64,000 nt of DNA from Struthio camelus. Its lineage: Eukaryota. The notes beneath the pieces are model-generated. The model saw only the letters and a program-made list of their open reading frames with translations. It was not told where the DNA came from and did not search any database. Numbering within the stretch: position 1 is the first letter of the stretch; each line of letters opens with the position of its first letter. The stretch spans positions 837,359 to 901,358 of the forward strand of contig NC_090970.1 in assembly GCF_040807025.1 (NCBI RefSeq). The letters are read 5' to 3'. Below, one piece after another: positions 1 through 64,000 of this stretch. The translations under genes and the position numbers were made by a program.

Positions 1-590
1 TTTCCCGGGCACCTGGGCCCCTCCCGGACACCTGGGCCCCTCCCCGGACGCCTGGGCCCCTTTCCCGGGCACCTGGGCCCCTTCCCCGGACGCCTGGGCC
101 CCTCCCCGGACACCTGGGTCCCTCCCTGGACGCCTGGGCCCCTTTCCTGGACACCTGGGCCCCTCCCCGGACACCTGGGCCCCTCACCGCTCGTCAGTGG
201 CGCACAACCGGGCCCCCCGGGCGCTGCACATGGCGCCCAGCATCTCCTGGAGCCGCTCGTTACCTGTGTGGGTAGATGGGAGCGGGTCGGGGGTCATCCC
301 GGACGCCTGGGCCCCTCCCCTGGATGCCTGGGCCCCTCCCCCGGACACCTGGGTCCCTCCCCCGGATGCCTGGGCCCCTTCCCCGGATGCCTGGGCCCCT
401 GCCCCGGACGCCTGGGCCCCTTCCCCGGATGCCTGGGCCCCTTCCCGGACACCTGGGCCCCTTTCCCAGACACCTGGGCCCCTTCCCCGGACGCCTGGGC
501 CCCTTTCCCAGACACCTGGGCCCCTTCCCCGGACACCTGGGCCCCTCCCCCGGACGCCTGGGCCCCTTCCCCGGACGCCTGGGCCCCACG
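1..590. repeat. 20-21-bp minisatellite (CCCGGACRCCTGGGCCCCTYC)n, C-rich strand on plus; interrupted by OSGEP exon 9 (188-263)
   Basis: Read directly. Same family as the arrays at 3100-3715, 3985-4925, 10960-12060, 16560-17740, 19840-21110, 23870-25250, 26560-26900, 40200-40900, 48330-49100 and 49920-50560. Confidence 0.9.
188..263 (-). CDS. OSGEP: OSGEP exon 9 (phase-2 donor cg|GTGAGG; remaining C-terminal exons lie before position 1)
   Basis: (C)[24 protein letters not shown](R) matches human [26 protein letters not shown]. Confidence 0.85.
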
Positions 591-593
591 TAC

Positions 594-684
594 AGCCGAC
601 GCCGCCCACCAGCAGCACCTCGGGGGACCGGCACTGGGCGGCCGCTCGCTCCGTCACCTCCACCAACATGGCGAACACCGTCTC
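594..684 (-). CDS. OSGEP: OSGEP exon 8
   Basis: [30 protein letters not shown](C) matches human [31 protein letters not shown]. Donor t|GTACGT. Confidence 0.85.
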
Positions 685-849
685 CTGCGGGGGGGGGGCA
701 ATCTCACAGCGGCACCCCCAAATACCCCCCGATTCACCCCAAAATACCTCCCCGCCCCCCCCATGCCCGCTGGGACCCCCCAAAAACAACCCCTCAAAAA
801 CTGCCCCCGGAAGAAACCCTAAAACCCCCCTAATACTCTCTAATACTCA

Positions 850-2860
850 TTAATACTCACTAATACCCCATTAATACTCTTTACCCCCTACTAATAGGCC
901 TTAAAAGCCCCCAAACAACCCCAAATACCCCCAAAACAGCCCCCCAAACCCCTCCGAAAGCCCCCAACGCTCCCCAAATACCCACCGGTACTCACTCCTA
1001 CTCCGTTAATACTCCCACGTGCAAAATACCCCCAGTGGCCCCTGTGGTACCCCCAACCCTCCCCGAGCCCGATACTTCCAGATACCCCAAACGCCCCATT
1101 AATACTCCCGCCCGGCCCCAAAACACTTCTTTCCACCCCAAAGACCCCCTGAAAGCCCTCAAAAATACTCTAGCATGCAAAATACCCCATTAATACTCCG
1201 TCCTGCTCTCCAGTACTTTCCAACACCCCCGATACCCCCCCCCATATTTTAGCAACGCTCCCCCAAGGCCTCAATACCCCCCAAACGCTTCCCCCATACC
1301 CCAAATACCCCGTTAATACTCCCGGATACTACAGCCCCCCCCCCCCAGCAGCCCCCAAACGCCTCCGAACGCACCCAAGTGCCCCCCAAATACCCCCAGC
1401 GACCCTGCAAATACCCCCCACGGCGCCCCAACACCCCCAAGGGTCACCCGATACCCTTTGACACCCCCAAATACCCCCCCCGGATACTCCCAAATACCCC
1501 CAAAATACAAAAAAAATACTCCCAAATACCCCAAATACTGCCCAAGTACACCAAAATACCACCCACGTACTCCCAAATACCCCCAAATAGGAAAAATACT
1601 CCCACACACCCCCCAGATATTCACCAAGTACACCAAAATATACCCCCATACTCCCAAATACCCCCAAATAGAAAAAAAATACTCCCAAATACTCCCAAAT
1701 ACCCCCAGATACTCCCTAAGTACACCAAAATACCGCCCACGTACTCCCAAATACCCCCAAATAGGAAAAATGCTCCCACATACCCCCCAGATACTCACCA
1801 AGTACACCAAAATATACCCCCATACTCCCAAATACCTCCAAATAGAAAAAATACTCCCAAATACTCCCAAATACCCCCAGATACTCCCTAAGTACACCAA
1901 AATACCACCCATGTACTCCCAAATACCCCCAAATAGGAAAAATACTCCCACATACCCCCCAGATACTCACCAAGTACACCAAAATATACCCCCATACTCC
2001 CAAATACCTCCAAATAGAAAAAATACTCCCAAATACTCCCACATACCCCCAGATACTCCCTAAGTACACCAAAATACCACCCATGTACTCCCAAATACCC
2101 CCAAATAGGAAAAATGCTCCCACATACCCCCCAGATACTCACCAAGTGCACCAAAACATACCCCACATACTCCCAAATACCCCCAACTAGGAAAAATACT
2201 CCCAAATACCCCCCCAGATACTCCATAAGTACACCAAAATACCGCCCACGTACTCCCAAAATACCCCCAAATAGGAAAAATACTCCCAAATACCCCCAGA
2301 TACTCACCAAGTACACCAAAACACCACCCACACACTCCCAAATAGAAAAAAATGCCCCCAGATACCCCCAGATACCCCCCAAGTACACCAAAACGCCACC
2401 CAGCTACTCCCCAGCACCCCCAAAATACTCCCAAATACCCCCAGATGCTTCCAAACACCCCAAATACCCCCAGGTCCTCCCCAAATACCCCAAATTACTC
2501 CCAAAATACCCCTAAGCACCGGCCAAACGCACCCAAGTACACAACAAAATACTCCCAAATACCCCCAAACACCCCCAGGCACCCCCAGATACTCCCCAAA
2601 TACCCCAATACTAACCAAGCACACCAAAACACTCTCCAAATACCACCTAGAGAGTCCCAAAAGACCCCCAAAATGCTCCCAAATCCCCCTGGATACTCCC
2701 AAACATCCCCAAATACCCCAAGTACCCTGCAAATACCCCAAAATACTAATTCATCACCTAGATACTCCAAAATACACACAAAAATACTCTGAATTACCCC
2801 CAAATACTCCCGAATACCCCCAGGTACTCCCAAACACCCCCCGGGCGCTCTCAAATACTC
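850..2860. repeat. Strand-asymmetric A+C-rich tandem repeat (about 165-bp unit built from CCCAAATACTCCCAAATACCCCCAGATACTC... sub-motifs) in OSGEP intron 8
   Basis: Units recur at about 1700, 1865, 2030 and 2195. The plus strand is almost G-free. Confidence 0.8.
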
Positions 2861-3023
2861 TAGGCCCCCACAAATGCTCCCCCCAAACCCCAAACGTTCC
2901 CAAATTACAGCAAAACACTCCCCAAAACAGCCCCCGGGGAGCCCGGACGCCCCCCCCAGGCCCGTCCGCAGACCCCCGGACGCCTGGGCCCCCGCCCCGG
3001 ACGCCTGGGCCCCCCGCGGGCAC

Positions 3024-3089
3024 CTGCAGCGAGAAGCAGAGATCCTCAACGGTGGCTTCGCCCGACGCCAGCAGCTGGGGGGCCACCGC
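3024..3089 (-). CDS. OSGEP: OSGEP exon 7
   Basis: [22 protein letters not shown] matches human [22 protein letters not shown]. 22 codons. Confidence 0.8.
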
Positions 3090-3099
3090 CTGCGGGGGG

Positions 3100-3715
3100 G
3101 CAGCCGGACGCCTGGGCCCCTCGCCCGGACGCCTGGGCCCCTTCCCCGGACACCTGGGCCCCTCGCCCGGACGCCTGGGCCCCTCGCCCGGACGCCTGGG
3201 CCCCCTCCCCGGACGCCTGGGCCCCTCGCCCGGACGCCTGGGCCCCTTCCCCGGACGCCTGGGACCCTCGCCCGGACGCCTGGGCCCCTTCCCCGGACGC
3301 CTGGGCCCCTTCCCCGGACACCTGGGTCCCTTCCCCGGACACCTGGGCCCCTCACCCGGATGCCTGGGCCCCTTCCCCGGACACCTGGGTCCCCTCCCCG
3401 GACACCTGGGCCCCTCCCCGGACACCTGGGCCCCCTCCCTGGATGCCTGGGCCCCTCCCCGGACACCTGGGCCCCTCCCCGGACACCTGGGCCCCTTCCC
3501 CGGACACCTGGGCCCCTGCCCGGACGCCTGGGCCCTTCCCCGGACACCTGGGCCCCCTCCCCGGACGCCTGGGCCCCTCCCCCGGACACCTGGGTCCCTT
3601 CCCCCGGACACCTGGGTCCCTCCCCGGACACCTGGGCCCCTTCCCCGGACACCTGGGCCCCTTCCCGGACACCTGGGCCCCTCGCCCGGACGCCTGGGCC
3701 CCTCCCGGACGCCTG
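3100..3715. repeat. 21-bp minisatellite family (C-strand on plus) in OSGEP intron 6
   Basis: ccggacgcctgggcccctcgcccggacgcctgggcccc... Confidence 0.9.
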
Positions 3716-3725
3716 GGCCCCTCAC

Positions 3726-3804
3726 CTCGATGTGCGACAGGAGGCCCGAGAAGGAGACGTCCAGGCCCTTCACCACGTACGGCAGCTCCAGCAGCTTCGT
3801 CCCC
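3726..3804 (-). CDS. OSGEP: OSGEP exon 6
   Basis: (K)[26 protein letters not shown] matches human [26 protein letters not shown]. Donor gag|GTGAGG. Confidence 0.85.
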
Positions 3805-3920
3805 CTGCGGCCGCAGCCCCGACCCCGCCGTCAGGGCCCCCCGGACGCCTGGGCCCCCCCTCCCCCCCCGGCCGCGTGGCAGGGGGCCCAGGCGTCCGGG
3901 CCGGCCCCCGAAACACTCAC

Positions 3921-3970
3921 TTCTTAGCCAGTTGTTCGATGTTGTAGCCGGGACTGGGGTCGTTGGAGAT
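3921..3970 (-). CDS. OSGEP: OSGEP exon 5
   Basis: [16 protein letters not shown](K) matches human [17 protein letters not shown]. Acceptor cccgcag, donor aa|GTGAGT. Confidence 0.85.
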
Positions 3971-3984
3971 CTGCGGGAGACCGG

Positions 3985-4925
3985 GCAGGACGTCCAACGG
4001 GGCCCAGGCGTCCGGGGAGGGCCCAGGCGTCCGGGGAGGGGCCCAGGTGTCCGGGAAAGGGGCCCAGGCGTCCGGGGAAAGGGCCCAGGTGTCCGGCGAA
4101 AGAGCCCAGGCATCCAGGGAGGGGCCCAGGCGTCCGGGGAAGGGGCCCAGGCGTCCGGGGAGGGGCCCAGGTGTCCGGGGAGGGGGCCCAGGCGTCCGGG
4201 AAAGGGGCCCAGGTGTCCGGGGAGGGGCCCAGGCATCCGGGGAGGGGCCCAGGTGTCCGGGGAGGGACCCAGGTGTCCGGGGAGGGGCCCAGGTGTCCGG
4301 GGCAGGAACCCAGGCGTCCGGGAAGGGGACCCAGGCGTCCGGGAAGGGGACCCAGGTGTCCGGGGGAGGGGCCCAGGTGTCTGGGGAAAGGGCCCAGGTG
4401 TCCGGGGAAGGGACCCAGGTGTCCGGGGAGGGGCCCAGGCGTCCGGGGCAGGAACCCAGGCGTCCGGGGCAGGAACCCAGGTGTCCGGGGCAGGGACCCA
4501 GGCGTCCGGGGCAGGAACCCAGGCGTCCGGGCCAGGGGGCCAGGTGTCCGGGGAGGGGCCCAGGCGTCCGGGGCAGGAACCCAGGCGTCCGGGCCAGGGG
4601 GCCAGGTGTCCGGGGAAGGGGCCCAGGCGTCCGGGGCCGGAACCCAGGTGTCCGGGGAAGGGACCCAGGCGTCCGGGGCAGGAACCCAGGCGTCCGGGGC
4701 AGGGACCCAGGCGTCCGGGGCCGGAACCCAGGCGTCGGGGGAAGGGACCCAGGTGTCCGGGGCAGGAACCCAGGCGTCCGGGGAGGGGCCCAGGCGTCCG
4801 GGGCCGGAACCCAGGCGTCCGGGGCAGGAACCCAGGTGTCCGGGGCAGGGACCCAGGCGTCCGGGGCAGGAACCCAGGTATCCGGGGCAGGAACCCAGGC
4901 GTCCGGTCCAGGGGGCCCAGGCGTC
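3985..4925. repeat. 21-bp minisatellite family (G-strand on plus: GGGGCCCAGGCGTCCGGGGMAGGR) in OSGEP intron 4
   Basis: Read directly. Confidence 0.9.
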
Positions 4926-4932
4926 CGGGCAC

Positions 4933-5028
4933 CTGCAGGGCGCGAGCGAAGCGGTCCAGGCAGTTGCCCACGGCCACGTCCAAGGTCTCGCCCAGGATGC
5001 GGTAGCGGCGCCGGGCGAAGGCGATCAC
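4933..5028 (-). CDS. OSGEP: OSGEP exon 4
   Basis: [32 protein letters not shown] matches human [32 protein letters not shown]. 32 codons, phase 0. Confidence 0.9.
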
Positions 5029-5122
5029 CTGCCGGCAGACGGAGAGCGAGAGTTCAGCGTTCGGCCCGGGGGCTCCGTGTCCCCCCCCCCCCCGAACACG
5101 CGTGTCGCCCCGAGCCGTGTAC

Positions 5123-5298
5123 CTGCGTGTTGCCGCCGCTGACGTAGAGCACGAGGGGGTCGCGGGCCCCGCACACCAGCCGCCCCATCTCGATGTGCCC
5201 CACGCAGTGGTTCACCCCCAGCAGCGGCCGGTCCCACAGCTGCGCCAGCGTCCGGGCCGCCGCCGCCACCACCGCCAGCGGCGCCCCCATGCCCGGCC
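5123..5298 (-). CDS. OSGEP: OSGEP exon 3
   Basis: (G)[58 protein letters not shown] matches human [45 protein letters not shown]...[10 protein letters not shown]. Donor cag|GTACAC. Confidence 0.9.
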
Positions 5299-5389
5299 CT
5301 GCGCCCCGCGCACGCTAAGCACACGTCAGCCCCCTCGTGCCCCCCCATGACCCCCACGCGCCTCCCGTGCGCTTGGGACGCGGCTATAA

Positions 5390-6660
5390 CCACCGATAAG
5401 GCCCCTGGGAGGAGTGCTGAGCGCACACGCTAAGCACATGCTAAGCACATGTGAACCCTATCACGCCTCTGGGGCCCCCCACGACCCCCACGCGCCTCCC
5501 GTGCGCTTGGGATGCGGCTATAGCCACTAATATGGCCCCCACGAGGAGTGCTGAGCGCACACGCTAAGCACATGCTAAGCACATGTGAGCCCTATCGAGC
5601 CTCTGGGGCCCCCCATGACCCCCACGCCCGTCCCGTGCGCTTGGGATGCGGCTATAACCACCGATAAGGCCCCTAGGAGGAGTGCGGAGCACACACGCTA
5701 AGCACATGCTAAGCACATGTGAACCCTATCACGCCTCTGGGGCCCCCCACGACCCCCACGCGCCTCCCGTGCGCTTGGGACGTGGCTATAACCACTAATA
5801 TGGCCCCCACGAGGAGTGCTGAGCGCACACGCTAAGCACATGCTAAGCACACGTGAGCCCTATCGCGCCTCTGGGGCCCCCCACGACCCCCACGCGCCTC
5901 CCGTGCGCTTGGGACGCGGCTATAGCCACTAATATGGCCTCCACGAGGAGTGCTGAGCGCACACGCTAAGCACATGCTAAGCACATGTGAACCCTATCGC
6001 GCCTCTGGGGCCCCCCACGACCCCCACGCGCCTCCCGTGCACTTGGGACGTGGCTATAACCACTAATATGGCCCCCACGAGGAGTGCTGAGCGCACACGC
6101 TAAGCACATGCTAAGCACATGTGAACCCTATCACACCTCTGGGGCCCCCCACGACCCCCACGCGCCTCCCGTGCGCTTGGGATGCGGCTATAGCCACCGA
6201 TAAGGCCCCTGGGAGGAGTGCTGAGCGCACACGCTAAGCACATGCTAAGTACATGTGAACACTATCACGCCTCTGGGGCCCCCCACGACCCCCACGCGCC
6301 TCCCGTGCGCTTGGGACGCGGCTATAGCCACTAATATGGCCCCCACGAGGAGTGCTGAGCGCACACGCTAAGCACATGCTAAGCACATGTGAACCCTATC
6401 ACGCCTCTGGGGCCCCCCACGACCCCCACGCGCCTCCCGTGCGCTTGGGATGCGGCTATAACCATCGATAAGGCCCCTGGGAGGAGTGCTGAGCGCACAC
6501 GCTAAGCACATGCTAAGCACATGTGAACCCTATCACGCCTCTGGGGCCCCCCACGACCCCCACGCGCCTCCCGTGCGCTTGGGATGTGGCTATAACCACT
6601 AATATGGCCCCCACGAGGAGTGCTGAGTGCACACGCTAAGCACACGCTAAGCACACACGA
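5390..6660. repeat. About 134-bp tandem repeat of about 9 copies in OSGEP intron 2
   Basis: TAAGCACATGCTAAGCACATGTGA recurs at 5431, 5564, 5698, 5833 .... Unit ...GAGCGCACACGCTAAGCACATGCTAAGCACATGTGAACCCTATCACGCCTCTGGGGCCCCCCACGACCCCCACGCGCCTCCCGTGCGCTTGGGACGCGGCTATAACCACTAATATGGCCCCCACGAGGAGTGCT. Confidence 0.9.
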
Positions 6661-6939
6661 CCCCGATTGGGCCTACATGACCCCCAGTGACTCCCACCCA
6701 CCTCCCCCCCACCCGGGACACGTCTCCAAGTGCTCCCAGGGCCCCGGGGACGCACACGGCACGCACACGCTAAGCACACGCTAAGCACACGCTAAGCACA
6801 CGCGACCCCGATCGGGCCTACATGACCCCCAATGACTCCCACCCACCCAGGACACGTCTCCGAGTGCTCCCAGGGCCCCGGGGACGCACACGGCACGCAC
6901 ACGCTAAGCACACGCTAAGCGCACGCCAAGGACACGCAC

Positions 6940-7059
6940 CGCGGGTGAAGGCCACGGCGTCGACGTCGGCCGCCCGCAGCCCGGCCTCCCGCAGCGCCGC
7001 CGCCACCAGCCCCGGCAGCCGCCGCCGGTGGTGCCGCGCCGCCGCCCCCGGGGCGAAGC
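6940..7059 (-). CDS. OSGEP: OSGEP exon 2
   Basis: ...HHRRRLPGLVAAALREAGLRAADVDAVAFTR(G) matches human ...[32 protein letters not shown]. Acceptor cgcgcag, donor GTGCGT. Confidence 0.75.
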
Positions 7060-7069
7060 CTGCGCGGGG

Positions 7070-7500
7070 GGGGGGGGGTCACCCAGGGGTCGGGGGTCAC
7101 GGCGGGGTCACGCGGAGGGGGGGGAGCGGGAGGGGGTCGCCCGGGGGGGTCAGGGGTCACGGGGGGAGGTCGGGGGTCATTCAGGGGTCACCCGGGGGGG
7201 GTCGGGGGTCGCCTCGGGGTCACGGGGGTCACAGAGGGAGGTCAGGGGTCATTCAGGGGTCACCCGGGGGGGGTCAGGGGTCAACCGGGGGGGTCAGGGG
7301 TCATTCAGAGGTCACCTGGGGTCAGGGGTCACGGGGGGGGTCAGGGGTCATTCGGAGGTCACCAGGGGGGTCAGGGGTCACGGGGGGAGGTCAGCGGTCA
7401 TTCAGGGGTCACCCAGGGGGGTCAGTGGTCACGGGGGGAGGTCAGGGGTCACCCGGGGGTCACGGGGGGTCAGGGGTCACGCGAGGGTCAGCGCTGCCCT
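7070..7500. repeat. About 22-44-bp repeat (GGGGTCAGGGGTCACGGGGGGAGGTCAGGGGTCATTCA)n in OSGEP intron 1; the same motif recurs at 59935-60050 in NDRG2
   Basis: Read directly. Contains GGGTCA-G-GGGTCA direct repeats. Confidence 0.85.
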
Positions 7501-7516
7501 CACCCCCCCCGAGCGG

Positions 7517-7780
7517 TGACGTCACTGGGGTGGGGGGGGGAGGGAAGGCCGTGACGTCAAAGAGCGGTGAGCTCGTGGAGGAGGGGGGGAAGGGCGGAAG
7601 TGACGTCACGGCGCGCGCGGGGAAGGGGGAGGAGGGCGGAAGTGACGCGGGCGCTCACCGTGGCCGGGCGCGGTGACGTAGGTGGCGCGCGGGTTGCTCA
7701 GCACCGCCCCGTCGCGCACCAGCCCCGCCCCCACCTTGTTGGCCGAGCCCTCCAGCCCCAGCACCACCGGCATGACGTCA
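7517..7780. promoter_or_regulatory. Four perfect CRE palindromes TGACGTCA (7517-7524, 7552-7559, 7601-7608, 7773-7780) at or around OSGEP exon 1; the last overlaps the OSGEP ATG
   Basis: Exact 8-mer matches read directly. Also a (GGC)8 triplet repeat (sense strand) at about 7805-7830, about 35 nt upstream of the OSGEP ATG, and ETS-like CTTCCG repeats at 7850-7865. Confidence 0.55.
7659..7773 (-). CDS. OSGEP: OSGEP coding exon 1 (ATG at 7773-7771; donor GT 7658-7657; phase 1)
   Basis: [38 protein letters not shown] matches human [39 protein letters not shown]. Confidence 0.85.
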
Positions 7781-7899
7781 CCGCCCGCGTCACCGCCCGC
7801 GTCACTGCCCGCGCTCCTCTCCCCGCGCCGCCGCCGCCGCCGCCGCCGCTTCCTACTTCCGCTTCCGGCCCCCGCGGGTCCCGCCCCTTCCGCTCACGT

Positions 7900-8460
7900 A
7901 GATCCGGCGCGCGCTGATTGGTTGGGGAAGCGGCGCGCGGGGAGGGGGAAGCGGCGGCGCGCGCGGATTGGCTGGAGCGGGGCGGGGGTGGGCGGGGGGA
8001 GGAGGAGGAGGGAGCAGCGGCCGGCGGCGCGCGCTGATTGGCTGGAGCGGGGCGGAGGGGGGCGGGGGGAGGAGGAGGAGGGAGCAGCGGCCGGCGGTGC
8101 GCGCTGATTGGCTGGAGCGGGGCGGGGGTGGGCGGGGGGAGGAGGAGGAGGGAGCAGCGGCCGGCGGCGCGCGCTGATTGGCTGGAGCGGGGCGGGGGTG
8201 GGCGGGGGGAGGAGGAGGAGGGAGCAGCGGCCGGCGGCGCGCGCTGATTGGCTGGAGCGGGGCGGGGGTGGGCGGGGGGAGGCGGAGGAGGGAGCAGCGG
8301 CCGGCGGTGCGCGCTGATTGGCTGGAGCGGGGCGGGGGTGGGCGGGGGGAGGCGGAGGAGGGAGCAGCGGCCGGCGGTGCGCGCTGATTGGCTGGAGCGG
8401 GGCGGGGGTGGGCGGGGGGAGGAGGAGGAGGGAGCAGCGGCCGGCGGCGCGCGCTGATTG
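7900..8460. promoter_or_regulatory. OSGEP/APEX1 bidirectional promoter: 70-bp unit repeated 8 times, each with one CCAAT/Y-box (GCTGATTGGCTG) and Sp1-type GC boxes (GGGGCGGGGG). Two further CCAAT + GC-box copies lie at 8461-8535, abutting the APEX1 ATG.
   Basis: The plus-strand ORFs 7968, 8038, 8108, 8178, 8248 and 8318 start exactly 70 nt apart with near-identical 69-aa translations. The unit GCGCGCTGATTGGCTGGAGCGGGGCGGGGGTGGGCGGGGGGAGGAGGAGGAGGGAGCAGCGGCCGGCGG is visible directly. It lies between the OSGEP ATG (7773, minus strand) and the APEX1 ATG (8539, plus strand). Confidence 0.7.
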
Positions 8461-8538
8461 GCTGCGGCGGCGGGCGCTGATTGGCTGCGGATGTGGGGGC
8501 GGGGCCTGGGGCGGAGGGGGCGGGGCCTGGCGGCGGCC

Positions 8539-8608
8539 ATGCCGAAGCGCAGCAAGAAGGAGGCGGCGGCGGACGGAGATGGCGGCGAGGAGGCGGCGGC
8601 GGAGACCG
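8539..8608 (+). CDS. APEX1: APEX1 coding exon 1 (ATG 8539; donor g|GTAGGG, phase 1)
   Basis: MPKRSKKEAAADGDGGEEAAAET(G) matches human [23 protein letters not shown]. Confidence 0.8.
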
Positions 8609-8699
8609 GTAGGGACCAGTATAGACCAGTATAAACCAGTACGGACCAGTATGGACCAGTACGGCCCGGCACAGGCCGGCGCCGGCCCGTAACCCCGCC

Positions 8700-10740
8700 C
8701 ACTGCCCCCCCCACGATATCCCAGTGCCCCCCCACCCCCCTCCCAGTGCTCCCAGTAGCCCCCCCAGTGGCCCCAGTGCCTCCCAGTGCTCTCCCAGTGC
8801 TCCCAGTAGCCCCCCAGTGCCTCCCAGTGCTCTCCCAGTGCTCCCAGTAGCCCTCCCAGTGCCTCCCAGTACCTCCCAGTTCCTCCCAGTACTCCCAGTA
8901 GCCCCCCGTGCTCTCCCAGTGCTCCCAGTAGCCCCCCCAGTGCCCCCAGTACCTCCCAGTGCTCTCCCAGTGCTCCCAGTAGCCCCCCCAGTGCCTCCCA
9001 GTGCTCTCCCAGTGCTCCCAGTACTCCCAGTAGCCCCCCCAGTGCCTCCCAGTACCTCCCAGTCCCTCCCAGTGCCCCCAGTAGCCCCCCCAGTCCCTCC
9101 CAGTCCCTCCCAGTGCTCTCCCAGTGCTCCCAGTAGCCCCCCCAGTGCTCCCAGTAGGCCCCCGTGCTCTCCCAGTGCTCCCAGTAGCCCCCCCAGTCCC
9201 TCCCAGTGCCTCCCAGTCCCTCACAGTGCTCTCCCAGTGCCCCCAGTAGCCCCCCACTGTCTCCCAGTGCTCTCCCAGTGCTCCCAGTAGCCCCCCCCAG
9301 TGCCTCCCCGTGCTCTCCCAGTGCCTCCCAGTGCCTCCCAGTGCCTCCCAGTGCTCCCAGTAGCCCCCCCAGTGCCTCCCAGTGCTCTCCCAGTGCCTCC
9401 CAGTTTTCTCCCAGTGCTCCCAGTGCTCTCCCTGTAGCCCCCAGTGCTCTCCCAGTGCCTCCCAGTGCTCCCAGTAGCCCCCAGTGCTCTCCCAGTGCCT
9501 CCCAGTTTTCTCCCAGTGCCTCCCAGTGCTCCCAGTGCCTCCCAGTACCTCCTAGTGCTCTCCCAGTGCTCCCAGTAGCCCCCCACTGCCTCCCAGTAGC
9601 CCCCGTGCTCTCCCAGTGCTCCCAGTAGCACCCCCAGTCCCTCCCAGTGCTCTCCCAGTGCTCCCAGTAGCCCCCCCAGTGCCTCCCAGTAGCCCCCAGT
9701 AGCCTCCCAGTGCCCCCAGTAGCCTCCCAGTGCTCCCAGTAGCCCCCCCACTGCCCCCCACTGTCTCCCAGTGCTCTCCCAGTGCCCCCAGTAGCCCCCC
9801 ACTGCCTCCCTGTGCCTCCCAGTGCTCTACCAGTGCCCCCAGTAGCCCCCCCAGTGCCTCCCAGTACCTCCCAGTCCCCCCAGTAGCCCCCCAGTCCCTC
9901 CCAGTGCTCTCCCAGTGCTCCCAGTACCCCCCACTGCCTCCCAGTACCTCCCAGTGCTCTCCCAGTGCCCCCAGTGCTCTCCCAGTGCTCCCAGTAGCCC
10001 CCCCAGTGCTCCCAGTAGCCCCCCATGCTCTCCCAGTGCCCCCAGTAGCCCCCCAGTCCCTCCCAGTCCCTCCCAGTCCCTCCCAGTGCCCTCCCAGTGC
10101 CCTTACAATCCCTTCTAGTCTCTCCCCGTGCTTCCCAGTCCCTCCCAGTCCCTCCTAGTGCCCTCCCAGTGCCCTTCCAATCCCTCCCAGTGCCTCCCAG
10201 TCCCTCCCAGTGCCCCCCAGTGCCTCCCAGTGCCCCCCAGCGCCCTCCCAATCCCTCCCAGTACCCCCCAGTCCCTCCCAGTGCCCCCCAGTGCCCTTCC
10301 AATCCCTCCCAGTCCCTCCCAGTGCCTCCCAGTGCCCCCCAGCGCCCTCCCAATCCCTCCCAGTACCCCCCAGTCCCTCCCAGTGCCCCCCAGTGCCCTT
10401 CCAATCCCTCCCAGTGCCTCCCAGTGCCCCCCAGCGCCCTCCCAATCCCTCCCAGTACCCCCCAGTCCCTCCCAGTGCCCCCCAGTGCCCTTCCAATCCC
10501 TCCCAGTGCCTCCCAGTGCCCCCCAGCGCCCTCCCAATCCCTCCCAGTGCCCCCCCAGTCCCTCCCAGTGCCCCCCAGTGCCCTTCCAATCCCTCCCAGT
10601 GCCCCCCAGTGCCCCCCAGCGCCCTTCCAATCCCTCCCAGTGCCCCCCCAGTCCCTCCCAGTGCCCCCCAGTGCCCTTCCAATCCCTCCCAGTGCCTCCC
10701 AGTGCCCCCCAGCGCCCTCCCAGTGCCCCCCAGTGCCCCC
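8700..10740. repeat. Tandem repeat family (CCCAGTGCTCTCCCAGTGCTCCCAGTAGCCCCCCAGTGCCTC; further on CCCAGTGCCCCCCAGTGCCCTTCCAATCCCTC)n filling APEX1 intron 1
   Basis: Read directly. Produces the spurious P/S-rich ORFs 8724-10868. Confidence 0.85.
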
Positions 10741-10790
10741 CCAGTCCCTCCCAGTGCCCCCCAGTGACGGCGGCGCGCCCCCCCCGGCAG

Positions 10791-10957
10791 GCGGGCGCCC
10801 CCCGAAGGCGGCGCGGGGCGACGGGGGGGCGGCGGCGGCCCCCTACGAGGACCCCCCCGACCGGCTGACGGCGCCGGGGGGGCAGCGCTTCACCCTCAAG
10901 GTGACGTCCTGGAACGTCGACGGCCTCCGCGCCTGGGTGCGCAAGCAGGGCCTGCAG
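10791..10957 (+). CDS. APEX1: APEX1 coding exon 2
   Basis: Acceptor cccccggcag|gc. ...[39 protein letters not shown] matches human [40 protein letters not shown]. Donor cag|GTGGGG. Confidence 0.85.
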
Positions 10958-10959
10958 GT

Positions 10960-12060
10960 GGGGCCCCGGCGTCCGGGAGGGGCCCCGGCGTCCGGGGGGG
11001 GGCCCAGGGGTCCGGGGGAAGGGGACCCAGGTGTCCGGGAGGGGCCCAGGCGTCCGGGGAGGGGGCCCAGGTGTCCGGGAGGGGCCCAGGCGTCCGGGGA
11101 GGGGGCCCAGGTGTCCGGGGAAGGGGCCCCGGCGTCCGGGGAGGGGGCCCAGGTGTCCGGGGAAGGGGCCCAGGCGTCCGGGGAGGGGCCCAGGTGTCCG
11201 GGGAGGGGCCCCGGCGTCCGGGGAGGGGGCCCAGGTGTCCGGGGAAGGGGCCCAGGCGTCCGGGGAGGGGGCCCAGGTGTCCGGGGAGGGGGCCCAGGCG
11301 TCCGGGGAAGGGGCCCAGGCGTCCGGGGAGGGGCCCAGGTGTCCGGGGAGGGGCCCAGGTGTCCGGGGAGGGGCCCAGGTGTCCGGGGGAGGGACCCAGG
11401 CGTCCGGGAGGGGGCCCAGGCGTCCGGGGAAGGGGCCCAGGCGTCCGGGAAGGGGCCCAGGCGTCCAGGGAAGGGGCCCAGGCGTCCGGGGAGGGGCCCC
11501 GGCGTCCGGGAGGGGCCCAGGCGTCTGGGAGGGGGCCCAGGCGTCCGGGAGGGGCCCCGGCGTCCGGGAGGGGGCCCAGGCGTCCGGGAGGGGCCCCAGC
11601 GTCCAGGGAAGGGGCCCAGGCGCCCGGGGGAGGGGCCCAGGTGTCCGGGGAAGGGGCCCAGGTGTCCGGGGGGGGCCCAGGCGTCCGGGGAGGGGCCCAG
11701 GCGTCCGGGGGAAGGGGCCCAGGCATCCGGGGAGGGGGCCCAGGCGTCCGGGAGGGGCCCAGGTGTCCGGGGAAGGGACCCAGGCGTCTGGGGAAGGGAC
11801 CCAGGCGTCTGGGGAAGGGACCCAGGCGTCCGGGAAGGGACCCAGGCGTCCGGGGGAAGGGGCCCAGGTGTCCGGGGAAGGGGCCCAGGTGTCCGGGAAG
11901 GGACCCAGGCGTCCAGGGAGGGGCCCAGGCGTCCGGGGAAGGGGCCCAGGCGTCCGGGGAGGGGCCCAGGTGTCCGGGAAGGGGCCCAGGCGTCCGGGGA
12001 GGGGCCCAGGCGTCCGGATGAGGGGACCCAGGTCTCCGGGGAAGGGGCCCAGGCGTCCGG
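10960..12060. repeat. 21-bp minisatellite (G-strand) filling APEX1 intron 2
   Basis: ggggcccaggcgtccggggaggg... starts 3 nt after the exon-2 donor. Confidence 0.9.
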
Positions 12061-12153
12061 GGGAGACCCGAAACGCCGGCCCTCGAAGACCTGACGGACC
12101 CAGGCGTCCCGCACCCGGGGGGGGGGTGGGTGGGCCGCGCCGGTGTCGCCCAG

Positions 12154-12346
12154 TGGGTGCAGGAGGAGGCGCCGGACGTGCTGTGCCTGCAGGAGACCAA
12201 GTGCGGGGGGGCGGCGGTGCCCCCCGAAGTTCGGGCCCTGCCGGGCCTCCCCCACCAGTTCTGGGCCAGCGCCGAGGGCAAACCGGGCTACAGCGGCGTC
12301 GGCCTGCTGGCCCGCCACGAGCCCCTCAGCGTCACCTACGGCATCG
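12154..12346 (+). CDS. APEX1: APEX1 coding exon 3
   Basis: [64 protein letters not shown](G) matches human [65 protein letters not shown]. Donor g|GTGAGC. Confidence 0.9.
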
Positions 12347-12389
12347 GTGAGCCCCCCGGCCCGCCCACCCGTGATACCCCCCCCAAAGC

Positions 12390-13250
12390 CTCCTTCTGCC
12401 CCCCCTCGAAACCGCCGGCTGCTCCGTCCTGCCCCCTGCCGAAACCGCCGGCTGCTTCATGCTGCCCCCCGCTGAAACCGCCGGCTGCTTCATGTTGCCC
12501 CCCACTGAAACCGCCGGCTGCTCCATGCTGCCCCCCACTGAAACCGCCGGCTGCTCCATGCTGCCCCCCACTGAAACCGCCGGCTGCTCCATGCTTCCCC
12601 CCACCGAAACCGCCAGCTGCTCCATGCTGCCCCCCCTGCCGAAACCGCCAGCTGCTTCATGCTGCCCCCCACTGAAACCGCCGGCTGCTTCATGCTGCCC
12701 CTCACTGAAACCACCGGCTGCTTCATGCTTCCCCCCACCGAAACCGCCAGCTGCTCCATGCTGCCCCCCACCGAAACCACCGGCTGCTCCATGCTGCCCC
12801 CCTGCCGAAACCGCCGGCTGCTTCATGCTGCCCCCCACTGAAACTGCCGGCTGTTCCATACTGCCCCCCTACCGAAACCACCAGCTGCTCCATGCTGCCC
12901 CCCACTGAAACCACCGGCTGCTTCATCCTGCCCCGCACCAAAACTGTCGGTTGCTCTATGCTGCCCCCCACTGAAACTGCCAGCTGCTTCATTCTGCCCC
13001 CCCACCGAAACCGCCGGCTGCTCTATGCTGCCCCCCACTGAAACCGCCGGCTGCTCTATGCTGCCCCCTACTGAAACCACCGGCTGCTCCATGCTGCCCC
13101 CCTGCCGAAACCGCCGGCTGCTCCATTCTGCCCCCCACCGAAACCGCCAGCTGCTCCATGCTTCCCCCCACTGAAACCGCCGGCTGCTCCATCCTGCTCC
13201 CCTGCCGAAACCGCCGGCTGCTCCATGCTGCCCCCCGCCGAAACCGCCGG
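12390..13250. repeat. About 39-bp tandem repeat (TGCCCCCCACTGAAACCGCCGGCTGCTCCATGC)n of about 22 copies in APEX1 intron 3
   Basis: Read directly. Confidence 0.9.
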
Positions 13251-14246
13251 CCCGCACCGCTCCGCCGCCCATCCCCTCTCTCTCCCCCCACCCCGTGCCC
13301 GAAACGCTCCCGCCTCGCTCCCCGTCGCCCTCTCCCCAAAAACACCCCGTCTTGCCCCGAAACGCCCCCTTCTCCCCCTCCCGACGCTCCCGCGCGCTAC
13401 CGGCTGCGCTCCCGCCGCCTTCGCGTACTCCCCCCTACCCCAAAACGCTCCCTCGTTACCCCAAACGCTCTCTTAGTGCCTTAAAACGCTCTGTTACTGC
13501 TCTTGGGTACTTCCTAGTACTTCTAGGTACTCCTCGGTGCTTCCCGGTGCGCCCCCGATACCGTTTCGGGACGCCACGAAACCCCTTGGTACCCCCCAAA
13601 TACTCCCCCTACCCCAAACTCTTCTCCCACCCCCCAAATTACTCTTTCCCTATCCCAAAACGCCCTTTGTTACCCCCAATACTCCGCCGGTACCCCGGAA
13701 TACCCGTGAGTACCCTCGAACATCTCCTCGCTCCCCCCGAAACATCTCCTGGTGCCCTTAAAAGCCCCTTCAACGCGTTGGTATGTGTCCAACCCTCCCT
13801 TGATTAGACCTTAATTACTCCAAAATACTCCTCGGTGCCTCTAGGTCCTCTTCGAGTACTCGAGGATGTTTCTTAGTAGGGTTAAACGCCTCTTTAGCGC
13901 CCTGAGGTACTTTTGGGTGTCTCAAAGGTGGGGTTAATGCTCCAGCATCGTGCTGGTGCTCCTGAGTACTGCCTTGGTGGTCCAGGGTGCTCCCTGGTGG
14001 CCCTCAACGCCCGTTAAACGCTCTGGACCGTCACCCAACGCCCGTAAACGCGTCCCGGCTTGGCCAAAAATACTCGGGGGCGTCCATAAATACCTGCCCG
14101 AGAGCGTTTGCCGTCCTGTACGGTCCTCGCTCCGGCGGCCCAGGTCATCTGCTGGCGCCTCCAACCGCCTCCCCGCACCTCTGGCGTCCGTCTACCTCCC
14201 GCGTCGACCGGTTCCCACCGCCGCCGCCGTGTCCCTCTTCCCGCAG

Positions 14247-14761
14247 GTGACGAGGAGCACGACCGCGAGGGCCGGGTGGTGACGGCCGAGTTCCCCGCTC
14301 TCTACGTGGTGGCCGCCTACGTGCCCAACGCCGGCCGGGGGCTGGTACGCTTGGATTACCGGCGCCGCTGGGACGTCGCCCTCCGCGCCTTCTTGGCCCG
14401 CCTGGACGCCCGCAAGCCGGTGGCCCTCTGCGGCGACCTCAACGTGGCCCACGGCGAGCTCGACCTGCGCCACCCCCGGGCCAACCGCCGCTCGCCCGGC
14501 TTCACCGCCGAGGAGCGCCAGGGCTTCGGCGACCTCCTCGACGCCGGCTTCCTCGACTCCTTCCGGCACCTCTACCCGGCCGTGCCCCACGCCTACACCT
14601 TCTGGACCTACTTGGGGGGCGCCCGGGCACGCAACGTGGGCTGGCGCCTCGATTACTTCGTCCTCTCGCGCCGCCTCGAGGGAGCCCTCTGCGACAGCAA
14701 GATCCGCTCCAAGGTGCTGGGCAGCGACCACTGTCCCATCACCCTCTACCTCGCCCTATAG
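14247..14761 (+). CDS. APEX1: APEX1 coding exon 4 (terminal; TAG stop 14759-14761)
   Basis: Acceptor ccgcag|gt. [170 protein letters not shown]. This is the 171-aa ORF 14108..14761 in the track. Confidence 0.95.
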
Positions 14762-14849
14762 CGGCCCCCGCCCTCAGCCCCTAAGTCCGGCCCCCGCCGG
14801 GCTCTCTTGGCCGGCGGGCCGCGGTGGCCGCGTCGCGCCCTGCTCGGCC

Positions 14850-16470
14850 GTAGGGTCACCCTAGTCCCCGTTAGCCTGGTCTATATGGGTCTGTGGGCTT
14901 CTCCGGGGGGGTTGTGGTGGCCACATCACACCCGGCTTGCCGTAGGGTCACCCTACAGCCCCGTTAGCCTGGTCTACGTGGGGCTGTTGGGTCATGGTGG
15001 CCTCCTCAACCTCCACTTGACCCTATAGTCGTTCTATGTCCCCATTAGCCTGGTCTATATGGGTCTGTGGGCTTCTCTGTGGGGTTGTGGTGGCCACATC
15101 ACACCCAGCTTGCCGTAGGGTCGCCCTACAGCCCTGTTAGCCTGGTCTACGTGGGGCTGTTGGGTCCTGGTGGCCACCCCAACCTCCACTTGACCCTATA
15201 GTGACTCTGTGTCCCTATTAGCCTGGTCCATATGGGGCTGTCGTTGTCTCTGCTGGGTTGTGATGACCACATCATGCCCTACTTGGCCATAGGGTCGCCC
15301 TACAGCCCCGTTAGCCTGGTCTACGTGGGGCTGTTGGGTCCTGGTGGCCACCTCAACCTCCGCTTGACCCTATAGTCGTTCTATGTCCCCATTAGCCTGG
15401 TCTATATGGGTCTGTGGGCTTCTCCGGGGGGTTGTGGTGGCCACATCACACCCAGCTTGCCGTAGGGTCGCCCTACAGCCCCGTTAGCCTGGTCTACGTG
15501 GGGCTGTTGGGTCCTGGTGGCCACCTCAACCTCAGCTTGCCCCTAGAGCCCCCATACTGCCCCATAAGTCTGCTCTATAGGGGATTATCATGTTTCTTCT
15601 GGGCTCACGATGGCCCCCTCAGCCTCCGCGCTGACCCTATAGCCCCCCCACGGCCCGGCTATATGGGCCCGCCGTGCCGGTCTTCGGGTGGCAACGGTCC
15701 CACCAACCTCCGTTTGGTCCTATAGCCGCCCTACGCCCCCCCTCCCACGGCGCTATATGGCCCCCGCGCGTGCTCGTGGGGCAGATACGGCCCCGTATGG
15801 CCCCTCCTGCCTATGGGGCAGATATAGCCCCAGGACCCCCCCCCCCCAAAAATCCATACCGCCCCATAGGGACCTCCCCCAGCTCCTGTGGACCCATAGA
15901 GACCCTCCGTGCAGCCCCTATGCCCGCCGCCTGAGCCTATAGGGCCCTATAGGCTCCTCCGCTCCATACAGCCCTATATAGGCCCCCTACAGCCCCCTTG
16001 ATCTATACAACCCTACTTAACCCCTATAGACTCCTCATCTATATGGCCCTACATAGCTCTCCTGCCCCATATAGACCCCCCATAACGCCCCTGAGCCCTA
16101 TAGCTCCCACCAGCCTATATAGACCCCATGCTCCTTATAGCCTCCCCCCGACCCCTATACACCCAATTCATATAAGCTCCCCCCCCCAGACCCTATAGCT
16201 CCCCCCGACCCCTACAGGCTCCCCCCCAACACCCGTAGCCCCCCTGACCCTTATAGACCCCCCTGGCAGCCCTATAGTCCCCCGTGACCCCCTATAGCCT
16301 CCCCCAACCCCTATAGATGCCTCTAACCCCTATAGACCCCCCCCAGCCCCTATAGATCCGCCCCCCAAACCTATAACTGCTCTGGCTCCTCTAGAGTCCC
16401 CTGAAACCTATGGAGACCCCTATAGCCCCCCCACCCCCTATAGCTCCCCTATAGCCCCCCCACGGCCCGG
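14850..16470. repeat. About 180-bp tandem repeat of 4 copies (14850-15560; ...CCCGTTAGCCTGGTCTACGTGGGGCTGTTGGGTCCTGGTGGCCACCTCAACCTCCACTTGACCCTATAGTC...) followed by a CCCCTATAG-rich low-complexity tract (15560-16470), downstream of APEX1
   Basis: Read directly. Confidence 0.85.
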
Positions 16471-16559
16471 CCGGCCCTCAGGGATCCCCCCCCCCCACGG
16501 CTATTTTTTTAACTTTCCTGAAACTCCCCCCGAGGGGGCAATAAACCTGGCGAGAAACC

Positions 16560-17740
16560 GCGGCCCCCAGGCTCTCCGGGGGCCCAGGCGTCCGGGGAGG
16601 GGCCCAGGCGTCCAGGGAGGGGACCCAGGTGTCCGGGGAGGGGCCCAGGTGTCCGGGGGAGGGACTCAGGCGTCCGGGGAGGGGGCCCAGGCGTCCGGGA
16701 AGGGGGCCCAGATGTCCGGGGAGGGGCCCAGGCGTCCGGGGAAGGGGCCCAGGTGTCCGGGGAGGGGCCCAGGCGTCCGGGGAGGGGGCCCAGGCGTCCG
16801 GGGAGGGGCCCAGGTGTCCGGGGGAGGGACCCAGGTGTCCGGGGAGGGGCCCAGGTGTCCGGGGAAGGGCCCAGGCGTCCGGGGAAGGGGCCCAGGTGTC
16901 CGGGGCAGGGACCCAGGTGTCCGGGGAGGGGCCCAGGTGTCCGGGGAAGGGCCCAGGCGTCCGGGGAAGGGCCCAGGTGTCCGGGGAGGGGCCCAGGTGT
17001 CCGGGGGAGGGGCCCAGGTGTCCGGGGGAGGGACTCAGGCGTCCGGGGAAGGGGCCCAGGTGTCCGGGGGGGGGGCCCAGGTGTCCGGGGACAGGGGCCC
17101 AGGCGTCTGGGTGAGGGGCCCAGGCGTCCGGGGGGGGGCCCAGGCGTCCGGGGAGGGGCCCAGGCGTCCGGGGAGGGGGCCCAGGTGTCCGGGGAGGGGG
17201 CCCAGGCGTCCGGGGAGGGGCCCAGGTGTCCGGGGGAGGGACCCAGGTGTCCGGGGAAGGGGCCCAGGCATCCGGGGAAGGGCCCAGGTGTCCGGGGAGG
17301 GGCCCAGGTGTCCGGGGGAGGGACTCAGGCGTCCGGGGAAGGGGCCCAGGTGTCCGGGGGGGGGGCCCAGGTGTCCGGGGACAGGGGGCCCAGGCGTCTG
17401 GGGAAGGGGCCCAGGCGTCCGGGTGAGGGGCCCAGGCGTCCGGGGAGGAACCCAGGCGTCCGGGGAAAGGGCCCCGGTGTCCGGGGAGGGGCCCAGGTGT
17501 CCGGGTGAGGGGCCCAGGTGTCCGGGGAGGGGCCCAGGTGTCCGGGGAGGGGCCCAGGCGTCCGGGAAGGGGCCCAGGTGTCCGGGGGAGGGACCCAGGT
17601 GTCCGGGGCAGGGGCCCAGGCGGCCGGGGGAGGGACCCAGGCGTCCGGGGCAGGGGCCCAGGCGTCCGGGTGAGGGGCCCAGGCGTCCGGGTGAGGGGCC
17701 CGGGTGTCCGGGGAGGAAAGAACAAAACGGGCCCAGGCGT
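16560..17740. repeat. 21-bp minisatellite (G-strand), APEX1-PIP4P1 intergenic
   Basis: Read directly. Confidence 0.9.
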
Positions 17741-17747
17741 CCGGGGC

Positions 17748-17753
17748 TTTATT
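17748..17753 (-). terminator. AATAAA polyadenylation signal on the minus strand (candidate PIP4P1 3' end, about 1.95 kb downstream of its stop codon)
   Basis: TTTATT on the plus strand at 17748-17753. It sits in the only AT-rich patch (17745-17815) between the convergent APEX1 and PIP4P1 genes. Confidence 0.4.
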
Positions 17754-17979
17754 TACAGTCTGTTCCCTTCCCCCACTGCGCGCGGAGGAGCAATTAATTA
17801 AATATTTATATACAGGGGGCGGGGCTTATGTACAGCAGAGGGTGGAGCCTTACAGAGGGGGGAGGGGCTAGCACCCCCCAGGGCATTGTGGGATGGGAGG
17901 GGCGCTCCTTCTCGTCACCAATTGCATGCTGGGAAGAAGAAGGGCGGAAGCAGGTCCCGGGCGCCGAACCGGGGGGGGG

Positions 17980-18150
17980 GGGGGACCAAGATGGCCGCCG
18001 AGGGAGAGAGCGTCCGTCCAAGATGGCTGCCCCAAGATGGCCGCCGCCGCGGAGGGCGTCCGTCCGACACCCATCCAAGATGGCCGCCGCGCTGGGGCTC
18101 GGGCCGGCCAAGATGGCCGCCGCCGCGGAGGGCGCCATTCCAAGATGGCC
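17980..18150. promoter_or_regulatory. Cluster of 6 CAAGATGGCCGCC motifs (YY1 core AAnATGGC) followed by 4 copies of GGCGTGTCGA
   Basis: ccaagatggccgcc at about 17987, 18020 (ggctgcc variant), 18034, 18076, 18109 and 18139. Unique, non-minisatellite sequence in the presumed PIP4P1 3'UTR / APEX1-PIP4P1 convergent intergenic region. Confidence 0.35.
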
Positions 18151-18299
18151 GCCGGGCCGGCGAGCCTTCAGGCTCGACGAGGCGTGTCGAGGCGTGTCGA
18201 GGCGTGTCGAGGCGGTGGCCACCTCCCCTCGACGCGCCCCGTCTCCAGCCCACGCGTGACGCAGGCGCGTCCAACTGCGACGCGACCGCGCTGCAGCGC

Positions 18300-19690
18300 G
18301 CGGCGACGTGGTGAAGTATGTTGAGCCGTGCCGCGGGACGCCGAGGCGTGTTGAAGCGTGTTGAGGCGTGTCGCAGCACACTGAAGCCTGTTGCGGCACG
18401 TCAGAGCACAATGAAGCGTGTTCAAGTGTGTTGAGGCGTGTCGCAGCACACTGAAGCGTGTTGGGGCCCGTCGGAGCACACTGAAGCGTGTTGAAGCGTG
18501 TTGAGGCGTGTCGCAGCACACTGAAGCGTGTTGGGGCATGTCAGAGCACGCCGGGGCGTGTTGAAGCGTGTTGAGGTGTGTTGCAGCACACTGAAGCGTG
18601 TTGGGACACGTCGGAGCACAATGAAGCGTGTTCAAGCGTGTTGAGGCGTGTCACAGCACATTGAAGTGCGTTGAGGCACGTTGGAGCACGCCGAGGCGTG
18701 TTGGGGCAGGTTGCAGGACACCGAGGCGTGTTGAAGCATGTTGAGGCGTGTTGCAGCACACTGAAGCGTGTTGGGGCCCGTCGGAGCACAATGAAGCGTA
18801 TTCAAGCGTGTTGAGGCGTGTCGCAGCACACTGAAGCCTGTTGCGGCACGTCAGAGCACAATGAAGCGTGTTCAAGTGTGTTGAGGCGTGTCGCAGCACA
18901 CTGAAGCGTGTTGGGGCCCGTCGGAGCACACTGAAGCGTGTTGAAGCGTGTTGAGGCGTGTCGCAGCACACTGAAGCGTGTTGGGGCACGTCGGAGCACG
19001 CCGAAGCGTGTTGAAGCGTGTAGAGGCGTGTCGCAGCACACTGAAGCGTGTTGGGGCCCGTTGGAGCACAATGAAGCGTGTTCAAGCGTGTTGAGGCGTG
19101 TCACAGCACACTGAAGCGTGTTGGGGCAGGTCGCAGCACACTGAAGTGTGTTGGGGCAGGTTGCAGGACACCGAGGCGTGTTGAAACGCGTTGACGCGTG
19201 TCGCAGCACACTGAAGCGTGTTGGGGCACGTCGGAGCACGCCGAGGCGTGTTGAAGCGTGTAGAGGCGTGTTGCAGCACACTGAAGCGTGTTGGGGCCCG
19301 TTGGAGCACAATGAAGCGTGTTCAAGCGTGTTGAGGCGTGTCACAGCACACTGAAGCGTGTTGGGGCAGGTCGCAGGACGCCGAGGCGTGTTGAAGCGTG
19401 TCGGGGCGTGTCGCAGCACGCCGGGGCGCGTCGAAGCGTGTCGGGGGCAGAAGGCCGCCTCGCCGCGCACCGCCCCCAGCGGGCAGGCGTGTTGAAGCGT
19501 GTTGAGGCGGGCGGAAGCGCGGCGCGGGCCCTCACCCGGGCAGCACACGCGTGACGCAGCGCGCACACGCGTGGCCGAGCGCGTCGAAGCAGCAGCAGCA
19601 GCTCCGGCGGCGGCGGCAGCCCGGGGACTGGGGCGGGGGGCAGAGGCGGCGCGCCGAGGCGTGTTCAGGCGTGTCGAGGCGTGCGGAGGC
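18300..19690. repeat. About 40-bp (about 120-bp higher-order) tandem repeat GCGTGTTGARGCGTGTYGCAGCACACTGAAGC immediately 3' of the PIP4P1 stop codon (presumed 3'UTR)
   Basis: Read directly. Produces the spurious ORFs 18168-19568. Confidence 0.85.
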
Positions 19691-19694
19691 GTGT

Positions 19695-19838
19695 TCAGGC
19701 GGGGCCGGGCAGCGGGTGGCTCACGCGGACGCAGCCCCAGTAGCCGGCGCGCAGCAGGCAGGCGCCGGCCCCGGCCACCAGCAGGGCCCAGGCGGCGTGG
19801 AGCCCCCCGAAGCGCCGGGCGGCCGCCCACGTGCCCAC
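19695..19838 (-). CDS. PIP4P1: PIP4P1 exon 7 (terminal; TGA 19697-19695)
   Basis: Acceptor cccgcag. VGTWAAARRFGGLHAAWALLVAGAGACLLRAGYWGCVRVSHPLPGPA* matches human [47 protein letters not shown]. Confidence 0.85.
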   Translation of the reverse strand: MGTWAAARRFGGLHAAWALLVAGAGACLLRAGYWGCVRVSHPLPGPA

Positions 19839-19839
19839 C

Positions 19840-21110
19840 TGCGGGCCCGGACGCCTGGGTCCCTCGGCTCGGACGCCTGGGCCCCTCCCCGGACGCCTGG
19901 GTCCCCTTCACCGGACGCCTGGGCCCCTCCCCGGACACCTGGGTCCCCTTCACCAGACGCCTGGGTCCCTCCCCGGACGCCTGGGTCCCCTTCCCCGGAC
20001 GCCTGGGTCCCCTTCCCCGGACGCCTGGGCCCCTTCCCCGGACGCCTGGGCCCCTCCCCGGACGCCTGGGCCCCCTCCCCGGACGCCTGGGTCCCCTTCA
20101 CCGGACGCCTAGGCCCCTCCCCGGACGCCTGGGCCCCTCCCCGGACGCCTGGGTCCCCTTCACCGGACGCCTGGGCCCCTTCCCCGGACACCTGGGCCCC
20201 TCCCCAGATGTCTGGATCCCCTTCACCGGACACCTGGGCCCCTTCCCCGGACGCCTGGGCCCCCTCCCCGGACGCCTGGGTCCCCTTCACCGGACGCCTG
20301 GGCCCCCTTCACCGGACGCCTGGGCCCCCTTCACCGGACACCTAGGCCTCTTCCCGGACACCTGGGCCCCTCCCCGGACGCCTGCGTCCCTCGGCTCAGA
20401 CACCTGGGCCCCTCCCTGGACACCTGGGCCCCTTCCCCAGACGCATGGGCCCCTCCCCGGACACCTGGGCCCCTCCCCGGACGCCTGGGCCCCCTTCACC
20501 GGACACCTAGGCCTCTTCCCGGACACCTGGGCCCCTCCCCGGACACCTGGGCCCCTTCCCCGGACACCTGGGCCCCTTCCCGGACGCCTGGGCCCCTCCC
20601 GGACACCTGGGCCCCTCCCCGGACACCTGGGCCCCTTCCCCGGACGCCTGGGCCCCCTTCCCCGGACACCTGGGCCCCTTCCTGGACACCTGGGCCCCCT
20701 TCCCCGGACACCTGGGCCCCTCCTGGACACCTGGCCTCCTCCCCGCACGCCTGGGTCCCCTTCACCGGACTCCTGGGCCCCTTCCCGGACACCTAGGCCT
20801 CTTCCCGGACGCCTGGGCCCCTCCCCGGACGCCTGGGTCCCTTCCCCGGACGCCTGGGCCCCCTCCCCGGACGCCTGGGTCCCCTCCCCGGACGCCTGGG
20901 CCCCTTCCCCAGACGCCTGGGCCCCTCCCCCGGACACCTGGGCCCCTCCCCCGGACACCTGGGCCCCCTCCCCCGGACACCTGGGCCCCCTCCCCGGACA
21001 CCTGGGTCCCCTTCACCGGACACCTGGGCCCCTCCCCGGACACCTGGGTCCCCTTCACCGGACGCCTGGGCCCCCTCCCCCGGACGCCTGGGCCCCTCCC
21101 CGGACGCCGG
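19840..21110. repeat. 21-bp minisatellite filling PIP4P1 intron 6
   Basis: Read directly. Confidence 0.9.
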
Positions 21111-21124
21111 GGCCCCTCACTCAC

Positions 21125-21215
21125 CGCCAGGCCGGCGCCGGCGGCCGCCATGAGCAGCCCCAGCAGGAAGCAGCAGACGCAGCGTCTCCGGGGGTAGCGG
21201 CGCCCCACGGCCGAC
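21125..21215 (-). CDS. PIP4P1: PIP4P1 exon 6
   Basis: (V)[30 protein letters not shown] matches human [30 protein letters not shown]. Donor gcg|GTGAGT. Confidence 0.88.
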
Positions 21216-21445
21216 CTGGGGGGGGGGGGGGGTCGACAAGGGACCCAGGCGTCCGGGGAGGGGACCCAGGCGTCCGGGCCCGGATCCCCCCCCCCCCTCC
21301 CTTCCCCACCTCCAACCTCCCCGTCCAGCACCCACGGGGGAGCCCAGGCGTCCGGGCTCCCCCCCCCTCCCCCCCGCCATGAAGGGACAGGGGTGCCTGG
21401 GGCCCCTCCCCCGCCGCGAGGGGCCCAGGCGTCCGGGGCACTCAC

Positions 21446-21498
21446 ACTTTGCGGCAATGGGGGCACCGGGCCAAGGTCCGCTCCGAGAACTCCGTCCA
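21446..21498 (-). CDS. PIP4P1: PIP4P1 exon 5
   Basis: [17 protein letters not shown](V) matches human [18 protein letters not shown]. Acceptor cccgcag, donor gt|GTGAGT. Confidence 0.9.
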
Positions 21499-21519
21499 CT
21501 GCGGGGGGGGAGGGGGCGT

Positions 21520-22920
21520 CAGGGACCCCGGCGTCCGGGTGCTGTGACCCCCTCCCCCCCCCCACCCCGCCACACACCCCCAAGGGGCCCCGGCGGCCGG
21601 GGGAGAGAGGGGCCCAGGCATCCGGGGAGGGAAGGGGCCCAGGCGTCCGGGGCGGAAGGGACCCCGGTATCCGGGAGGAGAAGGGGCCCAGGCGTCCGGG
21701 AGCAGAAGGGACCCAGGTGTCCGTGGCGAGAAGGGGCCCAGGCGTCCGGGGGGGAGAGGGGCCCAGGCATCTGGGAGGAGAAGGGGCCCAGGCGTCCGGG
21801 GGGGAGAAGGGGCCCAGGCGTCCGGGGGGGAGAAGGGGCCCAGGTCTCCGGGGAGGGGCCCAGGTGTCCAGGGAAGGGACCCAGGTGTCCGGGACAAGGA
21901 CCCAGGCGTTCGGGGCAAGAAGGGGCCCAGGCGTCCGGGGCGGAAGGGGCCCCGGTGTCTGGGGCAGGACCCAGGTGTCCGGGGAGGGGCCCCGGCGTCC
22001 AGGGTGAAGGGGCCCAGGCGTCCGGGGCGAGGAAGGGGCCCAGGCGTCCGGGGCGAGAAGGGGCCCAGGCGTCCGGGGGGAGAAGGGGCCCAGGCGTCCG
22101 GGGGAGAGAGGGGCCCAGGCATCCAGGGGGGAGAAGGGGGCCCAGGCATCCAGGGGGGAGAAGGGGGCCCAGGCATCCAGGGGGGAGAAGGGGGCCCAGG
22201 CGTCCGGGGGGGAGAAGGGGGCCCAGGCGTCCGGGGCGAGGAAGGGGCCCAGGCATCCGGGGCGAGGAAGGGGCCCAGGCGTCCGGGGCGAGGAAGGGGC
22301 CCAGGCGTCCGGGGCGAGGAAGGGGCCCCGGTGTCCGGGAGGAGAAGGGGCCCAGGCGTCCGGGGAGGAGAAGGGGCCCAGGCGTCCGGGGCGAGGAAGG
22401 GGCCCAGGCGTCCGGGGCGAGGAAGGGGCCCAGGCGTCCGGGGAGGAGAAGGGGCCCAGGCGTCCGGGGCGAGGAAGGGGCCCAGGCGTCCGGGGAGGGA
22501 AGGGGCCCCGGTGTCCGGGAGGAGAAGGGGCCCAGGCGTCCGGGGAGGAGAAGGGGCCCAGGCGTCCGGGGGAGAGGGGCCCAGGCGTCCGGGGCGGAAG
22601 GGACCCCGGTGTCCGGGGGAGAGGGGCCCAGGCATCCGGGGCGGAAGGGACCCCGGTGTCCGGGGGAGAGGGGCCCAGGCGTCCGGGGCGAGGAAGGGGC
22701 CCAGGCGTCCGGGGAGGGAAGGGGCCCAGGCGTCCGGGGAGGAGAAGGGGGCCCAGGCGTCCGGGGAGGAGAAGGGGGCCCAGGCGTCCGGGGAGGAGAA
22801 GGGGGCCCAGGCGTCCGGGGAGGAGAAGGGGCCCAGGCGTCCGGGGAGGAGAAGGGGCCCAGGCGTCCGGGGCGGAAGGGGCCCCGGCGTCCGGGGAGGG
22901 AAGGGGCCCCGGCGTCCGGC
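21520..22920. repeat. About 27-bp minisatellite variant (GGGGMGARAAGGGGCCCAGGCGTCC)n filling PIP4P1 intron 4
   Basis: Read directly. Confidence 0.9.
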
Positions 22921-22924
22921 TCAC

Positions 22925-23030
22925 CAGGAAGGGGCTCCCGCAGTGGCCGCACGCCACCCGCCGCCCCCCGGGCTGCGGTTCGGGGCTGGGGGCTCCCGCC
23001 TGCACCGGGCCCAGGTTGATGATGCGTTTG
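22925..23030 (-). CDS. PIP4P1: PIP4P1 exon 4
   Basis: (C)[35 protein letters not shown] matches human [35 protein letters not shown]. Donor ctg|GTGAGC. Confidence 0.9.
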
Positions 23031-23099
23031 CTGGCGGAGGAACACAAACTGGTTAAACTGGGAGGACTGGGAGGACTGGGAGAGGCCGCTGGGAGCGGC

Positions 23100-23740
23100 C
23101 GGGGCAGCCCTGGCCCCTCCCAGTGCCTCCCAGTATGGCCCAGTGTCCTCCCGATCCCTCCCAGTACCCCCCGGTGTCTTCCCAGTATATCCCCGTGCCT
23201 CCCAGTATGGCCCAGTGCCCCCCGGGGTCCTCCCAGTATGTCCCAGAAGCTCCCAGTATAGTCCAGTGCCCCCAGCAGCCCCCAAGAGCCCTCCTAGTCC
23301 CTCCCCAGTACCTCCCAGTATGGCCCAGTGTCCTCCCACTGCCCTCCAGTGTTCTCCCAGTATATCCCAGTGCCTCCCAGTATGGCCTGCTTTCCCCCAA
23401 GAGCCCCCCAGAGCCCTTCCAGTCCTTCCCAGTATCCTCCCAGTTCGCCCCAGGGCCTCCCAATATGGCCCAGTGTCCTCCCACTCCCTCCTAGTGCTCC
23501 CCCCCGACCTCCCAGTATATCCCAGTGACTCCCAGTATGACCTGTTTCCCCCCAAGGGCCCCCCAGGACCCTTCCAATCCCTCCCAGTATATCCCAGTGC
23601 CTCCCAACATGGCCCAGTGCCACCCAGAACCCTCTCAATCTTCCCCCAGTGTCGTTCCAGTATATCCCAGTGCCTCCCAGTATAGCCCAGTCCCTCCCAC
23701 AGCCCCCCAGGACCCCCCGCCGCCCCACCCCCGCCCCCCA
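23100..23740. repeat. CCCAGTATRKCCCAGTGYCTCC-type repeats in PIP4P1 intron 3
   Basis: Read directly. Confidence 0.8.
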
Positions 23741-23757
23741 GGCCCTCCCAGTCTGAC

Positions 23758-23864
23758 CAGTAAGGCCGGGGGCAGGCGATGCGCTGGGACGACGCTTTGC
23801 AGACCAGGAGGCAGTTGCAGGGGCAGCGGACGTACTTCTTGCCGCCGGGCGCCGTGCGGATGGG
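23758..23864 (-). CDS. PIP4P1: PIP4P1 exon 3
   Basis: [35 protein letters not shown](C) matches human [36 protein letters not shown]. Acceptor cccgcag, donor tg|GTCAGA. 35 codons + 2 nt. Confidence 0.9.
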
Positions 23865-23869
23865 CTGCG

Positions 23870-25250
23870 GGCGGGCCGGACGCCTGGGCCCCCTGCCCGG
23901 ACGCCTGGGCCCCTCCCCGGACGCCTGGGCCCCCTGCCCGGACGCCTGGGCCCCTCCCCGGACGCCTGGGCCCCCTGCCCGGACGCCTGGGCCCCTCCCC
24001 GGACACCTGGGCCCCCTGCCCGGACGCCTGGGCCCCTTCCCGGACACCTGGGCCCCCTGCCCGGACACCTGGGCCCCCTGCCCGGACGCCTGGGCCCCTT
24101 CCCGGACACCTGGGCCCCCTGCCCGGACGCCTGGGCCCCTGCCCGGACGCCTGGGCCCCCTGCCCAGACGCCTGGGCCCCTTCCCGGACACCTGGGCCCC
24201 CTGCCCGGACACCTGGGCCCCCTGCCCGGACGCCTGGGCCCCCTGCCCGGACGCCTGGGCCCCTTCCCGGACACCTGGGCCCCCTGCCCGGACACCTGGG
24301 CCCCCTGCCCGGACGCCTGGGCCCCTCCCCGGACACCTGGGCCCCCTGCCCGGACGCCTAGGCCCCCTGCCCGGACGCCTGGGCCCCTGCCCAGACGCCT
24401 GGGCCCCTTCCCCGGACGCCTGGGCCCCTCCCTGGACACCTGGGTCCCTCCCCGGACACCTGGGTCCCTTTCCCCGGACACCTGGGCCCCTCCCTGGACA
24501 CCTGGGTCCCTTCCCCGGACGCCTGGGCCCCTCCCCGGACACCTGGGCCCCTTCCCCGCACACCTGGGCCCCTTCCCCGGACGCCTGGGCCCCCTCCCCG
24601 GACGACTGGGCCCCTCCCCGGACGCCTGGGCCCCTCCCTGGACACCTGGGCCCCTTCCCCGCACACCTGGGCCCCTTCCCCGGATGCCTGGGCCCCTTCC
24701 CCCGGACGCCTGGGCCCCTTCCCCGGACGCCTGGGTCCCTTCCTCGGACGCCTGGGCCCCTTCCCCGGACACCTCGGTCCCTCCCCGGACACCTGGGCCC
24801 CTTCCCCGGACACCTGGGCCCCTGCCCCGGACGCCTGGGCCCCTCCCCAGGACGCCTGGGCCCCCTCCCCGGACGCCTGGGCCCCTCCCCGGACGCCTGG
24901 GCCCCTTTCCCCGGACGCCTGGGCCCCTCCCCAGGACGCCTGGGCCCCTCCCCGGACGCCTGGGTCCCTCTCCCGGACGCCTGGGCCCCTCCCCCGGACG
25001 CCTGGGCCCCTTCCCGGACGCCTGGGCCCCTTCCCCGGACGCCTGGGCCCCTCCCCCGGACGCCTGGGCCCCTCCCCGGACACCTGGGCCCCCTTCCCCG
25101 GACGCCTGGGTCCCTTCCCCGGACGCCTGGGCCCCTTCCCGGACACCTGGGCCCCTTCCCCGGACACCTGGGCCCCTCCCCGGACGCCTGGGCCCCTTCC
25201 CCGGACGCCGGGGCCCCTCCCCGGACGCCTGGGCCCCCCCGGCCGCGGGG
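23870..25250. repeat. 21-bp minisatellite filling PIP4P1 intron 2
   Basis: Read directly. Confidence 0.9.
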
Positions 25251-25255
25251 CTCAC

Positions 25256-25434
25256 GGTGGCCTCGTTGCACACGTGACACTTCACCACGTGCTGGTGCGT
25301 TTTGCCCTCGACGCTGATGCGGCTCTGACACACGCGGCACGTGACCGCCGGCCCCGCCCCCCCTTCGGGGCTGCCCAATGGCGAGTAAGGGGGCGGGGCC
25401 TCCGCCCCTGGCCCCGCCCCCGGCGAGGCCCCGC
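25256..25434 (-). CDS. PIP4P1: PIP4P1 exon 2 (+/-1 nt at the 5' end)
   Basis: [59 protein letters not shown] matches human [49 protein letters not shown]. Donor acc|GTGAGC. Confidence 0.8.
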
Positions 25435-25645
25435 CTGCGGGAGACGCCCGGTAAAGGGGAGTGGCGTTAGCCCCGCCCCCTCCCCAAGCCCCGCCCCACT
25501 CCTCTAAGCCCCGCCCACCACGGCGCACCGCCCCACCTAGGAAGGCCCCGCCCACGTCAAGCCCCGCCCCCAGACCGCGGCGCCCTCTCAGGCCCCGCCC
25601 CTCCCAAAGCCCCGCCCCCTCCCCGTAGCCCCGCCCCCTCCTCAC

Positions 25646-25733
25646 CGGGGGGGGTCGCGGGTGCCGCCGCCGCCGCCGCCGGCCCCGGTTCGGGCTCGGC
25701 CGGCAGCAGCGGGGAGCGTTCGCCGTCCGCCAT
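25646..25733 (-). CDS. PIP4P1: PIP4P1 coding exon 1 (ATG 25733-25731; proposed donor g|GTGAGG about 25645; +/-1 nt)
   Basis: [29 protein letters not shown](G) matches human [18 protein letters not shown].... The exon 1/2 split is inferred from a frame change plus GTGAGG and tctcccgcag sites. Confidence 0.6.
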
Positions 25734-25749
25734 GGCCGCCCGTGCCGGC

Positions 25750-26550
25750 CGCCGTAGCGCCGCCCCCACGTGACGCCGGCGCCGCGCCGCGATTGGGCCC
25801 GGCCGGCCGCGCCGCCGCTCACGTGACCCCTCCCCCTCCCTCCGCGGCGCTCCCTCGCCACCACGTGACGCCGCGTCGCTAGGCGACCGCCCCGCCCCAG
25901 CGCTCCGCCGCGCTCGCCCGACGCCCTCCCCGCGCTTCTCATTGGCCCGCCGGCCCGCCCGCGCCACGTGACGCCGCGTTGCTAGGCGACCGCCTCCCCT
26001 AGGGCTCCGCCCCGCTCGCCCGACGCCCTCCCCGCGCTTCTCATTGGCCCGCCGCCCCGCCCGCACCACGTGACGCCGCGTCGCTAGGCGACCGCCCCGC
26101 CCATGCGCTCCGCCCCGCTCGCCCGACGCCCTCCCCGCGCTTCTCATTGGCCCGCCGCCCCGCCCGCGCCACGTGACGCAGCGTTGCTAGGCGACCGCCC
26201 CCCGCTCACCCACAGCGCGCCGCCGGCGGTCACGTGCGCCTCTCCGCCGCCTCCCATTGGCTCCGGGCGGTCGGGAGCGGAGCGGCGCCTTCACCCCCCT
26301 CCCCTCACCCAACTCCCCTTCCTTCCGCCCCGCCCACCCGCCGCCGCTGACCAATGGCGGCCGCCGCTGCCCGCCGTCGCCCGGGGCGACGCGGCGGCGG
26401 TGCCGGCGGACGGCGCCGCTGATTGGCTCTCCCGGCCGTGACGTCGGCGCGGGTGAGGGGGGGGCGGTTTTAGGCGGGCAGCGGCGACCGGCCCGCTCAT
26501 AACTGACCGGCGACTATGGACGGCAGGTGCGCGGTGCGCATGCGCGGTGG
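25750..26550. promoter_or_regulatory. PIP4P1 promoter / CpG island: about 105-bp unit tandemly repeated about 3.5 times, carrying a CCAAT box (TCTCATTGGCCC) plus a CACGTGAC E-box (CLEAR-like). Six CACGTG E-boxes in total (about 25821, 25864, 25967, 26069, 26172, 26231). Additional CCAAT boxes at about 26255, 26352 and 26425, and an NRF1 palindrome GCGCATGCGC at about 26536-26545.
   Basis: Repeat unit CGCGCTTCTCATTGGCCCGCC...CCACGTGACGCCGCGTTGCTAGGCGACCGCC...GCTCCGCCCCGCTCGCCCGACGCCCTCCC read at about 25930, about 26031 and about 26140, immediately upstream of the PIP4P1 ATG (25733, minus strand). Confidence 0.6.
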
Positions 26551-27099
26551 GGGGGGGCCGGACACCTGGGTCCCTCCCCGGACACCTGGGCCCCTCACCC
26601 GGGACGCCTGGGCCCCTTTCCCGGACACCTGGGCCCCTTCCCCTGGACACCTGGGCCCCTCCCCGGACGCCTGGGCCCCTCCCCGGACGCCTGGGCCCCT
26701 CCCGGGACGCCTGGGCCCCTCCCCGGACTCCTGGGCCCCTTCCCCGGACACCTGGGCCCCTTCCCCGGACGCCTGGGCCCTTCCCCGGACACCTGGGCCC
26801 CTTCCCCGGACACCTGAGTCCCTCCCCGGACGCCTGGGCCCATCACCCGGACGCCTGGGCCCCTTCCCCGGACGCCTGGGCCCCTCACCCGGACACCTGG
26901 GCCCGTTGCCCACTTCCGGGTTGCCCCTTTCCCTCGTTCCCCCCCCCCGTCCCCCGCCGGCCCGAACCAGCCAATCAGGAGGCGGCGCGGCGCTCACACC
27001 CCCCGCCGGGCCGGCCAATCAGAGTGCGGCTCTCCTGACACGCCTTCCCTCCCCCATCCACCCTAGGGGCCCAGGCGTCCGGGCCCTGCCCTACGCGTG

Positions 27100-30000
27100 G
27101 GCGGAAGGGGTCACGTGGGTCCCACGTCATGCCGCAGTCACGCTGTGGGTCCCGGGGCCACCCGTGGGTCCGGTCGTGGGTGTTGGGGCCGTCTGTGGGG
27201 CGCCGCGTGGGTCCCACCGTGGGTCCCGGTCCATCCGTGGGTCCGGTCGTGGGTCCTGGACCATCTGTGGGTCCTGTTATGGGTGCTGGGGTTGGTGATG
27301 GGTCTCACCATGGTTCCTGGTCCATCCGTGGGTCCGGTCGTGGGTCCTGGACCATCTGTGGGTCCTGTTATGGGTGCTGGGGTTGGTGATGGGTCTCACC
27401 ATGGTTCCTGGTCCATCCGTGGGTCCGGTCGTAGGTCCTGGACCATCTGTGGGTCCTGTTATGGGTGCTGGGGTTGGTGATGGGTCTCACCATGGTTCCT
27501 GGTCCATCCGTGGGTCCGGTCGTAGGTCCTGGACCATCTGTGGGTCCTGTTATGGGTGCTGGGGTTGGTCATGGGTCTCACCATGGCTCCTGGGCCATCC
27601 GTGGGTGCTGTTATGGGTGCTGGGGTTGGTGATGGGTCTCGCTCTGGGTCCTGGTCCATCCATGGGTCCTGTTATGGGTGCTGGGGTTGGTCAAGGGTCC
27701 CACCATGGCTCCTGGTCCATCCGTGGGTGCTGTTATGGGTGCTGGGGTTGGTCATGGGTCACGCTCTGGCTCCTGGCTGCATGCCCAAGTCATGCCATGG
27801 GTCCTGGGTTACATCATGGGTCTCCCCATAGGTGTTAGGTGCATCCATGGGTCACGTTCTGGGTTGTGGGTGCATCCATGGGTGCTGTTATGGGTGCTGG
27901 GGTTGATTATGGGTCTCACCATGGGTCCCGGTCTGTCCATGGGTCCTGTCATGGGTGCTGGGGTTGGTCATGGGTCTCGCTCTGGGTCCTGACTCCATGC
28001 CCAAGTCACACCGTGGGTCCTGGGTCACGCTATGAGTCTCACCATAGGTGTTAGGTGCATCCATGGGTCACGGTCTGGGTTGTGGGTGCATCTGTGGGTT
28101 ATATTACGGGTGCTGGGGTTGGTTATGGGTCTCACCATGGTTCCTGGTCCATCCGTGGGTCCCACCATGGTTCTTGATCCGTCTATGGGTGCTGTTATGG
28201 GTGCTGGGGTTGGTCAAGGGTCCCACCATGGCTCCTGGTCCATCCGTGGGTTCTGTTATGGGTGCTGGGGTTGGTCGTGGGTCCCACTATGGGTCCTGGT
28301 CTATCCATGGGTGCAGTTATGGGTGCTGGGGTTGGTCATGGGTCTCACTCTAGGTCTTGACTCCATGCCCAAGTCATGCCATGGGTCCTGGGTCATACCA
28401 TGGGTCTCACCACAGGTCTTGCATCCATCCATGGGTCGTGTTATGGGTGCTGGGGTTGGCCATGGGTCGCACGCTGGGTCCCGGGTCCATGCCCAAGTCA
28501 CGCCATGGGTCTCACGATAGGACTTAGGTTCATCCATGGGTCACTCCATAGGTCCTGGGCCCATTCCTGAGTCCTGCCAGGGGTTCTGGGACCAACTATG
28601 GGTCACACTATGGGTCCCAGGTCCATTCACGGGTCCCGCGATGGGTCCTGGGTCCATCCCTGAGTCCCACCATGCGTCCCAGGTCTATCCATGGGTCATA
28701 TTAGGGAGGCTGGGTCCATCCTTGAGTCCCACCATAGGTCTTGGGCCCATCCGTGGGTCCAACCATGGGTTCTGGGACCATCCCTGGGTCGTGCTATGGG
28801 TCCTGGGTCCATCCCTGAGTCCCACCATAGGTCCTAGGTCCATCCCTGAGCTGTGCTATGGGTCTCGGGGTGATCATGGAAGCCACCGTAGGTTCTGAAT
28901 CCATCTATGGGTTGCGGGTCGCACCACAGGTCATGCTATGGGTCCTGGCCTCACCCATGGGTCACGCCATGGATCCTGGGTTATGCTATGGGTCAGATAG
29001 TGGGTCATGGGTCCATCCATGAGTCCTGCCGTGGGTGGGTGCTAGGTCCATCAGTGAGTCCCACCATAGGTCCTGACACCATCCCTGGGTCCCACCATGA
29101 ACTTCAGGTCCATCCGTGGGTCACGCTATGGGTCTTGAGCCCAACTCTGGGGCGCAGCATGATTAGTAGCTCATAAAGTAGGTCCATCAAGGGGTGCTGG
29201 GTCCATCCCTGGGTCCCACCACGAGCTTCAGGTCCATGCCTGGGTCACGCTATGGGTGCTGGGTCCCTGTATGGGTCACAACATGCTTAGTAGATGACAA
29301 TGTAGGTTGTGTTATGGGTCTTGGGTCCATCTCTGGGTCACAACATGATTAGTTAGATCATGACATAGATCATGTTATGGGTGCTGGGTCCATCCCTGGG
29401 TCCCACCATGAGCTTCAGGTCCATGCCTGGGTCACGTTATGGCTCTTGGGTCCATCCCTGGGTCCCACCATGAGCTTCAGGTCCATCTGTGGGTCACGCT
29501 ATGGGTCTTGGGTCCATCTCTGGGGCACAGCGTGATTAGTAGCTCATAAAGTAGGTCCATCAAGGGGTGCTGGGTCCATCCCTGGGTCCCACCATGAGCT
29601 TCAGGTCCATCCGTGGGTCATGCTATGGGTCTTGGGTCCATCTCTGGGTCGCAGCATGCTTAGTAGATGACAGTGTAGGTCGTGTTATGGGTGCTGGGTC
29701 CATCCCTGGGTCCCACCACGAGCTTCATGTCCATCCGTGGGTCATGCTATGGGTGCTGGGTCCCTGTATGGGTCGCAACATGCTTAGTAGATGACAGTGT
29801 AGGTCGTGTTATGGGTGCTGGGTCCATCCCTGGGTCGCTGTATGGGTGCTGGGTCCATGCTTGGACCATGCTATGGGTCTTGGGTCCATCTCTGGGGCGC
29901 AACATGATTAGTTAGATCATGACATAGATCATGTTATGGGTCTTGGGTCCATCCCTGGGTCCCACCATGAGTTTCAGGTCCATGCCTGGGTCACGTTATG

Positions 30001-33000
30001 GGTCTTGGGTCCATGCCTGGGTCCCACCACGAGCTTCAGGTCCATCCGTGGGTCATGCTATGGGTGCTGGGTCCCTGTATGGGTCGCAACATGCTTAGTA
30101 GATGACAGTGTAGGTCGTGTTATGGGTGCTGGGTCCATCCCTGGGTCGCTGTATGGGTGCTGGGTCCATACTTGGACCATGCTATGGGTCTTGGGTCCAA
30201 CTCTGGGTCACAACATGCTTAGTAGATGACAATGTAGGTCGTTTTATGGGTCTTGGGTCCATCCATGAGTCCCTGTATGGGTGCTGGGTCCACCCCTGGG
30301 TCACGCTATGGGTCTTGGGTCCATCCCTGGGTCCCACCATGAGCTTCAGGTCCATGCCTGGGTCACGCTATGGGTGCTGGGTCCCTGTATGGGTCACAAC
30401 ATGCTTAGTAGATCACAACATAGGTCGTGTTATGGGTGCTGGGTCCATCCATGGGTCCCACCATGAGCTTAAGGTCCATGCCTGGGTCACGCTATGGGTG
30501 CTAGGTCCCTGTATGGGTCGCAACATGCTTAGTAGATGACAGTGTAGGTCGTGTTATGGGTGCTGGGTCAATCCCTGGGTCGCTGTATGGGTGCTGGGTC
30601 CATGCTTGGACCATGCTATGGGTCTTGGGTCCATCTCTGGGGCGCAACATGATTAGTTAGATCATGACATAGATCATGTTATGGGTGCTGGGTCCATCCC
30701 TGGGTCCCACCACGAGCTTCAGGTCCATGCCTGGGTCACGCTATGGGTGCTGGGTCCCCGTATGGGTCGCAACATGCTTAGTAGATGACAATGTAGGTCG
30801 TGTTATGGGTGCTGGGTCCATCCCTGGGTCCCTGTATGGGTGCTGGGTCCATGTATGGGTGCTGGGTCCATGCTTGGACCATGCTATGGGTCTTGGGTCC
30901 ATCTCTGGGGCGCAACATGATTAGTTAGATCACAACATAGGTTGTGTTATGGGTGCTGGGTCCATCCCTGGGTCCCACCACGAGCTTCAGGTCCATGCCT
31001 GGGTCACGCTATGGGTGCTGGGTCCATCCCTGGGTCCCACCACGAGCTTCAGGTCCATCCGTGGGTCATGCTATGGGTCTTGGGTCCATCTCTGGGGCAC
31101 AGCATGATTAGTAGCTCATAAGGTAGGTCCATCAAGGGGTGCTGGGTCCATCCCTGGGTCCCACCACGAGCTTCAGGTCCATGCCTGGGTCACGCTATGG
31201 GTGCTGGGTCCCTGTATGGGTCACAACATGCTTAGTAGATGACAATGTAGGTTGTGTTATGGGTCTTGGGTCCATCTCTGGGTCACAACATGATTAGTTA
31301 GATCATGACATAGATCATGTTATGGGTGCTGGGTCCATCCCTGGGTCCCACCATGAGCTTCAGGTCCATCCGTGGGTCACATTATGGGTCTTGGGTCCAT
31401 CCCTGGGTCCCACCACGAGCTTCAGGTCCATGCCTGGGTCACGCTATGGGTGCTGGGTCCCTGTATGGGTCACAATGTGATTAGTAGATTATAATGTAGG
31501 TCGTGTTATGGGTGCTGGGTCCATCCCTGGGTCCCACCACGAGCTTCAGGTCCATCCGTGGGTCACACTATGGGTCTTGGGTCCATCTCTGGGGCACGGC
31601 GTGATTAGTAGCTCATAAAGTAGGTCCATCAAGGGGTGCTGGGTCCATCCCTGGGTCCCACCACGAGCTTCAGGTCCATCCGTGGGTCACGCTATGGGTG
31701 CTGGGTCCCTGTATGGATCATGACATAGATCATGTTATGGGTGCTGGGTCCATCCCTGGGTCCCACTACAAGCTTCAGGTCCATGCCTGGGTCATGCTAT
31801 GGGTGCTGGGTCCCTGTATGGGTCGCAACATGCTTAGTAGATGACAGTGTAGGTTGTGTTATGGGTGCTGGGTCCATCCCTGGGTCCCTGTATGGGTGCT
31901 GGGTCCATACTTGGACCATGCTATGGGTCTTGGGTCCATCTCTGGGTCGCAGCATGCTTAGTAGATGACAATGTAGGTTGTGTTATGGGTCTTGGGTCCT
32001 TCTCTGGGTCACAACATGATTAGTTAGATCATGACATAGATCATGTTATGGGTGCTGGGTCCATCCCTGGGTCCCACCACGAGCTTCAGGTCCATCCCTG
32101 GGTCACGTTATGGGTCTTGGGTCCATCCCTGGGTCCCACCATGAGCTTCAGGTCCATCCCTGGGTCACGTTATGGGTCTTGGGTCCATCTCTGGGGCACA
32201 GCGTGATTAGTAGCTCATAAAGTAGGTCCATCAAGGGGTGCTGGGTCCATCCCTGGGTCCCACCATGAGCTTCAGGTCCATCCGTGGGTCATGCTATGGG
32301 TCTTGGGTCCATCTCTGGGTCGCAGCATGCTTAGTAGATGACAGTGTAGGTCGTGTTATGGGTGCTGGGTCCATCCCTGGGTCCCTGTATGGGTGCTGGG
32401 TCCATGTATGGGTGCTGGGTCCATGCTTGGACCATGCTATGGGTCTTGGGTCCATCTCTGGGGCGCAACATGATTAGTTAGATCATGACATAGATCATGT
32501 TATGGGTGCTGGCTCCATCCCTGGGTCCCACCACGAGCTTCAGGTCCATCCGTGGGTCATGCTATGGGTCTTGGGTCCATCTCTGGGGCACAGCATGATT
32601 AGTAGCTCATAAAGTAGGTCCATCAAGGGGTGCTGGGTCCATCCCTGGGTCCCACCACGAGCTTCAGGTCCATGCCTGGGTCACGCTATGGGTGCTGGGT
32701 CCCTGTATGGGTCACAACATGCTTAGTAGATGACAATGTAGGTTGTGTTATGGGTCTTGGGTCCATCTCTGGGTCACAACATGATTAGTTAGATCATGAC
32801 ATAGATCATGTTATGGGTGCTGGGTCCATCCCTGGGTCACGTTATGGGTCTTGGGTCCATCCCTGGGTCCCACCATGAGCTTCAGGTCCATCTGTGGGTC
32901 ACGCTATGGGTCTTGGGTCCATCCCTGGGTCCCACCACGAGCTTCAGGTCCATGCCTGGGTCACGCTATGGGTGCTGGGTCCCTGTATGGGTCACAATGT

Positions 33001-36000
33001 GATTAGTAGATTATAATGTAGGTCGTGTTATGGGTGCTGGGCCCATCCCTGGGTCCCACCACGAGCTTCAGGTCCATCCGTGGGTCACACTATGGGTCTT
33101 GGGTCCATCTCTGGGGCACGGCGTGATTAGTAGCTCATAAAGTAGGTCCATCAAGGGGTGCTGGGTCCATCCCTGGGTCCCACCACGAGCTTCAGGTCCA
33201 TCCGTGGGTCACGCTATGGGTGCTGGGTCCCTGTATGGATCATGACATAGATCATGTTATGGGTGCTGGGTCCATCCCTGGGTCCCACTACAAGCTTCAG
33301 GTCCATGCCTGGGTCATGCTATGGGTGCTGGGTCCCTGTATGGGTCGCAACATGCTTAGTAGATGACAGTGTAGGTTGTGTTATGGGTGCTGGGTCCATC
33401 CCTGGGTCGCTGTATGGGTGCTGGGTCCATACTTGGACCATGCTATGGGTCTTGGGTCCAACTCTGGGTCACAACATGCTTAGTAGATGACAATGTAGGT
33501 CGTTTTATGGGTCTTGGGTCCATCCATGAGTCCCTGTATGGGTGCTGGGTCCACCCCTGGGTCACGCTATGGGTCTTGGGTCCATCCCTGGGTCCCACCA
33601 TGAGCTTCAGGTCCATGCCTGGGTCACGCTATGGGTGCTGGGTCCCTGTATGGGTCACAACATGCTTAGTAGATCACAACATAGGTCGTGTTATGGGTGC
33701 TGGGTCCATCCATGGGTCCCACCATGAGCTTAAGGTCCATGCCTGGGTCACGCTATGGGTGCTAGGTCCCTGTATGGGTCGCAACATGCTTAGTAGATGA
33801 CAGTGTAGGTCGTGTTATGGGTGCTGGGTCAATCCCTGGGTCGCTGTATGGGTGCTGGGTCCATGCTTGGACCATGCTATGGGTCTTGGGTCCATCTCTG
33901 GGGCGCAACATGATTAGTTAGATCATGACATAGATCATGTTATGGGTGCTGGGTCCATCCCTGGGTCCCACCACGAGCTTCAGGTCCATCCGTGGGTCAT
34001 GCTATGGGTCTTGGGTCCATCTCTGGGTCGCAGCATGCTTAGTAGATGACAGTGTAGGTCGTGTTATGGGTGCTGGGTCCATCCCTGGGTCCCTGTATGG
34101 GTGCTGGGTCCATGTATGGGTGCTGGGTCCATGCTTGGACCATGCTATGGGTCTTGGGTCCATCTCTGGGGCGCAACATGATTAGTTAGATCACAACATA
34201 GGTTGTGTTATGGGTGCTGGGTCCATCCCTGGGTCCCACCACGAGCTTCAGGTCCATGCCTGGGTCACGCTATGGGTGCTGGGTCCATCCCTGGGTCCCA
34301 CCACGAGCTTCAGGTCCATCCGTGGGTCATGCTATGGGTCTTGGGTCCATCTCTGGGGCACAGCATGATTAGTAGCTCATAAGGTAGGTCCATCAAGGGG
34401 TGCTGGGTCCATCCCTGGGTCCCACCACGAGCTTCAGGTCCATGCCTGGGTCACGCTATGGGTGCTGGGTCCCTGTATGGGTCACAACATGCTTAGTAGA
34501 TGACAATGTAGGTTGTGTTATGGGTCTTGGGTCCATCTCTGGGTCACAACATGATTAGTTAGATCATGACATAGATCATGTTATGGGTGCTGGGTCCATC
34601 CCTGGGTCCCACCATGAGCTTCAGGTCCATCCGTGGGTCACATTATGGGTCTTGGGTCCATCCCTGGGTCCCACCACGAGCTTCAGGTCCATGCCTGGGT
34701 CACGCTATGGGTGCTGGGTCCCTGTATGGGTCACAATGTGATTAGTAGATTATAATGTAGGTCGTGTTATGGGTGCTGGGTCCATCCCTGGGTCCCACCA
34801 CGAGCTTCAGGTCCATCCGTGGGTCACACTATGGGTCTTGGGTCCATCTCTGGGGCACGGCGTGATTAGTAGCTCATAAAGTAGGTCCATCAAGGGGTGC
34901 TGGGTCCATCCCTGGGTCCCACCACGAGCTTCAGGTCCATCCGTGGGTCACGCTATGGGTGCTGGGTCCCTGTATGGATCATGACATAGATCATGTTATG
35001 GGTGCTGGGTCCATCCCTGGGTCCCACTACAAGCTTCAGGTCCATGCCTGGGTCATGCTATGGGTGCTGGGTCCCTGTATGGGTCGCAACATGCTTAGTA
35101 GATGACAGTGTAGGTTGTGTTATGGGTGCTGGGTCCATCCCTGGGTCCCTGTATGGGTGCTGGGTCCATACTTGGACCATGCTATGGGTCTTGGGTCCAT
35201 CTCTGGGTCGCAGCATGCTTAGTAGATGACAATGTAGGTTGTGTTATGGGTCTTGGGTCCTTCTCTGGGTCACAACATGATTAGTTAGATCATGACATAG
35301 ATCATGTTATGGGTGCTGGGTCCATCCCTGGGTCCCACCACGAGCTTCAGGTCCATCCCTGGGTCACGTTATGGGTCTTGGGTCCATCCCTGGGTCCCAC
35401 CATGAGCTTCAGGTCCATCCCTGGGTCACGTTATGGGTCTTGGGTCCATCTCTGGGGCACAGCGTGATTAGTAGCTCATAAAGTAGGTCCATCAAGGGGT
35501 GCTGGGTCCATCCCTGGGTCCCACCATGAGCTTCAGGTCCATCCGTGGGTCATGCTATGGGTCTTGGGTCCATCTCTGGGTCGCAGCATGCTTAGTAGAT
35601 GACAGTGTAGGTCGTGTTATGGGTGCTGGGTCCATCCCTGGGTCCCTGTATGGGTGCTGGGTCCATGTATGGGTGCTGGGTCCATGCTTGGACCATGCTA
35701 TGGGTCTTGGGTCCATCTCTGGGGCGCAACATGATTAGTTAGATCATGACATAGATCATGTTATGGGTGCTGGCTCCATCCCTGGGTCCCACCACGAGCT
35801 TCAGGTCCATCCGTGGGTCATGCTATGGGTCTTGGGTCCATCTCTGGGGCACAGCATGATTAGTAGCTCATAAAGTAGGTCCATCAAGGGGTGCTGGGTC
35901 CATCCCTGGGTCCCACCACGAGCTTCAGGTCCATGCCTGGGTCACGCTATGGGTGCTGGGTCCCTGTATGGGTCACAACATGCTTAGTAGATGACAATGT

Positions 36001-37760
36001 AGGTTGTGTTATGGGTCTTGGGTCCATCTCTGGGTCACAACATGATTAGTTAGATCATGACATAGATCATGTTATGGGTGCTGGGTCCATCCCTGGGTCA
36101 CGTTATGGGTCTTGGGTCCATCCCTGGGTCCCACCATGAGCTTCAGGTCCATCTGTGGGTCACGCTATGGGTCTTGGGTCCATCCCTGGGTCCCACCACG
36201 AGCTTCAGGTCCATGCCTGGGTCACGCTATGGGTGCTGGGTCCCTGTATGGGTCACAATGTGATTAGTAGATTATAATGTAGGTCGTGTTATGGGTGCTG
36301 GGCCCATCCCTGGGTCCCACCACGAGCTTCAGGTCCATCCGTGGGTCACACTATGGGTCTTGGGTCCATCTCTGGGGCACGGCGTGATTAGTAGCTCATA
36401 AAGTAGGTCCATCAAGGGGTGCTGGGTCCATCCCTGGGTCCCACCACGAGCTTCAGGTCCATCCGTGGGTCACGCTATGGGTGCTGGGTCCCTGTATGGA
36501 TCATGACATAGATCATGTTATGGGTGCTGGGTCCATCCCTGGGTCCCACTACAAGCTTCAGGTCCATGCCTGGGTCATGCTATGGGTGCTGGGTCCCTGT
36601 ATGGGTCGCAACATGCTTAGTAGATGACAGTGTAGGTTGTGTTATGGGTGCTGGGTCCATCCCTGGGTCCCTGTATGGGTGCTGGGTCCATACTTGGACC
36701 ATGCTATGGGTCTTGGGTCCATCTCTGGGTCGCAGCATGCTTAGTAGATGACAATGTAGGTTGTGTTATGGGTCTTGGGTCCGTCTCTGGGTCACAACAT
36801 GATTAGTTAGATCATGACATAGATCATGTTATGGGTGCTGGGTCCATCCCTGGGTCCCACCATGAGCTTCAGGTCCATCCCTGGGTCACGTTATGGGTCT
36901 TGGGTCCATCCCTGGGTCCCACCATGAGCTTGAGGTCCATGCCTGGGTCACGCTATGGGTCTTGGGTCCATCTCTGGGGCACAGCGTGATTAGTAGCTCA
37001 TAAAGTAGGTCCATCAAGGGGTGCTGGGTCCATCCCTGGGTCCCACCATGAGCTTCAGGTCCATCCGTGGGTCATGCTATGGGTCTTGGGTCCATCTCTG
37101 GGTCGCAGCATGCTTAGTAGATGACAGTGTAGGTCGTGTTATGGGTGCTGGGTCCATGCCTGGGTCCCACCACGAGCTTCAGGTCCATCTGTGGGTCACG
37201 CTATGGGTCTTGGGTCCATCTCTGGGGCACAGCGTGATTAGTAGATCATAAAGTAGGTCCATCAAGGGGTGCTGGGTCCATCCCTGAGTCCCACCACGAG
37301 CTTCAGGTCCATGCCTGGGTCACGCTATGGGTGCTGGGTCCCTGTATGGGTCGCAACATGCTTAGTAGATGACAGTGTAGGTCGTGTTATGGGTGCTGGG
37401 TCCATCCCTGGGTCCCTGTATGGGTGCTGGGTCCATGCTTGGACCATGCTATGGGTCTTGGGTCCATCTCTGGGTCACAACATGATTAGTTAGATCATGA
37501 CATAGATCATGTTATGGGTGCTGGGTCCATCCCTGGGTCCCACCACGAGCTTCAGGTCCACCCCTGGGTCACGCTATGGGTTTTGGATCCATCCCTGGGT
37601 CCCACTACGAGCTTCAGGTCCATCCGTGGGTCACGCTATGGGTCTTGGGTCCATCTCTGGGGCGCAGCGTGATTAGTAGCTCATAAAGTAGGTCCATCAA
37701 GGGGTGCTGGGTCCATCCCTGGGTCCCACCACGAGCTTCAGGTCCATGCCTGGGTCACGC
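27100..37760. repeat. About 10.6-kb satellite array between the PIP4P1 promoter and PNP. Monomers of about 110-130 bp (e.g. ATGGGTCTTGGGTCCATCCCTGGGTCCCACCACGAGCTTCAGGTCCATSC...). 27.1-29.1 kb is a divergent GGGTCC-rich part; 29.1-37.76 kb is organised in a 3261-bp higher-order repeat (about 2.6 copies).
   Basis: Identical ORF translations recur exactly 3261 nt apart: 30117/33378, 30281/33542, 30676/33937, 31732/34993, 32238/35499, 32808/36069, 33254/36515. There is internal 1522/1739 sub-periodicity (31732 vs 33254). Confidence 0.9.
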
Positions 37761-38045
37761 TATGGGTCTTGGGTCCAGCCGTGGCTCCAAGCGTGGCTTC
37801 TGCCTCGCGCCGGGGGTCCCGCCCCGGGGTCCCGCCCCCTCCCCGCTCCTCCCACGTCCTCCCACGGCCCGTCCCACCACCTCCCCTCCCCTTGCCCGGC
37901 CCCGCGCCCCCCCGCCCCCGGCCCCGCCACGTCCCTATGACCTCCCAGACTCCAAAACACGTGTCGGACGGGTCCCGCGTGTCTTCCTCTCGGGGGCGCC
38001 GGCGTTGGCAGCTACGAGGCCTGCGCGGCGGCGGCAGCCTGGGTG

Positions 38046-38178
38046 ATGGCCCGGGCCGGGGGGCCGCCCCCCCGCCTGGCCGTGGTCTGCGGCTCCGGCC
38101 TGGGCGAATTGGCCGAGGCGTTGAGCGAACCGCAGGCCTTCGACTACGCCGACCTGCCCCACTTCCCCCGCAGCACCG
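38046..38178 (+). CDS. PNP: PNP exon 2 (from first in-frame ATG 38046; the frame stays open upstream to about 37941)
   Basis: The human exon1/exon2 junction (ac|C TAT GAA) corresponds here to an acceptor ttggcag|C TAC GAG at 38012, so the true start may lie in an upstream mini-exon. M(M)ARAGGPPPRLAVVCGSGLGELAEALSEPQAFDYADLPHFPRST matches human [38 protein letters not shown]. Donor g|GTGAGT. Confidence 0.8.
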
Positions 38179-38199
38179 GTGAGTCCCGGGGTGGGGGAC

Positions 38200-40020
38200 T
38201 GGGAGGGACTGGGGGCAACTGGGAGGGTTTAGGGGGCGGATTCGAGGAGGTCTGGGGGGGGTCTGGGGGCAACTGGGGGGGTTCTGGGGGTCCTGGAGGG
38301 TAATGGGGGGGTCTGAGGGCCAACTGGGGGGGAACTGGGGGGTCCCGGGGGCAACTGGGAGGTGTTGGGGGGCCTTGGGGGGAACTGGGGGATCTGAGAG
38401 GCGACTGGGGAGAACTGGGGGGGAACTGGGGGGTCTGGGGGGCAACTGGGGCAACAGGGAGGCAACTGGGGAGTCTTTGGGGGGTCCTGGGGGGCAACTG
38501 GGGGTGACTGGGAGGGTCTTGGGGGGGGGAACTGGGAGTAACTGGGGGGTGTGGGGGGCAACTGGGGGGACGGGGGGAACTGGGGGGGACTGGAAGGTCT
38601 GGAGGGAACTGGGGGGGTCTGGGGAGAACTGGGGGGTCTGGGGGGAACTGGGGAGGACTGGGGGGGTTTGAGGGGAACTGGGGGGGAACTGGGGCTCTGG
38701 GGGGCTCTGGGGGGCTCTGGGGAGGACTGGGGGGGTCCTGGGGGGCTCTGGGGAGTCCTGGGGGGGTCCTGGGGGGCTCTGGGAGGACTGAGGGCTCTGG
38801 GGGGGTCCTGGGGGGCTCTGGGAGGTCCTGGGGGGGGTCCTGGGGGGCTCTGGGGGGTCCTGGGGGGGGTCCTGGGGGGCTCTGGGAGGACTGAGGGGTC
38901 CTGGGGGACTCTGGGGGGGGTCTGGGGAGGAACTGGGAGGTCCTGGGGGGGCTCTGGGGGGTTCTGGGGGGCTCTGGGGGGTCGTGGGGGGCTCTGGGAG
39001 GACTGGAGGGTCCTGGGGGCTCTGGGAGGGTCTGGGGGGCTCTGGGGGGTCGTGGGGGGCTCTGGGGGGTCCTGGGGGGCTCTGGGAGGACTGGAGGGTC
39101 CTGGGGGCTCTGGGGGGCTCTGGGGGGCTCTGGGGGGTCGTGGGGGGCTCTGGGGGGTCCTGGGGGGCTCTGGGAGGACTGGAGGGTCCTGGGGGCTCTG
39201 GGGGGGCTCTGGGGGGGCTCTGGGGGGTCCTGGGGGGCTCTGGGGGGTCCTGGGGGGGTCCTGGGGGGTCCTGGGGGGCTCTGGGGGGTCCTGGGGGGCT
39301 CTGGGAGGACTGGGGGGGTCCTGGGGGGCTCTGGGAGGTCCTGGGGGGCTCTGGGAGGTCCTGGGGGGTCCTGGGGGGCTCTGGGAGGACTGGGGGGGTC
39401 CTGGGGGGCTCTGGGAGGTCCTGGGGGGCTCTGGGAGGACTGGGGGGGTCCTGGGGGGCTCTGGGAGGTCCTGGGGGGCTCTGGGAGGACTGGGGGGGTC
39501 CTGGGGGGCTCTAGGGGGCTCTGGGGGGCTCTAGGGGGCTCTGGGGGGGCTCTGGGGGTCCTGGGGGGTCCTGGGGGGCTCTGGGAGTCCTGGGGGGCTC
39601 TGGGGGGGCTCTGGGGGGGCTCTGGGGGGGTCCTGGGGGTCCTGGGGGGCTCTGGGAGGCTCTGGGAGGTCCTGGGGGGGTCTGGGGGGGTCTGGGAGGC
39701 TCTGGGAGGTCCTGGGGGGGTCCTGGGGGGGTCTGGGAGGTCCTGGGGGGGTCCTGGGGGGGTCTGGGAGGCTCTGGGAGGTCCTGGGGGGGTCCTGGGG
39801 GGTCCTGGGGGGCTCTGGGAGGACTGGGGGGGTCCTGGGGGCTCTGGGGGGCTCTGGGGGGCTCTGGGGGGGTCCTGGGGGGGTCTGGGGAGGACTGGGG
39901 GTGTGTGGGAGCTCTTGGGGGGTCCTGGGGGGGTCCTGGAGGGGTCTGGGGGGCTCTGGGGGCTCTGGGGGGTCTGGGGGCTCTGGGGGGGTCCTGGGGG
40001 GCTCTGGGGGGTCTGGGGGG
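38200..40020. repeat. About 20-bp repeat (GGGGGCTCTGGGGGGTCCTG / GGGAACTGGGGGG)n filling PNP intron 2
   Basis: Read directly. Confidence 0.9.
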
Positions 40021-40065
40021 TCTGCCCCCCCCGGCGCTGACGGTGACGGGGGGTGGGGGGGGCAG

Positions 40066-40169
40066 TGGCGGGCCACGCCGGGCGCCTGGTGCTGGGCTGG
40101 CTGGGGGGGCGGCGCTGCGCCCTGCTGCAGGGGCGCTTCCACCTCTACGAGGGCTACAGCCCGGCCCAG
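40066..40169 (+). CDS. PNP: PNP exon 3
   Basis: Acceptor ggggggcag|tg. (V)[34 protein letters not shown] matches human [35 protein letters not shown]. Donor cag|GTGCGC. Confidence 0.9.
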
Positions 40170-40986
40170 GTGCGCCCGGACGCCGGGGCCCCCGCCCCCC
40201 CCACCCCCCCAGCCCTGCGCGCGCCCCACCCGGACGCCGGGGCCCCTCCTGAAACTCCTGGGCCCCTTCCCCGGACACCAGGGCCCCTCCCCCGGACGCC
40301 TGGGCCCCTCCCCGGACGCCTGGGCCCCTCCCCGGACGCCTGGGCCCCTCTCTGAACACCTGGGACCCCTCCCCGGACACCTGGGCCCCTCCCCGGACAC
40401 CTAGGCCACCTCCCCCGGACGCCTGGGCCCCCTCCCGGACGCCTGGGCCCCTTTCCTGGACGCCTGGGCCCCTTCCCCGGACGCCTGGGCCCCTTCCCCG
40501 GACACCTGGGCCCCTCCCCGGACACCTAGGCCACCTCCCCCGGACACCTGGGCCCCCTCCCGGACACCTGGGCCCCTTTCCCAGACACTGGGGCCCCTCC
40601 CCGGACGCCTGGGCCCCTCCTGAAACTCCTGGGCCCCTTCCCTGGACGCCTGGGCCCCCTCCCCGGACGCCTGGGCCCCCTCCCCCGGACACCTGGGCCC
40701 CTCCTGAAACTCCTGGGCCCCCCGTTCCCCGGACACCTGGGTCCCTCCCCGGACACCTGGGCCCCTTCCCCGGACACCTGGGCCCCTTTCCCAGACACTG
40801 GGGCCCTTCCCCGGACGCCTGGGCCCCTCCTGAAACTCCTGGGCCCCCTTCCCCGGACACCTGGGCCCCTCCTGAAACTCCTGGGCCCCCCGTTCCCCGG
40901 ACGCCTGGGCCCCGTGCCCGCACCCTGGCCCCCTCCCCGGCCCCCCGGCCCCCCACCGGCGGCCAGCTGAGGGCGGCCGGCGGCAG

Positions 40987-41162
40987 GTGGCCATGCCGGT
41001 GCGCACGCTGCGCCTGCTGGGCGCCCGCACGCTGGTGCTGACCAACGCGGCCGGCGGCCTCGGGCCCGAGCTGGCCCCCGGCGACCTGCTGGTGCTGCGC
41101 GACCACCTCAACCTGCCCGGCCTGGCCGCCTGCAGCCCCCTGGCCGGCCCCAACGACGAGCG
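40987..41162 (+). CDS. PNP: PNP exon 4
   Basis: VAMPVRTLRLLGARTLVLTNAAGGLGPELAPGDLLVLRDHLNLPGLAACSPLAGPNDE(R) matches human [59 protein letters not shown]. Donor cg|GTGAGC. Confidence 0.92.
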
Positions 41163-41189
41163 GTGAGCGCCCGGCGCCCCCGGCAGCGG

Positions 41190-42780
41190 CGCGGGGGGCC
41201 CAGGCGGCCCGGCGGGGACGGAGGCAGGGGGCCCAGGAGTCCGGGGAGGGAGGAGAGGGCCCAGGAGTCCGGGCGGCTGCGGAGGGAGGGGGCCCAGGAG
41301 TCCGGGGAGGGAGGAGGGGGCCCAGGAGTCTGGGGAGGGGGCCCAGGAGTCTGGGCGGCTGCGGAGGGAGGGGGCCCAGGAGTCCGGGGAGGGACGGAGG
41401 GGGCCCAGGAGTCCGGGCGGCTGCGGAGGGAGGGGGCCCAGGTGTCCGGGGAGGGACGGAGGGGGCCCAGGAGTCCGGGCGGCTGCAGAGGGAGGGGGCC
41501 CAGGTGTCCGGGAACAGAGGGAGGGGGCCCAGGAGTCCGGGGAGGGAGGGGGCCCAGGAGTCCGGGCAGCGGCGCGGGGGGCCCAGGCGGCCCGGCGGGG
41601 ACGGAGGGAGGGGGCCCAGGAGTCCGGGGAGGGAGGAGGGGGCCCAGGTGTCCGGGCAGCGGCGCGGGGGGCCCAGGCGGCCGGGCGGGACAGAGGGAGG
41701 GGGCCCAGGAGTCCGGGGAGGGAGGGGGCCCAGGAGTCCGGGCAGTGGCGCAGGGGGCCCAGGCGGCCGGGCGGGACAGAGGGAGGGGGCCCAGGAGTCC
41801 GGGGAGGGAGGGGGCCCAGGTGTTCGGGGAGGGAGGGGGCCCAGGTGTTCGGGAAGGCAGTGGAGGGAGGGGGCCCAGGTGTCTGGGGAGGGAGGAGGGG
41901 GCCCAGGAGTCCGGACGGGCAGGGAGGGAGGGGGCCCAGGAGTCCGGGGAGGGAGGGGGCCCAGGTGTCCGGGCAGCGGCGCGGGGGGCCCAGGCGGCCC
42001 GGCGGGGACGGAGGGAGGGGGCCCAGGAGTCTGGGGAGGGAGGGGGCCCAGGTGTCCAGGAAGGGAGGGATGGGGCCCAGGAGTCCGGGTGGCTGAGGAG
42101 GGAGGGGGCCCAGGAGTCCAAGGAGGGAGGAGGGGGCCCAGGCGTCCGGGGAGGGAGGAGGGGGCCCAGGAGTCCGGGGAGGGAGGGGGCCCAGGTGTCC
42201 GGGCAGCGGCGCGGGGGGCCCAGGCGGCCCGGCGGGGATGGAGGGAGGGGGCCCAGGAGTCCGGGGAGGGAGGGGGCCCAGGAGTCCGGGGAGGGAGGGA
42301 GGGGGCCCAGGAGTCCGGGCGGCTGCAGAGGGAGGGGGCCCAGGTGTCCGGGGACAGAGGGAGGGGGCCCAGGTGTTCGGGGAGGGAGGAGGGGGCCCAG
42401 GTGTTCGGGGAGGGAGGGAGGGGGCCCAGGCGTCCGGGCGGGCAGGGGCGGAGGGGGCCCAGGAGTCCGGGGACGGAGGGAGGGGGCCCAGGAGTCTGGG
42501 GAGGGGGCCCAGGTGTCCGGACGGCTGCGGAGGGAGGGGGCCCAGGAGTCCGGGGAGGGAGGGAGGGGCCCAAGCGTCCGGGGAGGGGCCCAGGCGTCCG
42601 GGAAAGGGGCCCAGGCGTCCGGGGAGGGGCCCAGGCGTCCGGGGAAGGGGCCCAGGCGTCCGGGAAAGGGCCCAGGTGTCCGGGGAGGGACCCAGGCGTC
42701 CGGGGAAGAGGCCCAGGCCTCCGGGAAAGAGGCCCAGGCGTCCGGGCCGGGACCCAGGCGTCCGGGAGAGGTTGGGTACG
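41190..42780. repeat. Minisatellite variant (GGGGGCCCAGGAGTCCGGGGAGGGAGGR...)n filling PNP intron 4
   Basis: Read directly. Confidence 0.9.
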
Positions 42781-42825
42781 ACCCCCCCCCCGACCCCCCC
42801 CCCACCTTGGGGTGCCGCCCCGCAG

Positions 42826-43016
42826 GTTCGGGCCCCGCTTCCCGGCCATGGCGGACGCCTACGACGCGGGGCTGCGGGCGCTGGCCCTGGAGCTGGCCGC
42901 CCGGGTGGCGCCGGAGCTGCGGGCCCGCGAGGGCGTCTACTGCGGCGTCGGCGGCCCCAGCTACGAGACGGTGGCCGAGTGCCGCTTCCTGAAGCTCGCC
43001 GGCGCCGACGCCGTGG
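42826..43016 (+). CDS. PNP: PNP exon 5
   Basis: Acceptor ccccgcag. (R)FGPRFPAMADAYDAGLRALALELAARVAPELRAREGVYCGVGGPSYETVAECRFLKLAGADAV(G) matches human [64 protein letters not shown]. Donor g|GTGAGT. Confidence 0.92.
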
Positions 43017-43259
43017 GTGAGTGGCGCCGCGGCGTGTAATTAGCCCGTAATTACAACTTTGGGCCTGTGTAATTAGCATGTAACAAGCCCATGCGTTGCC
43101 AATTGCCCGCATTGTAATTACAATGTAATAAGCACCGCGCGGCTTTGTAATTACCATGTAATTACACTGTAATTACTATGTAATTACTAGCTAATTACCG
43201 CACGGGTAGCTCGCAGTCGGCGTGTAAGGCTGCGCTCAGCCCACACTCAGCCCACACTC

Positions 43260-45260
43260 AACCCGCACTCAGCCCGCTCTTTGCAGACATGTTGCATGCA
43301 GCTTGCACACGCTTAGCGCGCTCTTTGCGTGTCCTTTGCAGGCGCTTTGCACGTGCTTGGCGTGCGGTTTGCACACACTCGGCCCGCGCTTTGCCCGCTC
43401 TCTGCGTGCACTTCGCGCGCACGTTGCGTGCACTTTGCGTGCTCTTTGCACGCGCGTTGCACGCACGTTGTGTGCGCATTGCGTGCAGTTTGCATGCGCT
43501 TTCTGCGCTCTTTGCACGCTCGTTGCCTGCACTTTGCGTGCACGTTGCGTGCACTTTGCGTGCTCTTTGTGTACACGTTGCACACATGTTGCACGCACGT
43601 TGCACGCACGTTGCATGCACTTTGCGTGCACATTGCGTGCTCTTCTCGTGCTCTTTGCATGCACGTTGCATGCACGTTGCAGGCACTTTGTGTGCACGTT
43701 GCCTGCACGTTGCACACACGTTGCGTGCACATTGCATGCACTTTGCACACACGTTGCACACACATTGCACGCACGTTGTGTGCTCTTTGCGTGCTCTTTG
43801 CCTGCACTTTGTGTGCACGTTGCGTGCATGTTGCACGCACTTTGTGTGCTCTTTGCACACACATTGCCTGCACTTTGCACACACGTTGTATGCACTTTGC
43901 ACGCACATTGCTTACACTTTTGCACGCACCTTGCATGCACTTTGTGTGCACATTGCACGCACTTTGCACACACATTGCACGCACTTTGCATGCACTTTGC
44001 GGGGTCTTTGCACACACATTGCCTGCACTTTGCACACACATTGCACGCACTTTGTGTGCACGTTGCATGCACTTTGCATGCACTTTGTGTGCACATTGCA
44101 TGCACTTTGCACACACGTTGCACACACATTGCACGCACTTTGCACACACTTTGCGTGCACTTTGCACGCACATTGCACACACATTGCACGCACTTTGCGT
44201 GCTCTTTGCCTGCACTTTGCACGCACGTTGCCTGCACTTTGCACGCACTTTGCACGCACTTTGCACGCACATTGCACACACTTTGCCTGCACTTTGCACG
44301 CACTTTGCACACACATTGCACGCACTTTGCATGCACTTTGCGGGGTCTTTGCACACACATTGCCTGCACTTTGTGTGCTCTTTGCCTGCACTTTGCACAC
44401 ACATTGCACGCACTTTGCACACACATTGCACGCACTTTGTGTGCACGTTGCATGCACTTTGCATGCACTTTGTGTGCACATTGCATGCACTTTGCACACA
44501 CGTTGCACACACATTGCACGCACTTTGCACACACTTTGCGTGCACTTTGCACGCACATTGCACACACATTGCACGCACTTTGCGTGCTCTTTGCCTGCAC
44601 TTTGCACGCACGTTGCCTGCACTTTGCACGCACTTTGCACGCACTTTGCACGCACATTGCACACACTTTGCCTGCACTTTGCACGCACTTTGCACACACA
44701 TTGCACGCACTTTGCATGCACTTTTTGTGCACTTTGCCTGCACTTTGCACGCACATTGCACACACTTTGCCTGCACTTTGCACGCACTTTGCACACACAT
44801 TGCACGCACTTTGCATGCACTTTTTGTGCACTTTGCATGCACTTTGCACGCACATTGCACACACGTTGCCTGCACTTTGCACGCACTTTGCACGCACTTT
44901 CCGTGCTCTTTGCCTGCACTTTGCACACACATTGCACACACTTTGCACGCACTTTGCGTGCTCTTTGCCTGCACGTTGCCTGCACTTTGCACACACATTG
45001 CCTGCACTTTGCACGCACTTTGCGTGCTCTTTGCCTGCACTTTGCACACACATTGCACACACATTGCACACACTTTGCATGCACTTTGCACACACTTTGC
45101 GTGCTCTTTGCCTGCACTTTGCACGCACGTTGCCTGCACTTTGCCTGCACTTTGCACACACTTTGCACGCACTTTGCCTGCACTTTGCCTGCACGTTGCC
45201 TGCACTTTGCACGCACTTTGCACGCTCTTGCCGTGCTCTTGGCGTGCTCTGGCCGTGCTC
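43260..45260. repeat. About 2-kb tandem repeat (TTGCACGCACTTTGCACACACA, about 11/22-bp) in PNP intron 5, preceded by a GTAATTAC/TAATTA cluster at 43030-43200
   Basis: Read directly. Produces the spurious cysteine-rich ORFs on both strands (43269-45431 etc.). Confidence 0.9.
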
Positions 45261-45355
45261 GGCCGCCGGGGGGGGGGGGGGGAACACGCCGCCGCGCGTG
45301 GCCCGGCGCCGTCGGCCCCCCCCTTGACCCCCCCCCCGCCGCCGCCCGCCGCCAG

Positions 45356-45642
45356 GCATGAGCACGGTGCACGAGGCGGTGGCCGCCCGCCACTGCGGCC
45401 TGCGCCTCCTCGGCCTCTCGCTCATCACCAACGCGGCCGCCCTCGACTACGAGCGGCCGCCGGCCGCCGGCCACGCCGAGGTGCTGGCGGCCGCCCGCCG
45501 GGCCGCCCGCGCCCTCCGCGCCCTCCTGGCCGCCCTCGCCCGCCGCCTGCCCCCCGACGACGAGGAGGAGGAGGAGGCCGAAGGCCGCCGCGGGGAGGAG
45601 GAGGAGGAGGAGGGAGACGGCGCCCGCCGCCAGGCTGCCTAG
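45356..45642 (+). CDS. PNP: PNP exon 6 (terminal; TAG 45640-45642) with an acidic low-complexity C-terminal extension
   Basis: (G)MSTVHEAVAARHCGLRLLGLSLITNAAALDYERPPAAGHAEVLAAARRAARALRALLAALARRLPPDDEEEEEAEGRRGEEEEEEGDGARRQAA* matches human [71 protein letters not shown]. This is ORF 45358..45642 in the track. Confidence 0.9.
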
Positions 45643-45659
45643 CGGCGCCTCCCCAGTGC

Positions 45660-47760
45660 GCGGTTCGGGGAGGGGCGGGGGGGGGGCCCAGGCGTCCGGG
45701 TGCTTTAACCCCCTCCCGCCCCCCCCCATCCCCTCCCACAAAGGGCCCAGGCGTCCGGGGACCCGCCATCCTGCCCATCCCCCCCCTAAAGGGCCCAGGT
45801 GTCCGGGGACCCTCCATCCTGCCCATCCCCCACCCCGAAGGGCCCAGGCGTCCGGGGACCCACCATCCTGTTCATCCCCCCCCAAAGGGCCCAGGCGTCC
45901 GGGTGTCTTAACCCCCCCCCCAAAGGGCCCAGGCGTCCGGGGACCCTCCATCCTGCCCATCCCCCCCCCCCAAAGGGCCCAGGCATCCGGGTGTCTTAAC
46001 CCCCCCCCACCCCAATGGGCCCAGGCGTCCGGGTGTCTTAACCCCCCCCCCAAAGGGCCCAGGCGTCCGGGGACCCTCCATCCTGCTCATCCCCCCCCTA
46101 AAGGGCCCAGGCGTCCGGGTGTCTTAACCCCCCCCCCAAAGGGCCCAGGCGTCCGGGGACCCTCCATCCTCTTCATCCCCCCCCTAAAGGGCCCAGGCGT
46201 CTGGGTGTCTTAACCCCCCCCATCCCCCACCCCAAAAGGGCCCAGGCGTCCGGGGACCCACCATCCTGCCCATCCCCCACCCCCAAAGGGCCCAGGCGTC
46301 CGGGTGTCTTAACCCCCCCCCATCCCCACCCCAAAAGGGCCCAGGCGTCCGGGGACCCTCCATCCTGCCCATCCCCCCCCCAAAGGGCCCAGGCGTCCGG
46401 GTGTCTTAACCCCCCCCCCAAAGGGCCCAGGCGTCCGGGTGTCTTAACCCCCCCATCCCCCCCCCAAAAGGGCCCAGGCGTCCAGGGACCCACCATCCTG
46501 CCCATCCCCCCCCCAAAAGGGCCCAGGCGTCCGGGGACCCTCCATCCTGCCCATCCCCCCCCTAAAGGGCCCAGGCGTCCGGGTGTCTTAACCCCCCCCA
46601 TCCCCCCCCCAAAAGGGCCCAGGCGTCCAGGGACCCTCCATCCTGCCCATCCCCCCCCAAAAGGGCCCAGGCGTCCGAGTGTCTTAACCCCCCCCCCCAA
46701 AGGGCCCAGGCGTCCGGGTGTCTTAACCCCCCCCCAAAAGGGCCCAGGCGTCCGGGGACCCGCCATCCTGCCCATCCCCCCCCCAAAGGGCCCAGGCATC
46801 CGGGTGTCTTAACCCCCCCCATCCCCCACCCCGAAGGGCCCAGGCGTCCGGGGACCCTCCATCCTGCCCATCCCCCCCCAAAAGGGCCCAGGCGTCCGGG
46901 TGTCTTAACCCCCCCCCCAATGGGCCCAGGCGTCCGGGTGTCTTAACCCCCCCCCCAAAAGGGCCCAGGCGTCCGGGTGTCTTAACCCCCCCCCCCAAAA
47001 GGGCCCAGGCGTCCGGGGACCCTCCATCCTGTTCATCCCCCCCCCAAAGGGCCCAGGCGTCCGGGTGTCTTAACCCCCCCCATCCCCCCCCCAAAGGGCC
47101 CAGGCGTCCGGGGACCCGCCATCCTGCCCATCCCCCCCCAAAAGGGCCCAGGCGTCCGGGTGTCTTAACCCCCCCCCCCCAATGGGCCCAGGCGTCCGGG
47201 TGTCTTAACCCCCCCCCCAAAAGGGCCCAGGCGTCCGGGTGTCTTAACCCCCCCCCCCCCAAAAGGGCCCAGGCGTCCGGGGACCCGCCATCCTGCCCAT
47301 CCCCCCCCTAAAGGGCCCAGGCGTCCGGGGACCCGCCATCCTGTTCATCCCCCCCCAAAGGGCCCAGGCGTCCGGGTGTCTTAACCCCCCCCCAAAAAGG
47401 GCCCAGGCGTCCGGGGACCCTCCATCCTGCCCATCCCCCACCCCGAAGGGCCCAGGCGTCCGGGGACCCTCCATCCTGCCCATCCCCCACCCCGAAGGGC
47501 CCAGGCGTCCGGGGACCCTCCATCCTGCCCATCCCCCCCCCAAAGGGCCCAGGCGTCCGGGGACCCTCCATCCTGCCCATCCCCCCCCCAAAGGGCCCAG
47601 GCGTCCGGGGACCCTCCATCCTGCCCATCCCCCACCCCGAAGGGCCCAGGCGTCTGGGGACCCGCCATCCTGCCCATCCCCCACCCCGAAGGGCCCAGGC
47701 GTCCGGGGACCCTCCATCCTGCCCATCCCCCCCCCAAAAGGGCCCAGGCGTCCGGGTGCC
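45660..47760. repeat. About 42-84-bp tandem repeat (AAAGGGCCCAGGCGTCCGGGTGTCTTAACCCCCCC / ...GGGGACCCTCCATCCTGCCCATCCCCCCCC)n downstream of the PNP stop codon
   Basis: Read directly. Confidence 0.9.
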
Positions 47761-48130
47761 CCAGGACCAACCCCTCCCCCCAACATCCGCCCCTCCCGGG
47801 GATTAATTAACCCCTCGAGGGTTAATTAATTGGGGGGGGGAGGTGCACGGTAATTAACCCTGCTTCCGTCCTCAACGGTTAATTAGCAGCTTGTCACCCC
47901 GTAATTAACGGTCAGTTAATGGTTGGCCACCGGTTAATTAATGGTTAATTAACGGCGGGTTAATTAATGGTTAATTAACGGCGGCCGCCAGGGAACGGGC
48001 GGGTAACGATGACCAAATAGGTAATTAGCGCCGGGTTGCTAATTGCGCCCCTCCCCCGCCCCGTCCGCGGTTGATTTTTGGCACTTTTGTTTTATTTAAG
48101 GTTAATAAACGGCTTTAATTAAGTTAACGA
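47760..48130. repeat. AT-rich island with about 12 TTAATTAA / GGTTAATTAA motifs
   Basis: gattaattaaccc...ggttaattaatggttaattaacggcgggttaattaatggttaattaacgg. Similar islands at 50600-50810 and 43030-43200. Confidence 0.8.
48104..48109 (+). terminator. AATAAA on the plus strand inside an AT-rich TTAATTAA island (candidate PNP polyA signal, about 2.4 kb after the stop codon)
   Basis: ggttAATAAAcgg read directly. Lies between the PNP stop (45642) and the NDRG2 promoter. Confidence 0.3.
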
Positions 48131-49868
48131 AGCACCAATTTAATGGGAAAAGGGGCGGAGGGGGAGGTAGGGGGAGAGACGGGGCCCCTCCCCCACCCCC
48201 AGGGGGCCCAGGCGTCCGGGCACGGCCCCTCCCCCCAGTCTGGGGTATTTATAGCCTGGAGATGCCCCTGCCCCTCCCCCACCCTGGAGGGGCCCAGGCG
48301 TCCGGCTCGTGGGTGCCGGGGTGGGGGTGGGGGGGGCTGGTCGGGAACCCGGACGCCTGGGCCCCTTCCCGGACACCTGGGCCCCTCGCCGGACGCCTGG
48401 GACCTTCCCGGACGCCTGGGCCCCCTTGCCCGGACGCCTGGGCCCCTCACCCGGACGCCTGGGCCCCTTCCCCGGACACCTGGGTCCCTCCCCGGACGCC
48501 TGGGCCCCTCCCCGGACGCCTGGGCCCCCTCCCCGGACGCCTGGGCCCCTCCCGGACGCCTGGGCCCCTTCCCCGGACACCTGGGCCCCCTCCCCGGACA
48601 CCTGGGCCCCTCCCCAGACGCCTGGGCCCCTTCACCGGACGCCTGGGCCCCCTCCCCGGATGCCTGGGCCCCTCCCCCGGACACCTGGGCCCCTTCCCCG
48701 GACACCTGGGCCCCTTCCCCGGACGCCTGGGCCCCTTCCCTGAACGCCTGGGCCCCTCCCTGGACGCCTGGGCCCCTTCGCGGACACCTGGACCCCTGTC
48801 CCGGACGCCTGGGCCCCTCCCGGACGCCTGGGCCCCCTCCCCGGACACCTGGGCCCCTCCCCGGACACCTGGGCCCCCCCCGGACACCTGGGCCCCTCCC
48901 CGGACGCCTGGGCCCCTTCCCTGAACGCCGGGGCCCCTTCCCGGACACCTGGGCCCCTTCCCCGGACACCTGGGCCCCTCCCCTGGACGCCTGGGCCCCC
49001 TCCCCGGACGCCTGGGCCCCTTCCCCGGACACCTGGGCCCCTCCCCGGACGCCTGGGCCCCTTCCCCGGACACCTGGGCCCCTCCCCTGGACGCCTGGGC
49101 CCCCTTGCCCGGACGCCTGGGCCCCGCGCGGGCAGTGAAGCAGTTCTGGGCCGGCGGCGGCGCCCGGACGCCTGGGTCCCCCGGAGGCCCCGGGAGGGGG
49201 AGCGGGAGCACCCGGACGCCTGGGCCCCGTCCCAGAAAGAGGCGCTGCGGGGGGGGGGGAGACGCCTGGGGCTCCGAGCGGGGGAGGAAACCGGTTCCTC
49301 CGGGGACGCCTGGGCCCCCCCCTTCCCGGACGCCTGGGCCCCGCCCTGCGGGGGTGTCCCGGGTGGGGGAGGGGCGGGGATCCCCGGCGGCGGCCGGGGG
49401 GGGAGGGGCGGGGGGAGGGGCAGGGGTGGGGGAGGGGCCGCTCGCCGTCAAAGGCAAGTGAAGGTGGCCGGAGAACGGAGGTACCCGGACGCCTGGGCCC
49501 CTTCTCGGACGCCTGGGCCCCTTTTTAGGCCTAACCCGGACGCCTGGGTCCCTTGCGGGGCTTAGTCGACCGCTTTGGGCACCTGCCCCCCGGACGCCTG
49601 GGCCCCTCTCAGACGCCTGGGTCCCTGCCCGGACGCCTGGGCCCCTCCCGGACGCCTGGGTCCTTTTTGGGTGCCGCTGGGACGCCTGGGCCCCTTCCCA
49701 GATGCCTGGGTCCCTGCCCGGACGCCTGGGCCCTTCCCAGTCTCCTGGGACCCGGACGCCTGGGTCCTCCCCCCTCCTCGCCAGGGGAATTATGGGATAG
49801 CGGGGGTGTCGATGGTGGGGGGGGTCGGAGGTCACGACCTCTGACCCTTCCCCCCCCCCCCCAAGGCC

Positions 49869-49916
49869 ATGACGGAGCTGCGGGATGTCGGCGCCGCCCC
49901 CCCGGGGCCCCCCGAG
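49869..49916 (+). CDS. NDRG2: NDRG2 first coding exon (ATG 49869; donor GAG|GTGAGC)
   Basis: [16 protein letters not shown] matches the human N-terminus MAELQEVQITEEKP. Confidence 0.6.
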
Positions 49917-50856
49917 GTGAGCGCACCCCTCCCCCAGCCCCGGGGGCCCCGGTGTCCGGGGAGGGGGCCCAGGTGTCTGGGCGACGGGGGCCCAGGTGTC
50001 CGGGGAGGGGCCCAGGCGTCCGGGGAGGGGCCCAGGTGTCCGGGCGAGGGGGGCCCAGGTGTCTGGGAGAGGGGCCCAGGTGTCCGGGGAGGGGCCCAGG
50101 TGTCCGGGCGAGGGGGGCCCAGGTGTCCGGGGAGGGACCCAGGTGTCTGGGAGAGGGACCCAGGTGTCCGGGCGAGGGGGGCCTAGGCGTCCGGGGAGGG
50201 GCCTAGGCGTCCGGGCGAGGGGGGCCCAGGTGTCCGGGCGAGGGGGGCCCAGGCGTCCGGGCAAGGGGCCCAGGTGTCCGGGGAGGGGCCCAGGTGTCCG
50301 GGAAGGGGCCCAGGTGTCCGGGGAGGGGCCCAGGCGTCCGGGGAGGGGCCCAGGTGTCCGGGGAAGGGGCCCAGGTGTCCGGGCGAGGGGGGCCCAGGCG
50401 TCCGGGCAAGGGGCCCAGGTGTCCGGGGAGGGGCCCAGGTGTCCGGGGAAGGGGCCCAGGTGTCCGGGGGGGGGCCCAGGTGTCCAGGGAAGGGGCCCAG
50501 GTGTCCGGGCAAGGGACCCAGGTGTCCAGGAAGGGGCCCAGGCGTCCAGAGAGGCCCCTCAGAGCCTTCCTGGGGCGGGGGGGGGGGTTAAGGAGAAGTA
50601 ATTGGAGGGGAGGGCTGTATTAAGGGTTAATTAATACTTAATTAAGGGTTAATTAAAGGTTTATTAATGGTTAATTAACGGTTAATTACGTCTGCAGTCG
50701 GGAGGGTAATCGAGGCGACGAGGGGGCGATTTTGGGGGGGTATTTGGGGAGGGTGATTAATCACGGGGGGGTGATTAATTGCAGGGGGGGTCAATTAAGG
50801 GTTAATTGGGGGGGGGGGACATGGAGGACGGTTCATGACGGGTGTCCCCCCCGCAG

Positions 50857-50965
50857 GTCCGGGCCCAGCTGGAGACGCCGTACGGGGCCGTCAGCGTCGC
50901 CGCCGTGGGGAGCCCCCGGCCCGGGCGCCCGGCGCTGCTGGGCTGGCCCGACGTGGGGCACACGC
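50857..50965 (+). CDS. NDRG2: NDRG2 exon
   Basis: Acceptor ccccccgcag. [36 protein letters not shown] matches human [34 protein letters not shown]. Donor c|GTGAGT. Confidence 0.8.
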
Positions 50966-50989
50966 GTGAGTGCCGGACGCCTGGGCCCC

Positions 50990-51900
50990 CGTCTCCCCCG
51001 GACGCCTGGGCCCCTTCCTCCATTGGGTGGACCCTTCCCCGGACGCCTGGGCCCTTCCCCGGACACCTGGGCCCCTGCCCCGGACGCCTGGGCCCCTTCC
51101 TCCATTGCATGGACTCTTCTCCGGACGCCTGGGCCCCCTTCCCCGGACACCTGGGCCCCTGCCCCGGACGCCTGGGCCCCTTCCTCCGTTGCATGGACTC
51201 TTCTCCGGACGCCTGGGCCCCTTCCCCGGACGCCTTGGCCCCTTCCTCCACTGGGTGTACCCTTCCCCGGACGCCTGGGCCCCCTCCCCGGACGCCTGGG
51301 CCCCCTCCCCGGACACCTGGCCCCCTTCCCCAGACACCTGGCCCCCTTCCCCGGATGCCTGGGCCCCCTTCCCCGGACGCCTGGGCCCCTTTCCCTGGAC
51401 GCCTGGGCCCCTTCTTCCATTGCGTGGACCCTTTCCCGGACGCCTGGGCCCCTTCCCCGGATGCCTGGGCCCCTTCCTCCACTGGGTGTACCCTTCCCCG
51501 GACGCCTGGGCCCTTTCCCTGGACGCCTGGGCCCCTTCCCCGGATGCCTGGGCCCTTCCTCCGTTGCATGGACTCTTCTCCGGACGCCTGGGCCCCCATC
51601 TCGCCCGGACGCCTTGGCCCCTTCCTCCATTGGGTGGACCCTTCCCCGGATGCCTGGGCCCCTTTCCCGGACGCCTGGGCCCCTTCTTCCATTGCGTGGA
51701 CCCTTTCCCGGACGCCTGGGCCCCTTCCTCCATTGCGTGGACCCTTTCCCAGATGCCTGGGCCCCCTTCCCCGGACGCCTGGGCCCTTCCCGTGTTGCAT
51801 GGGCCCCCTTCCCCGGACGCCTGGGCCCTTCCCCCATTGGGTGGACCCTTCCCTGGATGCCTGGGCCCCTTCCTCCATTGGGTGGACCCCTCCCCGGACG
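50990..51900. repeat. About 60-bp repeat (GGACGCCTGGGCCCCTTCCTCCATTGGGTGGACCCTTCCCC)n in an NDRG2 intron
   Basis: Read directly. Confidence 0.85.
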
Positions 51901-51934
51901 CCTGGGCCCCTCTCCCCCTCTTCCCCCCCCCCAG

Positions 51935-52055
51935 ACGAGTCGTGCTTCGCGCCGCTCTTGGCCCACGAGGAGATGCAGGAGATCGTCAAGAGCTTCCTGG
52001 TGGTGCACGTGGACCCGCCCGGCATGGAGGACGGGGCTCCCCCCTACCCGTCGGG
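51935..52055 (+). CDS. NDRG2: NDRG2 exon
   Basis: (H)[39 protein letters not shown](G) matches human [41 protein letters not shown]. Donor gg|GTCAGG. Confidence 0.88.
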
Positions 52056-52129
52056 GTCAGGCTCCGCCCCCGCCACCCCCTGCCCCCCCGGCCTCCCCAC
52101 TCCCCCCTTCCTGCCTTTCTGCCCCCCTT

Positions 52130-53400
52130 GACCCCCCCAACGATGCCGTTGACCCCCTGTTGGCTCCTGTGGAGACCACTGACCCCCTCCTCACCCCCCG
52201 TTGACCTCTGTTGACCCCCATTGACCCCCAATGGTGCCACTGACCCCCGCCTTGACCCCTGTTGGCCTCCGATGATGCTGTTGACTCCCCCGAACCCCCC
52301 CATTGACTCCCCCCCCGTTGACCCCCATTGACCCCCAATGGTGCCATTGACACCCCCCATTGACCCCCATTGACCTCCAATGATGCCACTGACCCCCTGT
52401 TTCCCCCGTTGACCCCTAATGATGCCCTTGACCCCTGTTGGCCCCCAGTGATGCCATTGACCCCCCCCGTTGACCCCCCCTGCTGACCCCCACTGACCCC
52501 TGTCGGTCCCCAATGATGCCGTTGACCCTCACTGACCCCCAGTGATGCCATTGACCCCTTCAGTTGACCCCTTGACCTCCTATTGACCCCCCCTTTGACC
52601 CTCCATGCCGCTCCTTGACCCTCCCATTGGCCCCATTGACCCCCCATGCCCCTCCTTGACCCTATTGACCCTCCCATTGGCCCCATTGACCCCCATGCCC
52701 CTCCTTGACCCCCATGCCCCTCCTTGACCCCCATTGACCCCCCGCTGACCCCCATGCCTGTCCTTGACCCCTATTGACCTCCCATTGGCCTCATTGACCC
52801 CCCATGCCCCTCCTTGACTCCTGTTGACCGCCACATTGGCCCCCATGCCCTGACTCCCATGCCCTGCTTTGACCCCATTGACCACCATACCTCTCCTTGA
52901 CCCCGTTGACCCCCTCATGGGCCCTGTTGACCCCCTTACCCCTCCTTGACCCCCATGTCCCTCCTTGGCCTCCATTGACCCCCTATTGGCCCCATTGACT
53001 CCCATGCCCCTCCTTGACCCCTGTTGACCTCACATTGGCCTCCTTGACCCCCCTATGTCCCTCCTTGACCCCATTGACCTCCCATTGGCCCCTTTGATCC
53101 CCATGCCCCCATTGATCCCTATGTCCCTCCTTGACTCCGTTGACCTCCCATTGACCCCCATGTCCCTCCTTGACCCCTATTGATCTCCCATTGGCCCCAT
53201 TGACCCCCATGCCCCTCCTTGACCCCTATTGACCTCCCATTGGCCTCATTGACCCCCCCCATGCCCCTCCTTGACCCTGTAGGCCCCCCAGTGCCCCTTC
53301 TTGACCCCGTTGACCCCTATGTCCCTCCTTGACCTCCCATTGGCCTCGCTGACCCCCCATGCCCCTCCTTGACCCCATTGACCGCCCCAGTGTCCCTCCT
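52130..53400. repeat. CCCATTGACCCCCATGCCCCTCCTTGACC tandem repeats in an NDRG2 intron
   Basis: Read directly. Confidence 0.85.
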
Positions 53401-53432
53401 TGACCCCAACGACCCCCTTGACCCCCCCCCAG

Positions 53433-53495
53433 GTACCAGTACCCCTCCCTGGAGCAACTGGCCGAAACCATCCCCTGCATCCTTGAGCACTTCAA
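53433..53495 (+). CDS. NDRG2: NDRG2 exon
   Basis: (G)[20 protein letters not shown](N) matches human [21 protein letters not shown]. Donor aa|GTGAGT. Confidence 0.9.
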
Positions 53496-53632
53496 GTGAG
53501 TTGGGGGTCAGGGGAGGGGGGTCGGGGGGGCCCCATAGGGGGCCAGAGGGAGGTGGGGGGGAGGGGTCAGGGCCCGGCTGACCTGTCCCGCGTGTCGTGT
53601 CCGTCCCCCCCCCCCGCCCCCCAAAACCGCAG

Positions 53633-53693
53633 CATCCGCACCATCATCGGCATCGGGGTGGGAGCCGGCGCCTTCATCCTGGCAAAATTCGGG
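53633..53693 (+). CDS. NDRG2: NDRG2 exon
   Basis: [20 protein letters not shown] matches human FSTIIGVGVGAGAYILARYA. Donor ggg|GTGAGT. Confidence 0.9.
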
Positions 53694-53804
53694 GTGAGTG
53701 GGGGCCGCGGGGGGTTGGGGGGGGTCCTTGAGGGTCAGACCACCCCCACCCAGGACCCCTCCCTTGACATGATCTCCCCTTTCCCCCTTTCCCCTCCCCC
53801 AAAG

Positions 53805-53891
53805 ATGACGCACCCCGAGGCCGTGGAGGGGCTGGTGCTCATCAACATCGACCCCCACGCCAAGGGCTGGATGGACTGGGCCGCCCACAAG
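53805..53891 (+). CDS. NDRG2: NDRG2 exon
   Basis: [29 protein letters not shown] matches human [28 protein letters not shown]. Donor aag|GTGGGG. Confidence 0.92.
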
Positions 53892-53999
53892 GTGGGGCGG
53901 GGCCTGTGGGGGGCGGGGAATATGGGGGCGGGGCTGTGGCGAGGTGGGGGGGCGATGGGGAGGGCCTATGGGGTCTCCCTGTGTCCCCCACCCCGGGCC

Positions 54000-55300
54000 T
54001 TATGGGGGGTGGGGGCTATGTCCGCTATGGGACCCATGTAGGACCTTGTGCTGTATGGGTCTCCTATGGGTCCCTGTGGGTCTCCTGTGGGTCTCTGTGT
54101 CCCTGTGGGTCCCCATGTCCCTCTGGGTCTCCTATGGGTCCCCTGTGGGTCCCCGGGTCCTTGTGGGTCCCCTGTGGGTCCCCATGTCCCTCTGGGTCTC
54201 CTCTGGGTCTTCTATGGGTCCCTGTGTCCCTGTGTGTCCCCTAAGGGTCCTCATGTCTCTCTGGGTCCCCTGTGGGTCCCCGTGTCCCTGTGGGTCTCCT
54301 ATGGGTCCCCATGGGTCCTTGTGTCCCTGTGGGTTCCCTGTGGGTCCCCATATCCCTCTGGGTCCCCTATGGGTCTCTGTGTCCCTGTGGGTCCCCTATG
54401 GGTCCCCATGTCCCTCTGGGTTTCCTATGGGTCCCCTGTGGGTCCCCGTGTCCCTGTGGGTCCCCTAAGGGTCCGCATGTCTCTGTGGGTCTCCTATGGG
54501 TCTTCTATGGGTCCCTGTGGGTCCCCATGTCCCTCTGGGTCTCCTATGGGTCTCCTCTGGATCCCCGTGTCCCTCTGGGTCCCCTGTGGGTCCCCATGTC
54601 CTTCTGGATCCCCTGTGGGGCTCCTCTAGATCCCCTCTGGGTCCTGATGTCCCTATGGGTCTTCATTTCCTTCTGGTTCCCCAGCGGGTCCCCGTGTCCC
54701 TGTGGGTCCCCTAACGGTCACTTATTGGTCCCCGTATCCCTCTGGGTCTCTTAGGGGGTTCCCTATGGGTCTATGTGTCCTTATGGGTTGCCTATGGGTC
54801 CCCATACTCCTACGGTCCCCTGTGGGTCCCCGTGTCCCTATGGGTCTTCCATGGGTGACCTCTGGGTCCCTTTGTCCCTATGGGTCTCCTATGGATGCTA
54901 GTGGGTCCCCAGTGGGTCCCCATGTCCCTATGTGTCCCCAGTGGTTCCCCATGTTTCTATGGGCCCCCAATGGGTCCCTGTGTCCCTAGGGATCTCCCAT
55001 GGGTTCCCAATGGATCCTCATGTCCCTATGGGTCTCTGTGTCCCCAGGGATCTCCCATGGGTCCTCCAATGGGTCCCCATGTCCCTATAGGTCCCCATGT
55101 CCCTAGGGATCTCCCATGGGTCCCCTAATGGGTCCCCACGTCCCTATGGGTCACCTACAAGTATTATTGTCTGTATGGGTCCCGTCTGGATCCCCTTGTC
55201 TCTATGGGTGCCCTGTGGGTCCCCAGATCCTTATGGGGCCCTACGGACCTCCTCCGTGGGTCTCCCATGGGTGCCCCAGGCTGAGGTGTCCCTGCGTCTC
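54000..55300. repeat. GGGTCCCCATGTCCCTATGGGTCTCCTATGGGTCCCTGTGGGTC tandem repeats in an NDRG2 intron
   Basis: Read directly. Confidence 0.85.
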
Positions 55301-55318
55301 CCCCCGCCCCAACTCTAG

Positions 55319-55375
55319 CTCTCAGGGCTGACGTCCTCCTCCACCGAGATGATCCTGGCCCACCTCTTCAGCCAG
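55319..55375 (+). CDS. NDRG2: NDRG2 exon
   Basis: [19 protein letters not shown] matches human LTGLTSSIPEMILGHLFSQ. Acceptor aactctag, donor cag|GTGGGG. Alternative acceptor 3 codons downstream. Confidence 0.82.
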
Positions 55376-55379
55376 GTGG

Positions 55380-57335
55380 GGCCGTTGCGGGGAGGGCGGT
55401 ATTTTGGGTGTATTTTGGGTTATTGTGGGTTTTTTTGGTGGATATTTTGGCTTTGGGGGGGGATATTTGGGGTGTATTTGGGTGTATTTAGGGTGACATC
55501 CCTGGAGGAGGAGCTCATGGTCACCATGTCCCAGGGAGGTATTTTGGGGTAACGGGGGCATTTGGGGGGGGTATTTGGGGTTATCGGGCAATTTGGGTGT
55601 AACAGGTTGTTTTTGGGGAGGTATTTAGGGGGTATTTGGGGTCTTGAAGCTGACATGTCCATGGAAGGACCTGGTGGCCACCATGCCCTGGAGAGGGGGT
55701 TGGGGGTGGTATTTGCAGGTATCAGGTTGTAATTAGGGTATTTTGGGGGTATCTGGGGGTATTGGGGGGTATTTAGGGTGTATTTGGGGGTAATGTGGGG
55801 GTTGCAAGGCTGTTTAGGGGTTATTTGGGGGCTTGTTGTGGTATTTTGGGGTATTTTGGGTGTCGGGAGTGTCTGGGTCCCATCCCTGCTCGGGGCCACC
55901 CTGTCCGGGGGTGGGGGGGGCATTTGGGGCAATATTGGGGCATTTTGGCATTTTTCTGGGGATTTCGTGGGGTATTTTGAGGGTGTTTTGGGTGTATCAG
56001 GGTGTTTTGGGGGCATTTAGGGGGTATTTTGGGGTATTCGGGTGCTGTCCCCACAGGAGGACCTGGTCACTGTGACCTCGGGGGCATTTTGGGGGTATTT
56101 TGGGTGTATTTGTGCATGTTGAGGTATGTTTTGGGGGTATTGATGGGGGTATGGTGGTATCTGGCTACCATCCCAACAAGAAGACCTGGTGGCCACCATA
56201 TCCAGAGAGGTATTTTGGGGGCAGTTGGGGCATTTTGGGTGTATTTGTGCACGTTTGGGTATGTTTTGGGTGTATTTATGGATGTTTTGAGGGTGTTGTG
56301 AGGGGTATTTTGGTGTATGGGGGGGTATCTGGGTGTTGTCACTGCAGGAGGACCTCATGGCCACCAGGTCCTGGGGGGTACCTGGGGGTTGTTGGGGCAT
56401 TTTTAGGGTATATTTTGGGGTATTTGAGGTGTATTTGTGCATGTTTAGATGTATTTTGGGTGAATTTGTAAGTATTTTGGGGGTGTTATGAGGGATAGGG
56501 GGGTATCTGGGTGGCGCCCTGCAGGAGGACCTCATGGCCACCATGGCCTGGAAACTATTTTGGGGGTATTTTCTGTGTATTTGGGCATATGTTGGGGGTA
56601 TATTTGGGGTATTTTTGAGTACTGTGGGGGTATCCGGGGGTGTTTTGGGGGTATTTGGGGGTATTTTGGGTATCCAGGCACTGTCCCTGTAGCAGGACCT
56701 CTTGGCCACCATGTCCTGGGGGTTATTTTGGGGATATTTTGCTGTTTTGGGTCTATTTTGGTGTCATTTTGGGGTATTTTGGGGGTATTGCAGGGGTATC
56801 TGGGGCAATTTTGGGGGTAATCGGGGGGATTTGGGGTATCCAGGCGCCATCCCCCGCAGGAGGACCTCATGGCCACCACATCTAGCGGGGCATTTTGAGG
56901 GTATTTTGCTATTTTGGTGTCATTTTGGGGTATTTGGGGGCTATTGCAGGAGTATCTAGGGGGAATTTTGGGGTTAACTGGGGGGATTTGGGGTATCCGG
57001 GTGTTGTCTCTGGAGGAGGACCTCATGGCCACCACATCCTGGGAGCTATTTGGAGGGTATTTTGGGTATGTTTGGGGTATATTGGAGGTACATTTTTGGC
57101 ATTTGTGGGTATTGCGGGGGTATTTGAGGATATTTTGGGGGAAATCAGGGGGCTTTAGGGTGTGTGGGCGCCGTCCCCGCGGGAGGACCTCATGGTCACC
57201 ATGTCCTGGGGGTGGCGTGGGGTATTTTGGGGGTGTTTTTGTGTAATTTGATGTAATTTTTTGGTATTTTGGGGCATTGCGGGGGTATCCGGGGGTATTT
57301 TTGGGGGGGATTTGGGGTATCCGGGCACCGTCCCC
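55380..57335. repeat. About 165-bp tandem repeat of about 11 copies, each containing a decayed copy of the downstream exon's acceptor + first codons (CAGGAGGACCTCATGGCCACCA)
   Basis: Copies at about 55500, 55655, 56050, 56180, 56345, 56520, 56690, 56850, 57010 and 57175. The real exon is at 57340. Confidence 0.8.
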
Positions 57336-57339
57336 ACAG

Positions 57340-57434
57340 GAGGAGCTCGCGGCCAACTCGGCCCTGGTGCAGCAGCGGCGCCGGGCCCTGGCGGCGGCCC
57401 CCAACACCCCCCTCTACTGGGCCATGTACAACAG
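57340..57434 (+). CDS. NDRG2: NDRG2 exon
   Basis: [31 protein letters not shown] matches human [35 protein letters not shown]. Acceptor tccccacag, donor ag|GTGGGG. Confidence 0.85.
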
Positions 57435-57439
57435 GTGGG

Positions 57440-59290
57440 GCGATGGGGGCCGATGGGGGGGTGACCGGGGCTACTGGAAGGGAAAATAGGCCAATGGGGG
57501 ACCACTGGGGTGATGGGGGGGTGACTGGGCCAAAGGGGGGGTCAACGGGGGCAACTGGGGCAGACTAGGGGGCAATTGGGGTGCTGGAGGGGCAACTGGG
57601 CCAATGGGAGGGTCAACAGGGGCTACTGGGGGGATCAATGAGGGGGCAACTGGGGTGACAGGGGTCAATGGGGGCAACTGGGGAGCAATTGAGGTGATGA
57701 GACAACTGGGTCAGTGAGGGGGTCAACGGGGGCTACTGGGATGGCTAGGGAGCTACTGGGGGGCAACTGGGGCAGACTAGGGGGCCATTGGGCTGCCAGA
57801 GGGGCAACTGGGCCAATGGGAGGGTCAACGGGGGCTAATGGGGGTGTAAATAGGTCAATGAGGGGGCAACTGGGGTGACGGGGGTCAATGGGGGCAATTG
57901 GGGGGCAACTGAGGTGACGAGGCAAGTGGGTCAGTGAGGGGGTCAACGGGGGCTACTGGGGGGGGTAAATAGGCCAATGGAGGGCAACTGGGGAGATGCA
58001 GGGGCAACTGGGGTGGTGATGGGGCAATGGGGCTAATGGAGTGTCAATAGGGGTGAATGGGGGGGCTACTGGGGTGGTGGGCAATCAACGGGGCCAGTGG
58101 GGGGGTCAATGGGGACAACTGGGGTGACTGGGGGGCAACTGGGGAGATGGGGGGGCAACTAGGCCAACGGGGGTCAACAGGGGTCAATGGGGGCAACTGG
58201 GGGGGCAACTGGGGTGGTGGTGGGACCACTGAGCCAACGGGGGGCAACTGGGCCAACTGGGGGAGGTCAATGGGTCCAACGGGGAGCCAATGGGGGGGCA
58301 GTTGGGCCAACTGGGGCCAGCTAGGTCAATGGGGGGGAAACTGGGTCAATGGGGGTGTCAATGGGGCCAACGGGGGGGGCAACTGGACCTACGGGGAGGT
58401 CAGTGGGGGGTAAATGGGGGACCAATGGGTCAGCAGGGGGGGGCAACTGGGCTAATGGGGGGGTCAGTGGGGTCAAGTGGGCAGAACTAGGCCAATGGGG
58501 GGGGTCAATAGGGCCAACGGGGGGGCAACTGGGCCAACGGGGTCAGTGGGGTCAACGGGTGGGCAATTGGGCCGACAGGGGGGGGCCAATGGGGTCAACT
58601 GGGTCAGCAGGAGGTCAATGGGGCCAATGGGGGGACAACTGGGCCAACAGGGGGGTCATTCAGGTCAACTGGGGGTCAACTGTGCCAAGGGGGGGATCAA
58701 CAGGGCCAATGGGGGGGTCAGTAGAGTCAATGGGGGGGTCAATGGGGGTCAACTGGGCCAAGGGTGGGATCAGCAGGGGGTCAGTGGGGTCAACAGGGGG
58801 TCAAGGGGTCAACTGGGCCAATAGGGGGTCAATGGGGCCAGCAGGGGGGCAACTGGGCCAACGAGGGGGCCATTCAGGTCAATTGGGGGTCAACTGAGCC
58901 AATGGGGGGGATCAATGGGACCAACAGGGGGTCAGTAGGGTCAACGGGGGGGTCAATGGGGGTCAACTGGGCCAATAGGGGGTCAAAGGGGCCAGTGGGG
59001 GGCAACTGGGTGGATGGGGGGGGCCATTCAGGTCAACTGGGGGTCAACTGGGCCAATAGGGGGGGGTCAACGGGACCAACGGGGGGGTCAGTAGGGTCAA
59101 CAGAGGGGTCAATGGGGTCAACAGGGCCAATAGGGGGTCAACGGGACCAACGGGGCGACAATGGGGGGTCAACTGGGCCAGCAGGAGGTCAATGGGGCCA
59201 AGGGGGGGGTCAACGGGGTCAAGTGGGGTCAAGGGGGGTCAACGGGGTCAAGTGGGGTCAAGGGGGGGTCAACGGGGTCAAGGGGGACCA
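57440..59290. repeat. About 30-bp repeat (GGGGCAACTGGGCCAATGGGGGTCAACGGG)n in an NDRG2 intron
   Basis: Read directly. Confidence 0.85.
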
Positions 59291-59322
59291 GAGCGACCCC
59301 CCCCCCCCGACCCCCCCAACAG

Positions 59323-59367
59323 CCGCCGGGACCTGGGCCTGGAGCGCAGCGGCGACGGCCCCCTCAA
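59323..59367 (+). CDS. NDRG2: NDRG2 exon
   Basis: (S)[14 protein letters not shown](K) matches human RRDLNFERGGDITLR. Donor aa|GTGAGC. Confidence 0.82.
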
Positions 59368-59608
59368 GTGAGCGACCCCTGACCCCCCCCCGCGTGACCC
59401 CTGACCCCTGCATGACCCCCCCATGCGACCCCTGACCATCCCCCGCATGATGACCCCCATCCCCCCACCGCGACCCTTGACCTCCCCAGCCACCCCCATC
59501 TCCCACGTGACTCCACACCAACCCCCCCACACCGTGACCCTTGACCCTGGGGGGGTCAGAGGTCACCCACGCGTGACTCCGCCTCCCCCCCCCCCCAAAA
59601 AAAACCAG

Positions 59609-59660
59609 GTGCCCGGTGCTGCTGGTGGTGGGCGACAGCTCCCCCCATGAGGACGCCGTG
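59609..59660 (+). CDS. NDRG2: NDRG2 exon
   Basis: (K)[17 protein letters not shown] matches human CPVMLVVGDQAPHEDAV. Donor gtg|GTGAGT. Confidence 0.9.
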
Positions 59661-59765
59661 GTGAGTGGGGGGGGCGGAGCTCAGGCGAGGGGGCGGGGCC
59701 GTGACGCAGGGGGGGCGTGGCCACGGCCGCCAAGCCCCGCCCCCCTCCTCCCGCTCCCCCTCTAG

Positions 59766-59813
59766 GTGGAATGCAACGCCCGGCTGGACCCCACCCAGAC
59801 CTCCTTCCTCAAG
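59766..59813 (+). CDS. NDRG2: NDRG2 exon
   Basis: [16 protein letters not shown] matches human [16 protein letters not shown]. Acceptor ctctag, donor aag|GTAGCC. Confidence 0.92.
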
Positions 59814-59894
59814 GTAGCCCCGCCCCCTTTCCCCCCCCAGCGTGGCCACGCCCCCTTCCCCACGCGTGGCCACGCCCCCTTTTCCTCCCCGCAG

Positions 59895-59930
59895 ATGGCC
59901 GACGGCGGCGGGCAGCCCCAGATCAGCCAG
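59895..59930 (+). CDS. NDRG2: NDRG2 exon
   Basis: [12 protein letters not shown] matches human MADSGGQPQLTQ. Donor cag|GTGAGG. Confidence 0.9.
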
Positions 59931-60060
59931 GTGAGGGGGGGGTCATGGGGGGTCAGGGGTCACGGGGGGTCAGGGGTCACGGGGGGGTCAGGGGTCACGG
60001 GGGTGGGGTCAGGGGTCACGGGGGGTCAGAGGTCATGACCCCTCCCCTCCCCCCCCGCAG

Positions 60061-60112
60061 CCCGCCAAGCTCACCGAGGCCTTCAAGTACTTCGTGCAGG
60101 GCATGGGCTACA
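60061..60112 (+). CDS. NDRG2: NDRG2 exon
   Basis: [17 protein letters not shown](M) matches human [18 protein letters not shown]. Donor a|GTGAGT. Confidence 0.92.
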
Positions 60113-60114
60113 GT

Positions 60115-61260
60115 GAGTAATTAGCGCGCCGCTTCTTAATTAATTAAAGCCCTGGGGGGTGCTGGGGGGGGGGGTTAGGTTGCCAGGGGCAATTAGGTTC
60201 CCCCATAGGGCAATTAACCCCCCTCAGGAGCTATTAGCTCCCCCCATAGGGTAATTAAACTCCGTGTAGGGTAATTAAGCCCCCCTAGGGGCAATTAGCT
60301 CCCCCCCATATGGTAATTAACCACCCCATAGGGTAATTAAGCCCCCCTAGGGGCAATTAGCTCCCCCCATATGGTAATTAACCCCCCCATAGGGTAATTA
60401 ACCCCCACCAAGGGCAACTAGCTCCCCCCCATAAGGTAATTAACCTCCCTGTAGGGTAATTAAGCCCTCCCAGGGGCAATTAGCTCCCCCTACAGGGTAA
60501 TTAACCCCTCCCAGGGGCAATTAGGTCCCTTCATAGGGTAATTAAGCCCTCCCAGGGGCAATTAGCTCCCCCTATAGGGTAATTAACCCCCCCCAGGGGC
60601 AATTAGGTACCTTCATAGGGTAATTAAGCTCCTCATAGGGCAATTAGCTCCCCCCATAAGGTAATTAAGCCCTCCCAGGGGCAATTAGCTCTCCCTATAG
60701 GGTAATTAACCCCCCCCAGGGGCAATTAGGTCCCTTCATAGGGTAATTAAGCTCCTCATAGGGCAATTAGCTCCCCCCATAGGGTAATTAAGCCCTCCCA
60801 GGGGCAATTAGCTCCCCCTACAGGGTAATTAACCCCCCCCAGGGGCAATTAGGTCCCTTCATAGGGTAATTAAGCTCCTCATAGGGCAATTAGCTCCCCC
60901 CATAGGGTAATTAAGCCCTCCCAGGGGCAATTAGCTCCCCCCATAGGGTAATTAAGCCCTCCCAGGGGCAATTAGCTCCCCCCATAGGGTAATTAACCCC
61001 CTTATGGAGTAATTAAGCCCCCCCAGGGGCAATTAGTTCCCTCCATAGGGTAATTAACCCCCTTATGGGGCAATTAGCTTCCCTCATAGGGTAATTAACC
61101 CCCTTATGGAGTAATTAAGCCCCCCCAGGGGCAATTAAGTCCCCCCGTAGGGTAATTAACCCCCTTATGGGGCAATTAGCTCTCTCCATAGGGTAATGAA
61201 CCTCCCCTCCCCCCGTTCCGGGTAATTAAGCCCCCCCCGGGTATTTACCCCCCCCCGCTC
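60115..61260. repeat. About 40-bp tandem repeat (GGGTAATTAAGCCCTCCCAGGGGCAATTAGCTCCCCCATA)n of about 28 copies in the last NDRG2 intron, with a TAATTA core every about 20 bp
   Basis: Read directly. Starts right after the exon donor at 60113. Confidence 0.85.
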
Positions 61261-61669
61261 CGGGTAATTACCCTCTCCCCCCTCCCCCCAGTCCCCAACC
61301 TGCCCGACCGCCGCCTCGGCCCAGGTACCGGCCGACACGCGTGTGCGGGGGGCGGGGGCAGGTCACGTGTGCTGTGCTCCGCCCCCTCCGCGGTCACGTG
61401 TGCTGCCCCACCCCCCCCCCCCACCGTCACGCGTGTGCGCCTCTCTCCCCCCTCCCTGCACTACGTCACGTGTGCTCCTCCCCCTCCAGGCGGGGGGGGC
61501 GTGGCCGGGGGGTGGAGGGGGCGTGGCCGGCGGGGAAGGGGGACACGCAGCCAATGGGGCGCGGCGCGGGCTCCCGGGGGGCGTGGCCAAGCGGGAAGGC
61601 GGGGCGGGGTGGAGAATGGAGGGGCGTGGCCGGCGGCGGGCTGGGCCAATGGGGTCGCTGCTGACTGGG

Positions 61670-62770
61670 CCGGGGAGCCGTTGCCGGGGCAACGGGGCAC
61701 TGTGGAGGGTTGGGCGGAGGGGGCGTGGCCGGCGGCGGTCTGGGCCAATGGGATGGCTGCTGACTGGGCCGGGGAGGGGGGGGGGAGTGTTGCCGGGGCA
61801 ACGGGGCGCGGAGGGGAGGGCTGCTGACTGGGCGGGGGGAACGTTGCCAGGGCAACGGGGCGCGGAGGGGAGGGCTGCTGACTGGGCGGGGGAACGTTGC
61901 CAGGGCAACGGGGCGCGGAGGGGAGGGCTGCTGACTGGGCGGGGGAACGTTGCCAGGGCAACGGAGCGAGGAGGGGAGGGCTGCTGACTGGGCGGGGGAA
62001 CGTTGCCAGGGCAACGGGGCGCGGAGGGGAGGGCTGCTGACTGGGCGGGGGAACGTTGCCAGGGCAACGGGGCGCGGAGGGGAGGGCTGCTGACTGGGCG
62101 GGGGAACGTTGCCAGGGCAACGGGGGGCGGAGGGGAGGGCTGCTGACTGGGCGGGGGGGAACGTTGCTACGGCAACGGGGCGCGGAGGGGAGGGCTGCGG
62201 CGGGCTGGGACAATGGGATGGCTGCTGACTGGGCGGGGGGAACGTTGCCAGGGCAACGGGGCGCGGAGGGGAGGGCTGCTGACTGGGCGGGGGAACGTTG
62301 CCAGGGCAACGGAGCGAGGAGGGGAGGGCTGCTGACTGGGCGGGGGAACGTTGCCAGGGCAACGGGGCGCGGAGGGGAGGGCTGCTGACTGGGCGGGGGG
62401 GAACGTTGCTACGGCAACGGGGCGCGGAGGGGAGGGCTGCGGCGGGCTGGGACAATGGGATGGCTGCTGACTGGGCGGGGGGAACGTTGCCAGGGCAACG
62501 GGGCGCGGAGGGGAGGGCTGCTGACTGGGTGGGGACAGCGTTGCCAGGGCAACAGGGCGCGGAGGGGAGGGCTGCGGCGGGCTGGGCCAATGGGGTGGCT
62601 GCTGACTGGGCCGGGGGGGGGGGAGCGGGAGTGTTGCCGGGGCAACGGGGCGCGGAGGGGAGGGTAGCGGTGGAGGGGGCGTGGCCTGCAGCGGTCTGGC
62701 CCAATGGGGTGGCTGCTGACTGGGTCGGGGAGAGGGAAGCGTTGCCGGGGCAACGGGGGAAGCGTTGCAG
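61670..62770. repeat. About 59-bp tandem repeat of about 18 copies in the last NDRG2 intron, each containing the palindrome GTTGCCAGGGCAAC (RFX X-box consensus GTTGCC-NN-GGCAAC)
   Basis: Unit GGCTGCTGACTGGGCGGGGGAACGTTGCCAGGGCAACGGGGCGCGGAGGGGAGG. Variants GTTGCCGGGGCAAC and GTTGCTACGGCAAC. Followed at 62660-63030 by about 8 copies of GGGGGCGTGGCC (GC-box like) just upstream of the terminal exon. Confidence 0.8.
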
Positions 62771-63051
62771 CGGAGGGGGCGTGGCCAGCGGTGAAGTGGG
62801 CCAATGGGGCGGGAGGGGGCGTGGCCAGCGCGTGTGTATCGACGGTGGGGAGAACGGGCCAAGAGGAAGGGGGCGCGGCCGGGGTGGGCGTGGCCGGGGT
62901 GGAATGGGCGTGGCCAGCGGAGGGAGTGGGCGTGGCCAGGGGGCAGCAGCCAGCGCTCTCCCTGCCGGAGCTGCGCTATTACGCGGGGGGGCGGGGGCGT
63001 GGCCTCCGAGGGGCGGGGGCGTGGCCTAACTCGCCCCCGCCCCCTCCGCAG

Positions 63052-63179
63052 TGGCATCGTCGTGCATGACACGGCTGTCGCGGTCGCGCACGGCCTCGCT
63101 CTCCAGCGGCGCCTCGGGCGACGGCGGCCGGGCCCGGAGCCTGTCGCGGGGCAGCGAGGCTTCGCCCGCCGCCTGCTGA
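63052..63179 (+). CDS. NDRG2: NDRG2 terminal coding exon (TGA 63177-63179)
   Basis: Acceptor cccctccgcag. (M)[41 protein letters not shown] matches human [40 protein letters not shown].... Shorter Ser/Arg tail than human. Confidence 0.85.
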
Positions 63180-63189
63180 ACCCGCCGCC

Positions 63190-64000
63190 CCCTCCCCAAA
63201 TCCTCCCCAGATCCCCCCCGGACTCCATAGCCCCCCCCCCAAAACCCTCCCCAGACTCGAAATCCCCCCAAATCCTCCCCAGACGCCCCCCCCCCGGACT
63301 CGATACCCCCCCAATATCCCCCCAAATCCTCCCCAGACCCCCCTGGACTCGATATCCCCCCCGATATCCCCCCCAAAACCCTTCCCAGACCCGATATCCC
63401 CAATATCCCCCCATATCTTCCCCAGACCCCCCCCCGGACTCGATGTCCCCCCCAATATCCCCCCAAATCCCCCTGGACTCGATATCCTCCCAATATCCCC
63501 CCAAATCCTTCCCAGACCCCCTCCCTGGACTTGATATCCCCCCCAATATCCCCCCAAATCCTTCCCAGACCCCCCCTGGACTCGATATCCCCCCAATATC
63601 CCCCCAAATCCTCCCCAGATCCCCCTGGACTCGATATCCTCCCCAATATCCCCCCAAATCCTCCCCAGACCCCCTCTCAGACTCGATATCCCCCCCGATA
63701 TCCCCCCCAAATCCTTCCCAGACCCCCCGGGACTCGATATCCTCCCCAATATCCCCCCAAATCCTTCCCAGACCCCCTCTCAGACTCGATATCCCCCCCA
63801 ATATCCCCCCAAATCCTCCTCAGACCCCCTCTCAGACTCGATATCCTCCCAATATCCCCCCAAATCCTTCCCAGACCCCCTCTCAGACTCGATATCCCCC
63901 AATATCCCCCCAAATCCTCCTCAGACCCCCTCTCAGACTCGATATCCCCCCCAATATCCCCCCAAATCTTCCTCAGACCCCCTCTCAGACTCGATATCCC
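63190..64000. repeat. About 60-bp tandem repeat (CCCCAGACCCCCTGGACTCGATATCCCCCCAATATCCCCCCAAATCCT)n in the NDRG2 3'UTR
   Basis: Read directly. Begins 10 nt after the stop codon and continues to the window end. Confidence 0.85.

Follow-up and report, generated by a model that had tools for sequence, protein, structure and literature searches.

A compound tandem repeat array in PNP intron 1 of the ostrich and its counterparts in other birds

What kind of repeat is the long array, marked by a 3261-bp periodicity, that adjoins PIP4P1 and PNP in the genome of the ostrich (Struthio camelus)? In the preliminary description of the 64,000-nucleotide stretch analyzed here (the window; contig NC_090970.1, positions 837,359 to 901,358), it was taken for a satellite with higher-order repeat (HOR) organization, lying directly upstream of PNP. 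It would have been odd to find a satellite with centromere-like HORs flanked by the promoters of two housekeeping genes. Our analysis instead points, with high probability in our judgment, to a compound, hierarchically grown, non-coding array of the minisatellite type, located in PNP intron 1 within the GC-rich and repeat-saturated euchromatin of a microchromosome. The array is almost certainly not centromeric.

The neighboring genes had been correctly identified as PIP4P1 and PNP. We located PNP by tblastn with human and ostrich PNP, and the window's copy shows 99% identity to isoform X2 of the Struthio camelus protein. PNP exons 1 to 6 reproduce the annotated protein, and the coding sequence is intact. 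The start codon, however, lies at 26516 and not next to a promoter at ~38 kb, where the gene had been thought to begin. The exon 1 donor GT is at 26527, and the acceptor (cag followed by C, 38010-38012) has its AG at 38010-38011. Joined, exons 1 and 2 give MDGSYEAC, the N terminus of annotated ostrich PNP, and exon 1 with its donor (ATGGNNGGNAG followed by GT) occurs in seven bird species (ostrich, emu, goose, eagle, gull, cuckoo, and wagtail). The basis for this splice is thus the NCBI protein model together with cross-species conservation. Another exon 1 candidate at ~37.93 kb (MTSQTPKHV) was rejected, as the annotated ostrich protein begins with MDGS. With exon 1 upstream and exon 2 starting at 38012, the array is therefore content of PNP intron 1 (Table 1), and the placement upstream of PNP and between two promoters does not hold.

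TABLE 1 Features of the ostrich window and positions of arrays at the orthologous loci of five other birds (L001 to L005)
Feature	Position	Strand	Basis or detail
Shared head-to-head PIP4P1/PNP promoter region	25734..26515	.	between the two ATGs
PNP exon 1, coding part (ATGGACGGCAG followed by GT; ATG GAC GGC AG)	26516..26526	+	gives MDGS once joined to exon 2
PNP intron 1, 11,485 bp	26527..38011	+	donor/acceptor; agrees with annotated ostrich protein
Dispersed 21-bp minisatellite (CCGGACACCTGGGCCCCTCC) block, 5' end of intron 1	26558..26904	+	TRF, family counts
Array domain A, degenerate CpG-rich units (CGTGGGTCC) grading into 61/91-bp units with TGGGTGCTGGGGTTGGTSATGGGTCTCACCATGG	27110..28500	+	
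Array domain B, 31/62/93-bp degenerate units	28501..29079	+	
Array domain C, 124-bp monomers of four 31-bp sub-units, with 31/62-bp extra modules interspersed	29080..37790	+	
3261-bp block, copy 1	30049..33309	+	diagonal-run scan
3261-bp block, copy 2	33310..36570	+	diagonal-run scan
3261-bp block, partial third copy (~190 bp)	36571..36761	+	diagonal reaches 33500/36761
44-bp patch, copies 1 and 2 differing at 10 positions	30729..30772	+	
Internal duplication in 3261-bp unit	31023..31978	+	offsets 1491 and 1522
1045-bp block equal to 34591-35635 and 31330-32374	36113..37157	+	offset 1522
Unique pyrimidine-rich 3' end of PNP intron 1	37801..38011	+	GC 78%, GC skew -0.36; ends ...ttggcag
PNP exon 2, (S)YEACAAAAAWVMARAGGPPPRLAVVCGSGLG...PRST	38012..38178	+	tblastn, human and ostrich PNP
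Emu array	L001 11313-14192	+	62-bp period x46.6
Goose array	L002 3443-6470	+	155 = 5x31 bp
Eagle array	L003 5354-10455	+	62-bp period x84.8
Gull array	L004 4059-4559	+	124-bp period
Cuckoo array	L005 3947-4635	+	22-bp unit CTATGGGTC...

The compound array as a whole covers ~27110-37790, which amounts to 10.7 kb or 93% of intron 1, and is the largest array of the window. Its degenerate CpG-rich units begin at ~27110, blastn self-matches span 27155-37800, and its end at ~37790 is 220 bp upstream of exon 2. The extent proposed before (29100-37760) describes the domain of 124-bp units but falls short of the full array. When 1 kb of the array was used as a blastn query against the window, it matched solely 27155-37800. 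A looser related TGGGTC array is present at 54056-55224. Domain A has a GC content of 60.6% and a GC skew of +0.20. Domain C, with 55% GC and a CpG observed/expected ratio of 0.25, is composed of 124-bp monomers (TRF period 124, 73-84% matches), in agreement with the monomer of about 110-130 bp suggested earlier, and the fourth of their 31-bp sub-units is AT-rich (ATGCTTAGTAGATGACAA). Its 46 TTAGTAGMT anchors are mostly spaced 124 or 249 bp apart, and its lag identity was 0.53 at 31, 0.59 at 62, 0.62 at 124, and 0.77 at 3261, compared to 0.26 at random lags. A period of 373 also emerged from the TRF and lag analyses, beside 31, 62, and 124. No inverted copies were found within the array.

Between 26 and 40 kb, 3261 is the top 20-mer self-offset, with 3278 shared k-mers, followed by 1522, 4783, 1491, and 1739. 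Duplication blocks were delimited by a scan for ungapped diagonal runs, in which 30049-33500 matches 33310-36761 at 99.5% identity. The proposed 3261-bp diagonal is thus present, and the adjacent copies are indeed near-identical, but with 16 mismatches in 3452 bp they are not exact. Ten of these mismatches fall within one 44-bp patch, and 2617 bp (30792-33408) match perfectly. In its copy-2 form (33990-34033), the patch recurs exactly at 29611, 32282, 35543, and 37065, and it looks like a gene conversion tract. Pairs of open reading frames with identical translations do exist at this offset; we count five of at least 60 aa instead of seven, a number that depends on the threshold.

The internal 1522/1739 substructure described earlier is real. 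Inside the 3261-bp unit, 31023-31347 matches 32514-32838 (offset 1491, 1 mismatch) and 31330-31978 matches 32852-33500 (offset 1522, 8 mismatches), an internal duplication that is older than the 3261-bp duplication. At the same offset of 1522, 34591-35635 matches 36113-37157 with 9 mismatches. From their TRF matches and lag-124 identity, the 124-bp monomers that make up the unit have clearly diverged from one another. The unit itself is present in just ~2.06 copies, and the 6522 diagonal spans only ~200-250 bp (30001-30250). We therefore see a single recent block duplication and no many-copy HOR: the multi-monomer block structure of the preliminary description stands, whereas a centromere-type HOR array does not.

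The array is non-coding. None of its periods of 31, 62, and 124 bp is a multiple of 3, its longest open reading frames reach 140-162 aa, and four array open reading frames of 78-162 aa, the longest included, had no Pfam match at an E value of ≤0.1. In 25000-39000, no Rfam match was obtained at gathering thresholds. A G-quadruplex reading was rejected, as the array contains no canonical G4 motifs (intron 2 has 22.8/kb). The possibility that the array arose from exon sequence was likewise rejected: the best blastn score of exons 1 and 2 against intron 1 was 23.8 bits, below the threshold of 42.1 applied in the study of chicken dot chromosomes (PMC12954441), and the array is therefore not exon derived.

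Intron 1 arrays with a 31-bp period, on the same strand as in ostrich and adjoining exon 2, were also found in emu, goose, eagle, and gull. The core CTATGGGTC is common to the arrays of ostrich, these four birds, and cuckoo, in which the unit is 22 bp; ATGGGT spacing is 31 bp or a multiple in every array except that of cuckoo. The gap from the array end to the downstream exon 2 is 7-220 bp in every case, and cross-species blastn HSPs are nearly confined to the intron 1 arrays, always on the plus strand. Block duplications occur here as well, in emu (351 bp, offset 372, 1 mismatch), in eagle (among others, a block of 724 bp, offset 727, 3 mismatches), and similarly in goose. The AT-rich fourth sub-unit is ostrich specific, being absent from the emu, goose, eagle, gull, and cuckoo arrays. 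In turtle the core motif is absent, and in wagtail it is gone or unrecognizable. The same position, strand, and core in emu, goose, eagle, gull, and cuckoo suggest that the array probably predates the palaeognath-neognath split.

We propose that an ancestral 31-bp unit (~TATGGGTSCTGGGTCCATCCCTGGGTCACGC) gave rise to 62-bp units and these to the ostrich-specific 124-bp unit, after which blocks of several monomers would have been duplicated at offsets of ~373, 1491/1522, and lastly 3261 bp. As the latest event, the 3261-bp duplication would have left two near-identical copies plus ~190 bp, with at least one short conversion tract following later. The pattern is suggestive of out-of-register recombination between repeats, by unequal exchange between sister chromatids or homologues or by non-crossover gene conversion, and replication slippage may contribute too. 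Since the palaeognath-neognath split, the array would have been kept and remodeled by concerted evolution. Going by the protein model and conservation, it would be transcribed within PNP pre-mRNA and then spliced out. Compositional strand asymmetry was rejected as proof of transcription because the sign of GC skew varies among PNP introns.

The genomic context, which had been thought unusual, resembles that of bird dot chromosomes. Tandem repeats account for 77% of the 64-kb window and, at the orthologous loci of other birds, for 60-85%; the flanks are ~80% GC, and the ostrich contig measures 6.96 Mb. Sequence stuttering has been described in chicken dot chromosomes, where repeats cover a median of 7-93% of introns, and the supplement of that study assigns the 14q11 genes OSGEP, CHD8, and SUPT16H to chicken dot chromosome 34 (PMC12954441, Genome Biol Evol 2026). 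From this synteny of neighboring 14q11 genes, we infer that the ostrich locus is dot-chromosome-like. Minisatellite-saturated dot euchromatin of the same kind is known from zebra finch, at 51% minisatellite density in the T2T assembly (bioRxiv 10.1101/2025.10.14.682431), and from chicken (T2T; PMC9974502). As in intronic stuttering, the ostrich array consists of imperfect, TRF-detected repeats of tens to hundreds of base pairs in the intron of a GC-rich gene, bounded by intact exons in a repeat-rich neighborhood. Minisatellite expansion within introns is typical of dot-chromosome euchromatin in birds, and the ostrich array, as a case of it, does not challenge current views.

There are also differences from published stuttering. 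Orthologous introns of related species usually hold different repeats, expanded independently in each species (PMC12954441), whereas the PNP intron 1 arrays of the six birds share core and strand and, except for that of cuckoo, the 31-bp period; the contrast is with a reported tendency and not with a defining feature. Exon-derived copies are lacking from ostrich intron 1, and the 10.7-kb size and the 3.26-kb block duplication also set the ostrich case apart. Through the features that they share, the PNP arrays qualify the published impression of independent expansion in each species, and they show that an orthologous stuttering array can retain unit period, core, and orientation over deep bird lineages.

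With classical GC-rich minisatellites and variable-number tandem repeats, the array shares a basic unit of tens of base pairs, a length in the kilobase range, an excess of G over C and of T over A on one strand, and a mosaic of internal variant repeats with conversion-like patches. It differs from them in its hierarchy, which extends to 124-bp monomers and kilobase-scale blocks, and in its apparent persistence over deep bird lineages, compared to which typical minisatellite turnover is far shorter.

It is also important to consider the likeness to alpha-satellite-type HORs, in which monomers ~75-80% alike likewise form multi-monomer blocks that are >99% alike. If the array belonged to a satellite family of centromeres or heterochromatin and had a true HOR organization, this would account for diverged 124-bp monomers within near-identical blocks. 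We nonetheless regard such membership as extremely improbable. Alpha-satellite HORs are centromeric and repeat one regular unit in tens to thousands of copies, whereas the ostrich block has two copies (~2.06), with irregular mosaic boundaries and nested duplications, and the whole 10.7-kb array lies in a euchromatic intron of a housekeeping gene beside a CpG-island promoter. Orthologous arrays occupy the same intron in other birds, and the 1-kb query had no match elsewhere in the window. An assembly artifact, either a false tandem duplication or a misresolved repeat, could in principle lie behind the 3261-bp duplication or account for some of the array's length, given the 2617 bp that are exact between copies and the HiFi coverage dropouts and known assembly problems of dot-chromosome minisatellite regions (bioRxiv 10.1101/2025.10.14.682431). 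This we consider very unlikely, if less so than a satellite family, because 16 positions distinguish the two copies, among them those in the patch whose copy-2 form matches four other units, and because older duplications at 98.8-99.7% identity form a mosaic around this one. In addition, the window contains no Ns, a 10.7-kb array fits inside the span of single long reads, and the emu, goose, and eagle arrays, with their similar block duplications, were assembled independently.

Selection is the remaining alternative. The array might be a conserved cis-acting element, either a regulatory module with an E-box-like seed (GGGTCACGTGGGTCC) for the PIP4P1/PNP promoter or a sense-strand array of G triplets that defines intron 1 in a GC-rich transcript. 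The shared core, strand, and exon 2-adjacent position in six birds, with the 31-bp period in all but cuckoo, would fit this reading, as would GGGTCACGTGGG, found at the 5' edge of the ostrich array (27108) and four times in goose, and a threefold excess of GGG (62/kb) over CCC (20/kb) on the sense strand. Yet the arrays differ ~20-fold in length between species (0.5 kb in gull, 10.7 kb in ostrich), turtle lacks the motif, in wagtail it is lost or unrecognizable, and CACGTG occurs just twice in ostrich intron 1. CpG depletion in the array interior and C/T variants at CpG positions among units are consistent with methylation decay rather than with kept binding sites, and consensus 31-mers that are ~58-77% identical between species (counted on consensus sequences) are compatible with slow neutral drift. 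Moreover, almost every ostrich intron cross-matches its emu counterpart, and a simple G-rich intron 2 array cross-matches in every sampled neognath, so the persistence is nothing special to the intron 1 array. We therefore hold a selected cis element to be unlikely. Slightly less likely again is the fuller version, an ancient array whose 31-bp period, core (CACSCTATGGGTCYTGG), transcribed-strand orientation, and position have been kept since before the palaeognath-neognath split and which is retained through cis action, as an E-box-derived PIP4P1/PNP module or in splicing through intron definition. Assuming neutrality, a minisatellite-type array with no sequence-specific function is the most likely reading, although a core, period, strand, and position kept across deep bird lineages could be a sign of constraint.

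As a minisatellite-type expansion, the array offers a clean worked example of growth through units of 31, 62, and 124 bp up to kilobase-scale blocks with conversion patches, and PNP intron 1 is a tractable locus for asking whether such arrays are neutral or constrained. If the cis-acting reading were true, some stuttering arrays of bird dot chromosomes would be conserved functional elements and not purely unstable by-products. Literature searches by sequence string found no papers, and those covering satellites in ostrich or the conservation of intronic repeats found nothing specific to the PNP intron 1 locus.

The 5' flank of the array has repeats of its own. The 21-bp minisatellite block at the start of intron 1 is separate from the TGGGTC array. 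The ATGs of PIP4P1 (25733, minus strand) and PNP (26516, plus strand) are 783 bp apart, and the region between them has 80% GC, a CpG observed/expected ratio of 1.20, and a 103-bp tandem repeat (x3.3, 25861-26201), each unit of which carries CCACGTGAC and CATTGG; additional CCAAT boxes and a TGACGTC site are also present. PIP4P1 and PNP are accordingly predicted to use one bidirectional promoter at ~25.7-26.5 kb, and PNP may have a second, internal promoter near 37.8-38.0 kb (GC 78%, CpG observed/expected ratio of 0.92).

The TGGGTC-type tandem-repeat array is a genuine structure whose location had been misread: it lies inside the first intron of PNP and not, as the preliminary description had it, upstream of the gene between two promoters. 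Both neighboring genes named there, PIP4P1 and PNP, were confirmed by tblastn with human sequences that served as probes only, which placed PNP exons from 38070 to 45483 on the + strand and PIP4P1 exons from 25402 to 19710 on the - strand. The PNP exons assembled from the window were 99% identical to ostrich PNP, encoded on a 6.96-Mb contig, in a protein search, with the emu protein second at 86%, which identifies the window as ostrich. The annotated ostrich protein begins MDGSYEAC, and no in-frame ATG was found upstream of SYEAC near 38 kb. Joining an exon 1 with the donor ATGGACGGCAG/GTGCGCGG at 26516 (slashes mark splice junctions) to the acceptor ...ttggcag/C at 38010-38012 yields M-D-G-S(AG+C)-Y-E-A-C, an exact match to the annotated N terminus, and a ATGGNNGGNAG/GT exon 1 also opens annotated PNP in emu, goose, eagle, gull, cuckoo, and wagtail. 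With exon 1 and the acceptor so placed, the array therefore fills 93% of intron 1 (10,646 of 11,485 bp). The PIP4P1 start codon (25733, - strand) is 783 bp from the PNP ATG, and the two genes share a single head-to-head CpG-island promoter. It is possible that an extra internal promoter resides in the GC-rich 210 bp upstream of PNP exon 2.

A 1-kb piece of the array matched one continuous interval of the window, 27155-37800, on the + strand only (blastn), and self-comparison found no inverted copies within the array. The array is thus larger than the 29100-37760 originally proposed, which corresponds to the 124-bp domain alone. Each 124-bp monomer comprises four 31-bp subunits, the fourth of which is AT-rich (ATGCTTAGTAGATGACAA); the 46 such anchors are spaced mostly by 124 or 249 bp, with extra 31/62-bp modules between. 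Ungapped identity in this domain rose from 0.53 at a lag of 31 to 0.59 (62), 0.62 (124), and 0.77 (3261), versus 0.26 +/- 0.06 at random lags. The array is 55-61% GC versus ~80% in its flanks and is depleted of CpG (observed/expected, 0.25-0.34 versus 1.20 in the promoter). Its units carry recurrent C/T variants at CpG sites (GGTCACGC / GGTCATGC / GGTCACGT; CCACGAGC / CCATGAGC), a pattern consistent with methylation-driven decay.

Among identical 20-mers in window positions 26-40 kb, the most frequent offset was 3261 (3278 shared k-mers), followed by 1522, 4783 (= 3261 + 1522), 1491, and 1739. The 3261-bp diagonal reported earlier is therefore real, and so is its 1522/1739 substructure, with offset-1522 duplications inside the unit; its exactness did not hold, nor did the count of seven identical open reading frame pairs at this displacement, of which we found five at a cutoff of at least 60 aa. 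Scanning for near-perfect ungapped diagonals with an explicit mismatch list, we aligned 30049-33500 to 33310-36761 with 16 mismatches in 3452 bp. Ten of these fall within a single 44-bp patch (30729-30772) whose copy 2 form recurs exactly at four further array sites, and which resembles a short gene-conversion tract. Only ~2.06 copies of the unit exist, and a 6522 diagonal is restricted to ~200-250 bp (30001-30250). That the duplication was created by the assembly is unlikely: 2617 bp (30792-33408) do match the second copy without a mismatch, but the diagonal as a whole is not exact.

Coordinates of repeat features in the ostrich window and in PNP loci of other species (L001, emu; L002, goose; L003, eagle; L004, gull; L005, cuckoo; L006, wagtail)
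Feature	Position	Strand	Unit or offset
Array domain A	~27110-28500		CpG-rich degenerate units (CGTGGGTCC), then 61/91-bp units
Array domain B	28501-29079		31/62/93-bp units
Array domain C (region first flagged)	29080-37790		124-bp monomers
Internal older duplication	31023-31347 = 32514-32838		offset 1491, 1 mismatch
Internal older duplication	31330-31978 = 32852-33500		offset 1522, 8 mismatches
Block duplication	34591-35635 = 36113-37157		offset 1522, 9 mismatches
GGGTCACGTGGG(TCC), ostrich	27108-27125		
GGGTCACGTGGG(TCC), goose	L002 3445-3515		x4
Emu array	L001 11313-14192	+	62-bp period x46.6
Eagle array	L003 5354-10455	+	62-bp period x84.8
Gull array	L004 4059-4559	+	124-bp period
Goose array	L002 3443-6470	+	155 = 5x31 bp
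Cuckoo array	L005 3947-4635	+	22-bp unit CTATGGGTCCCTATGGGTCTCT
Second TGGGTC-type array	54056-55224		69-bp period, TGGGTCTCCTATGGGTCCCCTGTGGGTCCCC
21-bp minisatellite (17 blocks, including those listed)	~26-573, 2978-4916, 11026-12099, 16583-17732, 19849-25223, 26560-26891, 40294-42753, 45687-51896	both	CCCGGACGCCTGGGCCCCTTC, core GGACRCCTGGG
Shared promoter	25734-26515		
Promoter repeat, ostrich	25861-26201		103-bp x3.3
CACGTG promoter-module repeat, emu	L001 9185-9729		
CACGTG promoter-module repeat, goose	L002 1825-2729		
CACGTG promoter-module repeat, eagle	L003 2512-2774		
CACGTG promoter-module repeat, wagtail	L006 2487-2650		

Taken together, the array displays hierarchical periodicity, nested blocks of graded age, a conversion-like patch, strictly head-to-tail order, and CpG decay. 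We infer that out-of-register recombination, either as unequal exchange or as non-crossover conversion, enlarged and homogenized it, that replication slippage may have contributed, and that the 3261-bp duplication is probably the most recent event. The array would be transcribed within the PNP pre-mRNA and then spliced out. A sequence-specific function is unlikely. It could be read as an E-box-derived regulatory array or as a G-triplet element defining the intron, and in ostrich GGGTCACGTGGG does stand at the array's 5' edge, with four copies of it in goose; still, we regard this functional reading as doubtful. No canonical G4 motif was found in the array, and coding or known RNA signals were absent from it (Rfam scan; Pfam on array open reading frames). 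It is possible, if speculative, that GGGTCACGTGGG(TCC) was the seed sequence of the TGGGTC unit.

We compared the PNP loci of emu, goose, white-tailed eagle, gull, cuckoo, wagtail, and one turtle. In all five of emu, eagle, gull, goose, and cuckoo, the array occupies intron 1 on the + strand and stops 7-220 bp short of exon 2. ATGGGT is spaced by 31 bp (12 + 19) or multiples in ostrich, emu, goose, eagle, and gull, and the consensus 31-mers have TATGGGTSYTGG...GTCACSC in common, with identities, counted on the consensus sequences, of 24/31 between ostrich and emu and ~18/31 between ostrich and eagle. In all-against-all blastn, cross-species high-scoring pairs (HSPs) were almost confined to the intron 1 arrays and without exception on the + strand. 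Emu against eagle, for instance, gave 234 HSPs scoring up to 173 bits, and gull against eagle reached 336 bits. The majority of off-array HSPs were matches to the second ostrich array, which lies downstream of PNP and is matched by the eagle and cuckoo intron 1 arrays. The next gene in goose, eagle, and gull is an Ndr-family gene. The AT-rich fourth subunit is absent from all five arrays, which therefore lack a 124-bp monomer of the ostrich type. Emu shows a recent multiunit block duplication of 351 bp with a single mismatch (offset 372), eagle one of 724 bp with three mismatches (offset 727) plus several more, and goose has them too; HOR-like blocks are thus general to the array and not an ostrich oddity. 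The wagtail intron 1 array is unrelated or diverged past recognition and includes copies of the beginning of exon 2: at L006 3920-4791, a 129-bp unit spans the acceptor and first exon 2 bases (ccccag/TTACGAGGCCTG), an example of exon stuttering. Turtle intron 1 holds other repeats, with no CTATGGGTC at all.

The simplest reading of these sequence comparisons is that a 31-bp-unit array in intron 1 predates the palaeognath-neognath split (~70-110 My, varying by dating study) and has since been remodeled separately in each lineage. This adds the observation that the array would be old and its position conserved. Consensus identities of ~58-77% are compatible with slow neutral drift. Nearly all introns of ostrich and emu match each other, and every neognath sampled gave a match to the simple G-rich array of intron 2; persistence is therefore not unique to intron 1.

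Tandem repeat covers 49,111 of the 64,000 window bases (77%), nearly all introns and spacers having their own array (TRF), and 60-85% of the orthologous loci in other birds. OSGEP, CHD8, and SUPT16H lie in the human 14q11 region, as do PNP and PIP4P1. The first three map to chicken dot chromosome 34 (supplement, PMC12954441), and chicken dot-chromosome gene introns are packed with local imperfect repeats whose units measure tens to hundreds of bp, termed sequence stuttering (PMC12954441). According to that paper, which also names the ostrich assembly GCA_040807025.1, repeats cover a median of 7-93% of introns, intergenic DNA is affected too, and the proposed mechanism is either instability linked to G4 or non-crossover gene conversion. 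In the zebra finch T2T assembly, dot-chromosome euchromatin has a minisatellite density of 51%, concentrated in introns (bioRxiv 10.1101/2025.10.14.682431). The ostrich window matches these descriptions, and the array is an ordinary representative of this recently described intronic stuttering/minisatellite class of avian dot-chromosome euchromatin. The centromeric HORs of the chicken T2T assembly, built from the 41-bp CNM repeat (PMC9974502), are a different object. The PNP locus of the turtle Carettochelys insculpta is 73% GC and 64% tandem repeat with different motifs, so the stuttering-like state here is not bird-only.

Other repeats accompany the array. The 21-bp minisatellite occurs 505 times in the window, in many introns and spacers, 399 times in the 36.7-kb emu locus, and 28 times in one turtle PNP intron 1 array (L007 3166-5245); it is essentially missing from the goose, eagle, gull, and cuckoo loci, and shuffled controls gave <1 copy. 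The family is dispersed and not locally seeded, which conflicts with the idea of a local origin for stuttering. PNP intron 2 (38256-40022) consists of (GGGGGGTCCT)n in ~175 copies, with a GC skew of +0.56, a sense-strand density of 22.8 canonical G4 motifs per kb, and a CpG observed/expected of 0.07; intron 2 of emu, goose, cuckoo, and wagtail bears G-run-rich arrays of other units. Within the shared promoter, each 103-bp tandem unit carries CCACGTGAC (E-box, CLEAR-like) and CATTGG (inverted CCAAT box), and the comparable repeats of eagle and wagtail additionally contain CCAAT. Ostrich PNP is only 55-71% identical to the human protein across exons (38070-45640), is strongly enriched in A/G/R/L/P, and carries a low-complexity C-terminal tail that is acidic and rich in glutamate (DDEEEEEAEGRRGEEEEEEGDG), features typical of GC-biased "hidden" avian genes.

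Follow-up and report, generated by a model that had tools for sequence, protein, structure and literature searches.

The question raised by this locus is what a dense series of palindromes in an ostrich gene represents. The original prediction had placed about 18 perfect RFX X-box palindromes in the last intron of NDRG2 and had read them either as an RFX sink or enhancer, or as a satellite whose unit is palindromic by chance. In the window (the whole 64-kb stretch of DNA that was analysed), the array is probably a locally generated, GC-rich intronic minisatellite, a case of avian "sequence stuttering" and not a purpose-built RFX platform.

The location of the array is as predicted. The gene that hosts it is NDRG2, identified by the Pfam Ndr domain and by its best protein matches, which are ostrich and emu NDRG2. 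Across the last 42 residues, the terminal exon has 97.6% identity to S. camelus XP_068777970/71, and the exon junction at the 3' splice site gives the annotated ostrich protein …GMGY-M-ASSCM…. The last intron (Table 1) is made up of a 41-bp array, E-box repeats, GC-box repeats and the X-box array. Some 12 kb separate the X-box array from the NDRG2 start codon (49869) upstream of it, and the array does not have the promoter-proximal placement typical of known RFX targets.

Table 1. Features of the last NDRG2 intron and adjoining exons (positions in the window)
Feature	Position	Strand	Remarks
Penultimate NDRG2 coding exon (…AKLTEAFKYFVQGMGY)	60061..60112	+	donor GT at 60113
Last NDRG2 intron	60113-63051	+	donor GT 60113, acceptor AG 63050-63051
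TAATTA-type repeat, 41/123 bp (CCAGGGGCAATTAGC...GGGTAATTAACCCC)	60183..61285	+	5' part of intron
(G)GTCACGTGTGCT(G) box cluster in C-runs	61330..61480	+	CACGTG at 61364, 61395, 61467; plus CACGCGTG variant
Upstream GC-box/CCAAT zone	61486..61679	+	GGGCGTGGCC starts 61497, 61519, 61579, 61622
X-box minisatellite	61680..62754	+	17 sites and TRF periods
X-box starts 1-9	61680, 61789, 61843, 61896, 61949, 62002, 62055, 62108, 62163		
X-box starts 10-17	62244, 62297, 62350, 62405, 62486, 62540, 62633, 62741		
Long edge unit, 109 bp	61680..61788	+	X-box (GG spacer), GC box GGGGGCGTGGCC, CCAAT, GCTGCTGACTGGG, G-run
Seven short units, 53-55 bp	61789..62162	+	X-box, GGGGCGCGGAGGGGAGGG, CTGCTGACTGGG, GGGGGAAC
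Medium unit, 81 bp	62163..62243	+	GTTGCTACGGCAAC and (A)CAAT, without GC box
Further short units	62244-62404 (three), 62486-62539 (one)	+	
Twin of 81-bp medium unit	62405-62485	+	
93-bp relative of medium unit	62540-62632	+	
Second long unit, 108 bp	62633-62740	+	
Downstream GC-box zone	62755..63031	+	7 GGGCGTGGCC and 1 GGGGGCGCGGCC, all sense; CpG o/e 0.83
Truncated 18th copy GCGTTGCAG	62762..62770	+	left half-site only; read from sequence
Polypyrimidine tract and 3' splice site (…cccccgccccctccgcAG)	63032..63051	+	
Terminal NDRG2 coding exon (…ASSCMTRLSRSRTASLSSGASGDGGRARSLSRGSEASPAAC)	63052..63179	+	stop codon 63177-63179

The array contains 17 X-box-type sites of the form GTTGC[CT]NNGGCAAC between 61680 and 62754, so that the predicted number is to be read as 17 plus a truncated copy. 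The exact sequence GTTGCCAGGGCAAC accounts for eleven of the 17, GTTGCCGGGGCAAC, the variant seen in the older edge units, for four, and GTTGCTACGGCAAC for two. Perfect inverted half-sites (GTTGCC/GGCAAC) are present in 15 rather than in all of them, and the two-nucleotide spacer (AG, GG or AC) is itself non-palindromic. The resemblance to the RFX consensus, 5'-GTNRCC(0-3N)RGYAAC-3' as quoted in PMC5752003, is confirmed for all 17 sites on at least one strand and for 15 on both, and the C...G flanks (aaCGTTGCC..GGCAACGg) are also found on most X-boxes. Array composition is GC-rich (0.75), with a CpG o/e of 0.78 and a G-skew of +0.47. The rest of the 64-kb window contains no X-box matches.

The array as such is far above chance: 32 strand-matches to the consensus GTNRCCNNRGYAAC are observed in the window, against 0.30 expected from shuffles. 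The copies are not independent, however, and the relevant chance is that of one minisatellite unit bearing the motif, which per window amounts to about 0.03 if the consensus is required and to about 0.001 if the half-sites must be perfect. Other assignments of the palindrome (NFI, AP-2, CTCF) each fit worse than RFX, as judged by eye. In the MHC class II-type S-X-X2-Y module, the X box and the Y (CCAAT) box have a fixed order and spacing. This candidate was rejected, since the distance between CCAAT and X-box varies (34, 44, 46 and 40 bp) and order and orientation are unfit; CCAAT is present in only five of the 17 units ending in an X-box, and the 11 short units lack it.

The predicted unit of about 59 bp does not correspond to a real period. 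The modal X-box spacing is 53 bp (53–55 bp in 11 of 16 spacings) and the mean 66 bp, the other spacings being 81, 81, 93, 108 and 109 bp. TRF assigns 95% matches to the 53-bp period and 96% to a higher-order period of 242 bp. Divergent long units are found at either edge; their X-box is the GG-spacer variant, which is also the emu form, while the centre is occupied by near-identical short units with pairwise identities of 95–100%, indicative of recent amplification or homogenisation. Simple deletions, one of them bounded by a 6-bp direct repeat, link the unit types into a nested series (108 to 81/93 to 53 bp): when the 27 bp between its two GGCTGC direct repeats are removed, the 81-bp unit becomes the short unit, save for the X-box variant bases and one G of the G-run. 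The units are arranged head-to-tail with high identity (TRF), and ostrich and emu differ in copy number and in the structure of the unit, as in a minisatellite. The anatomy of the array is that of a recently homogenised minisatellite.

In the remainder of the intron, the TAATTA-type repeat is CpG-depleted (o/e 0.03). The upstream GC-box/CCAAT zone, with CCAAT at 61551 and 61646 and the first GCTGCTGACTGGG at 61657, shows weak homology (63–73%) to the X-box unit and is a putative proto-unit that does not contain the X-box. Five GC boxes are located before the array proper (61497–61721, the last within the first unit) and one inside it (62677). The eight or so predicted in front of the terminal exon are indeed present, as four exact GGGGGCGTGGCC (core GGGGCGTGGCC starting at 62776, 62816, 62994 and 63016), three TGGGCGTGGCC (core GGGCGTGGCC starting at 62886, 62906 and 62928) and one GGGGGCGCGGCC (at about 62871). 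Region 61300–63179 (about 1.9 kb, GC 0.75–0.79, o/e 0.74–1.19) qualifies as a CpG island at thresholds of GC > 0.55, CpG o/e > 0.6 and length > 500 bp. It combines E-box, GC-box, CCAAT and X-box, the vocabulary of the real promoters in the window, and this vocabulary and the CpG-island character make a regulatory role of 61300–63179 possible.

Arrays of this kind are the rule in the surroundings. TRF-detectable tandem repeats cover 72.6% of the window, and this repeat load, with a GC content of 55–80%, would be compatible with an avian dot chromosome. Within the window, 12 of 66 non-overlapping arrays (period of at least 15) have units with perfect palindromes whose arms are at least 6 bp long. 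The genuine promoter modules of OSGEP/APEX1 and PIP4P1 are tandemly multiplied as well, which implies that arrays of strong transcription-factor sites arise here regardless of function. Neither the unit nor its 13-mer GCTGCTGACTGGG nor the X-box recurs in the rest of the 64 kb or, outside the orthologous stretch, in seven other loci, and an exact search of metagenome contigs with the unit gave no matches; the 21-bp GGGGCCCAGGCGTCCGGGGAA family, by contrast, accounts for at least 12 of the window's arrays. A dispersed family, i.e. a species-specific satellite at many unrelated loci, which the original prediction had named as an outcome that would speak against its proposal, is therefore not what was found: in the window and the seven fetched loci, the unit is confined to this intron.

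The loci compared were those of emu, seriema, goose, cuckoo, jay, alligator and turtle, ostrich and emu being the only palaeognaths among the NDRG2 protein matches. The proposal to look for the repeat at orthologous NDRG2 loci gives a divided answer. Emu (GCA_036370855.1) has a homologous array at the orthologous position, with five intact and two decayed X-boxes, while the last NDRG2 introns of seriema, goose, cuckoo, jay, alligator and turtle contain no X-box. In the decayed emu copies (two of seven), the consensus is lost (GTTGCCAGGGGAAC). The emu unit consists of one or more GC boxes, CAGCCGCCAGCAGACCCCGCATAGAA and the X-box; its units of 55, 75 and 131 bp have boundaries unlike those in ostrich, and the CCAAT+GCTGCTGGCTGGGG module is single-copy in emu and located elsewhere in the intron. 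In ostrich as in emu, it is units bearing the X-box that were amplified, with boundaries that differ, and this could mean selection on the X-box. The orthologous position makes the array older than the split between ostrich and emu, which is the deepest among living palaeognaths.

Other parts of the intron are shared more widely. A sense-oriented GGGGGCGTGGCC array (SP/KLF-like) is common to the last introns of all six birds, in which GGGCGTGGC occurs 90 times in sense and never in antisense orientation; alligator has none and turtle one. The order of elements, TAATTA repeat, TCACGTG/TGACGTCA cluster, GC-box array and 3' splice site, is common to ostrich, emu, seriema and goose, and the CpG o/e of the 3' half of the intron is 0.43–1.08 in birds versus 0.07 in alligator. 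The (G)GTCACGTGTGCT(G) cluster has an emu counterpart (L001 16513–16690) with exact shared words of up to 20 nt, and the emu 21-bp array (L001 14935–16441) is homologous to the ostrich TAATTA-type repeat. Exact words of 13–25 nt are common to ostrich and emu in every repeat family of the intron. The ostrich–emu footprint of the X-box was accordingly rejected as evidence of constraint, the words shared by the other families being equally long.

These comparisons suggest how the array may have come about. In bird NDRG2, an old sense-oriented GGGGGCGTGGCC (SP/KLF-type) array lies between the TCACGTG-type cluster and the 3' splice site, and in both palaeognaths sampled (ostrich and emu) some of its units carry the full X-box palindrome. 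The X-box would have been born in the palaeognath stem from such a GC-box unit: GTGGCC already fits the half-site GTNRCC, and GTGGCC-NN-GGCAG could become GTTGCC-NN-GGCAAC by two to three substitutions, a path suggested by intermediates in emu (GTGGCCAAGGCAGT, GTGGCCAGGGCAGG, GTGGCCATGGCAGA and GTGGCCTGGGCAGA) and seriema (GTGGCCTCGGCAAG). Units bearing the X-box would then have been amplified independently in each lineage, by unequal exchange or replication slippage. In ostrich, a unit of about 108 bp (X-box, GC box, CCAAT and GCTGCTGACTGGG) would have lost its GC box, which gave the 81/93-bp units; loss of the 27 bp between the GGCTGC direct repeats may have produced the 53-bp unit, and this unit was probably amplified recently and organised into the 242-bp higher-order repeat. 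The 17 consensus RFX dimer sites would thus be a by-product of array growth. Local origin is indicated by the restriction of the unit to this place in the 64 kb, the flanking putative proto-units without X-box and the GC-box intermediates. Against the by-product reading stand the amplification of X-box units in both palaeognaths, the CpG-island-like segment with its promoter vocabulary, the rarity of an X-box with perfect half-sites in a random unit (about 0.001 per window), the low variability of the half-sites and the variation within the motif, which falls mostly in the spacer, as a constrained RFX site would show. Of the two readings offered originally, the evidence nevertheless favours the satellite, on account of the tandem-repeat content (73%), the palindromes in 12 of 66 arrays, the homogenised anatomy, the greater invariance of GCTGCTGACTGGG and the derivation from a GC box.

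If the DNA is accessible, RFX may well bind to the array. It is nevertheless unlikely that its RFX sites form a functional homotypic cluster, i.e. an RFX-dependent enhancer, silencer or boundary for NDRG2 or a neighbour, kept and amplified in palaeognaths through cooperative RFX dimer binding. Such a cluster would agree with the fit of all 17 sites, the 15 sets of perfect half-sites with their C/G flanks, the CpG-island-like setting (o/e 0.74–0.83), the retention at the orthologous emu position since before the ostrich–emu split, and the fact that the units amplified in both lineages are those containing the X-box. It would also agree with the lower variation of the half-sites than of spacer and flanks: among register-aligned copies, 1 of 12 half-site columns is variable in ostrich, versus 20 of 24 flanking columns, and the emu figures are 2 of 12 versus 12 of 24, but the comparison is biased, because copies were picked by the motif and changes in G-run length inflate the variation of the flanks. 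As evidence of constraint, this column test was rejected, since with the independent anchor GCTGCTGACTGGG another element proves more conserved than the X-box: the neighbouring 13-mer is invariant in all 17 units, the X-box 14-mer in only 11. Neither the ostrich–emu comparison nor the variation within the array gives evidence of X-box-specific constraint. Between ostrich and emu, conservation is equally good throughout the intron, sequences unlike transcription-factor sites included. That the short units are nearly identical speaks for recent turnover and not for old constraint.

The absence of the array from the four neognaths, alligator and turtle makes it dispensable for NDRG2 function in general. 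Two of seven emu copies have lost the consensus, two ostrich copies are weakened and one is truncated, and a permissive BLAST search with the unit revealed no extra decayed X-box copies beyond the GC-box flanks. The literature searched contains no paper with the 14-mer, no precedent for arrays of RFX sites and no link between NDRG2 and RFX, co-mentions being incidental and joint terms leading to unrelated reviews only. The proposed sink is quantitatively implausible, as a vertebrate genome holds thousands of X-boxes, next to which 17 dimer sites would be negligible. We infer that nothing in the sequence indicates maintenance of the array for RFX binding. The more specific version, in which a palaeognath-specific cluster of RFX dimer sites arose de novo from an SP/KLF-box minisatellite and was retained and re-amplified in ostrich and emu because, at the NDRG2 3' CpG island, it served as an intronic enhancer or boundary dependent on RFX, is quite unlikely. 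Were the RFX-cluster reading true, stuttering would create a new transcription-factor input and then tune it by copy number.

Region 61300–63051 might instead be a bird-wide orphan intragenic CpG-island promoter or enhancer (E-box/CRE, SP/KLF and CCAAT), with the X-box array as a stuttered piece and the function in the GC-box/E-box module. We regard this as improbable, despite the element order common to ostrich, emu, seriema and goose, the concentration of GC boxes in the last intron of six out of six birds, the contrast in CpG o/e of the 3' half between birds (0.43–1.08) and alligator (0.07), and the matching motif vocabulary in the true PIP4P1 promoter array of the window. Region 61300–63051 yields no detectable transcript, exon or RNA family, Rfam giving only sub-threshold miRNA noise on the intron, and no ORF runs from the intron into the terminal exon. 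The 90:0 sense orientation is expected from common descent of tandem copies without function. High CpG content could also be raised by GC-biased gene conversion, which can have this effect on microchromosomes.

A role of nucleic-acid structure, whether as sense-strand G-quadruplexes or R-loops, as G-run splicing enhancers near the 3' splice site, or as palindrome hairpins promoting slippage, is very improbable. The G-skew of +0.47, the 15 (G3+N1-7)x4 motifs on the + strand (14 per kb, versus 2.4 per kb in the window) and the sense orientation of the GC boxes in all birds would fit it, but other arrays in the window match or exceed this G4 density on either strand (e.g. 43 motifs in 38–40 kb). 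The palindrome folds into a hairpin with a 6-bp stem, which is weak (–5.9 kcal/mol as DNA, z = –2) and gives no signal in the full unit (z = –0.2); the cruciform or hairpin explanation was rejected. A mis-assembled or artificially expanded repeat, conceivable in a region of GC-rich tandem repeats of the hard-to-assemble kind found on avian microchromosomes (PMC12954441), is hardly credible, given a homologous array at the same place in the independent emu assembly GCA_036370855.1, ordered variants with an edge-to-centre structure instead of identical copies, and intact flanking exons that match the annotated ostrich protein. The ostrich X-box copy number itself could still be wrong.

Compared with known systems, the minisatellite reading finds its closest parallels among avian repeats. 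The introns of avian dot-chromosome genes have been described, in chicken, as filled with local blocks of tens to hundreds of bp with species-specific structure, with stress on independent, recent expansions; NDRG2 appears in one paralogon table (PMC12954441, Genome Biol Evol 2026). The ostrich intron resembles avian sequence stuttering in its local imperfect tandem blocks, its GC-rich, gene-dense region and the differences between orthologous introns of different species. It differs in that ostrich and emu share repeat families and their order and all six birds have the GC-box array, which implies that the seeds are old though copies turn over. Repeat families of stuttered introns thus persist orthologously, the X-box since the ostrich–emu split and the GC boxes across the sampled birds, and this qualifies the published view of the expansions as recent and independent. 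A further difference is that promoters in the ostrich window are stuttered as well as introns, and these multiplied real promoters (OSGEP/APEX1 and PIP4P1) are a further point of interest of the region. With classical GC-rich minisatellites the array shares head-to-tail units of 53–109 bp, G/C strand asymmetry, divergent edges, a homogenised centre and the 242-bp higher-order period; unlike them, the ostrich unit, known from one haplotype, holds a complete match to a 14–16 bp dimeric transcription-factor site. In practice it is polymorphism that marks a minisatellite.

Known functional X-boxes are single or few in number and promoter-proximal. With X-box elements of ciliary-gene promoters, the MHC class II X1 box and viral EF-C/MDBP sites, the array has in common the consensus, the 2-nt spacer and mostly perfect half-sites; it is set apart by 17 tandem predicted sites deep in a last intron, not conserved outside the palaeognaths sampled. 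Tandem arrays that act as platforms for transcription factors include the CTCF-binding macrosatellites DXZ4 and FIRRE and the GGAA microsatellites bound by EWS-FLI1. As in these, each unit contains the motif of one factor, forming a homotypic cluster, but their occupancy and function have been shown by experiment, while the sites of the NDRG2 array are predicted from their match to the motif. The X-boxes of Foxj1 and Ift172 are likewise promoter-proximal (PMC5752003).

As one more minisatellite in a region that consists mostly of such arrays, the X-box array is not to be taken for a regulatory discovery. Its interest would lie in the turnover of repeats, which appears to have made a GC-box unit into a perfect palindrome for another family of transcription factors and brought it to 17 copies. 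If RFX binds, the array offers a natural copy-number series (0 in neognaths, 5–7 in emu and 17 in ostrich) for the effects of the number of homotypic sites.

The array lies in the last intron of NDRG2. NDRG-like exons were located on the plus strand by a tblastn probe of the window, and their spliced translation finds its best matches in NDRG2 of ostrich (88% identity, with the exons joined roughly) and emu (82%). The next hits are NDRG2 from further birds and vertebrates, and all have Pfam Ndr. Taken one by one, the exons share 95-100% identity with the annotated NDRG2-like isoforms of Struthio camelus, so the DNA belongs to ostrich or a very near relative; together with GT and AG at the intron borders, this confirms the gene and intron named in the original prediction. 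The genes of the window are OSGEP (minus strand), APEX1 (plus), PIP4P1/TMEM55B (minus), PNP (plus) and NDRG2 (plus), a neighbourhood that we take to be that of human 14q11.2.

Features of the window and of the fetched bird NDRG2 loci (positions in the window unless a locus is named)
Feature	Position	Strand	Description
NDRG2 last intron	60113-63051	+	donor GT to acceptor AG
NDRG2 terminal coding exon	63052-63179	+
X-box sites	61680-62754		17 sites
Truncated X-box copy	62762-62770		GCGTTGCAG, 3' of the 17 sites
Long units	both array edges		108-109 bp; X-box with GG spacer, GGGGCGCGGAGGGGAGGG-like sequence, GC box GGGGGCGTGGCC, CCAAT, GCTGCTGACTGGG, G-run
Medium units			81 or 93 bp; without GC box
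Short units			53-55 bp, 11 copies; without GC box and CCAAT segment
SP/KLF-like boxes	62755-63031, 61486-61721; L001 (emu) 16700-18150; L002 8215-8510; L003 (goose) 28230-29450; L005; L006	sense	GGGGGCGTGGC(C/T)
70-bp x 7.3 array	7952-8464		97% identical; between divergent start codons of OSGEP (-, ~7790) and APEX1 (+, ~8540)
103-bp x 3.3 array	25861-26201 (region 25767-26230)		just upstream of 5' coding exon of the PIP4P1/TMEM55B-like gene (-)
Dispersed 20-21-bp unit	4-587, 3104-3723, 3999-4929, 10960-12062, 16579-17716, 19846-21118, 21582-22919, 23876-25238, 26558-26904, 40229-40940, 42561-42771, 45725-47756, 48348-49125, 49943-50547, 50973-51917		GGGGCCCAGGCGTCCGGGGA(A) arrays

Direct reading of positions 61300-64000 and pattern searches reveal 17 X-boxes of the form GTTGC[CT]NNGGCAAC, all inside a single tandem array. 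Eleven are exact copies of GTTGCCAGGGCAAC, four are GTTGCCGGGGCAAC and two are GTTGCTACGGCAAC. The RFX consensus 5'-GTNRCC(0-3N)RGYAAC-3' (quoted in PMC5752003) is matched by all 17 on at least one strand and by 15 on both, and there is no match elsewhere in the 64-kb window, where shuffles expect 0.3 strand-matches. The predicted dense array of RFX-type sites is thus present in substance, although it holds 17 sites rather than about 18, and 11 of them, not all, are perfect. Of the 16 distances between neighbouring sites, 11 are 53-55 bp and the rest are 81, 81, 93, 108 and 109 bp; TRF gives a period of 53 bp (95% matches), not the 59 bp or so first proposed, and a higher-order period of 242 bp (96%). 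Downstream of the array are about eight GC boxes, the expected number, but others are located upstream and one within it.

When the array is cut at each X-box, three nested unit types are obtained. The medium unit is converted into the short one by loss of 27 bp between two GGCTGC direct repeats, exactly so except for X-box variant bases and one G of the G-run, and the short units are 95-100% identical among themselves. With its divergent long units at either edge, its homogenised centre, its subunits derived by deletion and its higher-order period, the array bears the standard signature of a minisatellite, shaped by unequal exchange or slippage. We consider it probable that this is a locally born intronic minisatellite, with an X-box that its unit gained from a GC-box precursor; the RFX-type sites, 17 in number, would then be a by-product, whether occupied or not.

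Arrays of this kind are already known as avian intronic stuttering. Introns on chicken dot chromosomes are filled by blocks, tens to hundreds of bases long, that have expanded locally ("sequence stuttering"), differ between species and are length-polymorphic, and NDRG2 is present in one paralogon table of the same 2026 paper (PMC12954441). This is precisely the landscape of the ostrich window, 72.6% of which is covered by TRF. Among its 66 non-overlapping arrays with a period of at least 15, the consensus unit contains a palindrome with perfect arms of at least 6 bp (spacer of at most 4) in 12, and of at least 7 bp in five, so a palindromic unit is ordinary here; the only outstanding trait of the present one is its identity with the RFX site. 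From base composition, the probability of an X-box consensus in the 8,026 nt of distinct unit sequence is about 0.03 (0.13 when every spacer length from 0 to 3 nt is accepted), and about 0.001 with perfect half-sites. A perfect X-box unit is therefore rare for one window and unremarkable in a genome-wide scan accepting any well-known motif.

The NDRG2 loci of emu, seriema, swan goose, cuckoo, blue jay, alligator and one turtle were compared. The last intron of emu contains five consensus X-boxes (four GTTGCCGGGGCAAC and one GTTACCAGGGCAAC) and two further, decayed copies (GTTGCCAGGGGAAC), immediately upstream of the terminal exon in tandem units of 55, 75 and 131 bp. In the last introns of the other six species there is no X-box, nor a GTTGCC half-site save one in alligator, where the intron is ordinary unique sequence. 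The comparison of orthologous loci that had been suggested thus finds the array in emu and in none of the others: it is neither species-specific nor widely conserved. Being common to ostrich and emu, it is older than their split, the deepest among living palaeognaths. The unit boundaries differ, with the emu unit consisting of GC box(es), CAGCCGCCAGCAGACCCCGCATAGAA and X-box, and the CCAAT+GCTGCTGGCTGGGG module, part of the ostrich unit, being single-copy in emu at about 16930; amplification therefore went on separately in each lineage. Exact words of 13-25 nt are shared by the two introns from every repeat family (TAATTA repeat, GGTCACGTGTGCT, GC boxes with flanks, GGGCCAATGGGGT and X-box), and the introns are homologous along their whole length and diverge slowly. 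A second emu array, of GGGGGCGGAGCC and CACGTCACAGA units, is found in a more 5' NDRG2 intron (L001 12788-13622).

The boxes of type GGGCGTGGC are concentrated in the last intron of all six birds (13, 40, 4, 24, 4 and 5 copies), 90 in sense and none in antisense orientation when summed, while alligator has none and turtle one. One tandem-repeat family appears to have been kept at a single intron in every bird sampled. Ahead of these GC boxes, ostrich, emu, seriema and goose have a cluster of TCACGTG/TGACGTCA-type boxes. The GC box includes GTGGCC, which already meets the half-site consensus GTNRCC; GTGGCC-NN-GGCAG(N) occurs five times in emu, seriema has GTGGCCTCGGCAAG, GTGGCCTGGGCAGG and GTGGCCTAGGCACT, and these intermediates are two to three substitutions away from GTTGCC-NN-GGCAAC. 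The X-box would thus have been born in the palaeognath stem, out of a GC-box unit, and turnover of the array would later have carried it along. The reverse route, in which an ancestral X-box decayed into GC boxes, is less likely because GC boxes are so widespread. Three points are of modest interest: a perfect dimeric transcription factor site whose de novo birth inside a repeat can be traced, repeat families that have long persisted at orthologous positions of the intron, and promoters that are stuttered in the same region. The GGGGGCGTGGC(C/T) boxes are rare in the rest of the NDRG2 gene. In the goose last intron (L003 28380-28560), the GC boxes are preceded by five tandem CACGTCACTTCCTGTCCCC copies and by several TGACGTCA sites; between lineages, the E-box/CRE-like component varies and the order of motif classes as a whole is kept. 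At 60171-60187, the first unit of the 41-bp TAATTA repeat reads GGTTGCCAGGGGCAATTAGG, an X-box left half-site followed by AGGGGCAA, and resembles the decayed emu copy GTTGCCAGGGGAAC; the two repeats may share ancestry, or this may be coincidence.

It is possible, but rather unlikely, that the candidate sites are bound by RFX and that the cluster serves palaeognaths as an RFX-dependent enhancer or boundary. By comparison with the promoter arrays of the window, the vocabulary of E-box, GC box, CCAAT and X-box in the NDRG2 3' CpG island is promoter-like, which keeps a regulatory reading alive. One of 12 half-site columns is variable in the ostrich array versus 20 of 24 flank columns, in copies chosen by motif and with flank variability raised by differences in G-run length; the 13-mer GCTGCTGACTGGG is invariant in 17 of 17 units, versus 11 of 17 for the X-box 14-mer. 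From these counts and the words shared by every repeat family, we lean towards no motif-specific constraint on the X-box. Each unit of the 70-bp array contains a CCAAT box (GCTGATTGGCTGG) and GC boxes, and the array looks like a tandem duplication (stuttering) of a bidirectional promoter. Each unit of the 103-bp array combines a 13-nt palindrome GT(C/T)GCTAGGCGAC, also written GCGT(C/T)GCTAGGCGAC, with ATTGG, CCGCCC boxes and the CLEAR/E-box-like CACGTGAC, of which the region has six copies. Tandem duplication here multiplies transcription factor site modules regardless of any need for further copies, and this weakens the step from a dense array of strong sites to a selected platform. That 17 sites would titrate RFX, the sink originally envisaged, is implausible. 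The palindrome upstream of PIP4P1 is identical in 12 of 13 positions to what we take to be the classical EF-C/RFX1 site GTTGCTAGGCAAC, which gives the window a further array, independent of the NDRG2 one, that carries an RFX-like palindrome.

Improbable, too, is an orphan CpG-island element common to birds, with GC and E boxes as the parts that count and X-boxes of no importance. Roles based on structure (G4, R-loops or G-run splicing enhancers) are very improbable. The array has a GC content of 0.75, a CpG o/e of 0.78 and a G-skew of +0.47, and its sense strand contains 15 canonical G4 motifs. The palindrome hairpin is weak (-5.9 kcal/mol as DNA, z about -2), its signal being absent when the whole repeat unit is folded as context. 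An assembly artefact is hardly credible, as the independent emu assembly argues against it.

A sharp CpG boundary divides the intron. The 41-bp TAATTA repeat (60183-61285) has a CpG o/e of 0.03 (two CpGs in 1 kb, 52% GC), versus 0.74-0.83 in the adjoining E-box/GC-box/X-box part (61300-63179), a contrast suggesting that germline methylation or gene conversion has acted very differently on these adjacent arrays. Immediately downstream of the NDRG2 stop codon, ostrich (63200-64000) and emu (L001 18378-19263) share a homologous C-rich 52-bp repeat (…CCCCCCAAATCCTCCCCAGACCCC…GACTCGATATCC…) with nine C-strand G4-type motifs, a strand bias opposite to that of the intron array. The GGGGCCCAGGCGTCCGGGGA(A) unit is a dispersed satellite family: 15 or more distinct arrays of it, running in either orientation, lie in intronic and intergenic DNA of all five genes. 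The X-box unit, by contrast, is single-locus. In a PNP intron (43293-45229), an 11/55/66-bp array contains about 175 copies of TTTGCA[CT]GCAC, with TGCATGCA palindromes and near-octamer TTTGCAT motifs, another transcription factor-like motif multiplied by a repeat. Finally, a block of about 8.7 kb (29079-37788) is made up of 31/62/124/373-bp repeats (GGTCCATCCCTGGGTC…) with an internal large-scale duplication, the TRF rows of 30948-33459 recurring with identical scores at 34209-36614; its GC content of only 0.55 makes it a distinct compartment between PIP4P1 and PNP.
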